Shown here one piece after another: positions 1-64,000 of a stretch of DNA of 64,000 nucleotides. The stretch covers positions 1 through 64,000 of the forward strand of contig JBDRKL010000010.1 of assembly GCA_043814055.1 (NCBI GenBank), read 5' to 3'. This DNA comes from an archaeon. Its GTDB lineage: Archaea; Undinarchaeota; Undinarchaeia; Undinarchaeales; JBDRKL01. The translations under genes and the position numbers were made by a program. The notes beneath the pieces are model-generated. The model was not told the DNA's origin and searched no databases. It was given only the letters and a program-made list of their open reading frames with translations. Position 1 is the stretch's first letter. Each line of letters opens with the position of its first letter.

Positions 1-574
1 CTTTACCATTGTTGCTGCGAATTTGTCTGATGTTAAGATGAATTTGATTTCTATGCCTTTGCAGATTCAGGATGATAATATTACCAGTTTAATTTTGAGT
101 GCGCCTTCTGCCGGAACAACCATTGCGTATTACATGGCGAATGAGACCACGCCGCAGTATGCGAAATATTTCTACTACAACAGCACGTGGAATGACGACT
201 TGAACCAGCTCAATAATCTCAAGGGTTTTGTGGTTACGAATACGCAGGGTTTTAATTTCACCGTGGTTGGCACAGTGCCCACAGGCGAGCAGAACGTGAC
301 GATTTACGCGACGAACTCAACCTCTGGGCAGGTGCAGGTCAACACTATCGGCTGGTATTCCTCAGTGCAGCAGTGCGGCCTGAACGCAACGCTCAACGAG
401 ACTGGGATGAGCTCGGGCGATACAATATCCTGGTACAACACGACGAGCAAGGAATTTGAAACAATAACCCACGATGAAACTGGCTGGAACGGCGACTTCG
501 CCTGCCTTGAGCCAGGCACTGGCTATTTCGTGACTGCGAACAATACATACAACTGGAGCTACAACAGCACATGA
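1..574 (+). CDS. Secreted/surface glycoprotein, 5'-truncated by the window edge
   Basis: Frame is open from position 2 (FTIVAANLSDVKMNLISMPL...). Rich in N-x-S/T sequons. Has two NLIS/NTIG...GF/GYFV units similar to those in the next gene. Confidence 0.75.
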   Translation, partial: FTIVAANLSDVKMNLISMPLQIQDDNITSLILSAPSAGTTIAYYMANETTPQYAKYFYYNSTWNDDLNQLNNLKGFVVTNTQGFNFTVVGTVPTGEQNVTIYATNSTSGQVQVNTIGWYSSVQQCGLNATLNETGMSSGDTISWYNTTSKEFETITHDETGWNGDFACLEPGTGYFVTANNTYNWSYNST

Positions 575-676
575 ATCTAACCGAAGGCACTCAACTAGCT
601 TGGCAAGGCCATTGCATCAAGCTCGTGATATGGCCTGCTCTTCCTCCGCAAGTAGCCGGAGAGCACATGATAAACA

Positions 677-684
677 TTTATATA
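677..684 (+). promoter_or_regulatory. TATA box
   Basis: TTTATATA starts 34 nt upstream of ATG 711. Confidence 0.5.
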
Positions 685-710
685 GACAAAAAAGTTATGG
701 GGGTTCAAGC

Positions 711-1937
711 ATGAATAAAAAATCAGCTATTATAATACTAACTGTATTCTTACTACTCATCTCCAGCGCCCACGCATACAACACCACGCTATGTCTGGTC
801 ACCGGCTACACCTACAACGCGTCAAGCGATTTGATACCTGACGCAGGCACTACAATCAACATAACTCTCCAGAGGCTTGACGGAACCGTAGGGTATCTGG
901 AAACCACAGTGGCAGGCGGATTTTTCCTGCATCTGTTCCACAACTGCACACCAAGTGTTGACAACTTCACAGTGCACGCCTGGTATGGCGCGTACTACGG
1001 CAATAACACGACAGCAGCTGATTACAATCTTGAGATAAATGTTACAACCAATGAGACTGTTGCGGTGAGCGCGCCGGAGAATTTTACGATTATGAGTAAC
1101 TCAACTGGTTTTGCAAATTTGAGCTGGTCTGAGGTGTCAGATGCAACGACATATAACATCTATTATTCAGACAATTATTCTAAATTGTTGGATCTGGATA
1201 CAGACTCATTGCCCGCAGGCGTAACAAACGTCACAGGACTAACTGACCTAAACTGGACTGACACAGGATCAAATGAGCTATACCAAAGATTCTACCGCGT
1301 TGCATCTGTGCTTGGCTCTACTGAGAATTTGAGCTCAGAAACAAAGGGTTGGTTGCGCCTTGAATATGCTAGTTCGGGGTTGACAATGCTATCTACCCCC
1401 CACAACAATTCGGTAATAACACTAGGTTTGGTTTCTTCTGTGGGGGACCCTCTGCCAACAATTCCTGCGAATAGTTTGGATTATATTAGTTTCTACAACT
1501 TTGGAAGCTGGGAGACTTCGACATATCGCAACATAGCTGGTTGGCGCTGGACAACAGGGGACATGAGTACAATTTCATTCAATCGTGGGTACTTCGTCAA
1601 CATACTAACACCATGTAATATAACCTATTGCGGCACTTTGCTGACTTCAAACCATACTGTTAATTTCCCGTCTACTGGTCTTACTATGGCTGGCTGGCCA
1701 TCATATACTAATTATACTCTTGGTTTAGTCTCGTCTGTGGGAGATCCATTGCTTACTGACCCTGCGAATAGTTTGGATTATATTAGTTTCTACAACTTTG
1801 GAAGCTGGGAGACTTCGACATATCGCAACATTGCGGGTTGGCGCTGGACAACGGGGGACATGAGCACAATGACGCCTGGCAGAGGATACTTTGTCAACAT
1901 CCTAACAGCCAACAACCTAACCTTTGCCATACAATGA
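711..1937 (+). CDS. Secreted glycoprotein with FN3-like segment and duplicated ~99-aa C-terminal domain
   Basis: Start reassigned to ATG 711, which gives a signal peptide (MNKKSAIIILTVFLLLISSAHA). FN3-like LSWSEVSDATTYNIYYS. Repeat PANSLDYISFYNFGSWETSTYRNIAGWRWTTGDMST occurs twice. Confidence 0.75.
   Translation: MNKKSAIIILTVFLLLISSAHAYNTTLCLVTGYTYNASSDLIPDAGTTINITLQRLDGTVGYLETTVAGGFFLHLFHNCTPSVDNFTVHAWYGAYYGNNTTAADYNLEINVTTNETVAVSAPENFTIMSNSTGFANLSWSEVSDATTYNIYYSDNYSKLLDLDTDSLPAGVTNVTGLTDLNWTDTGSNELYQRFYRVASVLGSTENLSSETKGWLRLEYASSGLTMLSTPHNNSVITLGLVSSVGDPLPTIPANSLDYISFYNFGSWETSTYRNIAGWRWTTGDMSTISFNRGYFVNILTPCNITYCGTLLTSNHTVNFPSTGLTMAGWPSYTNYTLGLVSSVGDPLLTDPANSLDYISFYNFGSWETSTYRNIAGWRWTTGDMSTMTPGRGYFVNILTANNLTFAIQ
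1464..1870 (+). repeat. Intragenic direct repeat, ~110 bp copies at 1464-1573 and 1761-1870
   Basis: The first 71 bp are identical and the remaining differences are synonymous. Period 297 bp. Confidence 0.9.
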
Positions 1938-2572
1938 CTAATCTAAAACTTATCCTGTTCATTGGATTGACCTTAACTTTATTGTTCACTCCAATTGCAA
2001 TGGCTCAGTTACCCTTTGTGGTCAGCGGGTATGTTTATCTTCAGGATGATTCTGTAGCACCAAATAATCTTGAGGTAACTGTTTATCAGGCTGGAAAGGT
2101 TACCAACACAGATTCTGGCATAACTGCGTACGGTGCTGGGTATTACCAAGCCACTCTAGAGCTGGAAGATTTTTCAAGCGGAGATTCAATTGTGGTGTCA
2201 TCGGACTATGGTACAAAAACAGTTATTTGGAATGGCGATGTGTCGCAGGGGATTAATTTAACATTTACAGAGGTGTACTCAGGTCCAATGGATTATAGTG
2301 ACTCTGAGAAAGAAGCAGCAGATGCAGCTCCGCAATCATCGCTGAAACCAAGCACAGATTCAACTGTTGACGGGGTGCCATCAGCTTCAAGCGAAGGGTC
2401 CGAAGCCCAGAATACAGACGGTGAACCCGCTGAATCTGCTGGCAAAAGCAAAATTTTGATTGTTACTACAGTCCTAATCCTTGGAATCCTTGCAATAATT
2501 ATACTTAAATACAAGTATTCCTTATGGAAATACCGTTATGACTTATGGCGGTCCCATCATAAGTCTATTTAG
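1934..2572 (+). CDS. Membrane-anchored secreted protein
   Basis: ATG 1934 overlaps the upstream stop (ATGA). Signal peptide, LPFVVSGYVY beta domain, acidic Ser-rich linker and C-terminal TM helix. Confidence 0.75.
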   Translation: MTNLKLILFIGLTLTLLFTPIAMAQLPFVVSGYVYLQDDSVAPNNLEVTVYQAGKVTNTDSGITAYGAGYYQATLELEDFSSGDSIVVSSDYGTKTVIWNGDVSQGINLTFTEVYSGPMDYSDSEKEAADAAPQSSLKPSTDSTVDGVPSASSEGSEAQNTDGEPAESAGKSKILIVTTVLILGILAIIILKYKYSLWKYRYDLWRSHHKSI

Positions 2573-2587
2573 AGGTGATATGATATT

Positions 2588-5500
2588 ATGGATTCAAAAA
2601 AACAACCAGGTTTCAAAATTTTGTTAGCGTTTGGTATCATCATGGTTTCTATGATGCTGATTCCAACTGTTGCCGCTCTGGATAATCTTCCAGCGGTAAC
2701 TCCGATGGTTCTTGATGGCTACGTAACCAAAGATGGGAGTACTGCTGTCTCTGACAACACCTCAGTACTAGCCTATGAAACAGAGGATACTACTCACAAT
2801 AATAGTGTTCTCACTCAATTAGGCGTTGGTTACTTCTCAGCAACCCTAGATCAGGATGAACTTGCTGCAGGCAGCAACATCACGGTCTATGCTAACAACA
2901 CCACGCACTACGGTACCAACACCACAGCATGGAACGAAGGCGCATCTCAAGTAATAAATGTTACAATGAATCTAGCATTGCCCGATGAAACAGATCCAAC
3001 AGTCAATGCAATGTCACCTGGTAATTCTACTGAAGGGAACAGTGAGAACTGGACAACTAGCTACACTGTAGATTTCCAATACAATACTTCTGATTATTAT
3101 ACTGTCAGTTCATGTGAGCTCGTGATAAATGACTCAGTTATGAACACAAGCGGCTCAATAACTGAGGACACCCCTCAGAATCTCACCTACAACTTTGTCT
3201 ACCAGAACAATTCAAAAGCCTATTCTTGGTATGTCAACTGCACAGACAATTCTAGTAATGAGGGGCAGAGCACTGTTTATTACTTCAATCTCGAAGTTCC
3301 AAACGCAGCCCCAATTCTCAGCGCCGCAGTGATGGACTACACAAACGAAACAGGCATACCGTCAAATTCAACTTACCCAACATTCACGAACCAAACCGTT
3401 CTGTTCAACGGCTCTGCAACAGATGCTGACAACGCAATCTGGTACATGATAGTCTGCAACACTACTGCGCTGAATGAATCTACCAATTTGACTTGCAACG
3501 AAACCTCATACTGCAACGGCAGTGTGGTTTCTACAGGCGCAGCATCAACCTGCACTCTTGCGCTTGACACTACCTACACAGCTGAAAACTACACATGGGC
3601 TGCATTTGCCTGCGACGGCTCAAACTGCTCCTTGTTCAACAACACATACGCTCCATTCCACGTGAACCACATGCCATCTCCAAGCGTTGCTCCAACAGTT
3701 AATAATACCGACCCCAGAGTTGCGGACACATTGAACTGCACAGCAGGAACTTTTGCAGACTCTGACTCAGGCGACACTGAAACCACTGACTCCAGGGAAT
3801 TCAATTGGTACAACAACACAAGCGCGCTAAGTGGCCAGACCAACGCAACCCTAAGCCTGTCCGGAGCAGGCCTGCTCAAGGGCAACAACATAACCTGCGC
3901 AATCAAGGTATACGACAACCACGGGTTTGCGGCAGCAGACTACAACAACTCCTCAAACTATGCTGTGATAAACAACACAGCGCCAAGCGTATCTGCAATA
4001 AGCATAAACGGCGCCGCTACAAGTGTGGTCTACAGCGAAGACCTGACCTGCACAGCCACAGCAACCGACGCTGATACTGCGGACACGATCCAGTACAACT
4101 TCACATGGTACCTGAATGACACAGTGTTCAACGTAAGCACTGGTTACTCAGCTAACAATTATACCATAATGCCCAGCGACAACACCACAATAAACGAGAC
4201 TTGGAACTGCAGCGTGATAATCAAAGATGATTCTGATGCCACAGACACTCTGGCCTCAAGCAACGTAACCATAGTGAACGCAACGGTTTACAACGCGTCA
4301 TTAACCGCCAACGCAAGTGCAACAACCGTTGCCCAGAGCACAACCGCGTCATACACTGTAAATCTCACAAACAGTGGAAATCAGATAGACAACTACACGG
4401 TAACCTTGACAAATACAAACAGCGCAGACTCTGCAACAATAAACGGCAGCTCCAGTCAAAATGTCACCGACTTGGATGCAGGCGGAGTAGTGCAGTTCGT
4501 AGTGAATGTTTCAGACGCAACTGTGGGTGAATACAACGTTACCTTAACTGCAGTATCTGCAGGAGGGGTGACCAACGGTAGCGACAGCAACGCTACCCAA
4601 GTCCTCACAACAACCGTGGTCGACCTAACCAACCCAACTGTTTCAGGAATAAGCTGCTCGCCAAACCCAGCAACAATGGAAAGCGGCTTAGTTACTTGTA
4701 CTGCAACAGTGGCTGATAACATTGCCATAAGCGCAGTTTCAGCCAACATAACCCACCCAGGCAGCTCGGTCACAGAGCAGTCCGGCACAGTAGGCGGTTC
4801 AGTTACCTTCTCAAACCTGAATGAGTCAGGTATTTACACAGTAAAATACATTGTGAACGATACTGCTGGCAATAATAACACTACTGAAACCACGACATTC
4901 AACGTGAGCTACGGAACAGCAACACCAACCATAACTGTAACTCCAAACTCAACACCTGCGTACGGCTCCTGGTTCTTCGTGAACGCGACCATAGCTGCAA
5001 CAATCGGCGACCTTTACGAGTGCAACGCGACAGTTTACTCAAGCAACGAGGCGCTTGCTAATACCAGCACGGTGCACACACTTGGCGGCGGCAACGCAAC
5101 TAACGGCACATCAATAACCAACACAACCTGGAACTTCACTATGGCAAACTCAACAGGAACTGTGACAATAACTGTCAACACGACCTGCGTGAACGGAACT
5201 GCAAGCACTGATGCTGAAAATGTTGTAGTGACTGACTATGTTGCGCCTATTGTAACCGCAATCTCACCGAACAACACGACCATAAACATGAGCGTTGCAA
5301 CGTTCTCCTACAACGTGACGGACATATCAACCATAGCAAGCTGTGAGCTGATATTGAACAACAGCGTTGCCCTGACCGATACCACTATCACAAAGGACAC
5401 CACGCAGTACTTCTACAAGACTGAGCTTGTTGATGGTGCCTACAACTGGAGCATAAACTGTACTGACAATTCAACCAACTCTGTAGAAGGCGCGTCCGCA

Positions 5501-6592
5501 ACAGGAAACATCACTGTGTCAATAAACACAAGCGACCTTGACGATGACGATGTGAATGACTCCTCAGATGCTCTCATTGGAACGAACACCACAATAAACA
5601 GCTCCACAATTCGAAACCCTGTTATATATGTCAACGACAGCGGCAACCTGACACAGGATTTCCACGGTCAGAACTTCTACGTGAATGTTACTGACAATGG
5701 AACACTGCGAATGAGGTTCAACTGGACCTTTAGCAACTCCAGCCCGCTGAACCTATTCAACATCCGTATTGACACGCAGGCAGAAGGCTCGGCTGCGGGT
5801 GGAATAATCGTGGGCAACCTCAGCGTGTCAAAGACAGTCTACGTGGACAACATATCTGGCGCAAATTCAGTGTGCATAAAAGACTCGACAACAGCAACGT
5901 CGCTTGCGTTGGTTTCATCAGGTTGCACCGCAGCTGACGAAACTCAAGTGAATTGCACAGGAACCAGCGTAACCGGTCCAAGTGGGCAGACATACACCTG
6001 CACTGGCTCAGGCGGAATCTACACAGTATCCGGCGTGACGCACTCGGCAGTTACTGAGCAGGCATACGTCTCTCCTGATGCACCAGCAGTACCAACTACG
6101 TCAGGCGGCGGCAGCGGCTCACCTGGTCCATCCTTCCTGCTAAATCCTGGCAAGAAGGTTACAATGAACCTCTATGCAAACCAGAAGGTTTCTTACAGGG
6201 ACGTGAACGACGAGCCGCACACAATCAGCCTGAACGAGGTTGGCGCGGATTATGTAGTGTTTGAATTTGAGTCCGAGCCTTTTGCAGTGACGTTCAACCT
6301 TGGGCAGTCCAAGAAAGTGGATGTGAACAAGGACGGCGTGGATGATATGGAAATAACGCTTGACGCAATCTCTGGAACAAAAGCTACGGTGACCTTTGAC
6401 ATCTACGAGCTGAATGCGCCTGAAGTCGTGCCTGAACCTGAGCCTGAGCAAGAAGTTCAGGAAATAGAGACAGCGCCGCCTGAAGCTGAAGCGCCTGAAG
6501 AGGCTGGAAGCGGAATGCTTGTCGTGCTCGCACTTGTAATAATAGTGCTTGCGGCTGGAATCGCCTGGAAGCTCGGCTACATCAAAAAATAG
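2588..6592 (+). CDS. Large S-layer-like / Ig-repeat surface glycoprotein
   Basis: SD GAGGTGA, signal peptide, very dense N-x-S/T sequons, Ig-like repeats (YxWxxNCTDN), PE-rich stalk and C-terminal TM followed by KK. Confidence 0.85.
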   Translation: MDSKKQPGFKILLAFGIIMVSMMLIPTVAALDNLPAVTPMVLDGYVTKDGSTAVSDNTSVLAYETEDTTHNNSVLTQLGVGYFSATLDQDELAAGSNITVYANNTTHYGTNTTAWNEGASQVINVTMNLALPDETDPTVNAMSPGNSTEGNSENWTTSYTVDFQYNTSDYYTVSSCELVINDSVMNTSGSITEDTPQNLTYNFVYQNNSKAYSWYVNCTDNSSNEGQSTVYYFNLEVPNAAPILSAAVMDYTNETGIPSNSTYPTFTNQTVLFNGSATDADNAIWYMIVCNTTALNESTNLTCNETSYCNGSVVSTGAASTCTLALDTTYTAENYTWAAFACDGSNCSLFNNTYAPFHVNHMPSPSVAPTVNNTDPRVADTLNCTAGTFADSDSGDTETTDSREFNWYNNTSALSGQTNATLSLSGAGLLKGNNITCAIKVYDNHGFAAADYNNSSNYAVINNTAPSVSAISINGAATSVVYSEDLTCTATATDADTADTIQYNFTWYLNDTVFNVSTGYSANNYTIMPSDNTTINETWNCSVIIKDDSDATDTLASSNVTIVNATVYNASLTANASATTVAQSTTASYTVNLTNSGNQIDNYTVTLTNTNSADSATINGSSSQNVTDLDAGGVVQFVVNVSDATVGEYNVTLTAVSAGGVTNGSDSNATQVLTTTVVDLTNPTVSGISCSPNPATMESGLVTCTATVADNIAISAVSANITHPGSSVTEQSGTVGGSVTFSNLNESGIYTVKYIVNDTAGNNNTTETTTFNVSYGTATPTITVTPNSTPAYGSWFFVNATIAATIGDLYECNATVYSSNEALANTSTVHTLGGGNATNGTSITNTTWNFTMANSTGTVTITVNTTCVNGTASTDAENVVVTDYVAPIVTAISPNNTTINMSVATFSYNVTDISTIASCELILNNSVALTDTTITKDTTQYFYKTELVDGAYNWSINCTDNSTNSVEGASATGNITVSINTSDLDDDDVNDSSDALIGTNTTINSSTIRNPVIYVNDSGNLTQDFHGQNFYVNVTDNGTLRMRFNWTFSNSSPLNLFNIRIDTQAEGSAAGGIIVGNLSVSKTVYVDNISGANSVCIKDSTTATSLALVSSGCTAADETQVNCTGTSVTGPSGQTYTCTGSGGIYTVSGVTHSAVTEQAYVSPDAPAVPTTSGGGSGSPGPSFLLNPGKKVTMNLYANQKVSYRDVNDEPHTISLNEVGADYVVFEFESEPFAVTFNLGQSKKVDVNKDGVDDMEITLDAISGTKATVTFDIYELNAPEVVPEPEPEQEVQEIETAPPEAEAPEEAGSGMLVVLALVIIVLAAGIAWKLGYIKK

Positions 6593-6597
6593 GGGAC

Positions 6598-6632
6598 TAA
6601 ACAGGGGGCTTCCAAAGCCCTCTTTGTTTAAT
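6598..6632 (+). terminator. Hairpin plus T-rich tract after the S-layer-like gene
   Basis: AACAGGGGGCTT-CC-AAAGCCCTCTTTGTTT is an imperfect inverted repeat right after the stop. Confidence 0.5.
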
Positions 6633-6642
6633 TTGGGGAGAA

Positions 6643-7704
6643 ATGAATATTCAAGTATCCAATTTCTTAAGCGGCATAATGTATGGCGACCTGATAACCG
6701 CGGTTATCGTCATATTTGCCTCTGTAGTGCTGGCTAAAATTGCTTACCACGTGATAAATACTACCATCCAGAGGCTTGCCAAGAAAACGCACACAACGCT
6801 TGACGACCAAGTTGTAAAGGCGGTTTCACGCCCGGTTTTCATAGGGTTCATTCTTGCAGGGTTCAACACAGCAATTTACATTGCTGTTTTTCTTGAGCCC
6901 TATTTGAGCATTCTGGAAAAGGCATTCGCCGCCCTGTGGATATTATGGGGCGCGCTCCTTGCGATGCGCCTGGTTGACACCGCGCTTGAATGGTACCTGA
7001 CCGAAATCTCAGAAAAGACCAGGACGCGGTTTGACAATCGCTTTGTCCCAATAATACGCAAGCTGGTTAACGGCTTCATATACGCAATAGCAATAATACT
7101 CCTGCTCAACCGCCTGGGTGTTGAGATTTCTCCAATGCTCGCAGGGCTTGGCATAGGTGGTCTCGCAGTGGCTCTCGCCCTGCAGGAGACACTCTCAAAC
7201 TTCTTCTCAGGCGCATACCTAATCACAGAAGGTGCGATAAAGCTCGGCGATTATATAGAGCTTGAGACCGGGTTGCGTGGGCAGGTGCAGGATATAAGCT
7301 GGCGCAGCTGCAAGATAAAAACCTGGGCGGACAATCTGGTCATAATACCAAACAGCAAGCTAGCAAGCAGTATTGTTACGAATTTTCACGCTCCTTCAAA
7401 GCCGCTCAAATTCATAGTTGACTGCGGGGTCTCATACAATTCTGACCTTGAAAAGGTTGAAAAGGTCACGCTTGATGTTGCTAAGCAGGTTATGAAGAAG
7501 TGGAAAATCACGAATTTTGAGCCGGTCATGCGCTACCGCGAATTTGGCGACTCAAACATCAACTTCAAGGTCGTGCTCAAGGCGCCCTCCTTCGGCGACA
7601 GCTACGAGATAATGCACGACTTCATCAAGGCGCTACACGCCCGCTTCAAGAAGGAAAAGATAGAAATATCCTGGCCGGTTCGAAAACTTTATATGTCAAA
7701 GTGA
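6643..7704 (+). CDS. mscS: Small-conductance mechanosensitive channel
   Basis: GLGIGGLAVALALQETLSNFFSG and GDYIEL...IIPNSKL MscS motifs. Confidence 0.92.
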   Translation: MNIQVSNFLSGIMYGDLITAVIVIFASVVLAKIAYHVINTTIQRLAKKTHTTLDDQVVKAVSRPVFIGFILAGFNTAIYIAVFLEPYLSILEKAFAALWILWGALLAMRLVDTALEWYLTEISEKTRTRFDNRFVPIIRKLVNGFIYAIAIILLLNRLGVEISPMLAGLGIGGLAVALALQETLSNFFSGAYLITEGAIKLGDYIELETGLRGQVQDISWRSCKIKTWADNLVIIPNSKLASSIVTNFHAPSKPLKFIVDCGVSYNSDLEKVEKVTLDVAKQVMKKWKITNFEPVMRYREFGDSNINFKVVLKAPSFGDSYEIMHDFIKALHARFKKEKIEISWPVRKLYMSK

Positions 7705-7755
7705 TGCATAGCCTTATAAATCGCAGGTCATAATCACAATAAAAAGGTTGGTATA

Positions 7756-9231
7756 ATGGCAAAAAAGAAATCTAAACCAAAGAAAAAAGATGCGCTTGGC
7801 CCGCTTAGCAAGTGGAAAGCAGCGCATGAAGATTACAATAAACAATTATTGCTCCTCCCGCTCGGGGTTGCGATAATTCTAGTGGCGCTGGGCGCAATGT
7901 ATTTTATGTCCAGTCCAATGCCTGCAGAAACCGGCGTGGTTGCAGGCGACACAGTCTTTGTAACTTACAAAGGCACATTAACCGATGGCACTGAGTTTGA
8001 CTCCGGCGAACTCTCCTTTGAAGTCGGCGCTGGCCAGATGATACCTGGCTTTGACGCTGGAGTTGTTGGAATGGAGCTCAACGAGGAGAAAACATTTGAG
8101 ATTCCTCCTGAAGACGCGTACGGCGCTTATGACGAGAATATGATGATAGAGGTTCCGCGTGTTCAGGAATTTGACAAGGTTGACTGGATTGAAAAAGACA
8201 TTTTGGCGACTGCTGTAACAGGCGAAATAAAGAAGGGTGCAGTGCTTTACGCTGCGCCTTTTGACTGGGATATAAAAATTATTGATATTATCGGCACTAA
8301 CGTGACATACGAGCACATGCCGCCTGCGGTCGGAACTGTGGTAATGCCACAAGGTCAGCCGTGGGGCTACAAGATAACCGCGATTGGAAAAGATACACTT
8401 ATTGTAACTGCAGAAGTTAAGGAAGGCGCGCTCATAAGCACAGGCACAGGAGTTGCTGCAGTTACCCAAGTCACAGATAAATCTGTAATAGTTGACATGA
8501 ACCACGAGCTCGCAGGAAAAACCCTGGTCTTTACTGTAACGGTTACAAACATACAGAAAGCAGAGAAAGCTGAAAAGGCTGAAGTTCTCGCGTTCATAAT
8601 GGCTGAGTGTCCATACGGCAGGCAGGCAATGTCCGGAATTGCTCCTGCTGCGATTGCGCTAGGCAGTGCGGTTGAGGTTGAGCCTGTTTACATAATGTAT
8701 CCATATGAGTGCCGCGAGGAAGGAGTTGCGTTTGAATGCAATTACAATGGCCAGTGGGTCCCAATGGACAAGGCTGGATGTGTTGAAAACCTAGACACAA
8801 CTGAAACTGATAATTATTTCTGCGCAATGCACGGCAAATCAGAGAGCATGGAGAACCAGAGGCAGCTCTGCATATACAACGAGCAGTCTGACAAATACCT
8901 TGCGTACATGGAGTGCATGAACGAGGGCGCGCCTACGAGCGTAATGCCGGTCTGGACTCAGTGCGCTGAAAAGGTTGGGGTTGACACTGTGGCTGTTGAA
9001 TCCTGCAGAAAAGCTGGAAAGGCAGTGCAGTGGATAAATAATGGTGTGGTTCTCAGCGAGGAATACGACGCTTGGGGCTCACCTGCAATATTCGTGAATG
9101 GCAAGGCATACTCAGGCGGAAGAGCCGCAGAGGATTACAAGTCAGGTTTCTGCTCAGTGCTTGACCCACAGCCGGCAGGGTGCACTGGAACTCTTTCAAC
9201 AGAAGTAACAATCGGCGGAAGCTGCGGATAG
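7756..9231 (+). CDS. Membrane-anchored FKBP-type PPIase fused to a thioredoxin-fold (GILT/DsbA-like) domain
   Basis: YKGTLTDGTEFDS, GQMIPGFD and DMNHELAGKTLVF (SlyD-like FKBP). C-terminal FIMAECPYG...AMHGKSE...GSPAIFVNG. Confidence 0.8.
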   Translation: MAKKKSKPKKKDALGPLSKWKAAHEDYNKQLLLLPLGVAIILVALGAMYFMSSPMPAETGVVAGDTVFVTYKGTLTDGTEFDSGELSFEVGAGQMIPGFDAGVVGMELNEEKTFEIPPEDAYGAYDENMMIEVPRVQEFDKVDWIEKDILATAVTGEIKKGAVLYAAPFDWDIKIIDIIGTNVTYEHMPPAVGTVVMPQGQPWGYKITAIGKDTLIVTAEVKEGALISTGTGVAAVTQVTDKSVIVDMNHELAGKTLVFTVTVTNIQKAEKAEKAEVLAFIMAECPYGRQAMSGIAPAAIALGSAVEVEPVYIMYPYECREEGVAFECNYNGQWVPMDKAGCVENLDTTETDNYFCAMHGKSESMENQRQLCIYNEQSDKYLAYMECMNEGAPTSVMPVWTQCAEKVGVDTVAVESCRKAGKAVQWINNGVVLSEEYDAWGSPAIFVNGKAYSGGRAAEDYKSGFCSVLDPQPAGCTGTLSTEVTIGGSCG

Positions 9232-9233
9232 AA

Positions 9234-9668
9234 TTATTTCTTTGGGCACTCTTTGCAGTGCCTGCATTCTTTCTCAACGTATTCCGAAGGCTCGCCAGCC
9301 TGCTTTTTGCGATAATCTTCAATCGCGGCGTGGAGTGCGTCAGCTGCCAGATTTGAGCAGTGCATCTTGATTGGCGGGAGCCCTTCCAAGGAGTCCGCAA
9401 CGTTTTGATTTGAAATCTTCATTGCCTCATCAAGCGTTTTGCCCTCTGCAAGCTCAGTAATCATTGAAGAAGTCGCAATCGCTGCTGCGCAGCCCATTGT
9501 CTTGAATTTTACTTCAGTAATAACATCATCCTTAACCTTGATGTAAACCCACATCACGTCGCCGCAGGTTGGATTTCCTACCTTTCCAATGCCGTCAGCA
9601 TCTGCTATCTCGCCCATGTTGTGGGGCTTATTAAAATGGTCCATTACTTTGTCAGTATACATTGCCAT
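9234..9668 (-). CDS. iscU: Fe-S cluster scaffold IscU/NifU
   Basis: GNPTCGD, GCAAAIA and LPPIKMHCSNL motifs. Confidence 0.95.
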   Translation of the reverse strand: MAMYTDKVMDHFNKPHNMGEIADADGIGKVGNPTCGDVMWVYIKVKDDVITEVKFKTMGCAAAIATSSMITELAEGKTLDEAMKISNQNVADSLEGLPPIKMHCSNLAADALHAAIEDYRKKQAGEPSEYVEKECRHCKECPKK

Positions 9669-10868
9669 CTAAACATTCTCCTTCATTTCTTCTTTAAAGC
9701 ACTTCAGCTTCGCGATAGGGCTCATCTTCCTAAGATCAACCACGGTTTTTTTCAGCGCTTCTATTGTCTTTTTTATGTCCCCTGTGCTTGTGCCTTTTCC
9801 TGTTGTTAGGCGCATTGAGCCGTGCGATATCTCGTCCGGAAGCCCAATCGCCTTGAGCACGTGGCTGGTTTCAAGTGTGTGCGATGAGCAGGCTGAAGCA
9901 GTTGAAGCCGCTATGCCCATCCCGTCAAGCTTGAGCACTATTGCTTCCCCCTCTATGCCACCGAAGCAGAAATTCGCGTTGTTGCAGAGCTTCTTGCTCT
10001 TGTCTTTTGGTCCATTGAGCTGGTAGTCCTCTATATTGTCCTCAACTCCCTTTATCAGCAGGTCGCGCGTCTTTGCCATTTGCTCTATATGAGCCGGCTT
10101 CATTATCTCAACTGCTTTTGCAAAACCTACAATTCCAGGTATGTTCTCGGTGCCGCTGCGCTTGTCCCTTTCGTGCCCGCCGCCGTGCTGCCAGCACCCA
10201 ATCTTTGTGTCGCTCCTGGCGTAAAGCGCTCCGACACCTTTCGGTCCGTAAATCTTGTGCGCGTTAATAGTGATTAAGTCCACAGGGGTTTTTGAAACAT
10301 CAAGCGAAACTTTCGTGAAGCTCTGGCACGCGTCAGTGTGAAACAAAACTCCGTGGTCTTTGCAGATTTTGCCAAGCTCATCAAGGTCCTGTATTGTTCC
10401 GATTTCATTGTTCCCGTGGATTATTGAAACAAAAACCGTGTCCTTGCGCAGCGCGCTTTTAAGGTCTTCGGGCCTAACGAACCCTTCCGGGTCAACTCCA
10501 AGGTATGTGACCTCAAAGCCCTGTTTCTCAAGCCACTTCGCCCCGCGGAGCACGCAGTCGTGCTCTATTTTTGAAACTATAACGTGCTTTCCCTTGTCCT
10601 TGTTTACAAATGCGCAGCACTTGAGCGCCCAGTTGTTTGACTCAGTGCCGCCTGATGTGAAATAAATTTCCTCAGGTTTTGCCCCGAGCTTTTCCGCAAT
10701 CTTCGCGCGGCTCTGCTCCATTGCTTCCTTGGCCTCCTGGCCGAAGCTGTGGATTGATGAAGCATTGCCGTATTTCTCCAGAAAATAGGGCTGCATCGCC
10801 CTGACTACTTCAGGGTCTGTCGGCGTGCTCGCGCCGTAATCTAAGTATATTCTCCTATTGCTCAGCAT
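9669..10868 (-). CDS. iscS: Cysteine desulfurase IscS/NifS
   Basis: IYLDYGASTP, FTSGGTESNN, AHKIYGPKG (PLP Lys) and STASACSS (catalytic Cys). Confidence 0.95.
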   Translation of the reverse strand: MLSNRRIYLDYGASTPTDPEVVRAMQPYFLEKYGNASSIHSFGQEAKEAMEQSRAKIAEKLGAKPEEIYFTSGGTESNNWALKCCAFVNKDKGKHVIVSKIEHDCVLRGAKWLEKQGFEVTYLGVDPEGFVRPEDLKSALRKDTVFVSIIHGNNEIGTIQDLDELGKICKDHGVLFHTDACQSFTKVSLDVSKTPVDLITINAHKIYGPKGVGALYARSDTKIGCWQHGGGHERDKRSGTENIPGIVGFAKAVEIMKPAHIEQMAKTRDLLIKGVEDNIEDYQLNGPKDKSKKLCNNANFCFGGIEGEAIVLKLDGMGIAASTASACSSHTLETSHVLKAIGLPDEISHGSMRLTTGKGTSTGDIKKTIEALKKTVVDLRKMSPIAKLKCFKEEMKENV

Positions 10869-10876
10869 TTTAATAA

Positions 10877-10899
10877 TTAACGATTGTTAAGTTTATAAA
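10877..10899 (-). promoter_or_regulatory. iscS promoter: TATA box TTTATAAA (10892-10899) and palindrome TTAACGATTGTTAA (10877-10890)
   Basis: TATA lies about 27 nt from ATG 10868, implying a leaderless mRNA. The near-perfect inverted repeat lies between TATA and start. Confidence 0.5.
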
Positions 10900-10958
10900 G
10901 GTTTTGAATTAGGTTTTTAAGTGAGTATTTATAAATTAGCAGTGTCTACCTAAAAACC

Positions 10959-11405
10959 ATGCAAAAAATAATGCTCATGGGTGTTTTGGTTGTTTTAGTA
11001 ATATTTATCTCTGTATGTGTTAGCAGTGACGTCGTTGAGATAAGGATACCCAAATCTTCAACAAATCTAGAGGACTACTGCACTGTTGACACGGACTGCA
11101 AAATTCAAGGGGGGACATGCGGCAGTAGAAGCTGTGTCCATGTGGATAAGCCGGACAGCTCACGTGAGCTTGATTATAATTGCCCGTCAACTTCCCTACG
11201 CTCCTATCCTGCGTTACTGTACTACGACCCTCCAATATATTGCGCCTGCGAGGACAGCGAATGCACTAGTAATATAGATACTGAATATATTTGCAATCAA
11301 TACTGCAAGCTCTTTGGGAACGATTCCTACAAAGGCACCAAAGAACTAAAATCTTATTGGGATAAACTTGAATGTAGTGAGGAGATCGAATGCGACGCCA
11401 TATGA
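10959..11405 (+). CDS. Cys-rich secreted/lipoprotein
   Basis: Hydrophobic N-terminus ending ISVC; CxxDxDC and CxCxxxxC motifs. Confidence 0.7.
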   Translation: MQKIMLMGVLVVLVIFISVCVSSDVVEIRIPKSSTNLEDYCTVDTDCKIQGGTCGSRSCVHVDKPDSSRELDYNCPSTSLRSYPALLYYDPPIYCACEDSECTSNIDTEYICNQYCKLFGNDSYKGTKELKSYWDKLECSEEIECDAI

Positions 11406-11767
11406 AAACTAAAACCCTAATCCCAATCCTGCTGATAATAGTAATCCTAGCCAGCGGCTGTGTTGGTGGTCAATCCTGTGATGGTCCAGGAGAATTCACG
11501 AAAACAGAATGCTGCAGCGGTTTGGTCCGGTTCGAGTTTGCTTTAACCACAGAGCACGAGCCAAAAGAATTTTGTGTCAACGAGCCAGAAGAATTTTGTT
11601 CCACTGGTGATTGTGTACTCGCTGGTGAGTGTGTAGGTCCTGGAGAATATTTTGTACTGGATTTCAATTCTGAAAATCCATATGGGTGTTGCGAGGGTTT
11701 GGATAATATCTGGAGGACAGATTCAGACGGTTATTGTGTCTATGAATGGCTTGATGATGAAAACTAA
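11402..11767 (+). CDS. Cys-rich lipoprotein
   Basis: ATG 11402 (ATGA overlap). Lipobox-like ILASGC. Duplicated C-x-GPGE...CC-x-GL unit. Confidence 0.7.
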   Translation: MKTKTLIPILLIIVILASGCVGGQSCDGPGEFTKTECCSGLVRFEFALTTEHEPKEFCVNEPEEFCSTGDCVLAGECVGPGEYFVLDFNSENPYGCCEGLDNIWRTDSDGYCVYEWLDDEN

Positions 11768-11855
11768 AACATATTTCATTGCACTGCTTGTTGCAGTCAT
11801 ACTGGTGAGCGGTTGTATCGGCGATTCAAGCGCGCAGTGCGATGATAATGCTTGA
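11757..11855 (+). pseudogene. Truncated lipoprotein remnant (signal peptide plus ~12 aa)
   Basis: MKTKTYFIALLVAVILVSGCIGDSSAQCDDNA*. Shares the 5' sequence atgaaaactaaaac with 11402. Confidence 0.5.
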
Positions 11856-11934
11856 TCCCGCGTCTTGACAATCACACGCACGGCTACTGCCTCTACCCAA
11901 CGTATTTAAATAGCAATTCTACTTTAACTTAACT

Positions 11935-14535
11935 ATGGCTTCAGACCCAAAGTTGGTGCAGTATGTCCGGGATCAGCTCACAGCTGGTTACATGCTTTCT
12001 GCAATAAAGGAAGAGCTCCTGATTTCTGGCTACTCGCCTAGAACTGTCCAAGACGTTATCTTAGAAGTGCACGGTGCAAATATCCCTTCTGCCGCTTCCG
12101 CAGGGTCAATCTCTTTGCCTCAAATACCTTTTGCGCCGCTTCATCCGCCAAGGGTCTCTGAACTAAAGCAGGGTCCGCCCAGGCCAAGCAATGTTCCGAA
12201 ATTTGCCGCGGCTGGGCTTCTGGTTATTATTTTTGTTGCAGTCGCATATGGTTTTGGCTTGTTCCCTTCCGGCGGCTCCACAGTGAGTCTCGGCGAGCTT
12301 GAGATTGGGGAAAGCGTGGAATTCACTGTTGACGGCGACGCCCACTCGCTTGAGCTGGAGGATGTTGGCGACGATTATATTGATGTCTTGGTGAGCTCAG
12401 AGCCCCAGCGATTCCGAATACTGGTTGGGGAAACTAGGGCTGTTGATTTGGACGGAGACGATGTTGATGATATCACTATAACCTTGAACTCAATAGAAGA
12501 CGGCAAACCTGACGTAGACCTGAAGAAGATCCCAAAATCCAGTAGCGGTCAGGGTGACAGCGGCTCTGGTTCTGGGAGTGATTTTGGCGGTTCATATGAA
12601 ACAGATTGCATATGCTCTGAAATCGAAAGCCCTGACGGCAAAATAATGTGCGAGGCACTGCTTAAAAACGATCAGGATATCTGCAAGCAAATAGATGTGC
12701 TGCACGATGATGCCCAGGATGAGGGTTGGTGGGACTACGAGGACAACTACGAGTACTGCTACGACAACTTTGGAATACTCGCAAAAGAAGCAGCAGTTGA
12801 GCAGAACGATGTTAACGTCTGCCATACATTCTACAACGATTATAGGTGCGAGCTTGCCAAAGGGTATGAAACTAAGCAAATCTGCAGGTATATGGAGAAA
12901 AATCTGGATTGCATAGAAAAATTGGCAATCATTAACAAAGATCCTGCAATCTGTGATCAAATAATAACCAATAAATCCGACGGGGGTCTATATTACAAGC
13001 AGAAGTGCTATACTAAGGCATATTATGCAATAATCAACAGTGGCGACAAAAGCCTTTGCTCCAGGCTTGAGGGGAGAAAGCCAGATATATTGCAATCAAA
13101 CGAGGATCCGGTTGAAAACTGCATGGGGAAAGACCCCAGCAACTGCCTAGGAGACTGCCAGTTTTACATGGCACAGGATATCAACACGTGCAGGGAAATG
13201 AAAGATAGCTACGAGAAAGACCTCTGCATTGTTGAACACGCAACCGACATTTCTCAGTGTGATGAAATTCCTAACGAGATGAGGGCAGGAAGCGTTACTA
13301 AATGTGTCTTGAATACTGCCAAGGATGTTGATGCGTGCTTTAACAAACTTCAGGGTATGCACCCGGAATTGCCTGACGCTTATTTTGAAATGCTGTGCAA
13401 TGCCCATGTGGGCACAAATACAAACAATCTTGGGCTATGCAAGGACGCTACTGAAGTTGACGCAGCTGATTTGGTTGAAAACACTAACCTCTTCGACAGC
13501 GAGGATGACATACTTGACTATGTAACCTGGGAATGCTATATGCCGATACTGCGCGAAAAACTTTCTGATTACGCGTCTGAATGCCAAGATTACACAGCAG
13601 TGCCTGATAAATCTGATGAGGATTCTGGCGATGATTCCAGCTGCACACCTGACTGGAGCTGCAGCTCGTGGAATACCTGCAGCAGTGAAGGCATTCAAAT
13701 GCGCTACTGCCGCGACCTCCATTTCTGCAACACTACGGAAGGGATGCCTGCTATACAGAGGGAATGCGAGCTGGGCGGGGGGTGTACCCCTAGTTGGGAC
13801 TGCAGCTCCTGGGGTGAGTGCAGCAATTCACGTAAAACAAGGACCTGCACTGACACAAACAACTGCGACGTTAATACCTCTAAGCCCTTTACAACAAAGT
13901 ATTGCGTGCAGGACTGCACTCCTGACTGGAACTGTAGCTCGTGGGGCGCCTGCAATGGGGGCTTCCAAAACAGATATTGTTACGACGTAAATAAATGTGC
14001 CACAAATGACGGGGCGCCTGAGACAAGGCAGTCTTGTGCGTCTGAGGATAATAATGAGAATTCAAACTGCACCCCGCTCTGGGATTGCCAGAAATGGCTG
14101 TCTTGCACCAACGGGGTTCAATCAAGGAACTGCTTTGACTGGAATTATTGTGGCACAAACGCGGGGAAGCCGGACACAAGCAGATCCTGTGATAATGATG
14201 CTCCTGTAACTGAAAACAAGCCCTGTTCTGACAATGGCGCCTGCAACGCTCTGGGCTGGTTCTGCAATAGTCCAGCTGGTGGCGATTTTATGGAAGGCAA
14301 TTGCCTGAGATACTCCCAGCTGGAATCTGATTTTATGCGCTGTGACCAAGATTTGCTGGAGCAACAACAGAATGCCTGCCCATACCCTTGCGACCACTGC
14401 AAAGCCGGAAAAATGCATTGCACATATATGAGTGATGGTGAAGGTGGTATGATAAATCTTTGCAGGGAATGCAGTACAAACAAAGAGTGTGACATGGGAT
14501 ATGAATGCCACTCCATGATGTGCGTGCCGCAGTAA
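11935..14535 (+). CDS. Membrane-anchored Cys-rich extracellular protein with thrombospondin-type-1-like repeats
   Basis: Cytoplasmic N-terminal helix bundle, one TM, Cys-spaced helical repeats, then four CTPxWxCxxWxxC...RxCxDxxxC repeats. Confidence 0.8.
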   Translation: MASDPKLVQYVRDQLTAGYMLSAIKEELLISGYSPRTVQDVILEVHGANIPSAASAGSISLPQIPFAPLHPPRVSELKQGPPRPSNVPKFAAAGLLVIIFVAVAYGFGLFPSGGSTVSLGELEIGESVEFTVDGDAHSLELEDVGDDYIDVLVSSEPQRFRILVGETRAVDLDGDDVDDITITLNSIEDGKPDVDLKKIPKSSSGQGDSGSGSGSDFGGSYETDCICSEIESPDGKIMCEALLKNDQDICKQIDVLHDDAQDEGWWDYEDNYEYCYDNFGILAKEAAVEQNDVNVCHTFYNDYRCELAKGYETKQICRYMEKNLDCIEKLAIINKDPAICDQIITNKSDGGLYYKQKCYTKAYYAIINSGDKSLCSRLEGRKPDILQSNEDPVENCMGKDPSNCLGDCQFYMAQDINTCREMKDSYEKDLCIVEHATDISQCDEIPNEMRAGSVTKCVLNTAKDVDACFNKLQGMHPELPDAYFEMLCNAHVGTNTNNLGLCKDATEVDAADLVENTNLFDSEDDILDYVTWECYMPILREKLSDYASECQDYTAVPDKSDEDSGDDSSCTPDWSCSSWNTCSSEGIQMRYCRDLHFCNTTEGMPAIQRECELGGGCTPSWDCSSWGECSNSRKTRTCTDTNNCDVNTSKPFTTKYCVQDCTPDWNCSSWGACNGGFQNRYCYDVNKCATNDGAPETRQSCASEDNNENSNCTPLWDCQKWLSCTNGVQSRNCFDWNYCGTNAGKPDTSRSCDNDAPVTENKPCSDNGACNALGWFCNSPAGGDFMEGNCLRYSQLESDFMRCDQDLLEQQQNACPYPCDHCKAGKMHCTYMSDGEGGMINLCRECSTNKECDMGYECHSMMCVPQ

Positions 14536-14538
14536 TAT

Positions 14539-14733
14539 ATGAATAACGAACTATTTACAATTGGGATTCTTGTGACTATAGTTGCTGTGAGTGGGTGCGT
14601 CAACAAACCGCTTGGAGAAGACGAATGCATCACACACGCTGATTGTTGGTATAGCAACGAGGGCGACGGCTGTATGAACAAAGAATATACTGATTTGTAT
14701 CCAACGCCTGAACCTATATTGCGATTGCATTAA
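14539..14733 (+). CDS. Small Cys-containing lipoprotein, possibly truncated
   Basis: VAVSGC lipobox-like motif; ECITHADC. Confidence 0.5.
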   Translation: MNNELFTIGILVTIVAVSGCVNKPLGEDECITHADCWYSNEGDGCMNKEYTDLYPTPEPILRLH

Positions 14734-14806
14734 TAACACGTGCACTGCGATGAGTTCTATGCCTGATTTGCGATAGCTATATAACGCCCTAAAATTTATT
14801 CAACAT

Positions 14807-15277
14807 ATGAAAAATCTCCGCAAAGGCATATCTGTTAATTTTCAGGCGCAGGATATTCAGCCAATCTGCGGGGCGCTGAAGCAAATCTATCCCGATGCGG
14901 GTGTTTCCCAGCACGCAAACAACAACTATTCCATCGCCTTAAATGGTGTGCAGGCAATTCTTTTTGAGCAGGTGGGTTTCCGCGGAATTCCGCACCTTTA
15001 CGCCAAGCTGGATGATTCTGCACTCTCTCCTGAGGATTTTTCAAAGGTTGAGCGGGTCCTAAATAGCATTGGTATTACAATTGATAAAACGTTTTTAAAT
15101 CCCGGCATACTGGCTGTGATTGGCATTGTTGGCGGCAGTATTGCAATCGGCTTCCTTGGCATGGTTTTTGGTCGGGTAATAATCTGGATTGGCATACCCC
15201 TCTTGGTCATGGCTCTGGTTCTCCTGAAATTCATACTCTTGCCAAAACTTGGGGGTTCAAATGAAAAGCCTGCTTAA
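14807..15277 (+). CDS. Hypothetical membrane protein
   Basis: Soluble N-domain plus two C-terminal TM helices; paralog-like to the next ORF. Confidence 0.65.
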   Translation: MKNLRKGISVNFQAQDIQPICGALKQIYPDAGVSQHANNNYSIALNGVQAILFEQVGFRGIPHLYAKLDDSALSPEDFSKVERVLNSIGITIDKTFLNPGILAVIGIVGGSIAIGFLGMVFGRVIIWIGIPLLVMALVLLKFILLPKLGGSNEKPA

Positions 15278-15734
15278 GGGACTTTTCTCCGCGCGGTATA
15301 CCGAGGATGAAATAGCTGGGATTTATGCAGAGCTTAAAAAAGCCTGCCCCGTCGCCAAGCTCGTTGAAGGCCAGAATGAAAAGATCATACTCCTAAACGG
15401 CAAGAAGGCCCTTATTTTTACAAACCGGCTCGGCAAATTTGTGGCAAAAATCGATGAGTTTGCCCTTACCAAGGAAGAATACAGCGTGATTCAGGAATCT
15501 CTGGGCGCGCAGGGCATAACCATATCCGCGCCTGGCTCTGAACAGGGGAAACTGCCTATGGACAAATGGCTCCGTTATAGTGTTTTTGGCTTGTTTGGGT
15601 TCGGCTTGATAGTGTCTGCAGTGTTGATTGCAATCGCTGTGCAAAGCGGTGATGTTTCAAACCAGATTTGGATGTTCCCTTTTCTCGTTCTGGTTGGATT
15701 AATCTCTTTTAACTCTATGACAAAAACAGCTTAA
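15261..15734 (+). CDS. Hypothetical membrane protein, paralog-like to the previous ORF
   Basis: Shared pattern I-x-LNG...A...F...AK(L/I)D and two C-terminal TMs. Start probably ATG 15261 after GGGGG. Confidence 0.65.
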   Translation: MKSLLKGLFSARYTEDEIAGIYAELKKACPVAKLVEGQNEKIILLNGKKALIFTNRLGKFVAKIDEFALTKEEYSVIQESLGAQGITISAPGSEQGKLPMDKWLRYSVFGLFGFGLIVSAVLIAIAVQSGDVSNQIWMFPFLVLVGLISFNSMTKTA

Positions 15735-17200
15735 TTGTTGATTCTCCACCGCGCCCCATCTTTCCCATCTTCCAGAATTATTCCAAGCTTTTCAAGCTTT
15801 TTGCGAATCTCATCGCTCTTTCCATAATCTTTCTCCCTGCGCGCGGTTTCTCTCAAGTCAATCAGCGCTTTCATATTCTCTTTAAAACTCTTCTTTTTAA
15901 CATCAAATTGCCTGGCGAGCTCAAGAACCGCGTGCTCGGTGTCTTCGCTGACCTCGTTCTTCTTCAGAATCTTAAAAATTGAGTCAAGCTCTTCAAGCGT
16001 TTCAAGGCCTGCCTTCAGCGTTGCCTTTGATGCTCCGCCCTCTGCATTCCCACCTTCCATCTGCTTATTTAAAATTTTGCTCAGGTCAAATAGCTTGGAC
16101 ATAGCTATTGAGGTGTTGAAATCGTCATCCATCGCGGCTTTGAACTCTTTCTTCACTTTCTCAAATTCTTTTAAGACTTTTTCATCAGCTTTTCCAGCCT
16201 TTGCTTTCTCAAGCGCCTGCCTCAGATTATCATAAGTGTTCTGCAGTTTTGACAGGCTCACAGCTGCCTGCTCAAGGTAAACATCCGCAAAGTCAATCGG
16301 CGAGCGGTAGTGAGTTGAAATCAAAAAGAATCTGATGGTTTTAGCGTCATATCGCTTGAGCAGCTCGCGGATTGTTGAGAAATTCTTGAGCGACTTGCTC
16401 ATCTTGGCCTTGTTCACAGTGATGAAACCATTATGCAGCCAATATTTCACGAATTTCTTCCCTGTTGCGCACTCTGCCTGCGCTATCTCGTTGCTGTGGT
16501 GCGGAAATATCAAATCCTGCCCACCGCCGTGTATATCAAACGTCTCTCCGAGGTACTTTGAGCTCATTGCTGAGCATTCTATGTGCCAACCTGGTCTCCC
16601 CTTACCCCAAGGTGAATCCCAGCTAATCTCCCCTTCTTTAGCCCGCTTCCAGAGCGCGAAGTCCAGGGGTTCGTCCTTCAGCGGGCTTGGTTCAATCCTT
16701 TTCCCAGCTTCCATCTCCTCAATCTTCATCCCTGAGAGCTTGCCGTAGTCTTTGAATTTGTTAACTGAGAAATAAACATCCCCGCCTGCTTCGTAGGCGT
16801 AGCCTTTCTCTATGAGCTTTTCAATGAGCTTAATCATCTCCCCAATGTGCTCGCTCGCTTTTGGATATTTGTCAGCTCGCTCTATGTCAAGAGAGTCCAT
16901 ATCCTTGAAATACTCTTCTGCGTATTTCTTTGAAAGCTCAAGCGGTGCAATTTTCTCTTCCTTTGCGCGGTTTATGATTTTGTCATCAACATCTGTGAGA
17001 TTTTGGATGTAAACAACCTTGAAGCCGCTGTATTCCAAATAGCGGTGAATAACATCAAACGCGACATAAGCGCGGGCGTGCCCTAGGTGCGAAAGGTCAT
17101 AAACCGTTGGTCCGCAGACATACATCCAAACCTGCCCTGGTTTAACTGGCTTGAAAGCTTCCTTCTTTCTGCTCAGGGTGTTGTAGAGATTTAAGGTCAT
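15731..17200 (-). CDS. cysS: Cysteine--tRNA ligase
   Basis: MYVCGPTVYD, HLGH (HIGH), PGWHIECSAM and KMSKS. Start is ATG 17200 (ATGA overlap with the toxin stop) or 17206. Confidence 0.97.
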   Translation of the reverse strand: MTLNLYNTLSRKKEAFKPVKPGQVWMYVCGPTVYDLSHLGHARAYVAFDVIHRYLEYSGFKVVYIQNLTDVDDKIINRAKEEKIAPLELSKKYAEEYFKDMDSLDIERADKYPKASEHIGEMIKLIEKLIEKGYAYEAGGDVYFSVNKFKDYGKLSGMKIEEMEAGKRIEPSPLKDEPLDFALWKRAKEGEISWDSPWGKGRPGWHIECSAMSSKYLGETFDIHGGGQDLIFPHHSNEIAQAECATGKKFVKYWLHNGFITVNKAKMSKSLKNFSTIRELLKRYDAKTIRFFLISTHYRSPIDFADVYLEQAAVSLSKLQNTYDNLRQALEKAKAGKADEKVLKEFEKVKKEFKAAMDDDFNTSIAMSKLFDLSKILNKQMEGGNAEGGASKATLKAGLETLEELDSIFKILKKNEVSEDTEHAVLELARQFDVKKKSFKENMKALIDLRETARREKDYGKSDEIRKKLEKLGIILEDGKDGARWRINN

Positions 17201-17475
17201 AGCCATTCATATCCTTTGCCGCGGTGGAATATCTTTGTTATCATTACTGTGCTATTTTCTACCATGTATAATATTCTATAATTTCCAACTCTTAACCTAT
17301 ATAAGTCCTCTCCCTTCTTAACGCCCTTGAGCATTTTGATGTCAGTGCCCGACCTGCTTAGGAAGGGGTCTTTTTGCAGCTGCTCAGTTCCTTTTTTTAT
17401 GCGCTGACCTGTCTCATAGTCAAGCCCTGTTATAAACTTCACAGCAGTGCTGCTTATGTTGACTTTGTAGGCCAT
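17197..17475 (-). CDS. relE: RelE/ParE-family type II toxin
   Basis: YRLRVGNYRILY and KIFHRGKGYE RelE signatures. Confidence 0.88.
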   Translation of the reverse strand: MAYKVNISSTAVKFITGLDYETGQRIKKGTEQLQKDPFLSRSGTDIKMLKGVKKGEDLYRLRVGNYRILYMVENSTVMITKIFHRGKGYEWL

Positions 17476-17663
17476 TTCACGTCGCTCAGCGGCACAAATT
17501 TGTCGTCTCTAAGTACTTTGTAGTGTTCTTCAACCAGTGATTCATATTCCAAGGCCATCATCATTTTTTTAATGATGTCATCATATGTCTCGTCCTTTGT
17601 GCCAAACTTCTTGAGCTCGTCACGCGTTTCTTTTTCTATTGCGATTGTGGTCAATTGTTCCAT
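17454..17663 (-). CDS. Putative antitoxin, ribbon-helix-helix-like
   Basis: TTIAIEKETRDELKKFG..ETYDDII. Small, acidic, overlaps the toxin start; SD GAGGTG. Confidence 0.75.
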   Translation of the reverse strand: MEQLTTIAIEKETRDELKKFGTKDETYDDIIKKMMMALEYESLVEEHYKVLRDDKFVPLSDVKWPTKST

Positions 17664-17721
17664 TATACACCTCTATTATGTTTGATTATATGTTATTATA
17701 ATGATATATAAATGTTATGTT

Positions 17722-18604
17722 TCACTTAAACAGCTCAGTGCTTAAATATTTAGCCCCTCCATCCGGCAGAAGCGTTGCAACCACGTTGCTTTCTTTCTTA
17801 TTTGCTTCTTTCAACGCAATATACATCGCAGCTCCTGAGCTCATCCCTGCAAAGATGCCTTTTTCTTTCGCAAGTAGCTGGGCTGTTCTCACTGCATCAG
17901 CTGAATAGACATCCACAATTTCATTAACAAAGCCCGGGTCAAAGATGCTCGGCGTGAACTTCTCCTGCATGTTGCGCAGTCCCTGTATCGGCTCTCCGCG
18001 CGCAGGTTGGACTGCAATGAGCTTTACTTTTGGATTTACCTCCCTTAGTCGTTTCCCAATTCCCATTATGGTTCCTCCTGTCCCAATCCCGGCAACAAAT
18101 ACATCAATCTTCGGCAACTGCTCAACTAATTCTTTCCCAGTTGTTTCATAATGCGCCCGCACGCTCGCCTCATTATTGAACTGGTCCGGCATGAAGTATT
18201 TGGAATCTTTTGCGAGTTCCTGCGCAACCTCAATCGCCCCCTCAGTCCCCAGCTCGCCGGGTGTTAAAATCAGCTCTGCGCCGAGCGCCTTGAGCCATTT
18301 GCGCCGCTCAACACTTACATTCTCTGGCATTACAAAAAGTGTTTTAAAACCCCTTTCAGCTGCGAGCATTGCAAGACCTATTCCTGTATTGCCTGATGTC
18401 GCTTCAAGAATTATTTTGTCTCCTTGAAATCCTTCCAAGAAATATTTCGCAACCCTATCTTTCACAGAGCCGCCGGGGTTGAAGAACTCGAGCTTTGCGT
18501 ATACATTATCTATCTGCAATAGTGGTGTATTTCCAATAAGCTCTGCTACATTAGCCTTAACAAAGGCCACCACCAACTTTTACAGCATTTAGTCTCATTT
18601 TCAT
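17722..18604 (-). CDS. cysM: PLP-dependent cysteine synthase (CysK/CysM family), predicted to be expressed through a +1 frameshift at 18565-18560
   Basis: IGNTPL, NPGGSVKDR (PLP Lys), ATSGNTG, GTGGT and KYLST. The catalytic frame (17722-18576) has no ATG before the PLP Lys. The SD-led ATG at 18604 is in another frame. The product family is certain; the 5' boundary is inferred. Confidence 0.85.
18557..18604 (-). CDS. 0-frame short ORF MKMRLNAVKVGGGLC* overlapping the cysteine synthase 5' end
   Basis: AAGGAGGTTT-ATG AAA ATG AGA CTA AAT GCT GTA AAA GTT GGT GGT GGC CTT TGT TAA. Confidence 0.75.
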   Translation of the reverse strand: MKMRLNAVKVGGGLC

Positions 18605-18620
18605 AAACCTCCTTAAAATT

Positions 18621-18675
18621 TGGAGCAGGGAGACAAAACACAGACATTGCTTTTTGTTACTGTGTTTGCCTCTGC
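18621..18675 (-). ncRNA. tRNA-Cys-like armless hairpin, copy 2
   Basis: GCAGAGGCAAACACAGUAACAAAAAGCAAUGUCUGUGUUUUGUCUCCCUGCUCCA; 55 nt, GCA in the loop, UCCA end. Confidence 0.65.
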
Positions 18676-18694
18676 TCCGCTGACCACTTTATTA

Positions 18695-18749
18695 TGGAGC
18701 AGGAGACAACGCACAGACCTTGCAATTGGTTACTGTGCGAGCCTCCTGC
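18695..18749 (-). ncRNA. tRNA-Cys-like armless hairpin, copy 1
   Basis: GCAGGAGGCUCGCACAGUAACCAAUUGCAAGGUCUGUGCGUUGUCUCCUGCUCCA; acceptor stem identical to the neighbouring tRNA-Cys, UCCA end. Confidence 0.7.
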
Positions 18750-18772
18750 TTTTGCTGTGCCTTTTATGAGAA

Positions 18773-18846
18773 AGCAGGAGATGGGATTTGAACCCATATA
18801 AATGCGCTCTGCAGGCGCACGCATGACCGAATTTTGCTACTCCTGC
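18773..18846 (-). tRNA. tRNA-Cys(GCA)
   Basis: Acceptor GCAGGAG/CUCCUGC with U73, D arm GCA/UGC with GG, anticodon arm UGCGC-CUGCAGA-GCGCA, T arm AUGGG-UUCAAAU-CCCAU. CCA is not encoded. Confidence 0.92.
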
Positions 18847-18849
18847 GTG

Positions 18850-19025
18850 CTCCGCCGAATTGCGGAGGATAATTGCGCTGCACAAGTTTGTGAAGATACA
18901 GCGCTACCGGGTCAGTTGCCCGGCATCTCAGCTCATAGTTCTGAAATCACTAACAATTAATTGCTGAGAACTATAGAGGTTAACCTATGCTTGCCTTACT
19001 GGCTACAGCAACAACCGCACAGGTT
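18850..19025 (-). promoter_or_regulatory. Structured leader with five consecutive hairpins upstream of tRNA-Cys
   Basis: Stems found by eye at 19025-18982, 18978-18932, 18924-18906, 18904-18875 and 18867-18850. Confidence 0.6.
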
Positions 19026-19034
19026 TCTCTTCAT
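18996..19034 (-). CDS. Cys-rich leader peptide MKRNLCGCCCSQ
   Basis: ATG AAG AGA AAC CTG TGC GGT TGT TGC TGT AGC CAG TAA; the ATG is 29 nt downstream of the first T of TTTATA (19063-19058). Confidence 0.75.
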   Translation of the reverse strand: MKRNLCGCCCSQ

Positions 19035-19056
19035 TAGATTTCAAATGTACAGCACC

Positions 19057-19066
19057 CTATAAATAT
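19057..19066. promoter_or_regulatory. Candidate bidirectional TATA box
   Basis: CTATAAATAT lies about 29-30 nt from both ATG 19034 (-) and ATG 19088 (+). Confidence 0.55.
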
Positions 19067-19087
19067 CTGATGGTTCTAAGCTACAAC

Positions 19088-19276
19088 ATGCCCTGCGACA
19101 ACCAAGAAAACGCTGACTGCCCGTGCACATACTCCTGCGAAAAGCACGGCAAGTGCTGTGAGTGCCTGAAATATCACTTGGGTAGAAACGAGCTTCCAGC
19201 CTGCTGTTTCTCATCTGAAACGGAGAAAACTTATGACCGCTCCTTCCAAAAATTCGCAGAAGACAAAGGGCTCTAA
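19088..19276 (+). CDS. Small Cys-rich protein, DUF6485-like
   Basis: CPCTYSCEKHGKCCECLKYH...ELPACCF...EKTYDRS, recognised from memory of the family. Start 19088 preferred over 19070 on TATA spacing. Confidence 0.75.
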   Translation: MPCDNQENADCPCTYSCEKHGKCCECLKYHLGRNELPACCFSSETEKTYDRSFQKFAEDKGL

Positions 19277-19907
19277 ACCCAAAGTTATCTGCCTGTTCTC
19301 ATCCGGCATAGACAGCCCTGTAGCCGCGCACTTATTGCTTGAGCAGGGCATTGAAGTCATTCCTGTGTTCTGCTACAATTACCCGTATATGGACGAGGAA
19401 GAAATCCAGAATGTCAAGCTTCTCCTGCACACGCTCTCAAAGCTCCACAAGGTCAAGCTCACGGCATATATGATCAAGCACGGCCCGTCCCTGATGGAGT
19501 TCAGCGAGCACTGCGAGCCAAAGGCGATGTGCATTCTTTGCAAGCGGATGATGCTTCGCACTGCTGAGAAAATAGCTAAAAAAGAGAAAGCAATCGCAAT
19601 TATGACCGGTGAAAATCTCGGGCAGGTTGCGTCGCAAACTCTTGATAATTTAATTGTAAACCACGCAGCTGTAAAGCTTCCTGTGCTAACTCCGCTTCTC
19701 GGATTTGACAAGGAGGAGATTGTGCAGATTGCGAAGAAAATCAAGACCTACAACCACTCAATCGCGCCGACAAGCGGCTGCAGCGCAGTTCCAAGGTATC
19801 CTTTGACACACGCCCGGATTGAGCAAATTCAGGAAGAAGAGCGCAATGTGAATGTTAAAAAGCTGGTTGACGCGTCGTTCAAGAGCATCAAGGCGGTGAA
19901 ATATTGA
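19233..19907 (+). CDS. thiI: ThiI-family tRNA sulfurtransferase, PP-loop catalytic half
   Basis: SSGIDSPVAA, CILCKRMM, TGENLGQVASQTLDN, PLLGFDKEEI and a third Cys (GCSAVP). Confidence 0.88.
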   Translation: MTAPSKNSQKTKGSKPKVICLFSSGIDSPVAAHLLLEQGIEVIPVFCYNYPYMDEEEIQNVKLLLHTLSKLHKVKLTAYMIKHGPSLMEFSEHCEPKAMCILCKRMMLRTAEKIAKKEKAIAIMTGENLGQVASQTLDNLIVNHAAVKLPVLTPLLGFDKEEIVQIAKKIKTYNHSIAPTSGCSAVPRYPLTHARIEQIQEEERNVNVKKLVDASFKSIKAVKY

Positions 19908-20758
19908 AAAAGAAATCTGCTCCTAAACCAGAGCTGAAGCCAAGCACAATCCTTGTTCGCTTCGGTGAAATCGCCCTGAAGAGCCCAAGAGTCCGCCGCA
20001 AGTTCGCCAGCCGCTTGGTGGGTAATATGAGGCGAATGCTTCCTGGACATCCTAGGATAAAAAAGGAATGGAGCCGAGTATTTGTTGAAGCCGGCGACCC
20101 TGAAGTGCTCTCTGCGCTGACTAAAATATTCGGCATAGTCTCGGTTTCGCCTGCCTATGTGTGCGCGCCAACAATGCCTGAGATACAGAAGCTCGCGCTC
20201 AAATTGGCAAAAGAGCATATCAAAAAGACAGATTCATTTGCAATCCGCGCCCGCCGCGCAGGAACGCACAAGTTCACAAGCCAGGATATTGGAATAAAAA
20301 TTGGGGATGCAGTGCGCAAAGCATCAGGCGCCAAGGTCAATTTGGGAAAGCCAACAAAAGAGCTCTTCATAGAGGCGCGGCAGGACCACGCGTATGTGTT
20401 CATTGAGTCAATTAAGGCACCGGGCGGTCTGCCCTACGGCGTTGAAGGCAAAGTGCTTGGGCTTTACGAAGGCTCAGCTGAGTTCAAATTAGCAACTTAC
20501 CTGCTCGCGAAGCGCGGATGCGAGATTGAACTGCTCGGCAATGCTCCAGCTGATTTCATGAAAGAGTGGCTCGGCGGGGTCAAAGTGCATTCAAAAATGC
20601 CAAATGATGACAGATTAAAAGCAGTATACACCGCGGACACAATTAAAGACATTAAAAAGTTCGCAGCGTTTGACAAGAAATATGAGTTAGAAGTTTTCCG
20701 CCCACTGTTGGGTTTAAATGAATCTGCAATCAAGAAAGCTTTAGGAATACTCCACTAA
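19904..20758 (+). CDS. ThiI N-terminal/THUMP protein with degenerate PP-loop domain
   Basis: ILVRFGEIALKS, SFAIRARRAG and GPG-like APGGLPYGVEGK. SGGxDS is replaced by YEGSAE. TTG start overlaps the upstream stop. Confidence 0.8.
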   Translation: MKKKSAPKPELKPSTILVRFGEIALKSPRVRRKFASRLVGNMRRMLPGHPRIKKEWSRVFVEAGDPEVLSALTKIFGIVSVSPAYVCAPTMPEIQKLALKLAKEHIKKTDSFAIRARRAGTHKFTSQDIGIKIGDAVRKASGAKVNLGKPTKELFIEARQDHAYVFIESIKAPGGLPYGVEGKVLGLYEGSAEFKLATYLLAKRGCEIELLGNAPADFMKEWLGGVKVHSKMPNDDRLKAVYTADTIKDIKKFAAFDKKYELEVFRPLLGLNESAIKKALGILH

Positions 20759-21481
20759 GCTTGTCTTAAAAATTCTTTCTATATCCCGTACAATGCTCTT
20801 ATTGTCAATGCTGTTCGCGAGCCTCTGGGTTTTCCTGTAAATTTCAGCAGCTTCTTCCAGCTTTCCGAGCCGCTCAAGGCACTTCCCTTTCAGGTACATA
20901 TTCTGCGCGAGAATGTTTTTTATTTCAACTCCATACTTCTCTCGTATTTCTTTTTGAGGATCTTCTTCCACCCTATTGCTAATATCTTCTGCGCTTGCGC
21001 TTATTGCCCTGTAAATTTTGTAGGCTTCAGTATACTTTTTATCTGTGTACGCTTTAGTAGCTCTTGCCTTCAAATGCTCCACGCTCTGCTTCCAGTTCTC
21101 CATCAAATCCCTGTAAAGTTCATCAAAATCAGCGAATCCAAGGCCACCAAACTCTGTTTTCACAATATCCTTAATTGCAGCCGCGCCCAACAAAAGTGGA
21201 AAGTATCTCTTTAGTGTGAATATGTTTTTTAGCTCGCCAGCGCGTTTTTGCTCTCTTTTAATATAATCCTTTACAGTATCAAGCGTTTTCATGTATTCAA
21301 TTGGTTCATTGTTCTTGCAAAAAATTATGGCTCTCACGTGCTCTTTTATAGCCTCAAAATAATCAGAATCATCCTCCCTGCGCTTTGCCTCGTATAGTGC
21401 GTAACTCGGAGTTTTCTTGAGATTGTCAAGTGTCTCAAGCAATTTCTCAGTTGGTGTTTTTTTCTTTGGTCTCTGCGCCAT
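20741..21481 (-). CDS. Hypothetical helical protein with C-terminal TPR-like motif
   Basis: YLKGKCLERLGKLEEAAEIY. Confidence 0.65.
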   Translation of the reverse strand: MAQRPKKKTPTEKLLETLDNLKKTPSYALYEAKRREDDSDYFEAIKEHVRAIIFCKNNEPIEYMKTLDTVKDYIKREQKRAGELKNIFTLKRYFPLLLGAAAIKDIVKTEFGGLGFADFDELYRDLMENWKQSVEHLKARATKAYTDKKYTEAYKIYRAISASAEDISNRVEEDPQKEIREKYGVEIKNILAQNMYLKGKCLERLGKLEEAAEIYRKTQRLANSIDNKSIVRDIERIFKTSLVEYS

Positions 21482-21530
21482 TAGTCCTCGCGTTATCTTG
21501 AACTAAAACATATAAAACATTTCCCATTGC

Positions 21531-21962
21531 CTACTTCTTCTTTGCTACCAGATTCACGTTCTTCTCAATCTGGATGGTTGGAAGCTGCATCGGGGCAGGA
21601 AGCTTCATTTCCTTTGAAAGTACCAGAGCCTGTATTACAGAATTTCTGAGCGCCACGTTGCTGACCTCACTAAAAGCACCCTCATTAAACGTTACTTTTT
21701 TCTTTTCCTCTTTGATGTGCTTCTTCAGATCCTTATCGTGGAAAATTGCTCTGCCTTCTATGATAATGCTGCCTATCTCTGGCTCATATTTTGCTTTGTA
21801 CTCAAAACTGGCTACAACCACGTCTCCAAGCCCTGGGAGCTTCTCTTTCTTGATTCCTGTAAGCCCAAAGTTGCTGGAAACCTTTACGCCTTCCTTTACC
21901 TTTATATCCTTCATGTTTCGCTCTGTTGCGAGCTTGTCGTATATTAAATCAATTACTGGCAT
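21531..21962 (-). CDS. Conserved-looking archaeal hypothetical protein, possibly SecB-like fold
   Basis: SD GAGGTG; FEYKAKYEPEIGSIIIEG...LPAPMQLP pattern. Confidence 0.65.
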   Translation of the reverse strand: MPVIDLIYDKLATERNMKDIKVKEGVKVSSNFGLTGIKKEKLPGLGDVVVASFEYKAKYEPEIGSIIIEGRAIFHDKDLKKHIKEEKKKVTFNEGAFSEVSNVALRNSVIQALVLSKEMKLPAPMQLPTIQIEKNVNLVAKKK

Positions 21963-22004
21963 TTTAACACCTCGTGTGGTGCGCTTATTTGTATTGAGCA
22001 GTAT

Positions 22005-23765
22005 TTAAGCGTAGTGCTTATCGTAAAACGCTTTAATCTCCTCAACACTCGGCAGTTTGCAATTCTTCCAGACTTCTCGCACTGCCTTTAGCTTGTCATA
22101 ACCTTCCTGCCCCTTGAACACTTCCTCAAGGAATTCCGTCCGTTCCTTTATGTCCCGCTTTGCAAATTCAAGAATTTCATCAGCTGTATAATAGTTCAAC
22201 AGGTTGAACCGCTTTTTAAAATCCTTCATTCCGTGCACGTCCTCAAGCTCTTTTGGTTCAGGGATTAAATAGCCATAGACAGGATGCTTAACCCAGTTCT
22301 TTATCTTGCGGTGCTCAATCAGGTCAATGAGTCTTTTTGAATCTTCAACCTTGATTTTCTCACCTTTTTTCTGCTGGTCTCCATCTAATTTGGAATCTCC
22401 TACAAAGCCAGCGTTGTTTATAAAGAACATCAGCTTGTCCTCAAGACCCAAATCATTGTACATCTTAAGTTTGAGAAGCGCCTGTTCTGACTGTTCCCTG
22501 GACATAAAATCAGTTGCAGCATACGATCTTACCCGCGTCCCTGCCTTGCGCCCAGCCACTGCGCTCGTGATGATTGACTCGCATGCGCTGTCCAGTGCAA
22601 CTGCCATAATGGGGTTAGTGACTCTGAAAGCAGGCTCAAGCACATCAAAGCGCTTGAAGCTCAGAGTAATGGTTTTGAGCAGTTTCTTTTCTTTTCTCTT
22701 ATTCCAGCCAGGGTTTACCTCATTGAATCCAAATATGAATCTGCCATTCGTGGTGCCGCTCTTTTCATATTGAGTACACTGCAAATGTCCTGCTTCTCCT
22801 CGCGGAATTTTAACATCATCTTCAACAACATACTCAACTCCTTCACAATCAATATTCTGCGCAAGCACGATTGTTTTGCCGTCCTTTGATTTCATCAAGC
22901 CAACCCACTCTGGGCTCTTCTCGTCAAGCCCCTGTGACTTTGCATAGCTCGCAGCTTCCAGACCAATCAGCTCAACACCTACAATCTTTTCACCCTCATA
23001 AATCGGCTTGCCCAGGCAAGCATCGTCCTGCTCCAGCTTAGGTCCTACAGTGAGCGTGGTCTTCCCGGTTCCGCTCAGGCCTTTCAAAATTCTGTCTTTC
23101 GTGCAGCCGGCGTGATATGAAATGAATCCTTCTGCCTCTCCGCGGTTCCAGACCATTGTGAGGTTTGGCTTCTTGAACGCTCCGCCAAAGTAGTCAACAC
23201 CAAGCCCAAGCACTCTGCGCTTGTCTTGGTCTTCTTCAGTAAAATCGTAAAGCGTGAGCGGCTCATCTGCGTCATATTCAGACCAGACTGCCTTGATTTT
23301 TTTAACATACTCATCAGGCAAGCGCTCAGGAATTTGGTAGTTCCAGCAGTGAATATGCATATTGTTCTTCGGCGGAAATATCATTTTCTTGCCCATCCAC
23401 ACGATGTACGCGGACTGCGGGCGCTCTATGCTCAAAATTACCCGAACTCCAGTTTCATAACTTGCCTCGCCCTGCATGCCCTCAAGAACTATGACTTTTA
23501 CTTCTTTCAAATAGCGTAGCGCGATTTCAAAAATCTTTTTTCCAATTTCAACATCAAATTCTTTCTGCTTGTATCCAAGCTTATGCCCTTCTGGAGCCAT
23601 GTGAAACACCCGGTCCGGCCGTCGCCCCGGCTGTTTTGAGCCAAAGAGGTACTGCCCATCCGCTGTCTTGACATAATAATCCTTTAAAAAATCCCTGTAA
23701 AAATCATCATTAGGGTTGTGCGTGATGTTCTCATCCTTGAGCTCGTAACCCTTTTCTATCTCCAT
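22005..23765 (-). CDS. pckA: Divergent ATP-type phosphoenolpyruvate carboxykinase
   Basis: YFGGAFKK, YHAGC, GLSGTGKTTL, QDD, LEAASYAK and TTNGR align with PEPCK(ATP) motifs. Confidence 0.75.
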   Translation of the reverse strand: MEIEKGYELKDENITHNPNDDFYRDFLKDYYVKTADGQYLFGSKQPGRRPDRVFHMAPEGHKLGYKQKEFDVEIGKKIFEIALRYLKEVKVIVLEGMQGEASYETGVRVILSIERPQSAYIVWMGKKMIFPPKNNMHIHCWNYQIPERLPDEYVKKIKAVWSEYDADEPLTLYDFTEEDQDKRRVLGLGVDYFGGAFKKPNLTMVWNRGEAEGFISYHAGCTKDRILKGLSGTGKTTLTVGPKLEQDDACLGKPIYEGEKIVGVELIGLEAASYAKSQGLDEKSPEWVGLMKSKDGKTIVLAQNIDCEGVEYVVEDDVKIPRGEAGHLQCTQYEKSGTTNGRFIFGFNEVNPGWNKRKEKKLLKTITLSFKRFDVLEPAFRVTNPIMAVALDSACESIITSAVAGRKAGTRVRSYAATDFMSREQSEQALLKLKMYNDLGLEDKLMFFINNAGFVGDSKLDGDQQKKGEKIKVEDSKRLIDLIEHRKIKNWVKHPVYGYLIPEPKELEDVHGMKDFKKRFNLLNYYTADEILEFAKRDIKERTEFLEEVFKGQEGYDKLKAVREVWKNCKLPSVEEIKAFYDKHYA

Positions 23766-23837
23766 GTTTCAACATATGCACAAGTGCCTTAAATATTTTC
23801 ACAAATCTATTTAAGCAAGCTGAATTTATCTCAGCGC

Positions 23838-25013
23838 ATGAAAATACAAGAACGCGCGTCAAATATCAGTTATGCTATACGCGATTTAGCTGTTCCTGCA
23901 AGGGAGATTGAGGCGCAAGGCCACAAAGTTTTGAAGCTCAACATAGGCGACCCTGATGTTTACGATTTTGACGCTCCTTCTTTTATAGCAGACGCTGCTG
24001 TGCGCGCAATAAAGGGCAAGAAAAATTTTTACAGCCCGTCAGAGGGAATACCTGAAGTGCGGGACGCGATAGCAAAGCGCGAGTGCAAGTACAGAAAAGT
24101 CAATGTAACTGGCGATGACATACTTCCAACTGCAGGCGGCTCTGAAGCAATAAGCTTCCTACTTGGCTCTCTCACTGGCAACGGGGGCGAAGTCCTTATG
24201 CCTAATCCAGTGTATCCGCTCTACGCTTCCAAAACAAAGTATTACGGAGGCAAACCTGTTCTTTACAAATGCATTGAAGAAGACGCGTGGCAGCCTGACC
24301 TTGATGATATTCGCAAAAAAATCAGTAGCAGGACAAATGCAGTAGTCCTAATAAATCCAAATAATCCAACTGGTGCGGTCTATTCAAGAAAAATTATTAA
24401 GGGCATTGTTGACATCTGCGCTGAGAATAATGTCCCATTAATCAGCGATGAGGTGTATGACCTTTTAACATTTGACAAGGAATTCGTGAGCGCAGGCTCA
24501 GTTGCAAAAGACGCGTGCGTAATGCTGCTCGGCAGCCTGTCCAAGGTTTACTTCGCACCGGGCTGGCGCGCCGGCTACATAACTTTTCTAGGCGCTGGCA
24601 CTGAAGAGCTAAAGGATGTATGCAGGAGGATGAGCCGCCTCAGGCTGAGCATAAACACGCCGGCTGAATACGCAATGAAGGCAGCGATGCTCTCAGACCA
24701 CAAGTTCCTTAAGGCTAAACTGAATAAACTGCGCAGGCGCAGGGACTACTCATACAAGCGAATTTGCGAAATCCCCGGGCTGTCTGTTTCAAAGCCTGAG
24801 GGTGCGATGTATACGTTCCCCAAGATTGAGAATAACCCCTACAAGACGGACAAGGAATGGGTGCTTGGGCTCCTTCGGCAGAAGCACGTGCTGGTTGTGC
24901 ACGGCTCAGGCTTTGGCGGGGTTGATGACGGGCACTTCAGAACTGTGTTCCTGCCTAATATGGAAACTCTTGAGACGGCGTTTGAAAGGATTGAGGAGTT
25001 TGTGAAAGGGTAA
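23838..25013 (+). CDS. Class I/II PLP aminotransferase, AlaA-like
   Basis: SYAIRD, LNIGDP, INPNNPTG, SDEVYD and SLSKVYFAPGWRAG. Confidence 0.9.
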   Translation: MKIQERASNISYAIRDLAVPAREIEAQGHKVLKLNIGDPDVYDFDAPSFIADAAVRAIKGKKNFYSPSEGIPEVRDAIAKRECKYRKVNVTGDDILPTAGGSEAISFLLGSLTGNGGEVLMPNPVYPLYASKTKYYGGKPVLYKCIEEDAWQPDLDDIRKKISSRTNAVVLINPNNPTGAVYSRKIIKGIVDICAENNVPLISDEVYDLLTFDKEFVSAGSVAKDACVMLLGSLSKVYFAPGWRAGYITFLGAGTEELKDVCRRMSRLRLSINTPAEYAMKAAMLSDHKFLKAKLNKLRRRRDYSYKRICEIPGLSVSKPEGAMYTFPKIENNPYKTDKEWVLGLLRQKHVLVVHGSGFGGVDDGHFRTVFLPNMETLETAFERIEEFVKG

Positions 25014-25045
25014 TCTCTATTAATGACCTCTCCCCTACTCACATT

Positions 25046-25504
25046 ATGAACTACAAGATAATCCTTAATTATTTGCGCGCTTTTGTCGCTTTTATTGAAA
25101 AAGAAAACCTCGAGGACAAGTTCACCTTTGAAGTAAGCATAAGCCTGAAAAAACCAAAATTGAACCGCTACAACCTGCCCTCTGGGTATAGCGTATACGA
25201 CGATTCTAACAAACGCGGTAATATCGTTTATCTTCCTGCAGACGGCCGCACTCTCATACGCCTTGTCAAAAATTTGTTACACATCGGTATGGCCCCTGTA
25301 ATACTCCTAAAAGGAAAACAAGGCGTATTTTGCGAGGAGTGGGAAGTGTGCTTTTGGGACAGCAACACCGCGTGTGACGCCCTAAACTGCGGGCCTCCTG
25401 CTACCCCTTTACCAACTATGCCCAAAGGATGCACTCCAGACAAGTGGGGGTTATGCAAAAAGCTGAGCTCCAAACACCGGGAGTTGTGCGCTCTATACCA
25501 CTAA
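25046..25504 (+). CDS. Hypothetical protein
   Basis: 152-aa ORF filling the gap between convergent genes; no recognised motif. Confidence 0.5.
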   Translation: MNYKIILNYLRAFVAFIEKENLEDKFTFEVSISLKKPKLNRYNLPSGYSVYDDSNKRGNIVYLPADGRTLIRLVKNLLHIGMAPVILLKGKQGVFCEEWEVCFWDSNTACDALNCGPPATPLPTMPKGCTPDKWGLCKKLSSKHRELCALYH

Positions 25505-25516
25505 TTGCAAAAAATA

Positions 25517-26386
25517 TTATTTCTCTTTCTCCCAATTCTTGTCAATCTGCGCCTGTATCTGCGCAATCTGCTCTTCTGAAAGGTGCTTGAACCTGCGCTT
25601 CTGCATAGCGAAATAATCAGCAATCGGCTTCTTCGGCTCCGGCGGCTTCACAGTTACCCTGCGCTCGCCGTTCTCCTGCTCCCACATCTTCCACAGCCCG
25701 GTCTCAACAACCAGGCGCGAAATCTCAACAGTCTTGTTTGGAGCCAAGCCCCAGCCAGGCACGCACGGCGCGTAAACCAGTATGAATTTTGAGCCCTTGT
25801 GGGTCATAGCCTTCTTGATTTTTGCCTGGAAGTCAGGTAAATATCCGATTGAGGCAGTAGCTACGTAAGGAATCTCGTGCGCAGCCACTATATCCGCGAT
25901 TGGCTTCTTAAACTCGGTCTTGCCTTTTATCTCACTGCCGACCGGCGAAGTGGTTGTCCACGCGCCGAACGGGGTTGAACCGGAGCGCTGGATTCCAGTG
26001 TTCATGTATGCCTCGTTGTCATAGCACAAATACAAAACATCCTCGTTGCGTTCAAGCATCCCTGAGAGCGCGCCGAACCCGATATCATAAGTCGCACCGT
26101 CCCCTGCGATTACAGAAACTGTGGTGTGGTCGTTGCCCTGAGCGCGGAGCGAGTGCACGATTCCAGAAGCCACGGATGCAGTGTTCTCAAAGAGCGTGTG
26201 GATATAAGGGACATTGAAAGCGCTTCTTGGGTAGTTTGAGCTTATAATTTCTGAGCAGCCTGTTGCGTTAACTATGACTGTGTCTTTTCCTGTTGTCTTG
26301 ATGAAGTGCTTTATCGCAATGGCCATACCGCAGCCTGCGCACGCGGTGTGCCCGGATTCAAAAAGCTTTTTCTCTTTAGCTGCCAT
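25517..26386 (-). CDS. porB: Pyruvate/2-oxoacid:ferredoxin oxidoreductase beta subunit
   Basis: GHTACAGCG, ATGC, GDGATYDIG and DNEAYMNTGIQRS. Confidence 0.95.
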   Translation of the reverse strand: MAAKEKKLFESGHTACAGCGMAIAIKHFIKTTGKDTVIVNATGCSEIISSNYPRSAFNVPYIHTLFENTASVASGIVHSLRAQGNDHTTVSVIAGDGATYDIGFGALSGMLERNEDVLYLCYDNEAYMNTGIQRSGSTPFGAWTTTSPVGSEIKGKTEFKKPIADIVAAHEIPYVATASIGYLPDFQAKIKKAMTHKGSKFILVYAPCVPGWGLAPNKTVEISRLVVETGLWKMWEQENGERRVTVKPPEPKKPIADYFAMQKRRFKHLSEEQIAQIQAQIDKNWEKEK

Positions 26387-26516
26387 TTCAATGCCTCACC
26401 GCTTTCATCAGCTTTGAACACAATGAATCTCCAGCAATATTATTTTTTACAGTCTCTGGAGTTTCATTGTGAATGAACGCGAAGCTGCTTGACAAATTTA
26501 CTGCTTTGCGTCTCAT
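26387..26516 (-). repeat. Intergenic repeated element, copy A (contains 42-aa ORF MRRKAVNL..., 26516-26388)
   Basis: Shares ATGAGACGCAAAGCAG, AGCTTCGCGTT, TGTGTT, CAAAGCTGATGAAA and TTGAAATG with 34926-35065; contains hairpins. Confidence 0.75.
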
Positions 26517-27637
26517 TATAGCCACCCCTGGTGCTCTTTTCCATCACTTATCTTTTTCATCAAGCTGTTAATATCTCTCTTGCGCACGTCCTTGCCGCCG
26601 AGTCCGCCAACAAAGCTTGACATCGCGACATCAGAATCTTTCATCGCGTTCGCAACATCGGAGTAAACCGGAGGCAGCGCTCCCATGCTGTATGCTTTTT
26701 CAAACACCACAGCGCCTTTCTTGCCCTCGAGTGCCTTGGAGATTTCCTCGTATGGGAAAGGCCTGTATGAGCGTATCTTGAGTATGCCGTACTTGCTGTC
26801 TGATTCCTCTACTGCGTCGCGCGCGGTTCCGATTGTTGAGCCCATGCTTATGAAAATATAATCCGAGTCGTCCATATTGTAGCCCTGGATAAGCCCGTCC
26901 CCGTAGCCGCGGTCGAACTGCTTCTCAAACTTCGCAGCCTCTTTCTTGATGTTCTCTTTTGCCTTGAGCAAATCCTTGTGAACATCTTCTCTAAAGTTCT
27001 GGTAATCTGCAGGCATTGCGTAAGCGCCCATTGTCATTGGATTTTCAGTGTCAAGCTTGACATCCATCTTGAGCTTTGGCAGGTATTTCCGAACGTCCTC
27101 AACTTCTGGAATCTCCACTGGCTCAACAACGTGCGTGAGTATGAATCCATCCATGCAGACCATTGCCGGGAGCATAACCTGCTCTGAAACTTTGAAAGCC
27201 TGAACCGTGTTGTCAATAGCCTCCTGCGAGCTCTCAGAGTAAAGCTGAATCCAGCCTGAGTCGCGCTCTGCAATTGAGTCCTGCCAGTCGTTCCAGATGT
27301 TCAACGGCGCGCTCAGCGCGCGATTTCCGACCACCATTGTAATCGGAAGTCTCATTCCAGCTGCACAGTAAACTGGCTCGTGCATCAGCGCAAGCCCTTG
27401 TGAAGATGTTGCTGTGAAAGTCCTGCCGCCTGCGGCTGCAGCGCCTATGCAGGCGCTCATTGAGCTGAACTCCTGCTCAACCGCGATATAGCTCTTTATT
27501 CGGCCGTCTGCATGCAATTGAGCAAGATGCTCTGCAATGTGTGTGCTCGGCGTGATTGGATAGCACGCCACAACATCTGGCTCGCAATTTGCCACAACCT
27601 CTGCCACTGCCTCGGATGCCTCCATGGTAATTTTCAT
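26516..27637 (-). CDS. porA: Pyruvate/2-oxoacid:ferredoxin oxidoreductase alpha subunit
   Basis: YPITPST, TATSSQGLALMHE, NRALSAPLNIW and DGFILTH. Confidence 0.95.
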   Translation of the reverse strand: MKITMEASEAVAEVVANCEPDVVACYPITPSTHIAEHLAQLHADGRIKSYIAVEQEFSSMSACIGAAAAGGRTFTATSSQGLALMHEPVYCAAGMRLPITMVVGNRALSAPLNIWNDWQDSIAERDSGWIQLYSESSQEAIDNTVQAFKVSEQVMLPAMVCMDGFILTHVVEPVEIPEVEDVRKYLPKLKMDVKLDTENPMTMGAYAMPADYQNFREDVHKDLLKAKENIKKEAAKFEKQFDRGYGDGLIQGYNMDDSDYIFISMGSTIGTARDAVEESDSKYGILKIRSYRPFPYEEISKALEGKKGAVVFEKAYSMGALPPVYSDVANAMKDSDVAMSSFVGGLGGKDVRKRDINSLMKKISDGKEHQGWL

Positions 27638-28074
27638 TTGTCCCTCTGATTCGGGTATACTTCTTCCCTCTTTTTTATATTTCTAACCAGCTTTCCGTTT
27701 TTATCTATCAAGTGAGGATCTTCGTCTGTTTTGCCATTAGAATTAATATCTGGTAATGAGATTAAGAGATAAGTAATACCGCCAGTTCTCTTATGTAGGT
27801 ACCTCGCTTCCTCTTCTTTAACATCAAAGCTCATAAAAGCTGCAACAGAGTATTTTAATTTGCTTCTAGCTGATTGGGTTTCTTCCAATTTATCTAATCC
27901 GTCATCTTGCAAAATTTGTGGTGTGTAAGGTTGTGCCCTATATTTTTTTTCTGGTGTTGAACCCAGCAAGCGCTCCTCTTGTGGCGTAAGGTATTTCAAA
28001 TTTGGCCTCACATTTGGTTTTATTTTTCCTAAAAGTTGAATATAGTCACTATCAACAAAATCAAGCCTACTCAT
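27634..28074 (-). CDS. Orphan hypothetical protein inside the por operon
   Basis: ATG 28074 overlaps the porD stop and its own stop overlaps the porA ATG; visibly AT-richer than the flanks. Confidence 0.6.
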   Translation of the reverse strand: MSRLDFVDSDYIQLLGKIKPNVRPNLKYLTPQEERLLGSTPEKKYRAQPYTPQILQDDGLDKLEETQSARSKLKYSVAAFMSFDVKEEEARYLHKRTGGITYLLISLPDINSNGKTDEDPHLIDKNGKLVRNIKKREEVYPNQRDK

Positions 28075-28349
28075 TTCTCTTCCTCCTCCATTTTGATGCA
28101 CTTCTTCGGGCATTCGTTCGCGCATATGCCGCAGCCCTTGCAGTAATCATAATTTATCTTTGGGAAAGTGCGCTCAGCTGGCTTTTTCTCCTGCTCAGAG
28201 CCACTGATGCAATCCTCAGGGCAGTACAAGTGGCAGATTCCGCACTTGATGCACTCTGGTTCGTTCACCACAGGCCTGTGGGTCCTCCAACTGCCAGTCT
28301 GGTTCTCTATGCTGGTTCCTGGTTTTGAGTTTGGTGCGTTTACGCTCAT
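28071..28349 (-). CDS. porD: Oxidoreductase delta subunit (2x[4Fe-4S])
   Basis: TGSWRTHRP, CIKCGICHLYCP and YCKGCGICANECP. Confidence 0.95.
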   Translation of the reverse strand: MSVNAPNSKPGTSIENQTGSWRTHRPVVNEPECIKCGICHLYCPEDCISGSEQEKKPAERTFPKINYDYCKGCGICANECPKKCIKMEEEEK

Positions 28350-28879
28350 TTTATTGAATTATAACACGCCTCTATTGCTGCCACGTTCTTCTTGCCGATT
28401 TCGCCTGGGAAGTGGTGCTCTATCGCGCGCTTCAGCGCGTCAAGCGGCACGAGTCCTGTAACTTTTGAAAATGCGCCGAGCAAAGCGGTGTTCACAATCG
28501 GCCTGCCAATGTGCTTCATTGCGATTGCGGTCGCGTCCACGTTGTGCACGTTCTTCGCCTTCAGGCAGAGTTCAGTGTTGTCTTTTGAGCTGTTGATTAT
28601 AACAATTTCATCGCCTTTTAACCCATTGCACACGTCCACGTCCTTGATGAGCGTCGGATCCATAACAACAACTATGTCCGGCTCGTACACGTTCTCGTGC
28701 ACGCGGATTGGCTTGTCGTCTATGCGGCAGAATGCCTGCACAGGGGCTCCGGTGCGCTCCACACCGAAGAATGGGAAAGCCTGAGACATTGCGCCGCCTT
28801 CTGCTGCTGCGATTGCGAGAAGCTCGGCTGCGGTAACAGCACCCTGGCCTCCTCTTCCATGAAAACGTATTTCCTTCAT
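28346..28879 (-). CDS. porG: Oxidoreductase gamma subunit
   Basis: EIRFHGRGGQGAVT and FGVERTGAPV. Confidence 0.95.
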   Translation of the reverse strand: MKEIRFHGRGGQGAVTAAELLAIAAAEGGAMSQAFPFFGVERTGAPVQAFCRIDDKPIRVHENVYEPDIVVVMDPTLIKDVDVCNGLKGDEIVIINSSKDNTELCLKAKNVHNVDATAIAMKHIGRPIVNTALLGAFSKVTGLVPLDALKRAIEHHFPGEIGKKNVAAIEACYNSIK

Positions 28880-28918
28880 TGCAGTTGTTTAATCCTGTGT
28901 TCTATTTAAGTTTTGAGT

Positions 28919-28944
28919 TGGCGCCGGAGTCAGGATTCTCCGGC
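28919..28944 (-). ncRNA. tRNA-Ser acceptor-stem microhelix; 19-bp duplication of the tRNA 3' end
   Basis: GCCGGAG-AAUCCUGA-CUCCGGC-GCCA; 28919-28937 is identical to 29028-29046. Confidence 0.55.
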
Positions 28945-29027
28945 GAACTCCGGAGGAGAGTTAGGCGGCATTCAGCCTTCGGCTGAAGCCACCTTGCCGA
29001 GCTATTTGGTTTCCTTCTGTTAAGTTT

Positions 29028-29169
29028 TGGCGCCGGAGTCAGGATTTGAACCTGAAAGGGCCGAAGCCCATCCGCTTTCTAACTTTAAGAAGTTCGATTA
29101 TAGTTTTTCACTATTGCTCACTTCTCAAAGTTTCGAGGCGGACGCGTTACCGGGTTCTGCCACTCCGGC
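29028..29169 (-). tRNA. tRNA-Ser(CGA) with ~55-nt intron at 37/38 (29131-29077)
   Basis: Acceptor GCCGGAG/CUCCGGC, G73 and encoded CCA. Anticodon arm UCCGC-CUCGAA^A-GCGGA, long variable arm GGGC-UUCG-GCCC, T loop UUCAAAU. Relaxed BHB with intron helix CUUUGAGAAG/CUUCUUAAAG. Confidence 0.92.
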
Positions 29170-29173
29170 TATT

Positions 29174-30595
29174 TTATCCTCTCGGTATCGGTATGAATGA
29201 TATCATGTACAGGCGATCCATCTCATGCGTGAGGTGCTGTTCATTGAGCATTTTCATGAAAGCTGAGCCGCCTGTGAATGCAAGTATCAGGTCAAACTCC
29301 TTACTTTTTATTATCTTCTTTACCTGCTCTGCAGTGTTCTCACCTGGCCAGAGCAGCTGGTTGACCGCATCGCCGTGCATGTAAAATATGGTCTTTCTAG
29401 TTAATTGTGCTTTACTTGTGTCCACGGCGTAGTAGAGTTTTGCCCGCATTCTCCTGAGTATTCCCTCTTCCCGGCTCACTGCGTGGCCTGGTGCTATCTT
29501 TGGCAGTTTCCTTAGCTTTTCAGTTGCAGCATAGGTCTGGTCCAGAATGTCCCTGCCAGTCATAACCCTGCCCTTAATTCCTTCCACAGTTATTTCTTCG
29601 CCTGTGCTGTTAAGCATTTCTGAAAAAGGCGAGTCCTTTGACACCACGTACCAAATCATTGGATAATCCGCTCCGCAGTATTTGATAAGCTGTGGTATCA
29701 TCTGAATATCAGTGTCTATCTGGCTTTCCTGCTTGTAGGTCTTGATTTCAATTGCTGCAGCTAACTTCCTGTCCGGCGCTGACATATATAGGTCTGGGAA
29801 AAGGAATGTTGAGCCATTGCTGTCCTTTAGCTGTTCGCCCTCGTGAAGCATAATGTCCGGATTTACTGATTTCATGTATTTCCGAAGTATCTGCTTGTGA
29901 ATTGCTTCGTTCTGGAGTGCTATGCCATTCTGGTAAATACCAAGCTCTAAGGTGGTCGCGTCGCCCAGGGCAGCCACGAGCATGTCATCAAACGTGACTT
30001 TAGTTCCTGTCTTCCGCCTCTTCATGCTTGTTGTCGGGTAGCCGAAAAAATTCTTTACAAAAGTCGGTTCCATTGTGAAGCCGTGAAGGCTCGCGAAGCG
30101 CAGGTAGTTTATGACCGCTGCGTGAGAATACTTCTCAAAGCTATCCAAGCCGGCCATTTTAAGCCTGCTGTGCGGGGTGTGCTTGTCTATCTGTCGCGCA
30201 GAAGTGAAATATAGCTCATCTCTTTTATACACCTGCAGTGCATCCTCAAACTCTGCAGAATTATTCTCAAATATTTTTTTAGTCTGTTTGCTTAGGTACT
30301 GGAGGCTGTATTCTTTAAACCATTCTAGATTGTAATACTTCTTGTCTTCTTTTATAAAATTCTCCACGCAAAGCATTCTGGGGCAGCAGCGTATAACATT
30401 TTTGCCATGTTTTAACAGGGTTTTTTCAATCTCCTGGGCTGCCTTTCTTTTCTTTCCGCGGAGCGGCTTACCGTCATAAGGGATTCCAAGAAGCTCTCGC
30501 GCGGTCATAGCATTGTGCTGTAGCTGCTCATAAATTGGATTGGTGAGGTCGCTCAAATCACCAAGGTCTTCAATCTTTATTACAGGCTCTTCCAT
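29174..30595 (-). CDS. Hypothetical protein with possible PD-(D/E)xK nuclease-like motif
   Basis: FPDLYMS...AAAIEIKT in a 473-aa ORF. Confidence 0.6.
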   Translation of the reverse strand: MEEPVIKIEDLGDLSDLTNPIYEQLQHNAMTARELLGIPYDGKPLRGKKRKAAQEIEKTLLKHGKNVIRCCPRMLCVENFIKEDKKYYNLEWFKEYSLQYLSKQTKKIFENNSAEFEDALQVYKRDELYFTSARQIDKHTPHSRLKMAGLDSFEKYSHAAVINYLRFASLHGFTMEPTFVKNFFGYPTTSMKRRKTGTKVTFDDMLVAALGDATTLELGIYQNGIALQNEAIHKQILRKYMKSVNPDIMLHEGEQLKDSNGSTFLFPDLYMSAPDRKLAAAIEIKTYKQESQIDTDIQMIPQLIKYCGADYPMIWYVVSKDSPFSEMLNSTGEEITVEGIKGRVMTGRDILDQTYAATEKLRKLPKIAPGHAVSREEGILRRMRAKLYYAVDTSKAQLTRKTIFYMHGDAVNQLLWPGENTAEQVKKIIKSKEFDLILAFTGGSAFMKMLNEQHLTHEMDRLYMISFIPIPRG

Positions 30596-30668
30596 AAATT
30601 TTCTATTGTTCTGTGGAGTAATAAACTCTTTGGAAACCCTTATATTCCTCCCTGCTATATCCTATATT

Positions 30669-31568
30669 ATGGATATCACTTTCCTTGGAACAACCGCAGG
30701 CAAGCCCACAAAGGACAGGGCGCACTCAGCCATAGCGCTCAAGCACAAGGGGGAAGTCCTGTTGTTTGACTGTGGGGAGAACACGCAAAGGCAGCTGATG
30801 TTCGCAGGGATTTCTCCAATGAAGATAAACAAGGTATTCATTAACCACTGGCACGCGGACCATTTCGCAGGGCTCATTGGTTTTCTGCAGACAATGTCGC
30901 TCCAGGAGCGAACTGCAGAGCTTCACATTTACGGACCAAAGGGCACAAAGAAATTTGTCGGGATGATTGAGAAGCTCGGTTACTCGCGGGTGAATTATCC
31001 AATACGAGTAAAGGATATCTCTGGCGCGGAAATTGTGGCTGTTGAGCCAGGCTACACAGTATATTCATGCCCAACTGTCCACAGCGTTCCAACAATCGCC
31101 TACAAATTTGAGGAGAATGAGACAGCAGGTCATCTGAATGTTGAAAAAGCTAAAGCGCTCGGTGTGAATGAACTGCAGTTCAGGGAGCTGAAGAAAGGCA
31201 AGGCAGTTAAAACACAAAGCGGCAAGGTAAAGCCTGACCAAGTGCTTGGGCCAGAACAGACTGGAAAAAGCATAGTTTACTCAGGTGACACCGCGCCCTG
31301 CGACGGCTTGATTGAGTTCTCAAAGAACGCGGATTTGCTTATTCACGAGGCGACCTACACAGACGAGCTCAAGGACAAGGCTGAGAATAGGGAGCACAGC
31401 ACAGCGCGACAGGCTGCGGAGATTGCGAAGAAAGCGAATGTCAAGCGATTAATTCTCACCCACATCAGTGGCAGGTACAAGGAAACCACACAGCTCTTGA
31501 AAGAGGCGAGGGGCGTTTTCGAGAACACTGAGGTCGCTGAGGACTTGATGAAGATTGAGTTAAAGTAA
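30669..31568 (+). CDS. rnz: Ribonuclease Z
   Basis: MDITFLGT, LFDCGE, HWHADH, YSGDT, HEAT, HST and LTHIS.RY. Start reassigned to ATG 30669. Confidence 0.95.
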   Translation: MDITFLGTTAGKPTKDRAHSAIALKHKGEVLLFDCGENTQRQLMFAGISPMKINKVFINHWHADHFAGLIGFLQTMSLQERTAELHIYGPKGTKKFVGMIEKLGYSRVNYPIRVKDISGAEIVAVEPGYTVYSCPTVHSVPTIAYKFEENETAGHLNVEKAKALGVNELQFRELKKGKAVKTQSGKVKPDQVLGPEQTGKSIVYSGDTAPCDGLIEFSKNADLLIHEATYTDELKDKAENREHSTARQAAEIAKKANVKRLILTHISGRYKETTQLLKEARGVFENTEVAEDLMKIELK

Positions 31569-31569
31569 C

Positions 31570-31580
31570 GGTTTTTTTTC
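31570..31580 (+). terminator. Oligo-T terminator after rnz
   Basis: GGTTTTTTTTC immediately after the stop. Confidence 0.5.
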
Positions 31581-31633
31581 CTGTGTTTTCCCTTTTGTGA
31601 ACTGTTTTATACTTGTTTGTGCATTGTTTGTGT

Positions 31634-32755
31634 ATGGAGAAGAGGCCTGTTGTTGAGCCGGGTGAGCTGATTAGGGCGCCGGCGCTGACCGAGGACGAGT
31701 TGCTTTCTTTTAGGGAGACTTGGGAACGCCGAGAGAGGAAGCCGAAGGTGAAGGGCATTGAGCGCTACAAGACTATAGAAGGAATGCTCGGTCTGAAGAA
31801 ATCTTACATCAAGGTAATGCTGCAGATGCTCGAGGGGGACTTCCCGGACATAAGAAGCATGGAGCCTGAGAAAAAAGCAAAGGCACTGCTGAATTTCTTA
31901 AAGCCGACTGAAATCATAAAAGGCGAGCTGACCGAAGAAAAATGGCAAGAATATGCGAAACAGCACGGCACTTGGATACTCAAAAAGCCCGTGGGCCACC
32001 TTGACAACCACCCCACACTCCTCGCGCTGCTCAGGACCGGCTGGGGCAACTGCATGGCACGCGCCCTATTCTTTAGGGTGCTCGCGCGGCACATAGGCCT
32101 TGACGACAAGACGCAAGGCACCAGATGCAGGGTTGCACTGATGCCAGAACACGCAGTAGTTTTCCTAACCATAAATGAGAAGAAAGTCCTCGCAGACCCG
32201 ACGCACGGCGTGCTTGGCAAAGAGCCAGCCCATATGTATTACCCCCTGAAAGAGATGTACGACGAGGCCTTTGAAGTTGAGGATGTTTACGCGGTTTATT
32301 GGCTGAAGGCGAGCCTTGCAGAAAAGCCAAAGATTGGCGTGAAGTACTACACCCTGTTCCACAAAAAATATCCAGACTATGCCGAGTGCCTGAACAACAG
32401 AGGCATCCTGTACAAGACTATAGGTGAGCTTGGCAAAGCACTCAACGACTACAACAAAGCCCTCCAATTAAAACCAAACGATGCCGAGTGCCTGAACAAC
32501 AGAGGCAACCTGTACAAGACTATAGGTGAGCTTGGCAAAGCACTCAACGACTACAACAAATCCCTCCAATTAAAACCAGACTATGCCGAGTGCCTGAACA
32601 ACAGAGGCATCCTGTACAAGACTATAGGTGAGCTTGGCAAAGCACTTGCTGACTTGAAAAAGGCATTAGCCCTTTTCAAGGCGCGCGGGCAAGAGCAATA
32701 TGCAGAAATCGCTGAACTAAACATTATGGGTGTAAAATCTAAAATGAAACAATGA
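31634..32755 (+). CDS. Transglutaminase-like domain plus TPR repeats
   Basis: GWGNCMARA...PEHAVV...LADPT is a Cys-His-Asp triad; three TPRs (AECLNNRG.LYKTIGELGKAL). Confidence 0.78.
   Translation: MEKRPVVEPGELIRAPALTEDELLSFRETWERRERKPKVKGIERYKTIEGMLGLKKSYIKVMLQMLEGDFPDIRSMEPEKKAKALLNFLKPTEIIKGELTEEKWQEYAKQHGTWILKKPVGHLDNHPTLLALLRTGWGNCMARALFFRVLARHIGLDDKTQGTRCRVALMPEHAVVFLTINEKKVLADPTHGVLGKEPAHMYYPLKEMYDEAFEVEDVYAVYWLKASLAEKPKIGVKYYTLFHKKYPDYAECLNNRGILYKTIGELGKALNDYNKALQLKPNDAECLNNRGNLYKTIGELGKALNDYNKSLQLKPDYAECLNNRGILYKTIGELGKALADLKKALALFKARGQEQYAEIAELNIMGVKSKMKQ
32372..32646 (+). repeat. 102-bp tandem repeat (~2.7 copies) encoding TPRs
   Basis: Near-identical units start at 32372, 32474 and 32576. 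Confidence 0.9.
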
Positions 32756-33657
32756 ATTCTGAACTAAAAGACCTTTTAACTTCTCAACAATACCGCGTTG
32801 TTGGCAACCACGCGGCTGTTAAAATTTGTCACTGGACAAAGGAGTCCCTGCGGAACAAAGGCTTTTGCTATAAACAGCAATTCTACGGAGTTGACTCGCA
32901 CCGATGCCTGCAGATGACTCCTTGTGCGGACGTGTGCAACCAGCGTTGTGTTTACTGCTGGCGACCTATGGAGGGTTCGCTGAATTCTTTTCCAACTGCA
33001 GAAATTGACGAGCCTGATGAAATGATTGACAGGCTAATTGAACAGCAGCGCGCTCTTATTATGGGTTTCAAAGGTCATAGTGAAATCGATATGAAAAAAT
33101 TTGAGGAAGCGCTCGAGCCAAAGCACGCTGCAATCTCGCTCTCGGGTGAGCCAACCTTATATCCAAAGCTCGGCGGGCTCATTGAGTCTTTCCACAAGCG
33201 AGGATTGACAACTTTTCTGGTTACTAATGGCACTCGGCCCGATGTGCTTGAATCCATCCCGGAGCCAACCCAGCTCTACATTTCGCTTGACGCGCCAAAT
33301 GAAGAAATGTACAAGAAAATCGATAATCCTCAAATTTCAGAAGGCTGGAAAGCAATACAGAAATCCCTTGAAATGCTCAAATCTTTCTCTTGCAGGACTG
33401 TAATTAGGCTCACATTAATGAGGCGGAATATGGTGCAGGCTTCTGATTTTGGCAAGCTCTTGGATGCTGTGGATCCGACTTGTATCGAAGCCAAGGCGTA
33501 TATGCACGTTGGCGCATCACAGGATCGCCTGCCTCACTCTGAAATGCCGCTCCACAGCGAAATAAAAGCCTTTTCAGAAGAGCTAAAAAACAATACAGGA
33601 TTTAAGATTTTGGATGAGAAACCAGAATCTAGAGTGGTATTGCTAGGGAAGCGCTGA
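32752..33657 (+). CDS. tyw1: 4-demethylwyosine synthase (radical SAM)
   Basis: HAAVKICHWTK, CYKQQFYG..SHRCLQMTP, CNQRCVYCWR and AISLSGEPTLY. Confidence 0.95.
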   Translation: MNSELKDLLTSQQYRVVGNHAAVKICHWTKESLRNKGFCYKQQFYGVDSHRCLQMTPCADVCNQRCVYCWRPMEGSLNSFPTAEIDEPDEMIDRLIEQQRALIMGFKGHSEIDMKKFEEALEPKHAAISLSGEPTLYPKLGGLIESFHKRGLTTFLVTNGTRPDVLESIPEPTQLYISLDAPNEEMYKKIDNPQISEGWKAIQKSLEMLKSFSCRTVIRLTLMRRNMVQASDFGKLLDAVDPTCIEAKAYMHVGASQDRLPHSEMPLHSEIKAFSEELKNNTGFKILDEKPESRVVLLGKR

Positions 33658-33759
33658 ACCTCGTATTGTTTTTTTTGTCACTGCCGGAGCGTAACAACTT
33701 ATTTAAACCCTTATCCTAACTTAATGCAGAAAACAATACAAAATTGAGGTGGTTTAAGA

Positions 33760-34929
33760 ATGCAGGAAAATCCTTTTTCAGATTCAGTGCCAACGCACTT
33801 TGCCATAGCGGCAACTGTCTACACAAAGCCGCTCACCGAGCTTTCAGACACGACTAAATCAAACAAGTCCAAGCTCATACTTGTTACAGGCGGATACGGC
33901 AACGGCAAATCCCACGCGCTTGAGCGGCTCAAGAACGACTTGAACATTAACGAGAAGAAAAAGCTCGCAATATACTGCTCAGCTTTCGCGACCAAGAGTT
34001 TGCAGACAATTTACGAGCAGGTATGCTCTGAGCTTTCAAGCGGAAAGCTGAATAAGTTCGCTTACACCACGGACGGACGCGCGTTTATGACTAACAAGGG
34101 CATTCCATCCAAGATTATAGACATATTCTACAACAAGGAGGCAATCCGACCTGCCGAGGATATCAAGGCAAACTTCACCTACGGCAAGATTGTCGCGTCA
34201 TCCTCTGATGTTATTCATTTTTTCTGCGCTCTCTCTTTGCTCGTGGACCAGTTCGTGCTGCTCATGGACGACATAGAGGAAGCGACTACGATGGAGCAGA
34301 ACGAGCGCAAGATGTTCTTCGGGCACATCCGCGCCCTCTACGACGAGGCAGTTAGAAAGGAACTGAGCATGATAGTTGTGATGACACTCACGCTTGACAA
34401 GCTTGAGCTGCTCAAGAATGACCGAATGGACCTCTACGAGCGAATGGACAAGGTAATTAAGTTTGACAAGCTCTCCCCTAAGGAATTTGAAAATATTATT
34501 GAGAAGCGGCTTGAGATAAGCGCGCTTGATGACATCAAGGTTGACAAAAGCGTAATAAAACAAATTTGGGGCTATTCTGACAACATCCGCGGAATGCTGA
34601 ACATACTCCGCGACCTTCTTGAAGAGGTCTACAACAAGGGTGAGAAGAAAATCACTACAGTTGTGCTTCCTGAAAAAACCGTGTCTCAGCTCATAGAGTC
34701 ACAGAAGATACGGGACAGCTACAAGCCTGCTGATGATTTAATCCTCAACATTCTTGAATCTGAGGATGGCCTCTCTGCAGAGGCAATCATAGAGCGCTCA
34801 AAGAAGAGCGGCTCCTGGATACGGCACCGCCTCGCAGATTTGGTTAATGATGGCGTGCTGCTCAAGGAGCAGGTCGCTAGGAACAGACCTGCAAAATACA
34901 TACTAAGCAAGGTGGAGAAGAAACAATGA
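33760..34929 (+). CDS. AAA+/P-loop ATPase with C-terminal winged-helix
   Basis: Walker A GGYGNGKS, Walker B LLMDDIEE, sensor-like NIRGML and HTH GLSAEAI...IRHRLADLVNDG. Confidence 0.8.
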   Translation: MQENPFSDSVPTHFAIAATVYTKPLTELSDTTKSNKSKLILVTGGYGNGKSHALERLKNDLNINEKKKLAIYCSAFATKSLQTIYEQVCSELSSGKLNKFAYTTDGRAFMTNKGIPSKIIDIFYNKEAIRPAEDIKANFTYGKIVASSSDVIHFFCALSLLVDQFVLLMDDIEEATTMEQNERKMFFGHIRALYDEAVRKELSMIVVMTLTLDKLELLKNDRMDLYERMDKVIKFDKLSPKEFENIIEKRLEISALDDIKVDKSVIKQIWGYSDNIRGMLNILRDLLEEVYNKGEKKITTVVLPEKTVSQLIESQKIRDSYKPADDLILNILESEDGLSAEAIIERSKKSGSWIRHRLADLVNDGVLLKEQVARNRPAKYILSKVEKKQ

Positions 34930-35066
34930 GACGCAAAGCAGAGCTTCGCGTTAATTCCAAAGCTGATGAAATAGGAGAAACTTTGAAATCATACACAAAA
35001 TCCCTAGAAATTGATGAGCTTTGTGTTGATTCCAAAGCTGATGAAATAGGAGAAACTTTGAAATGA
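34926..35066 (+). repeat. Intergenic repeated element, copy B (46-aa ORF MRRKAELR...; internal 36-bp direct repeat)
   Basis: ATTCCAAAGCTGATGAAATAGGAGAAACTTTGAAAT occurs at 34954-34989 and 35029-35064; homologous to 26387-26516. Confidence 0.8.
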
Positions 35067-35749
35067 GAGCAACGATTACCCTGAATAAAAAACCAATGAC
35101 TGAGAAGACCTACTGCAACCTGGTGAATGCATTCACCTCGGAAGGCTACACGCCAATTATTGACCCGCGCCAGTTTGACTCGCCAATTTCAATCAAGGCG
35201 AGGTTCAAGGCAAAGGAAGAAAAAGTGCGGTTCATAGAGTTCTCGCCGCAGATGGAGCTGAGCATAGAGCACGAGCTCACCAAGTCCAAGGCGGAGAAGC
35301 AGCTTGACGCGCTGAGCACAAAACTGGAGGAGCTTATGGTGGTTGGGGATGCAAAAGTTGAGGACTATGAGTTGGCTACTTTGCAGATGATATCCCAGCA
35401 TAACATGCTCCAGAAGAACCCAGTGGTGTTTCCTGCAAACGAGGCCGAGGCAAAGCTCTTTGAGGGGCTTGAGCAGAAGAAAATATTTTCCAAGGCATTC
35501 GCGATAAAGTGCCCAAAATGCAATCGCGCGTTTATGGTTCCGCACAACAAGATAAAGCTTGAATCCGATAAGATGTTCTGCGTTGGCTGCGAGGCGTGGG
35601 TTTCTATACAGAATGAAACGCTTGCGTACATAGTCAACGAGGAATATATGGCAGTCATAGACACGGTCTGGGACAAAGTTCAGAAGCTAATTCGGGCGAG
35701 CTGGCGCGAAGTCATCAAGCGCGGAATACCAATAATAAAAGTGGAGTAG
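35063..35749 (+). CDS. Hypothetical protein with CxxC...CxxC zinc ribbon
   Basis: CPKC...CVGC. Confidence 0.7.
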   Translation: MRATITLNKKPMTEKTYCNLVNAFTSEGYTPIIDPRQFDSPISIKARFKAKEEKVRFIEFSPQMELSIEHELTKSKAEKQLDALSTKLEELMVVGDAKVEDYELATLQMISQHNMLQKNPVVFPANEAEAKLFEGLEQKKIFSKAFAIKCPKCNRAFMVPHNKIKLESDKMFCVGCEAWVSIQNETLAYIVNEEYMAVIDTVWDKVQKLIRASWREVIKRGIPIIKVE

Positions 35750-35750
35750 A

Positions 35751-36359
35751 ATGAAAATAGGAGTTTTGGCATCAACACGCGGCACTGACTTGCAGGCGAT
35801 TATAGACGAGATTGAGGCAGGCAGTCTGGACGCTGAAATTTCCTGCGTGATAAGCAACAAGGAAAGTGCAGGAGCGCTGGACAAGGCGAGAGCGCACAGC
35901 ATTGACGCAATTTTCATTGACCCTGATGACAAGAGCCGCGAGGAATTTGACGAGGAAATCGCAGCAGAGCTTGGCAAGCGCGGGGTTGAGCTGGTTTTGC
36001 TCATCGGTTACATGCGAATTCTTTCGCCTAGTTTTGTGCGCAAGTACGAGAACCGGATAATGAACGCGCATCCTTCGCTATTGCCGGCGTTTGCGGGCGG
36101 CATGGATACTAATGTGCACAGGGAAGTGCTTGAGTCCGGGGTTAAGGAGACTGGCTGCACGATTCATTTTGTAACTGAGGATGTTGACTCAGGACCGATA
36201 ATACTCCAGAAAAAAGTTCTTGTTGAGAAGAACGACACTGAAGAAACACTCAAGGCGAAGGTTCAGGAACAGGAAAAAATCGCGTTCATAGAAGCGATTA
36301 ATTTGTTTAAGGATGGGAAATTAAAAATTGAAGGCAGTACTGTTACTATACTAAAATGA
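35751..36359 (+). CDS. purN: Phosphoribosylglycinamide formyltransferase
   Basis: GYMRIL, NAHPSLLPAF, TGCTIHFV and DSGPII. Confidence 0.95.
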   Translation: MKIGVLASTRGTDLQAIIDEIEAGSLDAEISCVISNKESAGALDKARAHSIDAIFIDPDDKSREEFDEEIAAELGKRGVELVLLIGYMRILSPSFVRKYENRIMNAHPSLLPAFAGGMDTNVHREVLESGVKETGCTIHFVTEDVDSGPIILQKKVLVEKNDTEETLKAKVQEQEKIAFIEAINLFKDGKLKIEGSTVTILK

Positions 36360-37525
36360 ATTCGGAAGAAGCAACAAATTACTTGCAGGACCTGCAGAAA
36401 CATGGTATTCATCTGGGTCTTGACATAATTGAAGAGATTCTGAACGCTCTGGGCAATCCGCAGAATGATTACAAAACAGTCCATATTGCAGGTACTAATG
36501 GCAAAGGGTCTGTAGTGGCTATGGTTTCTGAGGCATTAAAGCTTTCAGGTTTTAAAACAGCGATATATACCTCGCCGCATCTCATTAGTATCCAGGAGCG
36601 GTTCTTGATTAATGGTGAGCTTATATCACAAGAGAGGTTTTCTGAATTAGTTGGGCAGGTCAGGGAAGTTGTGGAATCTCTTGGCATAAAACCAACGTTC
36701 TTTGAATTTGTCACTGCAAGTGCGTTCAAGTACTTCTCAGACGAGAAAGTTGATTATGCAGTTTTTGAGACCGGCATGGGTGGACGCCTGGATGCAACAA
36801 ACATGATAACTCCTGAAATTTCAGTCATTACCAATATTGACCTTGAGCACACAAAGCACCTCGGCGATACAGTGGAAAAAATCGCTGAGGAGAAAGCAGG
36901 CATAATAAAACGCAGAGTTCCTGTTGTGACAGGTGCAATGCACGGAGCTCTTGAGTTCATAAGGCGGAAAGCTGTGGATATGGAGGCGCCACTTCACATA
37001 ATTCATAAACCTTACACAGGAGAAGTTGGCCTAAATGGGGAGTTCCAAAAAGTAAACGCTGCAATTGCAGCAGAAGCACTCAGAGTTTTAGGTTTAAAGC
37101 CGGACATAATCTCAAAAGCAATCAAAACTGCAAAGTGGCCTGGTAGGATGCAGTTTGAGGGCAATATCCTGCTGGACGGCTCGCACAACCCTGCTGGGTT
37201 CAAGGTTCTGATTGATGAGCTTAAGAAGCTGGACAAGCGATTCATATTCGTGACCGGCCTGAGCGAGGGCAAGGATTATGCCGCTATTTTCAAGCTCATA
37301 AACCCGATCGCGAATAAAATCATACTCACAAAGACCAAGGTTTCTCGGGCGGTTGACCCAAGCGAGTACTCAGAGCATGCGAAAGATCCGATTATAACAA
37401 GGAATGTTCCAGTTGCGCTTAAAAAAGCACAGGGGCTTGCCAAGGAAGGCGATTTAATTGTGGTAACCGGTGTTTTCACAGTCGGAGAAGCAATGGAATA
37501 CCTGGGCATAACCCCGAGCTTTTAA
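36356..37525 (+). CDS. folC: Folylpolyglutamate synthase/dihydrofolate synthase
   Basis: HIAGTNGKGS, YTSPHL, ETGMGGRLDATN, WPGR and DGSHNP. Confidence 0.93.
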   Translation: MNSEEATNYLQDLQKHGIHLGLDIIEEILNALGNPQNDYKTVHIAGTNGKGSVVAMVSEALKLSGFKTAIYTSPHLISIQERFLINGELISQERFSELVGQVREVVESLGIKPTFFEFVTASAFKYFSDEKVDYAVFETGMGGRLDATNMITPEISVITNIDLEHTKHLGDTVEKIAEEKAGIIKRRVPVVTGAMHGALEFIRRKAVDMEAPLHIIHKPYTGEVGLNGEFQKVNAAIAAEALRVLGLKPDIISKAIKTAKWPGRMQFEGNILLDGSHNPAGFKVLIDELKKLDKRFIFVTGLSEGKDYAAIFKLINPIANKIILTKTKVSRAVDPSEYSEHAKDPIITRNVPVALKKAQGLAKEGDLIVVTGVFTVGEAMEYLGITPSF

Positions 37526-37526
37526 T

Positions 37527-37628
37527 TGTAGGTAGTAGTTAGTAGTAAGTAGTTGGTAGTATGTAGTTAGTAATAACCACAAACTACAGACTATGAACTA
37601 CAAACCACAAACTAATAGCTACAACTAT
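37527..37628. repeat. Degenerate heptamer tandem repeats arranged as an inverted repeat
   Basis: (nGTAGTw)n followed by (AACTACA-like)n between the convergent folC and transporter genes. Confidence 0.75.
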
Positions 37629-38245
37629 TTCTTAAGCCACTTAACCCCAAGATAGCAGAACGGGGTGTCAAGCGCTGCGAACAGGACTTTTACAATCCAG
37701 TAGGGTATTATGAGCGCAGTTATGAACGCAACGCCTGCGTATGGAGTAACTCCATAAAATGCGATGAACATGAATATCGTGGTGTCAATGAGCTGGCTCA
37801 CTAGTGTTGACGCGTTGTTGCGGAGCCAGAGGTATTTTCCATTTGTCTTTTTCTTCCAGAAGTTGAACGCCCAGACATCGTGGGTTTGCGAGATTCCAAA
37901 AGCGATTATGCTAGCTATAAAAATTCTCAGGGATGCTGAAAAGACTTTGGTATACTCAGCTGGGAAAAAGTCCCGCGCTGCAGAAGGCAGGTAAACCGCG
38001 ATTGCGGTTATTATGAGTACAAATACGAGTGATATTATGCCTGCGTTCACCAAGCTCTGGGCTCTTTCCCTGCCATGCACTTCCTCAATTATGTCTGTCA
38101 CAAGGAAAGTTATTGGAAAAGCGAGTATGCCTGTGGAAGCGATGAAAATTCCAAAGTCAGCTATCTTCGTGCCCATCAGGTTTGCAGCGACTAGCGCGCC
38201 TATGAAAAGCGCGGAAAGGATTGTTGTTTTTTGTTCAATGTTCAT
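37625..38245 (-). CDS. yhhQ: Queuosine/archaeosine precursor transporter (YhhQ/VUT family)
   Basis: FPITFLVTDIIEEVHG, LWLRNNASTLVSQLIDT and ALDTPF. Confidence 0.9.
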   Translation of the reverse strand: MNIEQKTTILSALFIGALVAANLMGTKIADFGIFIASTGILAFPITFLVTDIIEEVHGRERAQSLVNAGIISLVFVLIITAIAVYLPSAARDFFPAEYTKVFSASLRIFIASIIAFGISQTHDVWAFNFWKKKTNGKYLWLRNNASTLVSQLIDTTIFMFIAFYGVTPYAGVAFITALIIPYWIVKVLFAALDTPFCYLGVKWLKK

Positions 38246-38287
38246 AATTCTGGGTTTTATGGGGGTGTAGTTTAAATGGTTTTTTGT

Positions 38288-39838
38288 TCACGCCTGCAAA
38301 TACACGTCCGTTTGCCTCTCTATGCCAAGCTCTACTTCAAGTGCACTCACATGGTTCCAAAATTCATTGGCACTCTTTTGGTAGAGGTCTATGTCTTTTA
38401 CTATATCCTTCAGGGTTTTTTCCCTGGGTGTATTTCCTTCCTGAGGGGTATTCTCTTTCAATTGGTCTGCTTTTTCCCGCAAGAAAATTGTTGCTACGTC
38501 TTCTGTGCGCACATCACTTCCGGCCTCTCTAAGCTTTTCTTGTTTTTCCTTCAATTTTTTGGCGAGCAACACACCCAATTCGGCAAGTGAAACTTTTTGT
38601 TTTTTCAGGCCTTTTGTATAATCCTCAGTCAAGCCTTTTATCGCCAGATTTTGCGCCTTCTGCCACACAAGTTTTGCTATTATCAAATTTGAAAGAAGCT
38701 TAAGTCGCAAATTAGGTTCATAGTCCGGCAGGCTGTCAAGTGGCTCGTAGCACTTTCTGGCAAGGCCCAAGTTAGCTTCAACCGCTGATGCCTCATTTTT
38801 TAAACTTTTATAAAGTTCAAGTATCCCATTTAAAATGTCGCCCTTTTTTGAAGGCCTTGCATTAGCAGTCCCTTTGCCGGCAGCCTCGTATTTTTTATTG
38901 GCGTCTTTCAGCATTGCCTCAAACTTAGCGTTCCCTAAATAAACCTCAAAGTGGGTGGCCTTGAGCATGAGGCAGTCGCCAACTCCTTCAATCGCTGTTG
39001 AGTGCTCATTTGATCTTGACACGCTTAGCTGCTCTACCTGACTGAACCTTTTAATTGCTGTATCAACCAGCCTGTGCTGGGGGTCATAGTTCTTAAATGC
39101 CTTTAGGAGGCATACTTGGCCAACGTAGAACGCTGAGCGTTTTATCAGTTCTGTATGCCCTTTCTGCGTTGCATATTCCAGGGCTTCCTTCAGTTCTGTA
39201 TAGGCAGCCGTATAATTCTGCCTCTTGGTCTGCACTTTGCCGAGCTCAAGCTGAATCTCTGCAATCTTTAGCTTATTTTCGATCTCTACTGCGAGATTCT
39301 TTGCGCATTTAAGCGCCGTAACGGCCTTTTCATATTCCGGACATTCCCGCTTTGCAGAGGTGCCTTTTTCATCTCCGCGCAGAACGTAGATTTTTGCCAG
39401 ATATTTCTTTGCATCTATTTTCAGATCGATTTCTTCAGAGGCCCCAACTATCTCAAGATAAGTCACTGCAGTTCCTAATTGTATTTTTGATTTATTCTTT
39501 CGCCCCTCCTCAAAGGACGAAATGCCAAGCATCAAGGCAATCGGCACGCGAATCTTGCGGCTAAACGGAGCGCTAGAATCCAGGCAGAGCATACAGTAGT
39601 CTATGGCTTCTCCATACTCTTTGGCTTCAAAAGAAACAACTGTAAGCCCGAGCAGTGCGCGGTATTTGTCGTCAGACCTATCAGGTGCAGCTTTGAGCGC
39701 TCTTCCAAAATTAGCTAAACCGCCCTCCAAATCTTTTTTTTCCAGGCTCTGTATCCCTTCTTTCAAGCCGTCAACTGCACCCTTGGCAATCTCTCCTTTT
39801 AGCCACTTTATCATGCCCCTTAGCTTGAACAAATTCAT
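38288..39838 (-). CDS. TPR-like helical repeat protein
   Basis: Repeated LG...G.Y..A...Y helical pattern. Confidence 0.65.
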   Translation of the reverse strand: MNLFKLRGMIKWLKGEIAKGAVDGLKEGIQSLEKKDLEGGLANFGRALKAAPDRSDDKYRALLGLTVVSFEAKEYGEAIDYCMLCLDSSAPFSRKIRVPIALMLGISSFEEGRKNKSKIQLGTAVTYLEIVGASEEIDLKIDAKKYLAKIYVLRGDEKGTSAKRECPEYEKAVTALKCAKNLAVEIENKLKIAEIQLELGKVQTKRQNYTAAYTELKEALEYATQKGHTELIKRSAFYVGQVCLLKAFKNYDPQHRLVDTAIKRFSQVEQLSVSRSNEHSTAIEGVGDCLMLKATHFEVYLGNAKFEAMLKDANKKYEAAGKGTANARPSKKGDILNGILELYKSLKNEASAVEANLGLARKCYEPLDSLPDYEPNLRLKLLSNLIIAKLVWQKAQNLAIKGLTEDYTKGLKKQKVSLAELGVLLAKKLKEKQEKLREAGSDVRTEDVATIFLREKADQLKENTPQEGNTPREKTLKDIVKDIDLYQKSANEFWNHVSALEVELGIERQTDVYLQA

Positions 39839-39853
39839 ATATAAAGATTAGTG

Positions 39854-40537
39854 CTATCGATTTCTCTTTAACATCTGCTTTATTTTTTCACTCTTCAGCT
39901 CCCTTATCGCGTCGTTCGCAATCCACTTTGCAGCTTTTGAATCAATCTTCTGAATTTCTTTTGCAACTTTAATAGCTTTTTTGTTCAGCGCCAAATTCCT
40001 TTTGCCAATCTGCCTAAGCGCCCAGTTCACAGCTTTCTTCACAAAGTTGCGCTCGTCTGTTGAATATTTTTTAATAATTGGCAAAAACTTCTTAAACTGC
40101 GCATCAGGTGCTTTCTTGTCGTGCACAGCAGAGGTTGCCATAAGCACAAACCCTGTCCGCTTTACAAATTCCTCGTCGCGCTTGGTCCATTCCACAGCTT
40201 TTCTGTAAACAAAAGGCGTCTTGTCAAACAGGTTGCTGCAGCACTGGTCCACGATGTCCCAGGAATTAAAATCCTTAACCCAGCGATCCATCTGTGCCTC
40301 TGTAACCTTGTCAACTTCATCAATGAGCGGCGCGAGTATTCTTGCCTCGTGGATTCCCGTGTCCCAAAGCTTCTGCGCAAGCGTGTGGCTCTTCCCAATC
40401 TGCTTTGCCATTTTGCGCACAACCGGCACTGACACTCCGAGCATTTTCCCGCCCTGAATTCCAAACCTCTGCATACCTTCAACGTTCTTCGGGTTTGCGT
40501 GCGACTGGAGCTGTTTGATTATTTCAGTCTTGTTCAT
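39854..40537 (-). CDS. DNA alkylation repair protein, AlkD-like HEAT glycosylase
   Basis: HEARIL, FNSWDIVDQ and DERNFVKKAVNWALRQIGKRN. Confidence 0.88.
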   Translation of the reverse strand: MNKTEIIKQLQSHANPKNVEGMQRFGIQGGKMLGVSVPVVRKMAKQIGKSHTLAQKLWDTGIHEARILAPLIDEVDKVTEAQMDRWVKDFNSWDIVDQCCSNLFDKTPFVYRKAVEWTKRDEEFVKRTGFVLMATSAVHDKKAPDAQFKKFLPIIKKYSTDERNFVKKAVNWALRQIGKRNLALNKKAIKVAKEIQKIDSKAAKWIANDAIRELKSEKIKQMLKRNR

Positions 40538-40595
40538 ATTGGCTATTGGCGGTTAGCTGTTAGCCAACTGCCAACCCCCTGCTAACTACTAATCC
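40538..40595. repeat. Degenerate heptamer inverted-repeat tract
   Basis: attggct attggcg gttagct gttagcc ... gccaacc ... gctaact actaatc. Confidence 0.55.
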
Positions 40596-40630
40596 AAACC
40601 TTGATAAATACTTTAGCACTATATCCTGTT

Positions 40631-41476
40631 ATGACTGTCCAAATAATTGACGGCAAGGCAATCGCGGAGGAAATCCGCGGAAAGCTCAGGGATAAAATCA
40701 CCGAGCTCAAGCTAACCCCTGGCCTCGCAGTGATTCAAGTTGGGAACAACTCTGCTTCTAAAATCTACGTGAGCAGCAAGCGCAAGGCGTGCGAAGAAAC
40801 CGGCATCTACATCGACGTTCACAGGCTACCTGCAGGCACGAAAGAATCTGAAGTCATCGCGCTTGTCAAAAAGCTCAACAAGGACTCTAAAATTCACGGC
40901 ATTCTCGTCCAGCTCCCTCTGCCTGATAAGATTGACGAGCGCGCGGTTCTGGATACAATTAATTCTGAAAAGGATGTTGACGGTCTCACGAAGAAAAATC
41001 TCGGCGCGCTGTTCATAGGAAATCCTCGCATAATTCCCTGCACCCCGCGCGGCATTATGAAGCTCATCAAGAGCACAGGGGTAGAGCTTGAGGGGAAGCA
41101 CGCGGTGGTCATCGGAAGGAGTATGCTTGTTGGAAAACCAATTGCGATGCTTCTCCAGCAGAAGAACTGCACAGTCACGATGTGCCATTCACGAACCAAG
41201 AATCTTGAAGAGCACACAAAGACTGCGGATATTTTGGTCTCCGCGGTTGGGGTCCCCCAACTAATTACAGGAGAAATGATAAAGGAAGGCGCGGTAGTGA
41301 TTGATGTTGGAATAAACCGCTTGGATAACGGCAAGGTGGTCGGCGATGTTGATTTTAAATCTGCAAAAGAAAAAGCAGCGTTCATAACCCCTGTGCCAGG
41401 CGGGGTCGGACCGATGACAGTCGTCTCATTGCTGGAGAATGTTGTGGAAGCCGCAGCGAGAATTGCAAACCCATAA
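40631..41476 (+). CDS. folD: Methylenetetrahydrofolate dehydrogenase/cyclohydrolase
   Basis: GILVQLPLP, KDVDG, PCTPRG, GRSMLVGKP and TPVPGGVGPMT. Start ATG 40631. Confidence 0.96.
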   Translation: MTVQIIDGKAIAEEIRGKLRDKITELKLTPGLAVIQVGNNSASKIYVSSKRKACEETGIYIDVHRLPAGTKESEVIALVKKLNKDSKIHGILVQLPLPDKIDERAVLDTINSEKDVDGLTKKNLGALFIGNPRIIPCTPRGIMKLIKSTGVELEGKHAVVIGRSMLVGKPIAMLLQQKNCTVTMCHSRTKNLEEHTKTADILVSAVGVPQLITGEMIKEGAVVIDVGINRLDNGKVVGDVDFKSAKEKAAFITPVPGGVGPMTVVSLLENVVEAAARIANP

Positions 41477-41507
41477 TATTTATACCAGTATTCTTTAAAA
41501 CAATTCA

Positions 41508-42050
41508 ATGGGCGAAACTAAAAACAATAATCAAACTCTTCACCCGCCGCACAAGCAGATGACTTTTGGCGAGCGCGCGGCTGACAAGCTTACTGTGATT
41601 GCAGGAAGCTGGACATTTATCATAAGTCTCCTAATCCTCCTCGCTATATGGGTAATGATAAATGCATATGCGCTGGGCATTCTGCACTGGGATCCCTATC
41701 CCTTCATACTTCTCAATTTAATCCTATCCTGCCTTGCAGCGTTTCAGGCGCCTGTTATCCTGATGAGCCAGAACAGGCAATCTATTATTGACAGGCGCAG
41801 GTTTGAGTACGACTATGCTGTTAACAGAAAAGCAGAGCACGAGGTTGCGAACATGCAAAAAGATTTGGAAGACATCAAGGACTTAATCTGGACAGTTAAG
41901 CAGGATTACAAGCTCAACGTGAAGACTGACAAGAGTGTTGATCACTTGAAACAGCACATATCGGACATAAAGAAGACTCACACAGAAACCACAAAACACC
42001 TTGAAGGTATTAAGAAAGATTTGAGCCATTTAAAGAAAGGGATGAAATAA
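41508..42050 (+). CDS. DUF1003-family membrane protein
   Basis: GSWTFI, DPYPFILLNL.LS..AAFQAPVILMSQNRQ. Confidence 0.88.
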   Translation: MGETKNNNQTLHPPHKQMTFGERAADKLTVIAGSWTFIISLLILLAIWVMINAYALGILHWDPYPFILLNLILSCLAAFQAPVILMSQNRQSIIDRRRFEYDYAVNRKAEHEVANMQKDLEDIKDLIWTVKQDYKLNVKTDKSVDHLKQHISDIKKTHTETTKHLEGIKKDLSHLKKGMK

Positions 42051-43097
42051 TTATACTTTGAACTTTCCATTTTCTAGAAGCACAGTGCCATTCTTTCTTT
42101 GCATGCCCTTTTTTATATTTCTATAAACAGTTATTGTTGGCTTGAGCAGTAGTCTGTCACGATGAGTTCCGCCTATGATCCTACCCTGTAGTTCTTTGTT
42201 ATTGCCAACTGCAAAGTGGCAGGTTTCAAATGCTTTTTCAGATTCAAGCATAGTTTCCACAACTTTTGCTTTTGGATTTATTCCAATACCAATCTCGCCT
42301 ATTACTAGGTCGTCGTCGCACTTCACGTCATCCCAATACAGCTTCGGCGCGTCGCTTTCCTTGCGTATTATCCTGCCTTTGCACACAGTGAACTTCATCG
42401 GTTCCTTTGCTTCCCAGCGCGGCAGCATTGCATCAACAACCAGAGTGCCATTGTTATGCTCGCTGAACTCAAACGGCACAAAGAAAACCTCGCCGCCTGG
42501 CAGGTTCCCCATCTTGTTCTTGGCCTTGTAAATCTCGCCAAGATCCTTTGTCACGCTTTTCACGTCAATTGTTGTGAAATAGTCAGTTCCAGCAGGAGTT
42601 GTAATGTGCATACACCTGCTCTTTTTGAGTATTTCGTAAAGCTTGTCTGCGCGGGTCTTCATGTCACGCATTTGCATCGGCGCGAGGTCAAGTGGTTCTG
42701 TGAAAGAACGGTGCAGCAGCATTGGCATTGAGGCAAAGCAGGCCTTGTGCTGCATTGCGGGCTTTACGCTGATGGTGGTTGTGTATGACACGCCTGATTC
42801 TGGTGAAGTTATGAGAAAAATCTTGGTTGGGTATTTTCCCCCTGGCGGCTTAACCAATGCATCGTGCACGTCCTTGTGCGGTATTCTTTTCTCGCCATTT
42901 AGGGGCGGGCTGGTTGGCTTTATGAAAAGGAGAACACGATCAGGATCCTCGGTTAAATCTATAGCAGCATTTGCTATTTCCTGTGCAATTTTTGCAACAA
43001 TCTCATTTTGTTTATCTGCGTAAATAAGAACAATATCTTTTGGATTAACATTCATGCAAAATTCAGTTGCGATTATTGTAGCCCTAGATGATACCAT
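42051..43097 (-). CDS. M29-like (thermophilic metalloprotease) aminopeptidase
   Basis: GNLPGGEVFF, IGEIGIGINP, ESEK...HFAVGNN and HRD. Confidence 0.8.
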   Translation of the reverse strand: MVSSRATIIATEFCMNVNPKDIVLIYADKQNEIVAKIAQEIANAAIDLTEDPDRVLLFIKPTSPPLNGEKRIPHKDVHDALVKPPGGKYPTKIFLITSPESGVSYTTTISVKPAMQHKACFASMPMLLHRSFTEPLDLAPMQMRDMKTRADKLYEILKKSRCMHITTPAGTDYFTTIDVKSVTKDLGEIYKAKNKMGNLPGGEVFFVPFEFSEHNNGTLVVDAMLPRWEAKEPMKFTVCKGRIIRKESDAPKLYWDDVKCDDDLVIGEIGIGINPKAKVVETMLESEKAFETCHFAVGNNKELQGRIIGGTHRDRLLLKPTITVYRNIKKGMQRKNGTVLLENGKFKV

Positions 43098-43106
43098 ATA
43101 AGATAA

Positions 43107-43793
43107 CTAGAACTCTTTGTATTTATTCCTTACTTCTTCCATCTTGCCGCAGGTCTTTGAGCCTTCAGGGCACGGTCCATTCAGGCACCCAGGTCCGGCG
43201 TTTTCAAAAATATTAGGCGCAACTTTCTTAATTTCCTTGAGCATCAGGTCAGCCATTTCGTGAATCTCCCACTGAGCTCGGTTGCAGCAGCGCAATTGGA
43301 AAAAGTGCAAAAGTGCGCGCGCGTTCATTGTAATCACAATGTTCGTGTGCGCAGCGTTCGGGTAAACATAGCGGGCGTCCTCTGGAGCAATGCCTGAATC
43401 AATGAGCTCTTTGTATGAGTCCGCTGCTTTCTTGATTGCTGCATCATACTTCTCCTTCTTTGCAGGGTCTTTCTCAATCTCAGGCGGGGTAACATATTCA
43501 AGCTCGTCAAACTTGACATACCTCTGGCTCTGCTGGGTATAGCTTGCGATACGGTGTCGTACTAACTGATGTGAACAAGCGCGTGAAATGCCCTCTATGC
43601 TGAAAGTAAACGAAGCGTGCTCAACAACTGACTCGTGGCCGTATTCAATAACTTTCTTAAGAATTTTAATCGCTTTCTCACCTTCAGTCTTCTCATATAA
43701 ATCAGAGTAACTGCCCTCTTGAGTTGAAACCAGCGCTGCAGTGCCGCAGACCTTTTCAGGATCTTTTGTGTATGCTATGAGTTTTATTTTCAT
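43107..43793 (-). CDS. thyX: FAD-dependent thymidylate synthase
   Basis: GHESVVEH, HQLVRHRIASYTQQSQRY, EDARY and AQWEI. Confidence 0.96.
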   Translation of the reverse strand: MKIKLIAYTKDPEKVCGTAALVSTQEGSYSDLYEKTEGEKAIKILKKVIEYGHESVVEHASFTFSIEGISRACSHQLVRHRIASYTQQSQRYVKFDELEYVTPPEIEKDPAKKEKYDAAIKKAADSYKELIDSGIAPEDARYVYPNAAHTNIVITMNARALLHFFQLRCCNRAQWEIHEMADLMLKEIKKVAPNIFENAGPGCLNGPCPEGSKTCGKMEEVRNKYKEF

Positions 43794-43816
43794 TATTTTT
43801 GATATTGGTTAAAGTT

Positions 43817-43893
43817 TGTAAGATGTAGTCCGTAGTTCATAGTATCTAGTTTACCACTTATTACCTACTACCAACAGTCTATTATCCACTATT
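43817..43893. repeat. Degenerate heptamer inverted-repeat tract
   Basis: tgtagtc cgtagtt catagta tctagtt followed by taccact tattacc tactacc ... cactatt. Confidence 0.55.
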
Positions 43894-43937
43894 TATTTAG
43901 GGAACATAATATAAATAACTAATTATTATCACATCCC

Positions 43938-45083
43938 ATGGACATACTCCTGTCGCTTGCAATGCTGCTTTTCGCTGCCAAGATTGGCGGTTTTATCAGC
44001 AAGAAGATAGGTCAGTCAGCGGTCCTTGGGGAAATTGTTGCTGGCGTCATAATAGGGCCGAGCGCCTTCGGTCTCTTCACATATACTGAGTTCTTCAGCA
44101 CGTTCTCTGAGCTGGGCATAGTTTTTCTCATGTTTTTGGTCGGGCTGGAGCTAAACATCAAATCATTTGAGCACTTTTTGAAAAGGGGCGCCCTAATAGC
44201 CCTGGTCGGGGCTTTCCTGCCATACTTAGTTGGGATTGCAGTAGCATCCCTGCTGTTCCATTGGAGCGCCCTGCAGAGCTTTTTGTTTGGGGTCATACTC
44301 ATGGCTTCCAGTGTCACCATAACAGCAGCAATCCTAAGGGATTTGAAGAAATTGAAAAGCCCGATCGGTCTCACGATACTTGACGCGGCAGTTGTTGATG
44401 ACGTGATTGGCATTACTATGCTGACCTTTTTGCTGGCTGTGACAAAAGCGACCACTTTCTCAATAATAGATTTTGGCGGCATAATGCTAAAAGTTCTCGT
44501 ATTCTTCATCGGCGTCTTCCTCGCAGGCCCGCAGCTCGCAAAGTATGTTATTGCGCTAGGGGAGCATCTTGACCTCAGGGTTGAGGAGGGGCATCTCTCA
44601 GTAATAATAATATTAATCCTAACCCTGGCCATACTTGCCAATGCTATCGGGCTCTCCATAGTGGTGGGGGCTTTCCTCGCAGGCATGATTCTGGACAAGA
44701 GGCGCGTAAAAGCAGCCGGCCACGAAATATACAGCATGGCCTATGGGCTGTTCGTCCCTGTGTTCTTCGTGCTTATCGGGAGCTACGTAGTAGTCGGTAC
44801 CCTGTTGAGTAATCTGCCGCTAATATTCTTGATTGTGGCAATAGCAATAATCACAAAGCTGGTGGGCGCCGGGCTAGGTGCCAGGCTCTCCAAGATGAAC
44901 TGGCGCCAATCCCTGATTATCGGCGTCGGGATGATACCCCGCTGTGAGGTCGCTCTCATCCTGGCACTTATGGGCACGACACTCCACATAATAGACACTG
45001 AGATATACTCCGTACTTGTCACTGCAATTGTCTTGACAGCCATAGTAACTCCAATATTGCTCAAGGCGGTCATGAGGGACTAA
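43938..45083 (+). CDS. Cation:proton antiporter (CPA2 family)
   Basis: GEIVAGVIIGPS, FLVGLE, AAVVDDVIG, GAFLAG and PRCEVAL. Confidence 0.9.
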   Translation: MDILLSLAMLLFAAKIGGFISKKIGQSAVLGEIVAGVIIGPSAFGLFTYTEFFSTFSELGIVFLMFLVGLELNIKSFEHFLKRGALIALVGAFLPYLVGIAVASLLFHWSALQSFLFGVILMASSVTITAAILRDLKKLKSPIGLTILDAAVVDDVIGITMLTFLLAVTKATTFSIIDFGGIMLKVLVFFIGVFLAGPQLAKYVIALGEHLDLRVEEGHLSVIIILILTLAILANAIGLSIVVGAFLAGMILDKRRVKAAGHEIYSMAYGLFVPVFFVLIGSYVVVGTLLSNLPLIFLIVAIAIITKLVGAGLGARLSKMNWRQSLIIGVGMIPRCEVALILALMGTTLHIIDTEIYSVLVTAIVLTAIVTPILLKAVMRD

Positions 45084-45751
45084 TGGTAAAATGGCATTCA
45101 CTTTCTGAGGACGACACAATTGAAAAAATGAATTCAAGCAAAAGCGGCTTGGACTCAAAAGAAGCAGCCGAGCGGCTCAAGGTATATGACCCAAACCTTC
45201 TTGAGGTCGGCGACAAAGTTCCTGCAGACGCGCGCATAATTGAGCAGAGCAACCTGCACCTTGACGAGGCAATGCTTACAGGCGAGTCAGTGCCGGTATG
45301 CAAGACTGCAAAGGCAATCAATAAAGAAAATGCAATCCTGGTCGAGCGCAAGAACATAGCCCATATGGGCACTGTGGTCACGAACGGCTGCTGCGAAGCC
45401 GTTGTAATCGGCACGGGAATGAAAACAGAGATGGGCAAGATTGCAAAGCTGATACAGGATGTTGAGGAAATGCAGACGCCTCTCCAAGTTAAGCTTCGCG
45501 ACCTTGGAAAACAGCTTGGCATTATAATACTTGGAATCTGCGCGGTTGTGTTCTTCTCAAACAAGTTCCTGCTGCTTGCAATTGCAGTGTCACCAATAGG
45601 CCAAATATTGATACTTTACGTGCCCATGTTCCAGTTGGCATTCCACACAATGGCAATGGGCTTGTACGACTGGCTGCTCATCATAGCTGTTGCAAGCACT
45701 GGCTTCATCTATCTTGAAGCTTATAAAGCAATTAGTCTTAGGAGGAAGTGA
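45083..45751 (+). pseudogene. Internally deleted P-type IIA (Ca2+-type) ATPase remnant with intact reading frame
   Basis: N-terminal WHSL..GL...EAAERL..Y.PN, actuator GDKVPADAR/LTGES, TPLQ plus one TM, then C-terminal FSNKFL...ILYVP. No DKTGT or GDGxND. Confidence 0.8.
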
Positions 45752-46668
45752 GTAACTTGAACTCTCTAACTTTCATCTACTTTGCAATCGGCTTAGTTGC
45801 TCTTATCAAAGGCGCGGACATATTCACTAACAGCGCGTCAAAGATTGCAAGGCACTACGGCCTCTCCGAGCTCGTTATAGGGCTTACCCTGGTTGCATTT
45901 GCAACTTCCCTGCCTGAGCTTGCAGTATCCGCCACTGCATCATTTTTTCATTCCTATGAAATAGCACTTGGCAATGTAATCGGCTCAAACATCGCCAATG
46001 TTGGCCTTGTTATTGGGCTCTCTGCTCTGGCTTTTCCAATTGTCGCGCGGTCTGAGGAAATTTCAGAATGTCTTGTGATGATTGGCGTTCTTATGGTGGC
46101 TTCAATTTTATTCATCTTTGGCCTGGTATTCTGGGAAGGCATTCTGCTTGTGATGTTCCTTTTTGCCTATGTCTGGAGCGCGCTGCGTGAGCACAAGCGC
46201 ATCCTAGGGAAGAAAATCAAGACTAACATGTCAAAAAACATTATTCTCTGCCTAATCGGCGTTGCAGGCGTGGTAGCTGGCAGCCGATTTGTTGTTATAT
46301 CATCTGTTGAAATAGCCAGATGGGCTGGCATATCTGAAATGGTTATCGGGATGACACTTATCGCAATAGGGACGTCCCTGCCTGAGCTGGCAACCTCGTT
46401 TGTCGCCGCGTTCAGGGGTATGCGAGAGCTTGCATTGGGCAACATCATAGGCAGCAACGTGTTCAACATCTCAGCTGTTCTCGGCATTTCAGCGCTCTTA
46501 AACCCAATACCAGTTGCTTCAAGCGTTCTAATGTTTGACGTTCCAATAATGATTGCTTTCTCAGTTCTAATGCTAATTTTTATGTGGACGCGAAAGAAGA
46601 TAGGCCGGATTGAAGGTGGAATCTTGCTCCTGCTTTACCTTGGGTTCTTGTGTATGAATTTCCTCTAA
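45748..46668 (+). CDS. Ca2+/Na+ antiporter (YrbG family)
   Basis: Two alpha repeats: ATSLPE...GNVIGSN and GTSLPE...GNIIGSN. Confidence 0.92.
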   Translation: MSNLNSLTFIYFAIGLVALIKGADIFTNSASKIARHYGLSELVIGLTLVAFATSLPELAVSATASFFHSYEIALGNVIGSNIANVGLVIGLSALAFPIVARSEEISECLVMIGVLMVASILFIFGLVFWEGILLVMFLFAYVWSALREHKRILGKKIKTNMSKNIILCLIGVAGVVAGSRFVVISSVEIARWAGISEMVIGMTLIAIGTSLPELATSFVAAFRGMRELALGNIIGSNVFNISAVLGISALLNPIPVASSVLMFDVPIMIAFSVLMLIFMWTRKKIGRIEGGILLLLYLGFLCMNFL

Positions 46669-47570
46669 AGCAGCGGCGTAACATACACTTCAATGTATGA
46701 TCCAAATATTATCAGCGCAATCGCAAGCCCAAGCAGAAGCCCAACATCCATTATTACCCGCGTAAAATGTTTTGTCCTATAATGACGCCTTACTATTGAT
46801 GCTGAAAATATTCCTCCTGCAATTGCTCCGACAAAGTAGCCGAGCACTTCAAAGATTCCGTGCACAAAGAAAGAGAAGAAGCTGATTGGGAAGCCAGTGA
46901 AGTATGTCGCGGTTTTCAGGAATATGGAAGCTGTTGCTCCAACCATTCCGCGAATTAGGTTGCCTATGGCAACTCCAACCACCGCAGCGTTCCAAGTGAG
47001 AAGAAGTATTGCGCCTGCGCCGAAGACAAAGGCGAACGCCATAAAGAGGAAGAGTAGCCTCAGGTTGTTGAGCATTATGAGCTTTAGCATCGTGCCCTTG
47101 TTCGCAAACATCGCAGTCACTGCCATTCCGCTGGTCCCTATCAAGCTCCCAACTATTGTGGTCCGCAGGCTCTGTATCCTGAGCACCTCTGTTATCTGGT
47201 CTGAGAATAATACCTGGACTAAGTGGTAGGGTAGCACGGTGAACCAGAAAGAAACCGCGATTATCATTCCAAAGAACATGAACATGTACAGAAATATGAC
47301 ATCTGTGTGCCGCCCAAGTAAAGTTCCCTTGTCCACGAGCATTTCTTTTTCCTCTCTCATTAAAACCCTGTTGAGCAGCTGAACAAGCGCAAGCGAGGTC
47401 AGGAACAGGAACCACGCGTTTATGTGCCCTGGGAATATGTATGTCGGCAGCCACTTTGACATCAGAAATGCTATAAAGAGCGATATGGTTGAAACTACAA
47501 AGCCCCAGAGTACCATATCTATTGGATGTCTTTCTGCTTTTTCCGCCCCGAGTAAGTCTTCAAGTACCAT
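46665..47570 (-). CDS. SpoIIM-like membrane protein
   Basis: NNL, FGAGAILLLTWNA, HGIFEV and AIAGGIFS. Confidence 0.75.
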   Translation of the reverse strand: MVLEDLLGAEKAERHPIDMVLWGFVVSTISLFIAFLMSKWLPTYIFPGHINAWFLFLTSLALVQLLNRVLMREEKEMLVDKGTLLGRHTDVIFLYMFMFFGMIIAVSFWFTVLPYHLVQVLFSDQITEVLRIQSLRTTIVGSLIGTSGMAVTAMFANKGTMLKLIMLNNLRLLFLFMAFAFVFGAGAILLLTWNAAVVGVAIGNLIRGMVGATASIFLKTATYFTGFPISFFSFFVHGIFEVLGYFVGAIAGGIFSASIVRRHYRTKHFTRVIMDVGLLLGLAIALIIFGSYIEVYVTPLL

Positions 47571-48323
47571 TTAAGCTCCTAGTATGTACGCCTTCGCCAG
47601 CGCGCTTATCACGACGAGCACGACAGCAAAGAATATCATTATCATGACATCCAGCAATATGTGCGGAAATGCCTTAGTCTTGTAATGCTTCCGGATTATC
47701 GCGGCGGAGAGCATTCCTCCTGCTATCGCGCCAAGGGAGTAGCCCATTATTTCAGGAATTTCATAAAGCAGGACTCCTCCAATACTAACTCCAGCGTAGG
47801 ACTTTCTGATTATGCTTCCTATGAGCGCTGCGGTTATGGATGCATCCCACGCGAGCAAAAGGATTGCGCCTGCGCCGAACACGAACGCGATAAGTATGAA
47901 TGCAGAAAGTATCTTGAGATTCGTAAGCAATGCCAAGCTTGGGTCAACCGTGGTTGTTAACAAAGCGAGCTGATTGTTGAACAAGATTGCCCGCACAGCG
48001 TCCGGCACGAACAGGAACCACGCGGTGAATGAGGTCAACATTCCAAAGAACAGGAACACGTAATCGCTTATGACGTCAGCGTGCCGCTTAAAAAGTGATT
48101 TTTCCTTTATGTCAAATTCTTCCTGCTCTTCCCTAACCAGCACTCTATGTATGAGCGGCGCGAGCGCGAGCGTTGTGAGAAATATTGACCAGCTGCTGGA
48201 GCCATTTGGAAATATATAATAAGCCAGCCAGGTGCCAAGTGAGGATACGAACAGCCCGAGGATGAACATGTCCCAAGGATGCCTTCTTATCTCATTGCTT
48301 GTGAAGAGTGATTCAAGTACCAT
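47571..48323 (-). CDS. SpoIIM-like membrane protein, tandem paralog
   Basis: MVLE.L, FGAGAILLLAWDAS and PEIMGY..GAIAGG. Confidence 0.75.
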   Translation of the reverse strand: MVLESLFTSNEIRRHPWDMFILGLFVSSLGTWLAYYIFPNGSSSWSIFLTTLALAPLIHRVLVREEQEEFDIKEKSLFKRHADVISDYVFLFFGMLTSFTAWFLFVPDAVRAILFNNQLALLTTTVDPSLALLTNLKILSAFILIAFVFGAGAILLLAWDASITAALIGSIIRKSYAGVSIGGVLLYEIPEIMGYSLGAIAGGMLSAAIIRKHYKTKAFPHILLDVMIMIFFAVVLVVISALAKAYILGA

Positions 48324-48467
48324 TTAGAGCACCGCAAATTTTATTATCACGTACGCGAGCGCAAGGGTGACAGCCCAGAATACGACTTTCATGCTGGCTT
48401 TGAGCGCTTTGTACATGAAAAGCCCTCCAAAGCCAATTACTGCAAGGAATATCACGAGGTCAATCAT
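48324..48467 (-). CDS. Small two-TM membrane protein (47 aa, not in the ORF track)
   Basis: MIDLVIFLAVIGFGGLFMYKALKASMKVVFWAVTLALAYVIIKFAVL*. Its stop abuts the next ATG, and a TTATATA box lies about 30 nt upstream. Confidence 0.6.
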   Translation of the reverse strand: MIDLVIFLAVIGFGGLFMYKALKASMKVVFWAVTLALAYVIIKFAVL

Positions 48468-48526
48468 ACAAGCGCTTTTAGGCAAAGAGCCTCATATATA
48501 AGTTTCGCTCCGTGGTATGCAGTGAT

Positions 48527-50488
48527 TTATTTGCCAACTAGCCTGTCGTGCTCAGCAACCAGCTTGTCCACAACACTTGGGTCTGCTAGCGTGCTTGTGT
48601 CCCCAATCTGGTCCTCTTCATTCGTTGCAATCTTGCGCAGGATTCTCCTCATAATCTTGCCACTACGCGTCTTCGGCAGTGACGGTGCGAACTGGATTAC
48701 GTCCGGCTTTGCAATCGGTCCAATCTCTGTCCTGACGTGTCCTTGCAGCTCCTTTGCCAGCTCATCGCTCGGCTCCCTGCCAGTCTTCAGCGTGACATAC
48801 GCGTAAATCGCCTCGCCCTTGATGTCGTGTGGCATTGGCACAACAGCGGCCTCTGCGACAGCGTCGTGCGAAACAAGCGCAGATTCAACTTCTGCAGTTC
48901 CCATCCTATGTCCTGACACATTCATAACATCGTCAACGCGACCCATTAGCCAGTAATAACCGTCGTCATCCTTCCTTGCGCTGTCCCCTGTAAAATATAG
49001 CCCTGGGAACATCTTGAAGTATGTGTCCCTAAAGCGTTGTTTGTCCTTATAGACTGTGCGCATCATACTTGGCCACGGCTTCTTTATCATAAGGTAGCCG
49101 CTCTCATTTGCTGCAACTTCCTCGCCCTTGTCATTTATTACTATTGGCTCAATCCCTGGGAACGGGAATGTTGCTGAACCAGGCTTGAGCGGAGTTGCTC
49201 CAGGCAGCGGTGTTATGAGTATTCCGCCTGTCTCGGTCTGCCACCAGGTGTCCAAGATTGGGCATCGCTCCTTTCCAACGTGCTTGTAATACCAGCGCCA
49301 CGCCTCTGGGTTTATCGGTTCTCCAACCGAGCCAAGTATCCTGAGTGTTTTCATCTCGTGCTTGTCCGGCCAGGTCTCTCCATCTTTCATAAGTGCCCTA
49401 ATTGCTGTCGGCGCAGTGTAGAATACCGTGACACCATATTTCTCAACAATCTTCCAGGCTCTGTCAGGCTCTGGGTAATTTGGTACTGACTCAAACATTA
49501 TGCTTGTTGCGCCTGCACACAGCGGACCGTAAATAATGTAGCTGTGTCCTGTAATCCAGCCAATGTCTGCTGTGCACCAATAAACATCATTGTCCTTGTG
49601 GTCAAAAATCCACTTGAACGTGAGCGTTGTGTAAAGCATGTAGCCGCCGGTTGTGTGCAGAACTCCTTTTGGCTTGCCTGTGCTTCCGCTCGTGTACAGT
49701 ATGAACAATGGGTCTTCTGCGTCCATTTCCTCAGCAACGCACTCTTCGCTCTGCTCTGCAATTGCATCGTGCCACCAGACATCCTTCTCGCTCATCTCAA
49801 CATCAAGCCCGTCTTCTATGCGCTTCGCGACAACAACTTTTTCAATTGAAGGGCAGTTCGCGACAGCTGTGTCAGCGATCTGCTTTGCGTTTATGACCTT
49901 GCCTGCGCGGTAGTATCCGTTCGCTGTGAGCAGGACTTTGCACTTGCTGTCATTTATCCTGTTTGAGAGGGATTCAGCGCTGAACCCGCCGAAAACTATG
50001 TTGTGTATGGCTCCAATGCGGGCGCACGCGAGCATTCCTATAGCGAGCTCAGGAATCATCGGCATGTAAATTGCAACTCGATCGCCTTTCTGCACGCCCA
50101 TTCCCTTGAGCGCGTTGGCGAACTTGCATACCTCCTTGTGAAGCTCCGCGTAAGTGTATTTCTTCTCTGCGCCTGCCTCAGGCTCCCAAATAATCGCTGT
50201 CTTGTCCTTGTTGGAACCCTCTAAGTGCTTGTCCAGGCAGTTGTATGCTGCGTTGAGCTTGCCGCCCTCAAACCATGTGCACTCTGCCGTGTCCGGATTC
50301 CAGGAGTGGACATTGTCCCATTTCTTGAACCAGTGCAGGGTTTCCCCTGCCTTTTCAGCCCAGAACTTCTCAGGATCTGCGATTGACTCATCATAAATCT
50401 TCTGATATTCCTCCATGCTCTTGATGTGCGCGTTTGCGCTCAGCTCAGCCGGGGGGTTGAATATTTTTTCATTTGTTTCTTCTGTCAT
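48527..50488 (-). CDS. acs: Acetyl-CoA synthetase (AMP-forming)
   Basis: YTSGSTGKPKG, ADIGWITGHSY, DTWWQTETG and LPKTRSGKIMRR. Confidence 0.97.
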   Translation of the reverse strand: MTEETNEKIFNPPAELSANAHIKSMEEYQKIYDESIADPEKFWAEKAGETLHWFKKWDNVHSWNPDTAECTWFEGGKLNAAYNCLDKHLEGSNKDKTAIIWEPEAGAEKKYTYAELHKEVCKFANALKGMGVQKGDRVAIYMPMIPELAIGMLACARIGAIHNIVFGGFSAESLSNRINDSKCKVLLTANGYYRAGKVINAKQIADTAVANCPSIEKVVVAKRIEDGLDVEMSEKDVWWHDAIAEQSEECVAEEMDAEDPLFILYTSGSTGKPKGVLHTTGGYMLYTTLTFKWIFDHKDNDVYWCTADIGWITGHSYIIYGPLCAGATSIMFESVPNYPEPDRAWKIVEKYGVTVFYTAPTAIRALMKDGETWPDKHEMKTLRILGSVGEPINPEAWRWYYKHVGKERCPILDTWWQTETGGILITPLPGATPLKPGSATFPFPGIEPIVINDKGEEVAANESGYLMIKKPWPSMMRTVYKDKQRFRDTYFKMFPGLYFTGDSARKDDDGYYWLMGRVDDVMNVSGHRMGTAEVESALVSHDAVAEAAVVPMPHDIKGEAIYAYVTLKTGREPSDELAKELQGHVRTEIGPIAKPDVIQFAPSLPKTRSGKIMRRILRKIATNEEDQIGDTSTLADPSVVDKLVAEHDRLVGK

Positions 50489-50553
50489 TTAATTATACCT
50501 CTAGATTGTGATTTTTATGTTTTTATTAAGAATAGTATAAATAAGTTGTGCGG

Positions 50554-51117
50554 TTACTTGACCAACTCGCTAATCTTTTTGAACTCATCATTCCCAGCCT
50601 CTTTAATCAGCTGGAACAGAATCATTTCAGTTGAAGCAATAAAACATCCAGATTGTCGCATTCTTTCCAAAGCGATTTGCGTGTTCTCTGCAGTTCTTGA
50701 AGATGTTGCGTCTGCAATCACGTGAACTTCCTTTCCAAGCGCGAGCGCGTCCAGCGCGGTTTTTAAAACGCAAACGTGCGCTTCAACCCCGAACAAAACA
50801 AGCGTTTCAATCTCAGCGGGAATGCTTGTATCAATCTCCTCAAGCTTTTTAGAAAAGGAATCGCAGTCAAAGCAGGAGAAGGAGATTTTTTCAATAACTT
50901 CCTGGTTCTCCGGTAGTTCAAGCACGGTTTTGCCCAGGCCTTTCGGGTACTGCTCGGTCACGATGAGCGGGATGTTCAGAATTTCAGAAGCTTTGATTAA
51001 AATCTCCGCGTTCTTCTTAATCTTTTCAAACTCGTTAATAACTGGCTCAAATTTCTCCTGAAGGTCAATCAGGACAAATGCGGTTTTCTCGCGTTTTAGG
51101 ATTCCAATTTTACTCAT
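50554..51117 (-). CDS. Isochorismatase-family hydrolase
   Basis: IDLQEK, TEQYPKGLG and GVEAHVCV. Confidence 0.9.
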   Translation of the reverse strand: MSKIGILKREKTAFVLIDLQEKFEPVINEFEKIKKNAEILIKASEILNIPLIVTEQYPKGLGKTVLELPENQEVIEKISFSCFDCDSFSKKLEEIDTSIPAEIETLVLFGVEAHVCVLKTALDALALGKEVHVIADATSSRTAENTQIALERMRQSGCFIASTEMILFQLIKEAGNDEFKKISELVK

Positions 51118-51156
51118 ACAACTAATCTAATCTTCAATCCTTAAATAATTCTCGCT

Positions 51157-51606
51157 TTACGCAGCCGGCACTATTCTTTCAATCCACTTCTTGTCCGCGT
51201 AGAACCGAACATCCAGCTCAACCCCTGAGTCAAGGTCTGCCTCGTCAATCTCTTCCGGGACAATGAGCTCGTAGGTTTCAAATGTCTCAAGGTTCATCAG
51301 CTGAACTCTTGCCAGCTCGTTCGGCACGTTCGGGTCGTTGTGCTTCACGCTTGGAATGACTGAAAGAACCTGCGCCCGCTCTTTTTCAATAACCGGCTTT
51401 TCCATTTCCTTGTGGCCTGAGTAGGTCACTTCGCCGCCGCTACCTGTGAGTAGGTTGTTATACATTATGCGCACTTTGGCGTGGCCGTGCTTGCCTGGGG
51501 CTGATGTGCTTAGGTTCTTCACCTTGAAGATTTCATCGCCCTGTCCCTCTAGTAGTATTAAATCGCCTGGTTTCAATCTTGTTGCTGGTACTCCGCTTGT
51601 TGTCAT
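51157..51606 (-). CDS. eif5a: Translation factor aIF5A
   Basis: STSAPGKHGHAK hypusine motif and QLMNLETFET. Confidence 0.9.
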   Translation of the reverse strand: MTTSGVPATRLKPGDLILLEGQGDEIFKVKNLSTSAPGKHGHAKVRIMYNNLLTGSGGEVTYSGHKEMEKPVIEKERAQVLSVIPSVKHNDPNVPNELARVQLMNLETFETYELIVPEEIDEADLDSGVELDVRFYADKKWIERIVPAA

Positions 51607-51681
51607 AGTGGACTTTGATTTATCTCAGTGGTATAAAAAGGTTTAGGCGGATTTAAATATGCACTCAACTTAGTTCTGCTT

Positions 51682-52569
51682 ATGTGGATTTACTACGTGC
51701 TACTGGCAGTAATGATGTGGTCTGTGAGCGACACCATAGCCAAGATAATGATTGACCACTTTGTAAAGCACCCGTTTAACCTGCTTATGTTCATTGGTTT
51801 GACTGCAGGGGGCGTTTCCCTTGCAACTGGTATGGTGGCGGGCGGTTTCTCAGCCCCGTGGCCTGCCCCGGTTGCACTGGCTGGTGGCCTGCTATGGTTT
51901 CTTGGCTCAACAACCTATATGAAGGCGCTTGAAGTTGAGGAGCTTTCAAGAGTTGCTCCACTTATTTTCATAAAGCCAATAGTTGTGCTGGTAATTGCAT
52001 ACTTCCTGCTCGGCGAGGTGTTCACACTGCCAAAATACGCAGGCATCGCAGTCCTCTTAGTAGGTGCAGTGCTTCTGACACTCAGAAGAGAGGGGAATCT
52101 GCTCAAGAAAAGCTCTGCAATAAAATACGTCGCCGGATTCGTGCTTGCCTGGGGACTGCTTGACGTGTTCGCAAAATATTACCTTGACAATTACGTGTCT
52201 TTCCTGGGCTGGATAACCTACTTCCTGATGGGCATTGCGCTGAGCACTTCTGTGTTCTGGCTCTCAAAGGAAATGCGCGCAGGCTTTTTTGTCTCGTTCA
52301 GCCCGCCAAAAGTTTTCATTGCCGAGCTTGTTGGTGCGCTGTTCATAATGCTCGCGATGTTCCCGTTCGCATACGCGCTCACTCTTGGGCCTGTCACGCT
52401 CATCTCTGCTGCGAACGCGACCCAGACGCTTTTCACTGTTCTGCTGGCTAGCGCAGTGACACTTTTTATGCCGAAGATGCTCAGCGAGGGCATTGACAAA
52501 AAATCAATCCTGTTAAAGTTCATTGCAGTTGCATTGATAATCCTTGGAGTTTACCTGGTGAGCATATGA
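51682..52569 (+). CDS. EamA/DMT-family transporter
   Basis: About 10 TM helices, duplicated halves and LLGE motif. Confidence 0.85.
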   Translation: MWIYYVLLAVMMWSVSDTIAKIMIDHFVKHPFNLLMFIGLTAGGVSLATGMVAGGFSAPWPAPVALAGGLLWFLGSTTYMKALEVEELSRVAPLIFIKPIVVLVIAYFLLGEVFTLPKYAGIAVLLVGAVLLTLRREGNLLKKSSAIKYVAGFVLAWGLLDVFAKYYLDNYVSFLGWITYFLMGIALSTSVFWLSKEMRAGFFVSFSPPKVFIAELVGALFIMLAMFPFAYALTLGPVTLISAANATQTLFTVLLASAVTLFMPKMLSEGIDKKSILLKFIAVALIILGVYLVSI

Positions 52570-53000
52570 AACTGGTGCTTGACGCCTCGGCGATCATAAA
52601 TGGCTTCAGCGAAGAAGGCGAGCTAATGACCACGCTTGCGGTTTCAAAAGAAATAGGCGACCGAGATATCGGTGAGGTTGTAGTGCGGAACCCTAAAGAG
52701 GAATTCGTGCAAATTGTGGCTGAAAAAGTGAAAGAAAAGAACGACAACCTCTCAGAGCAGGACATCGGACTGCTCGCGCTCGCTCTTGAGTTCAAAGCGC
52801 AAGTAGTCACGGACGACTACGGCATACAGAACATCGCGAAGCTTTTAGGCATCAAGTTTATTCCAATTGCTCAGGAAGGAATCAAGGAAGTTCTCAAATG
52901 GCAATATTACTGCCCAGGGTGCAGAAAGCACTACAAACAAGACGGGGTTTGCGGGGTTTGCGGGACTGGGCTGAAGCGGAGAGCCAAGGAAAGTATATAA
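52566..53000 (+). CDS. nob1: Nob1 endonuclease (PIN plus Zn ribbon)
   Basis: VLDASA, LSEQDIGLLALA, TDDYGIQN and CPGC...CGVCG. Confidence 0.93.
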   Translation: MKLVLDASAIINGFSEEGELMTTLAVSKEIGDRDIGEVVVRNPKEEFVQIVAEKVKEKNDNLSEQDIGLLALALEFKAQVVTDDYGIQNIAKLLGIKFIPIAQEGIKEVLKWQYYCPGCRKHYKQDGVCGVCGTGLKRRAKESI

Positions 53001-53032
53001 ACAGTGGAGGTCATCTTTTTTTGGGAGCAAGA

Positions 53033-53710
53033 ATGGTCAAACTATGTAGTAATGCGTATGCTGGGTTTTTTCCCAGATTGCTAGGCATTTTAATGCTCTT
53101 TTCCCTGTTATTACAATTGCCGGTTCTAGCAGCTGATTCCCCTGCTGGCACTTCGCTTGAAGCATCCCCGGGCAATACCCTTGATCTTAGCCTTAACTCT
53201 GTGCCATACACCCTAACTATTACAGAAGTTGATGTCAGCTCTGTCACATTGACAATTAGGTCAGAAACTACCAAGATGTTCGTGAAGTTTTTTGACAGCA
53301 TAACGCTGGACATTGATGAGGACTCTGTGAACGACCTGAGCCTTGTGATAGAAAGCACCCAAGACGGCAAATCGCTCCTAAGAATAGAGGAATTAAATCC
53401 CAGTATCACAGAGAGCAGCAGCTTAACCGGCTCTTTAACCCAATTAAGCAGAAAGGCCATAAATACCATCATCAAAAAAGTGGCAGTACCATTACAGGGC
53501 TTGGACACAGAAAGAAGCGAGAGGGTATTAAGTAATGGGCAAGCAGAAGCTGGCGCAGCGCACACCCCAACGGGCATGATATCTTTGCTTGGGCTAGGGT
53601 TGAGCGCAGGCGCAGTAATCGGCGCAGCGCTATTGATAGGGTTGCTGGTAGCGATGAGGGAAAAAAGTTTCAAGGAAACCAGAGAAGGCAGGACGGGGGG
53701 AGTTAAATGA
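53033..53710 (+). CDS. Secreted, C-terminally anchored surface protein
   Basis: Start ATG 53033. Signal peptide, a beta domain shared with 2588 and 11935 (LDIDEDSVNDLSL) and TPTG before a C-terminal TM. Confidence 0.7.
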   Translation: MVKLCSNAYAGFFPRLLGILMLFSLLLQLPVLAADSPAGTSLEASPGNTLDLSLNSVPYTLTITEVDVSSVTLTIRSETTKMFVKFFDSITLDIDEDSVNDLSLVIESTQDGKSLLRIEELNPSITESSSLTGSLTQLSRKAINTIIKKVAVPLQGLDTERSERVLSNGQAEAGAAHTPTGMISLLGLGLSAGAVIGAALLIGLLVAMREKSFKETREGRTGGVK

Positions 53711-55893
53711 GGCAGGAAGGCGCGCTACAGGTGCTACTTACGCTAATTGCCCTGATTTTTTTCAGCATGGTGGTTCAAGGCGCTTTTGCAGCTTCTTACA
53801 CTGTTCGGGTTGAGGATGCCGCCCTCACTACTGATGTCTATAAGCAGCCTGGTGACTTTGTTAATATTGTAATATGGGCTTCTTCTTCTGGCTCGGCTTC
53901 GCTCTCATATAACAATGATTTGAAGCTGGTGGGCGGCGATTCCAATAGTGTATCTTTGTCTTTGGGCAGGAATGTACTGAAATTTTATATCCCTGAAGAT
54001 GCGGATACCGGCTTTTATTCCGTGACTGTTGGCTCAACCACTGTGAGCTTTAAAGTCATTACAAATCCTTCGCTGATTATTATTACACACCGCAACAGGC
54101 TTTTTCAGCGGTATGGTCAGAACTCAAACAGCCAGAGCGGCACTGTAATTTCTCTTTTGGCAAAGGCGTATGAAAAGGCCGACGATGGCAACGGCATTGT
54201 GTATGACCTCGGCAATTTTGATTCCATGCCTGAATACCTCTGGAGCTCTTATTCCCAATATTCAGAGGAGCCGCTTTCCCCTGAAGAACTTGACAATTCC
54301 TATGCCGTAAGCGCAGGCATTTTCGTGCAGAGCAGGTGCAAGGCGCCAAACTGCGAGAACGTGCTGGTCCTTGGTGATGACTATGTCGTCCCGTATTACA
54401 GGCGAAGCGTGACAATGACACAGGGCTGGCTGTGGAACCAAGGGGAAGCTACTGAAACAATTTACACAGACCTTTCATATATCCCAACAAAACGCATGTA
54501 CTTTTCTGACCTGGACTCGCTTTTTCCCGGCTCCCAAGTGACGATTGTCACGCCGAGTTATGTAAGTTCCGAGTTGAATAACCAGATTAACGACCTAAAG
54601 AACGATCTTAAGTCAGAATACAATGTGGTTGTTAACATCAAGAGTTCTTACAACCTTGCCTGCAATTCCTACCTTGAACTTGGCGGCACGTTGGTTACAA
54701 AAAACCTGATTCTGATAGGTAATGCTGACAACAACAGGGCAATCGCCTGCCTGCCATGGGTTGAGAGCGGGGAGTCAACGATTTCAATCGAGCGGAACGT
54801 GTGGGGCAACAAGGGCAGTGCGATTGTCTTGGAGACCGACGGAAAAAGGCTGGACAGCATCCTAACGCTGAGGAAGCTGATGGCAGAGCAGGACAAAGAT
54901 GAGTTTGATTTTGGGAGTGCTGTTGTTGCATGTTTATGGGACGGAAAGTTTGAGGGCGAGCACCCGATGATGCAGGAAGTCAGCTGCAATATGATTCCCA
55001 TTGTCGAGCTTGCACCAGACTTCAGGGACTCAATAAAGTGCCTGCTGGAGTCTGAAAAAACAACCATTGATGAGTTTGTCTGTAAAGTAAACCACTTTGC
55101 AACCTTTTATGATCTTGCCGGATATGGGGCTGCTTTCGTCAGTTTTGGCGCTGGCGGGGTGGCTGCCGAGGTCGGAGATACTGGCGTTTCTGTCTTGAAG
55201 GTTGGCTTGAAGAACGCCGCAGAGGGAATTAATGACCCCAAGGTTTTGAAAGCTGCGGCTGATTCTTTCGATGGGTTGTCAATAACAAAGAAGGTTAAGC
55301 ATACTAGTAGCCTGGCGGATATTGTGTACAAGAACCCTGCGAAGTATGAGGAACTAACCGAATCTTGGATTAAAATAATTTCCAAAGGGGACGGTGTCAC
55401 GACCACCACTTTTAAGGCAATTGATATTGACGTAGTGGATGTTAAGCATTTGATGCCGGACAAGTTCGCTGATTACGCAGAGGGCGTGAAAATTGCAGGC
55501 TATGCCGATCCTTTGACAGACGGCGCAGGGGTTCATAAAGTGGTGAAGGCATTTAATGCTCCCGGAGTAGTCACGAATGTCATTGATCCGGGCTCTGTCG
55601 TTGTTAAACAGATAGATGGGATGGCGATACTGAAACAAGGAGAGCATATAGGACCTAACAGTGGGTTTGGCCAGGTGCATATGGTGAAAGAAGGTCATTA
55701 TGACCAAATTAAAAATGCGTTTGGCCTTGCGGATAATAACAAGGCAGTGGATGAATTCATCCAGGAGGGGTTGGAGAAAGGGACGAAGTCAGGTAATACG
55801 ATCACTTGGGATGTACCCAACAATGAACACAATCTGAAAATCATTTTAAGTGACACGTCTCCCGGCAGCATTCAAATAGCTCGTCCCGATTAA
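53707..55893 (+). CDS. Secreted multidomain protein, candidate polymorphic toxin
   Basis: Signal peptide, C25-like VLVLGDDYVVPYY...YTDLSY, pre-toxin-like MIPIVELAPDFRD, Gly/Ala hydrophobic segment and C-terminal LKQG...GFGQVHMVKEGH. Confidence 0.65.
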   Translation: MRQEGALQVLLTLIALIFFSMVVQGAFAASYTVRVEDAALTTDVYKQPGDFVNIVIWASSSGSASLSYNNDLKLVGGDSNSVSLSLGRNVLKFYIPEDADTGFYSVTVGSTTVSFKVITNPSLIIITHRNRLFQRYGQNSNSQSGTVISLLAKAYEKADDGNGIVYDLGNFDSMPEYLWSSYSQYSEEPLSPEELDNSYAVSAGIFVQSRCKAPNCENVLVLGDDYVVPYYRRSVTMTQGWLWNQGEATETIYTDLSYIPTKRMYFSDLDSLFPGSQVTIVTPSYVSSELNNQINDLKNDLKSEYNVVVNIKSSYNLACNSYLELGGTLVTKNLILIGNADNNRAIACLPWVESGESTISIERNVWGNKGSAIVLETDGKRLDSILTLRKLMAEQDKDEFDFGSAVVACLWDGKFEGEHPMMQEVSCNMIPIVELAPDFRDSIKCLLESEKTTIDEFVCKVNHFATFYDLAGYGAAFVSFGAGGVAAEVGDTGVSVLKVGLKNAAEGINDPKVLKAAADSFDGLSITKKVKHTSSLADIVYKNPAKYEELTESWIKIISKGDGVTTTTFKAIDIDVVDVKHLMPDKFADYAEGVKIAGYADPLTDGAGVHKVVKAFNAPGVVTNVIDPGSVVVKQIDGMAILKQGEHIGPNSGFGQVHMVKEGHYDQIKNAFGLADNNKAVDEFIQEGLEKGTKSGNTITWDVPNNEHNLKIILSDTSPGSIQIARPD

Positions 55894-55906
55894 GCCTTAG
55901 CAATCC

Positions 55907-56377
55907 ATGAAAAACACATACAACACTCAAATATTGGATATAATTCCTTCGACAGTAGATGAAGGGAAAGGGCGGATTATAGATGGTTATGTAAAATTAA
56001 AAATAAATGACATTGAATTTTGGGCTTTTGCTTTAGAGGATTGGAGAACAGGCAAATGGTCTCTGTCTATGAAGGGCTCCAATTTATCATTAAAACTTAG
56101 TTTTTTGAATCTAAACATACAAGCATCTGAAAAAAAGATTAAACAAATAGTTCCAATACCAAATCAGAAAAAACCCTGTGATTACATAATTTATGGCGAA
56201 GTTGTTGATAAAGTGCCTTCGTCAAAACTTCCTGATAAATATGAGCGACTTCAGGTTGGATGTGGCTTTGTAGTAGGTGGTGTCAGTGTAGCTAAGAATC
56301 AATTCAAAATCGGCGACTACATCCAGGCAGAAGGCCGCTTGGACGCTTACCGCGTGAAGGAGGCAGATGAACTCTAA
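55907..56377 (+). CDS. Small cytoplasmic protein, candidate immunity protein
   Basis: Directly downstream of the candidate toxin, no signal peptide, AT-richer than the flanks. Confidence 0.55.
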   Translation: MKNTYNTQILDIIPSTVDEGKGRIIDGYVKLKINDIEFWAFALEDWRTGKWSLSMKGSNLSLKLSFLNLNIQASEKKIKQIVPIPNQKKPCDYIIYGEVVDKVPSSKLPDKYERLQVGCGFVVGGVSVAKNQFKIGDYIQAEGRLDAYRVKEADEL

Positions 56378-59300
56378 CCTAAAACCCCCACTGCTCGCAG
56401 CACTTATCATAGCCCTGCTCTTGGTAGTCCCAGCTCTTGCACTTGAGCCTGACTATGAGTCCGCTGCAGTTGGCCGCATTGTCGGCGACACCGCAACGGA
56501 GATGGCATCTGTGCTGGACTCAGGCGATTTCTCCTTCCAGCACGCCACATTTTACTCAAATAACGGTCTGCCTTACTCGCCTGCCATGGACACAAAATAT
56601 GTCCTTGGCGCGTATTTCCCCTCCCAGCTCACGTCCCAAATAAACGGCTGGAGCTGGTCTGACGTCAGCAGCAGCATGTCCTCGTGGAAGAATAACGAAA
56701 TGTTCATTGTTGAGGCGGACAGCATGTTCAGCAGTGGCGACTTAAAGGTTAAGGACAGCCCCTATTATGGAACTTCTTACTTAGAGGCCTCAGATGTTTC
56801 TGGCTGGAAGTCCAGTTTTAGCGCAAAAGACCCTTTGTTTGTGTTTGATGCTGAATACGCAGGCCTGTACCTGCCAAAGAGCTTTGACTCAACGGACTCT
56901 TTTGTTGGTCAGCTTGGCCAGGACTCCAGCATAATTGCCCCAACTGCTGTGCCAAGCGATGAGTTTGTCAAGTCCCTGGTGTGCTCCATGTATTATTCTG
57001 ACGGTTCTCTTGGGACTGCTTTCAGGGACGCAAGGAATTCCTACTATAGGAATGCTGAGAACTATGGGGAGCTGCCTGGCCTGTCCCTGATGTCCTATGA
57101 GCTGTACGGCGACCCAAGCGCCTCATTTTCCATGCCAGGGTCGCCAAGCCCGTCTGCAGTTGACCAGTATTGTTACCCCTACACAGAGGGCGGCACAGTA
57201 AACGTGCCAATGGAGATTGATATTACCAAGAAAGGCGCTGTAGCTGATGACGAGGTCTGGAAGGTCCAGCTGAGCGTTGGCAACATAAAAAATCTCAGGG
57301 TCAAGCTAAGCTGGGCGCAGACCAATGCAAACCTTGACCTGACTTTAGTTGACCCGAATGGCAAATCTTATTCCCCTAGTTCTACAGGCTCCTCAAACGA
57401 GGAAGTCACTGTATGGAACTTCGCCAGTAACCTGCGAAACAAGCCTTGGATAGTAAAGGTAACAGGGACAAATGTCCCGAGCAGCATTGGTTATGCAAAG
57501 TTTGATGTTCTAGCCACTTCTCCTTCTGATGAATCAGGCGGCGGGGGTGGTGGAGGCGGAGGTGGCGGCGGAGGCGGTGCAGGTGGCGTAAATCTCACAT
57601 CCATAAGCCTCAATTACCTCTCAGCGTGCTCCCCTGAAAATGGTCTGACTTTTGTAATCAAGGGGACAAAGGCAGGCGAGGGGGATGAAATCATAGTAAA
57701 CCCGGACCAGGCAGCAGGGGAAGCCTTGAAGTATTTCAAGACCGGTCTTGTGATACCAAATTATGCGCAGTGGATTACAATGGACTTCAAGCCAGGGCAC
57801 TTGGACTGGGACAACTGCGGAACTGTTGAAAGAGTTGACCCTATCTTCAGGCAGACTGAGGTCGCCCGCGTCATGTTCGACGCCGACGTGAAATTAAAGT
57901 TTGATGAGTTCGGCTCTGTTTCCGAGACTCTCCAAAAAGAGATGCGGCAGTATTGGATTGATGACATACAAGCAGGGCCGTATTGGAGCGAACTGTCTGC
58001 CAAAGGCTTCAATGAATTCCCTGATTACAAAAGGCGCGCATATATTCATCCAGCGGCATTTGAGGTAAATGGAAGCGGCTGTAATATATTCATATCCGAG
58101 GCAAAGATGAATGTAACGCATGTGTTTGACTGGGTTGTCCTGGATACTGCGAGATATAGCCTAAGCCCTGAGGTACAGGCCTATTTGGACCAGCGCCTTG
58201 AGAACTGGGAAAATGTTTTCCAGATGCGGCAGGAAACTGAGCTTGTTTCCAAGCATCTTGAGTCATTAAACAACGATCCAAAGTATGCAGAAATGAGGCG
58301 GGTCTACACCGCATTGGCGCTTGTACAATGGTACAAACAACAGGACAGGAGCAAGATACCATTTGGAGATATCATTGACTCAAACAACATAAGCGGCTTG
58401 GAGTCAGACCCCCTATTTGACCAGAGCTATTGGGATGCGCAGGCTTGTCAATTCATGTTCACGACTCCAATGCCATGCGGCTTCTATGGCGGAACCTGCA
58501 ACTGGGACTTCGGCGGAGGGGTCTCTCTTGGCTCTGTCCCGCCGGACGTGCTCGGCGAGCTTGACGGGCAGATAAGTGAGCTGATGTCAGAGGCAATCAC
58601 TGCGCCGTATGTGCAGGAGGGGAACGATTATTATTTTGGCGGGGAGATTGTGGCAAACGAGCCTGACCTAAAGCCTGTTGGCATGGGCTTTTCCGAGCTA
58701 TCTCCTGCCACGCAGGAAACCATCAACATAACTGCGGATCTAGCCAATACAGGGCGCACTGGTTCAGCCGGATTCACAGCAAGGTTCTATGACAAGTACA
58801 CGTATCCAAATGGTCATGTGGCTGCGTATTTGATTGGGGATGCTAGCGCTCCGCCGCTTGATGCAGGCGCTTCTGAAGCAGTATCAGTCAGCTGGAGCAC
58901 CGGGGATCTCCTGGGTACACATGAAATTTACGTGAAGGTAGACTACAATGGCGAGGTTGATGAATCCAATGAGCTGAACAACCTGTTAATCAAGGAACTT
59001 GCTGTGGTTGACCCTAACCCAACAGCAATGATAATGTATCCTAAAAACGGGGCTGGTTTTTCACAAGGGAGCATTGTGGCTTTATCTGGCATAGGAAGTG
59101 ATGAGCAGGACGGTTTCCTCCCAGAGTCCTCAATTGGGTGGAGCTCAAGCATTGATGGTGGGCTGGGCACAGGATTCCGCCTGGAGCTTTCCAACTTGTC
59201 AGCAGGAACTCATACTATAACCCTGACTGTAACTGACAGCACGGGATTGCGGGATTCAAAGCAGGTGGCATTAACTATCTACAAGCCTGATTATCCCCGG

Positions 59301-62300
59301 GTTTTATTGAGCTCGCCAACAGAAGGGCAGAAGTTTGCAGAGGGTGAGCTAGTATATTTCACTGGCTCTGCTTTTGACCCTGAGGACGGCGTACTGCCTG
59401 ATTCTTCACTTGCCTGGAGCTCCAGCATTGATGGCGAATTAGGAACGGGAAAATCAATAATGAGTACAGGCCTGTCAGTTGGTACTCACATCATAACTCT
59501 CTCAGCCACGGACAGTAGCAGCTTAACATCAACTGCTAACACCAGCATAGTGGTAGAGGAAGGCAGCCCGGTTGCAAGCATTGCCTCTCCTGCGAGCGGC
59601 AACAAGTACTTTCAGGAGAAAGACATATCATTCAACGGCTCTGGCTCTGACCTGCAGGACGGCTCACTGCCAGGAAGCTCCCTTTCATGGTTATCCAGTA
59701 GTGACGGATATCTTGGTCTGGGAGCTACAATCTCCAAAGCTCTGACAAGCGGCACGCATGTAATCACACTCACTGCCACTGACAGCCACGGCCTTACTGG
59801 CACAAGCCAGGCAACCATCGAGGTGCTCCCGCCTGGCTACGCATACTCCTCTATAATGTCGCCGCGCAGCGGACAGGAGTTCATACATGGAAGCACTATA
59901 ACATTCACAGCAAGCGGAGAGGGTGCGCAGGGGTCTTTACCAAGTTCTGCATTCGCATGGTCCTCAAGCATTGACGGCGCGATTGGAACAGGCAATTCAT
60001 TTAATTTTGACTCAACCACCCTGAGCGTGGGAGAGCATGAGATAACGCTCACGGTCAACAGCAGTGGCGGACTGGTTAGCGCGCTGAAGACTGACATAAA
60101 TATAACCCCTGCGCCGCCGGTCGCAAGCATTGTATCGCCATCAGCCGGTCAGGCATTTGCTGCAGGCGAAGATACCATATTATTCAACGGGTCAGCAGTT
60201 GACCTAGAAGACGGCGTTCTTGGCGGGGATTCACTCGTATGGTCCTCAAGCATTGAGGGGGGAATTGGGACCGGCGCCTTGTTCAACAGGACTAACCTGT
60301 CCGTAGGGACGCACAAAATAACGCTCACAGCCACTGACAGCGATGGAAAACAAGGCACCGCAGAAGCCAATGTTGTTGTGGTTGGAATTGGTGAAGCAAC
60401 GCTAATCATATTCTCCGACGGCTCTGCAGTGAAGAACTTTACATTCTCATCAGCTGGGAGCCAGGTCGCTTCTTTGAAGATCCCGAAAGAGGGGGATGTA
60501 ACTTATGCAACAGTGCAGATTGAGGGCAAAACTGCTGGGGGCTATTATGGCGGAGGGAGCCCCAACTTAGTTTCTTACTTTAAATTTGAGGAGAGCTCTG
60601 GGCAAACCGCAATTGACAGCAGCACCTACCAGAATCATGGGCAGCTTGGATCTACAAATGGGACAGATTCCAGCGATCCAACTCGGGTAAACGGTCTTAT
60701 TGGAAAAGCGCTGGAATTTGACAGGTCTGATGATTTCGTCAGTGTGCCTGATGATGACTCACTTGATTTCGGGACAGGAAGCTTTACTGTAGAGTTCTGG
60801 ATGAAGCACAATACAATTGTCAGGTCCAGCGAAGCCGGGGACGAGGAGTATGCAGTCATCAAGATGAATTTCGGCAACCACGAGGGCTTTTATATCAGGA
60901 TGGACCCGTACCAAAGCACAGCAGGTCAATTGGTTTTTCGAGTCAGGGATACCATACCCAGTACCACAGATCTCCATTCTCAGGTAGCACTTGACGACAA
61001 TAAGTGGCATTATATCGCCTGTGTCAAAAATGGCACTTCATCACAGAAGATATACGTGGACGGGGTGGAGAAAGCCTCAGGTACGCCACCGGCTGGCAGC
61101 ACATCCCACAATCAGGATTTGTTCATCGGAAGCAGCCTCCAAGCCAACAGGGTTTGGGGTGGAATTATTGATGAGGTCCGCATATCTAATGTAGCCCTGA
61201 GCGCTTCTGAGATTAGCGGGCATTATGCCCATGCTGTAAATTGGATTGGCTACTGGAATTTTGACGAGGGGAGCGGACAAATCGTGGGAGACAAGAGCAA
61301 CAACAATCATAATGGAATGCTGGGGGCTTCAGAGAATATTGATAACGATGATCCTTTATGGGTGGGTGGGATTTCAGAAAGTGCATTGGAATTCGACGGA
61401 AACAATGATATTGCTAAAATTTCAGCCGGAACCTGGGATGATTTTGGCAGCAATAGTTTTACAGTAGGATTCTGGGCAAAAACAAACGAATTATTTACAG
61501 ACAGTATACATCTCTTGGTCCATAATATGCAGTATTCAGGGGGTCCAAATGCCCTTGGCTGGGACATTGGCATCCTAAAGAATGGGAGCGTGCTTTTGGA
61601 TATCCGTGATGGGCACGACGAAGCCCAGGCGTATTCAAATTCAGTGATCAGTGATGGGACATGGCATTATATTGTTGGCGTTCGAGATGGGTCTTCTATA
61701 AAAATATATATTGATGGGAAAAAAGAAGCCACATCGGATTGTTCCAATGTAGACTCAACCAGCAATAGTGACCCCATAAGAATAGGGGGCAGATACCCGT
61801 CTGAAAGCTATTACTTCTATAAAGGTGCTATAGACGAAGTTATGCTTTGGGACTATGCGCTTTCTGATGTGGAAATCCAAGAGCTATATCCTGGCTCCTC
61901 TTTATCATACCCGTTAAACCCCAGCCTGGACGCTGGCTCGGACGGCAATTCTGAGTGGAGCTATGCAGGAGCTTTTGGTGCAAAGGAAACAACGCAGGAC
62001 TTTCATAGCGAACTGAACGAGCACCTGCTGGCGTGCACGCCTGTAAACAACATGTGTACAATCCCACTAAAAGTGTCTTCCAAATCGGCAGGCATCCTGG
62101 AGCTTTCCAACATCAGTATCCAATATTCTATAGTAGACAAGTATCCGCCTGTAATCCACAGCATAGTCATCATACAGAACACCTACAAGCCAGGCGAGCT
62201 GCTAAAGATTAAGGCCAATGTGTCAGACAACGTTGAAGTGCAGCGGGTTGAGACGGCGCTCAGCAATTCAATAGTACAATTGGCTTATAATGAGGTGACT

Positions 62301-64000
62301 GGGCTGTATGAGGGCAACATGACCGCGCCGCAAAGCGGAAATTACATTGCCAACATAACTGCATTTGACTCTGTCGGGCTGAGCAGCCAGGCCAATATTT
62401 CCATAGAGATAAACTCAGTTAAGCCGGACCTGAGCATAAGCCCGGGCGATATCGTGTACGCGCCGGCTGAGCCAAAGGACGGCAGTATTGTTGTTGTAAA
62501 TGCCACGATTTACAACTTCGGCGAGACTGCAGCAAATAACTTTGGGCTGGAGCTGCTCATTGACGGGGTTTCAAGCGAGGCAAAAATTATTTCAGTCCCA
62601 GCAATGTCTGCCACGATGGTGCAATTTGAGTGGGCTGCTGCCTACGGTCAGCACGAAGTTAAAGTGCGCGCTGACTACACCAATGCCCTAGATGAGTGGG
62701 ATGAGTCAAATAATGAGGCTGGGTTCACCTTAACTGTGATAGACGCTGTGCCTCCAACAATACACAGCATATCGGTTGAGCCTATGATAGTGCATGAGGG
62801 GGACATTGTCTATGTCAGTGCCAATGTTACTGACAACGTTGAAGTGAAGCAGGTCAAGGCAGAAGTTGGCACTGCCAGCAAGGTACTTATGTATAACAAC
62901 GAGTCTGGGCTATATGAGGGCACGATAACAGCGCCTTTTAAGGGATTCTACCATGTCGTGGTTACTGCAACTGACAGGGATGGCCTGGTAAGCTCCAGGC
63001 AGGCAGGGCTCAATGTGAATAGCAATAAGATAGACCTTGTAGTGGGCACTGCTGACATCGCCTTCCTCCCAGCAAGCCCGAGAGATGGTGAGTTTGTTAA
63101 TATTAAGGCGACCATCCACAATACTGGTGCTGCAGACGCAGACAACTTTATAGCAGAGTTCCTGGTTGATGGCAATTCGCATGAAACTGTCAATGTTTCT
63201 GTTCCAGCAAAATCCCAGGCACTGGCAGAATTCACCTGGGTTGCCAGCTATGGCACGCACACGCTTTCAATCAATGCAGATTCAGAAAATATCATTGCAG
63301 AGGTTAATGAAACCAATAACCTGGCTGGGAAGGTTCTGCTGGTTCCGGATACTATTCCGCCGACAATAGAGAGCATAACCAATAGCCCCGAAATAGTCCA
63401 CGAGAGCAACCTTGTCACAATAGAAGCTGTTGTTACAGATAACCGCGGCATAGATGTGGTAATTGCAGAATTAAATGGTGCAAACATAAGTCTTTCGCCT
63501 GATTCAGGCGCATATACAGGTGTGCTAACCGCTCCTGCTGAAGGGAAATATAACGTCAAGGTAACTGCTTTTGATGACAGCAGCTTGTCCAGCACGCGGC
63601 AGGAGCCGCTTGCTGTGCATAGCATTAAGCCGGATATCCAGATAAGAGAGGAAAATGTCACCTTTGTCCCAGAGAATCCTGTTGATGAGTCTGTGCTGAG
63701 GATAAGCGTTGTGCTGTATAACACAGGTGCAAGCAGCACGGGCAGTTTTGAGGCAGGGCTTATTATAGATAACAAGGCAGTGCAAAGCAATACTATTTCA
63801 GTGGAAGCAGGTTCTAATGTGAGCACAGAATTTTCTTGGAATGCCACTTATGGCAACCACACCCTGAAGATAAAGGCAGACACCAAGAATGATGTAGCTG
63901 AGATAAATGAGTCAAATAACGAGTACACAAAAGAACTATTTATCCCTGACATTACCCCGCCGGACTCTCCAGTGGTTAGCGCAGACCCCAGCAGCTGGGC
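56367..64000 (+). CDS. Giant secreted protein (>2540 aa, 3'-truncated): C25-like half, PPC-like domain, Gly linker, CARDB, PKD-like repeats and two LamG domains
   Basis: GGAGG SD then ATG AAC TCT AAC CTA with a signal peptide. Frame spot-checked at 56760, 57540 and 63960, and no terminated long + ORF is listed here. Motifs YELYGDP, ESNELNN, WSSSIDG.LGTG...GTH.ITLT.TD and W.FDEGSG...IDEV. Confidence 0.85.
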   Translation, partial: MNSNLKPPLLAALIIALLLVVPALALEPDYESAAVGRIVGDTATEMASVLDSGDFSFQHATFYSNNGLPYSPAMDTKYVLGAYFPSQLTSQINGWSWSDVSSSMSSWKNNEMFIVEADSMFSSGDLKVKDSPYYGTSYLEASDVSGWKSSFSAKDPLFVFDAEYAGLYLPKSFDSTDSFVGQLGQDSSIIAPTAVPSDEFVKSLVCSMYYSDGSLGTAFRDARNSYYRNAENYGELPGLSLMSYELYGDPSASFSMPGSPSPSAVDQYCYPYTEGGTVNVPMEIDITKKGAVADDEVWKVQLSVGNIKNLRVKLSWAQTNANLDLTLVDPNGKSYSPSSTGSSNEEVTVWNFASNLRNKPWIVKVTGTNVPSSIGYAKFDVLATSPSDESGGGGGGGGGGGGGGAGGVNLTSISLNYLSACSPENGLTFVIKGTKAGEGDEIIVNPDQAAGEALKYFKTGLVIPNYAQWITMDFKPGHLDWDNCGTVERVDPIFRQTEVARVMFDADVKLKFDEFGSVSETLQKEMRQYWIDDIQAGPYWSELSAKGFNEFPDYKRRAYIHPAAFEVNGSGCNIFISEAKMNVTHVFDWVVLDTARYSLSPEVQAYLDQRLENWENVFQMRQETELVSKHLESLNNDPKYAEMRRVYTALALVQWYKQQDRSKIPFGDIIDSNNISGLESDPLFDQSYWDAQACQFMFTTPMPCGFYGGTCNWDFGGGVSLGSVPPDVLGELDGQISELMSEAITAPYVQEGNDYYFGGEIVANEPDLKPVGMGFSELSPATQETINITADLANTGRTGSAGFTARFYDKYTYPNGHVAAYLIGDASAPPLDAGASEAVSVSWSTGDLLGTHEIYVKVDYNGEVDESNELNNLLIKELAVVDPNPTAMIMYPKNGAGFSQGSIVALSGIGSDEQDGFLPESSIGWSSSIDGGLGTGFRLELSNLSAGTHTITLTVTDSTGLRDSKQVALTIYKPDYPRVLLSSPTEGQKFAEGELVYFTGSAFDPEDGVLPDSSLAWSSSIDGELGTGKSIMSTGLSVGTHIITLSATDSSSLTSTANTSIVVEEGSPVASIASPASGNKYFQEKDISFNGSGSDLQDGSLPGSSLSWLSSSDGYLGLGATISKALTSGTHVITLTATDSHGLTGTSQATIEVLPPGYAYSSIMSPRSGQEFIHGSTITFTASGEGAQGSLPSSAFAWSSSIDGAIGTGNSFNFDSTTLSVGEHEITLTVNSSGGLVSALKTDINITPAPPVASIVSPSAGQAFAAGEDTILFNGSAVDLEDGVLGGDSLVWSSSIEGGIGTGALFNRTNLSVGTHKITLTATDSDGKQGTAEANVVVVGIGEATLIIFSDGSAVKNFTFSSAGSQVASLKIPKEGDVTYATVQIEGKTAGGYYGGGSPNLVSYFKFEESSGQTAIDSSTYQNHGQLGSTNGTDSSDPTRVNGLIGKALEFDRSDDFVSVPDDDSLDFGTGSFTVEFWMKHNTIVRSSEAGDEEYAVIKMNFGNHEGFYIRMDPYQSTAGQLVFRVRDTIPSTTDLHSQVALDDNKWHYIACVKNGTSSQKIYVDGVEKASGTPPAGSTSHNQDLFIGSSLQANRVWGGIIDEVRISNVALSASEISGHYAHAVNWIGYWNFDEGSGQIVGDKSNNNHNGMLGASENIDNDDPLWVGGISESALEFDGNNDIAKISAGTWDDFGSNSFTVGFWAKTNELFTDSIHLLVHNMQYSGGPNALGWDIGILKNGSVLLDIRDGHDEAQAYSNSVISDGTWHYIVGVRDGSSIKIYIDGKKEATSDCSNVDSTSNSDPIRIGGRYPSESYYFYKGAIDEVMLWDYALSDVEIQELYPGSSLSYPLNPSLDAGSDGNSEWSYAGAFGAKETTQDFHSELNEHLLACTPVNNMCTIPLKVSSKSAGILELSNISIQYSIVDKYPPVIHSIVIIQNTYKPGELLKIKANVSDNVEVQRVETALSNSIVQLAYNEVTGLYEGNMTAPQSGNYIANITAFDSVGLSSQANISIEINSVKPDLSISPGDIVYAPAEPKDGSIVVVNATIYNFGETAANNFGLELLIDGVSSEAKIISVPAMSATMVQFEWAAAYGQHEVKVRADYTNALDEWDESNNEAGFTLTVIDAVPPTIHSISVEPMIVHEGDIVYVSANVTDNVEVKQVKAEVGTASKVLMYNNESGLYEGTITAPFKGFYHVVVTATDRDGLVSSRQAGLNVNSNKIDLVVGTADIAFLPASPRDGEFVNIKATIHNTGAADADNFIAEFLVDGNSHETVNVSVPAKSQALAEFTWVASYGTHTLSINADSENIIAEVNETNNLAGKVLLVPDTIPPTIESITNSPEIVHESNLVTIEAVVTDNRGIDVVIAELNGANISLSPDSGAYTGVLTAPAEGKYNVKVTAFDDSSLSSTRQEPLAVHSIKPDIQIREENVTFVPENPVDESVLRISVVLYNTGASSTGSFEAGLIIDNKAVQSNTISVEAGSNVSTEFSWNATYGNHTLKIKADTKNDVAEINESNNEYTKELFIPDITPPDSPVVSADPSSW

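Follow-up and report, generated by a model that had tools for sequence, protein, structure and literature searches.

Within the 64,000-nt stretch of archaeal DNA analysed here (the window), porA and porB are separated by a spacer that is itself read throughout by a short open reading frame, which begins in the stop codon of porA and ends at the start codon of porB. A similar segment fills a second gene junction in the same window (Table 1). The locus raises the question of where these two segments, copies A and B, came from, and how the downstream gene at each junction would still be translated together with the upstream one. We propose that the segment is a small insertion, not an ancestral spacer, and that translational coupling is relayed across it through the open mini-ORF; we assign this reading a probability of about 0.5.

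Table 1. Features of the two copies and their flanking genes, in window coordinates.
Feature	Position	Strand	Remarks
Copy A	26387..26516	(-)	130-nt porA/porB spacer, 39% GC
Copy B	34926..35065	(+)	140 nt between STAND-like ATPase gene and 228-aa zinc-ribbon ORF, 36% GC
Mini-ORF A (P0001), 42 aa	26388..26516	(-)	Sole frame without internal stops
Mini-ORF B (P0002), 46 aa	34926..35066	(+)	Sole frame without internal stops; ATGA overlap at each end
porA	26516..27637	(-)	POR_N and PFOR_II (Pfam)
porB	25517..26386	(-)	TPP_enzyme_C (Pfam)
389-aa P-loop ATPase	33760..34929	(+)	Weak nSTAND1, AAA_22, KAP and AAA_16 matches
228-aa ORF	35063..35749	(+)	Weak zinc-ribbon matches alone; followed by purN-like and folC/Mur-ligase-like genes
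5' hairpin of A	26477..26511	(-)	Arms ACGCAAAGC / GCTTCGCGT, 8 pairs and one A.C mismatch, 17-nt loop
5' hairpin of B	34931..34951	(+)	Same arms as in A, 3-nt loop
Central hairpin of A	26419..26471	(-)	15/16 positions paired, one A.A mismatch, 21-nt A/T-rich loop
Second hairpin of B	34993..35026	(+)	ACACAAA / TTTGTGT, 7 Watson-Crick pairs and one wobble, 16-nt loop
3' module of A	26386..26419	(-)	CAAAGCTGATGAAA, 11 nt with GGTGAGG, TTGAAATG; reaches porB start codon
3' module of B (second unit)	35030..35063	(+)	AGGAG in loop; reaches downstream start codon
Identical module in first unit of B	34955-34988
Internal direct repeat of B, copy 1	34941..34989	(+)	49 nt, 75-nt period
Internal direct repeat of B, copy 2	35016..35064	(+)	94% identical to copy 1

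The relatedness of the two segments, claimed in an earlier note on this DNA, was borne out by alignment. They are collinear with a column identity of about 77%, and their global alignment scores 119.5, against 40.6 ± 6.2 for shuffled sequences (0 of 500 shuffles reach 119.5). The common blocks are a 17-nt head, an 11-mer, a 14-mer and an 8-nt tail. The head, AATGAGACGCAAAGCAG, is an exact match that blastn finds within the window with an E-value of 4e-4; AGCTTCGCGTT is likewise common to both copies, CAAAGCTGATGAAA occurs once in A and twice in B, and TTGAAATG is the conserved tail of both. The similarity is bounded by AATG on the left and ATG on the right. The poorly conserved middle part, aligned alone, still scores above shuffled sequences (37.0 versus 22.7 ± 4.5; 3 of 1000 shuffles reach 37.0), and the copies are therefore homologous over their entire length.

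Both copies lie between co-directional genes and are oriented as these genes are. At the start of copy A, the porA stop codon TAA (26518-26516) and the mini-ORF ATG (26516-26514) form the sequence TAATG, with one A in common; at its end, a gap of 1 nt separates the mini-ORF TGA (26390-26388) from the porB ATG (26386-26384). In copy B, both ends are ATGA overlaps, formed by the ATPase stop TGA (34927-34929) with the mini-ORF ATG (34926-34928), and by the mini-ORF stop (35064-35066) with the downstream ATG (35063-35065). These coordinates confirm that each copy is a short ORF (42 and 46 aa) reaching from the upstream stop to the downstream start. Deletion of the segment from ATG to ATG leaves a stop/start overlap in both places, TAATG in A and ATGA in B, as had been stated before. 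The AATG previously pointed out at both ends is indeed present in both copies, but has little weight as a target-site duplication, because an A at position -1 of the ATG looks common in the window (roughly half of the listed start contexts, by eye). Stop/start overlaps of 4 nt are also frequent in the window, occurring in 6 of 32 listed co-directional gene pairs.

The terminal codons of porA contain the sequence GGGGTGG, 5 nt upstream of the ATG of mini-ORF A, and those of the ATPase gene contain GGTGGAG, 8 nt upstream of the ATG of mini-ORF B. These positions are where the SD sequence of a coupled downstream gene would sit, suggesting that the old SD and ATG have been left to the mini-ORF. 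At the other end, an SD-like motif (GGTGAGG in A, AGGAG in B) is located 7-10 nt before the downstream ATG, in the loop of the 3' module. SD-like motifs precede 22 of 60 listed ORF starts, both downstream genes included. The simplest reading of this arrangement would be an insertion at the start codon, by which the mini-ORF acquired the old SD and ATG and the gene received a new SD and ATG.

We then asked whether the porA/porB spacer is ancestral. The comparison set comprised at least 80 por loci (1.26 Mb) with PorA identities of at most 51% among the matches listed; the genome studied here is not among them. Junctions were counted in the 74 listed loci that have adjacent porA and porB genes, using an ORF-based measure of the spacer, since the N-termini of many PorB homologues are longer and make the gap to a projected start misleading. 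Measured from the porA stop, the first in-frame porB ATG lies between -30 and +30 nt in 70 of the 74 listed distant loci, with 34 of these overlapping and 36 at 0-30 nt. In three of the remaining four listed loci, there is a GTG or TTG start between -32 and +13. The longest of the 74 spacers measures 78 nt, compared with 129 nt here. Both copies are also poorer in G and C (Table 1) than the flanking porA and porB genes (51-52%) and the window as a whole (47%).

The same operon contains an AT-rich orphan ORF of 146 codons, orf146, which sits at the porD/porA junction with an ATGA overlap at each end. Housekeeping genes in the window include those for CysRS, IF5A, ThyX, FolD and acetyl-CoA synthetase, and many ORFs have no Pfam family. 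An Rfam tRNA match in the window spans 139 nt, compared with 71 positions in the model, consistent with an intron. The closest PorA proteins among 5.8 billion clusters are 59-64% identical, and the named relatives belong to Candidatus Micrarchaeota or Micrarchaeia, with one Ca. Iainarchaeum, all of which are DPANN lineages. Given the winged-helix-like tail of the P-loop ATPase, replication-origin repeats were also considered; there was no Orc/Cdc6 family match, and the repeats, which are direct, are located within a junction that is translated, so this idea was dropped.

Each copy contains one open frame, with 2-8 stops in each of the remaining two. The frame is shifted between the copies by an indel of 14 nt following base 16 and by further indels beyond it, so that past MRRKA (codon 5) the common DNA is read in different frames, in agreement with the earlier note. 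Its claim that conservation is at the nucleotide level also held: the two peptides are alike in these five residues alone, in DNA that is about 77% identical. When the interiors were shuffled 20000 times, 4.9% (A) and 2.9% (B) remained open to the tail. These two tests are not independent, given the shared ancestry of the copies, and the figure for B loses some of its force through the 75-nt duplication, which is in frame. The tail itself, TTGAAATG, always yields a stop beside the start codon in one frame, and does so in another if the gene begins with ATGA. The window contains seven co-directional spacers of at least 100 nt, and an ORF bridging stop to start was found in copies A and B alone. 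The same screen picked out two short spacers (25 and 42 nt), whose ORFs extend 115 and 11 nt, respectively, into the next gene.

The codon-usage score is 0.009 for mini-ORF A and 0.229 for mini-ORF B, compared with 0.41 ± 0.17 for real genes and -0.50 ± 0.28 for off-frame windows, a control that is biased because off-frame windows contain stops. The GC content shows no bias by codon position in A, and is coding-like in B (GC1/2/3 = 0.50/0.35/0.24). The mini-ORFs are thus intermediate: they read open, yet are not typical coding sequence.

The earlier interpretation, a non-autonomous mobile or regulatory element that preserves translational coupling, fits the geometry as far as coupling is concerned; for mobility, we found neither further copies nor a transposase in the window. 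Many copies at gene junctions would have pointed to a mobile element, and BLASTN revealed two in 64 kb and none in the at least 80 listed distant por loci. Fuzzy patterns, blastn-short, nhmmer and cmsearch detected no third copy in the window. The cmsearch runs used a covariance model, R1, which had been suggested before and which, with filters off, returned the two known copies only; the next-best window matches had an E-value of 0.18 in nhmmer, and 13.2 bits and an E-value of 1.2 in cmsearch. Sites resembling the 14-mer at 16180 and 22175 lie inside the cysteinyl-tRNA synthetase and PEPCK-like genes and were rejected. Phage and plasmid collections gave no match (blastn, distant mode). A transposase with matching ends, the other expectation, was not found among the 55 window ORFs (Pfam), and visual inspection revealed no terminal inverted repeats: one end, AGACGCAAAG..., is not the inverse of the other, ...TTGAAATG, and the inverted pairs listed either link A to B or are internal hairpins, none connecting the two ends of one copy. 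Two copies only, several indels apart, give no sign of recent activity.

Neutral duplicated DNA is a less probable, though still credible, origin for the segment. A junction spacer could have been copied once, by illegitimate recombination or gene conversion at ATG/ATGA microhomology, with the open frames and SD motifs arising by chance or as by-products, and there would be no element family. The two copies in all of the sequence searched, the lack of a transposase among the window ORFs and of terminal inverted repeats by eye, and the abundance of stop/start overlaps in the window all agree with this, and each openness test alone gives a p of only about 0.03-0.05. Against a neutral copy, one frame is open in each segment despite the frame difference between them, both segments end exactly at a start codon with an SD at the right distance, and none of the five other long co-directional spacers is bridged. 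The low GC content, shared with the neighbouring orf146 insertion, points to repeated events.

The tandem repeat in copy B has a period of 75 nt, in frame, and comprises 1.65 copies of a unit that includes the 3' module. The repeat copies differ at three positions, all transitions and all non-synonymous in the mini-ORF frame. Copy A aligns over the same length as B, with its first unit degenerate. Somewhat less firmly than the insertion itself, we infer that both copies arose by copying of one element of about 135 nt, made of hairpin-plus-tail units, and that this element is prone to unit duplication, as in B.

Both copies can fold into hairpins (Table 1). The arms of the 5' hairpin are identical in A and B and the loops measure 17 and 3 nt, respectively, so the frame-shifting 14-nt indel falls in the loop. 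The central hairpin that had been quoted for copy A exists, with the single mismatch given in the table. By eye, the second hairpin of B differs from the 5' hairpin by one G-C to A-T change and by an A-T pair in place of the A.C mismatch, and the second hairpins of B and A differ by one A-T to T-A change; these changes are too few for testing. Before the downstream ATG, an imperfect stem of 10 positions with a 14-nt loop can form in both copies, with 8 of 10 positions paired in each; one of the eight pairs in A is a G.T wobble. This loop holds the downstream SD, as stated earlier; in the minimum-energy fold of A, the SD motif is partly taken up by a weak 4-bp stem. The sense strand of neither copy contains a run of four or more T residues, and there is therefore no obvious oligo-T terminator.

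A cis-acting structured RNA, involved in processing, stability, protein binding or regulation of the downstream start, would explain these hairpins if the fold were conserved and the ORF incidental. The identical arms around loops of 3 nt (B) and 17 nt (A) speak for it, as do the sense-strand fold of A (z = -3.0; 0 of 200 shuffles as good), the SD in a hairpin loop beside the start codon, and the one G-C to A-T and one A-T to T-A change that keep pairing across three similar hairpins (by eye). The sense strand of B, however, folds no better than shuffles (z = -1.4; 17 of 200 as good), and the RNAalifold consensus retains only nine invariant pairs, with no covariation, the structure past the 5' hairpin differing between the copies. 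There was no Rfam match to the copies at the gathering threshold, the best weak matches having E-values of 0.3-8 with the cut-off raised to 10; in the whole window, only two tRNAs reached the gathering score. Furthermore, porB and the zinc-ribbon ORF have no evident common ligand or pathway. We regard a conserved regulatory fold as possible but rather improbable.

It is very unlikely that either strand carries an RNA gene, be it for a C/D box guide RNA (sense) or for a small antisense RNA. C/D box sRNAs carry C (RUGAUGA), D' (CUGA), C' and D boxes, with guides about 12 nt long. The segment does contain UGAUGA and CUGA motifs, and positions 35009-35062 give a weak Rfam match to the C/D family sR12, but its 12.2 bits (E = 3) are far below the gathering score of 38. 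UGAUGA occurs just once in copy A, which lacks a C'/D' pair; the D-like box is UUGA, and the box spacings are 13 and 20 nt compared with the usual ~12 nt. The antisense folds are strong, at -40.2 kcal/mol in A (z = -4.8) and -44.6 kcal/mol in B (z = -6.3), but in B the tandem repeat accounts for much of the antisense helix. By the number of G.U pairs, the antisense strand would be preferred in B (7 versus 1) and the sense strand in A (5 versus 2), which allows no conclusion on the strand of the structure. In the excerpted text of PMC6009581, Pyrobaculum C/D genes are found close to protein genes or overlapping them, and the upstream stop codon may be provided by the C box. That source, in the part consulted, also treats MITE-like elements with C/D boxes.

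Least likely of all is a protein-coding origin of the mini-ORFs, either as genuine genes for small proteins or as what is left of a decayed TPR array formerly downstream of the STAND-like ATPase. The coding-like position bias and codon score of 0.229 in frame 1 of B, and a weak match of P0002 to the TPR protein of the window (47% over 15 aa), are outweighed by the five residues that A and B share, by the lack of any match of Pfam TPR models to P0002 at E-values up to 10, by blastn matches to the TPR gene of at most 14 imperfect nt, and by a period of 25 aa compared with 34-aa TPR units (102 nt in the local TPR gene). P0001 and P0002 have no relatives of similar length among 5.8 billion protein clusters, where both are singletons from a single 149,432-bp contig; there was also no relative of the mini-ORF peptides in the Atlas search, and no match to them in Pfam or NCBIfam. 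Exhaustive HMMER produced one match, between repeats in P0003 (1091 aa) and residues 14-42 of P0002, with an E-value of 2e-9 over three stretches, and no other match in 1.84 billion representatives. We regard this relationship as chance, because the score is summed over near-identical repeats; the best single stretch has 28.9 bits, a score that we estimate would arise thousands of times by chance in such a library. The P0003 repeats are regular and near-identical, and TPR-like by eye only. The peptide itself would appear to have no function, with the openness of the frame alone being what matters.

Mycobacterial interspersed repetitive units (MIRUs), reportedly from the work of Supply et al. 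in 1997, provide a close parallel to the proposed insertion. According to the portions of a review used here (Delihas 2011, PMC3184786), MIRUs are 40-100 bp long and present in about 40-50 copies per mycobacterial genome, in polycistronic mRNAs; they have tetranucleotide direct repeats, empty and filled sites, and ORF ends that overlap the adjacent genes. MIRUs, which insert at start codons and carry a coupled small ORF, are described in PMC12548453, PMC3184786 and PMC2734929. The rnc-fpg junction measures 279-358 bp in the Mycobacterium tuberculosis complex (M. tuberculosis, M. bovis and M. microti), compared with 6-54 bp in the other mycobacteria shown in the relevant part of PMC2734929.

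As far as these excerpts go, the segment described here resembles MIRUs in lying between co-directional operon genes in the orientation of the genes, and in having a small ORF that touches or overlaps the stop codon on its upstream side and the start codon on its downstream side (-4 spacing). Short units that can be duplicated in tandem (as in B), direct repeats of four bases at each end (AATG here, with the little weight noted above) and orthologous junctions of a few bases in other species (here distant por operons) would be further likenesses. The segment differs from MIRUs in its host, an archaeon and not an actinobacterium; in being AT-rich and 130-140 nt long with a 75-nt unit, compared with MIRU units of 40-100 bp whose internal repeats, in the excerpts, are G-C rich; and in its two copies in 64 kb, against the genome-wide MIRU number quoted above. 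It appears MIRU-like in every feature that can be read from two copies. Common descent is unlikely because of the different domain of life and base composition, and we assume that there is no sequence relationship.

Other known classes of element seem to fit less well than MIRUs. MITEs and the hairpin-ended, non-autonomous derivatives of IS200/IS605 are likewise small and AT-rich, lack transposase coding capacity and have internal or subterminal hairpins, but the segment lacks both terminal inverted repeats (by eye) and a clear target-site duplication, and there is no partner transposase in the 64 kb. Neisseria REP2 and similar Borrelia upstream repeats differ in that REP2, in the portions of PMC3184786 used, has a promoter and sits upstream of genes, with no ORF that begins in an upstream stop codon and no bridging of two coupled genes. 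Rickettsia palindromic elements, as described there in part, are tolerated in translated regions because they keep the frame open; they add residues to a host protein, whereas the ORF of the segment stands on its own between two genes. Archaeal C/D box sRNA genes can have UGAUGA/CUGA motifs at a gene junction and be co-transcribed with their neighbours (PMC6009581, in excerpt), but here the box set and spacing do not conform and the Rfam score is far under threshold. A literature search found no archaeal description of an element of the kind proposed here, which is no proof of its absence from print.

How would translational coupling be relayed across the insertion? According to a review, coupling in Escherichia coli and Haloferax volcanii fades at spacings above about 30 nt, so an untranslated 130-nt spacer would be expected to uncouple porB from porA. 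The bridging ORF makes the stop/start distances at both ends short again. Ribosomes finishing porA, or the ATPase gene, would start again at the mini-ORF, opening the hairpins in the course of its translation. Termination at or beside the downstream ATG would then be followed by a new initiation at that codon, aided by the SD of the insert, which would consequently have little polar effect. The geometry of such a relay is present at both junctions; the behaviour of the ribosomes is what we would predict from it. The insert SD could also support independent initiation, in which case the relay would be unnecessary.

We conclude with moderate confidence, by analogy, that the segment may be an archaeal, sequence-unrelated variant of the MIRU kind. 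More tentatively, it may be a MIRU-like intercistronic repeat of a DPANN (Micrarchaeota-like) archaeon. A further step is speculative, and we hold it as a possibility that is more doubtful than not: a DPANN family of 'relay cassettes' that target start codons and would be the first counterpart of MIRUs known from archaea. Such cassettes would spread into the stop/start overlaps of essential operons with translational coupling preserved, by a route that may also deliver larger foreign ORFs, such as orf146.

The 42- and 46-aa 'hypothetical proteins' annotated at such junctions are probably not functional proteins, which is a warning for annotation. If translational coupling is indeed relayed through the mini-ORFs, these junctions would offer a natural system for testing termination-reinitiation in archaea, one where the sequence of the peptide is irrelevant and the openness of the frame decisive. 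Mycobacteria and a DPANN archaeon would have reached the same solution independently. Selfish or foreign DNA could then enter an essential, tightly coupled operon of a compact archaeal genome without polar damage, the cost being one frame that must stay open and a ribosome-binding site that must be brought along.

orf146, a 146-codon open reading frame, separates porD from porA and shares an ATGA overlap with the neighbouring gene at each end. It has no family match in Pfam or NCBIfam, and its nearest clusters in the Atlas score no higher than 0.90, which is the chance level; the Atlas model of the protein has a pLDDT of 0.36. The frame was open in none of 20000 shuffles. Its base composition is 36% GC, with a GC3 of 0.31 compared to approximately 0.54 in typical genes of the window. 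A tblastn search against 80 distant por loci (among the matches listed) gave no match to orf146, and in the 38 loci that have porD upstream of porA (again among the matches listed) the gap between the two genes is at most 116 nt. orf146 appears to be a second foreign insertion in this operon, again placed in a stop/start overlap and larger than the first, copy A, which is the AT-rich insert between porA and porB.

In copy A, the central hairpin has as its loop the A/T run AAAAAATAATATT, located approximately 55-60 nt upstream of the porB ATG. This run is a candidate for an archaeal TATA-like promoter. Copy B, the related insert at the junction of an ATPase gene and a zinc-ribbon ORF, contains no counterpart of the run.

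Several other features were observed in the window. An Rfam tRNA match (139 nt, 36.8 bits) is absent from the ARAGORN output and is probably an intron-containing archaeal tRNA. ThiI appears to be split over two overlapping ORFs, with the usual domain order swapped: the PP-loop ThiI domain is in the first ORF, the ferredoxin-like and THUMP domains in the second. A ParE-family toxin ORF (92 aa) shares 10 nt with the 5' end of the gene for cysteinyl-tRNA synthetase. Flanked by Na/H and Na/Ca exchanger genes is an ORF of 222 aa with matches to three Pfam models for P-type cation ATPases (N-terminal, E1-E2 and C-terminal); its length is much below that of a full pump. A 1334-aa protein has no Pfam matches. 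CARDB, PKD, Big_7 and laminin-G/lectin-like domains occur in a giant surface-type protein that is longer than 2544 aa and whose ORF continues past the window end. Within a TPR protein gene, a tandem repeat has a period of 102 nt (2.7 copies, 95% identical); these repeats are recently duplicated TPR units.

Positions of the features in the window
Feature	Position	Strand
1334-aa protein	2588-6592	
ParE-family toxin ORF	17197-17475	minus
ThiI, first ORF	19233-19907	plus
ThiI, second ORF	19904-20758	plus
A/T run of copy A	26439-26451	minus
orf146	27634-28074	minus
porD (Fer4)	28071-28349	
tRNA match	29031-29169	minus
TPR protein gene	31613-32755	
Tandem repeat	32372-32646	plus
P-type-ATPase-like ORF	45083-45751	plus
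Giant surface-type protein	56367-63998	plus
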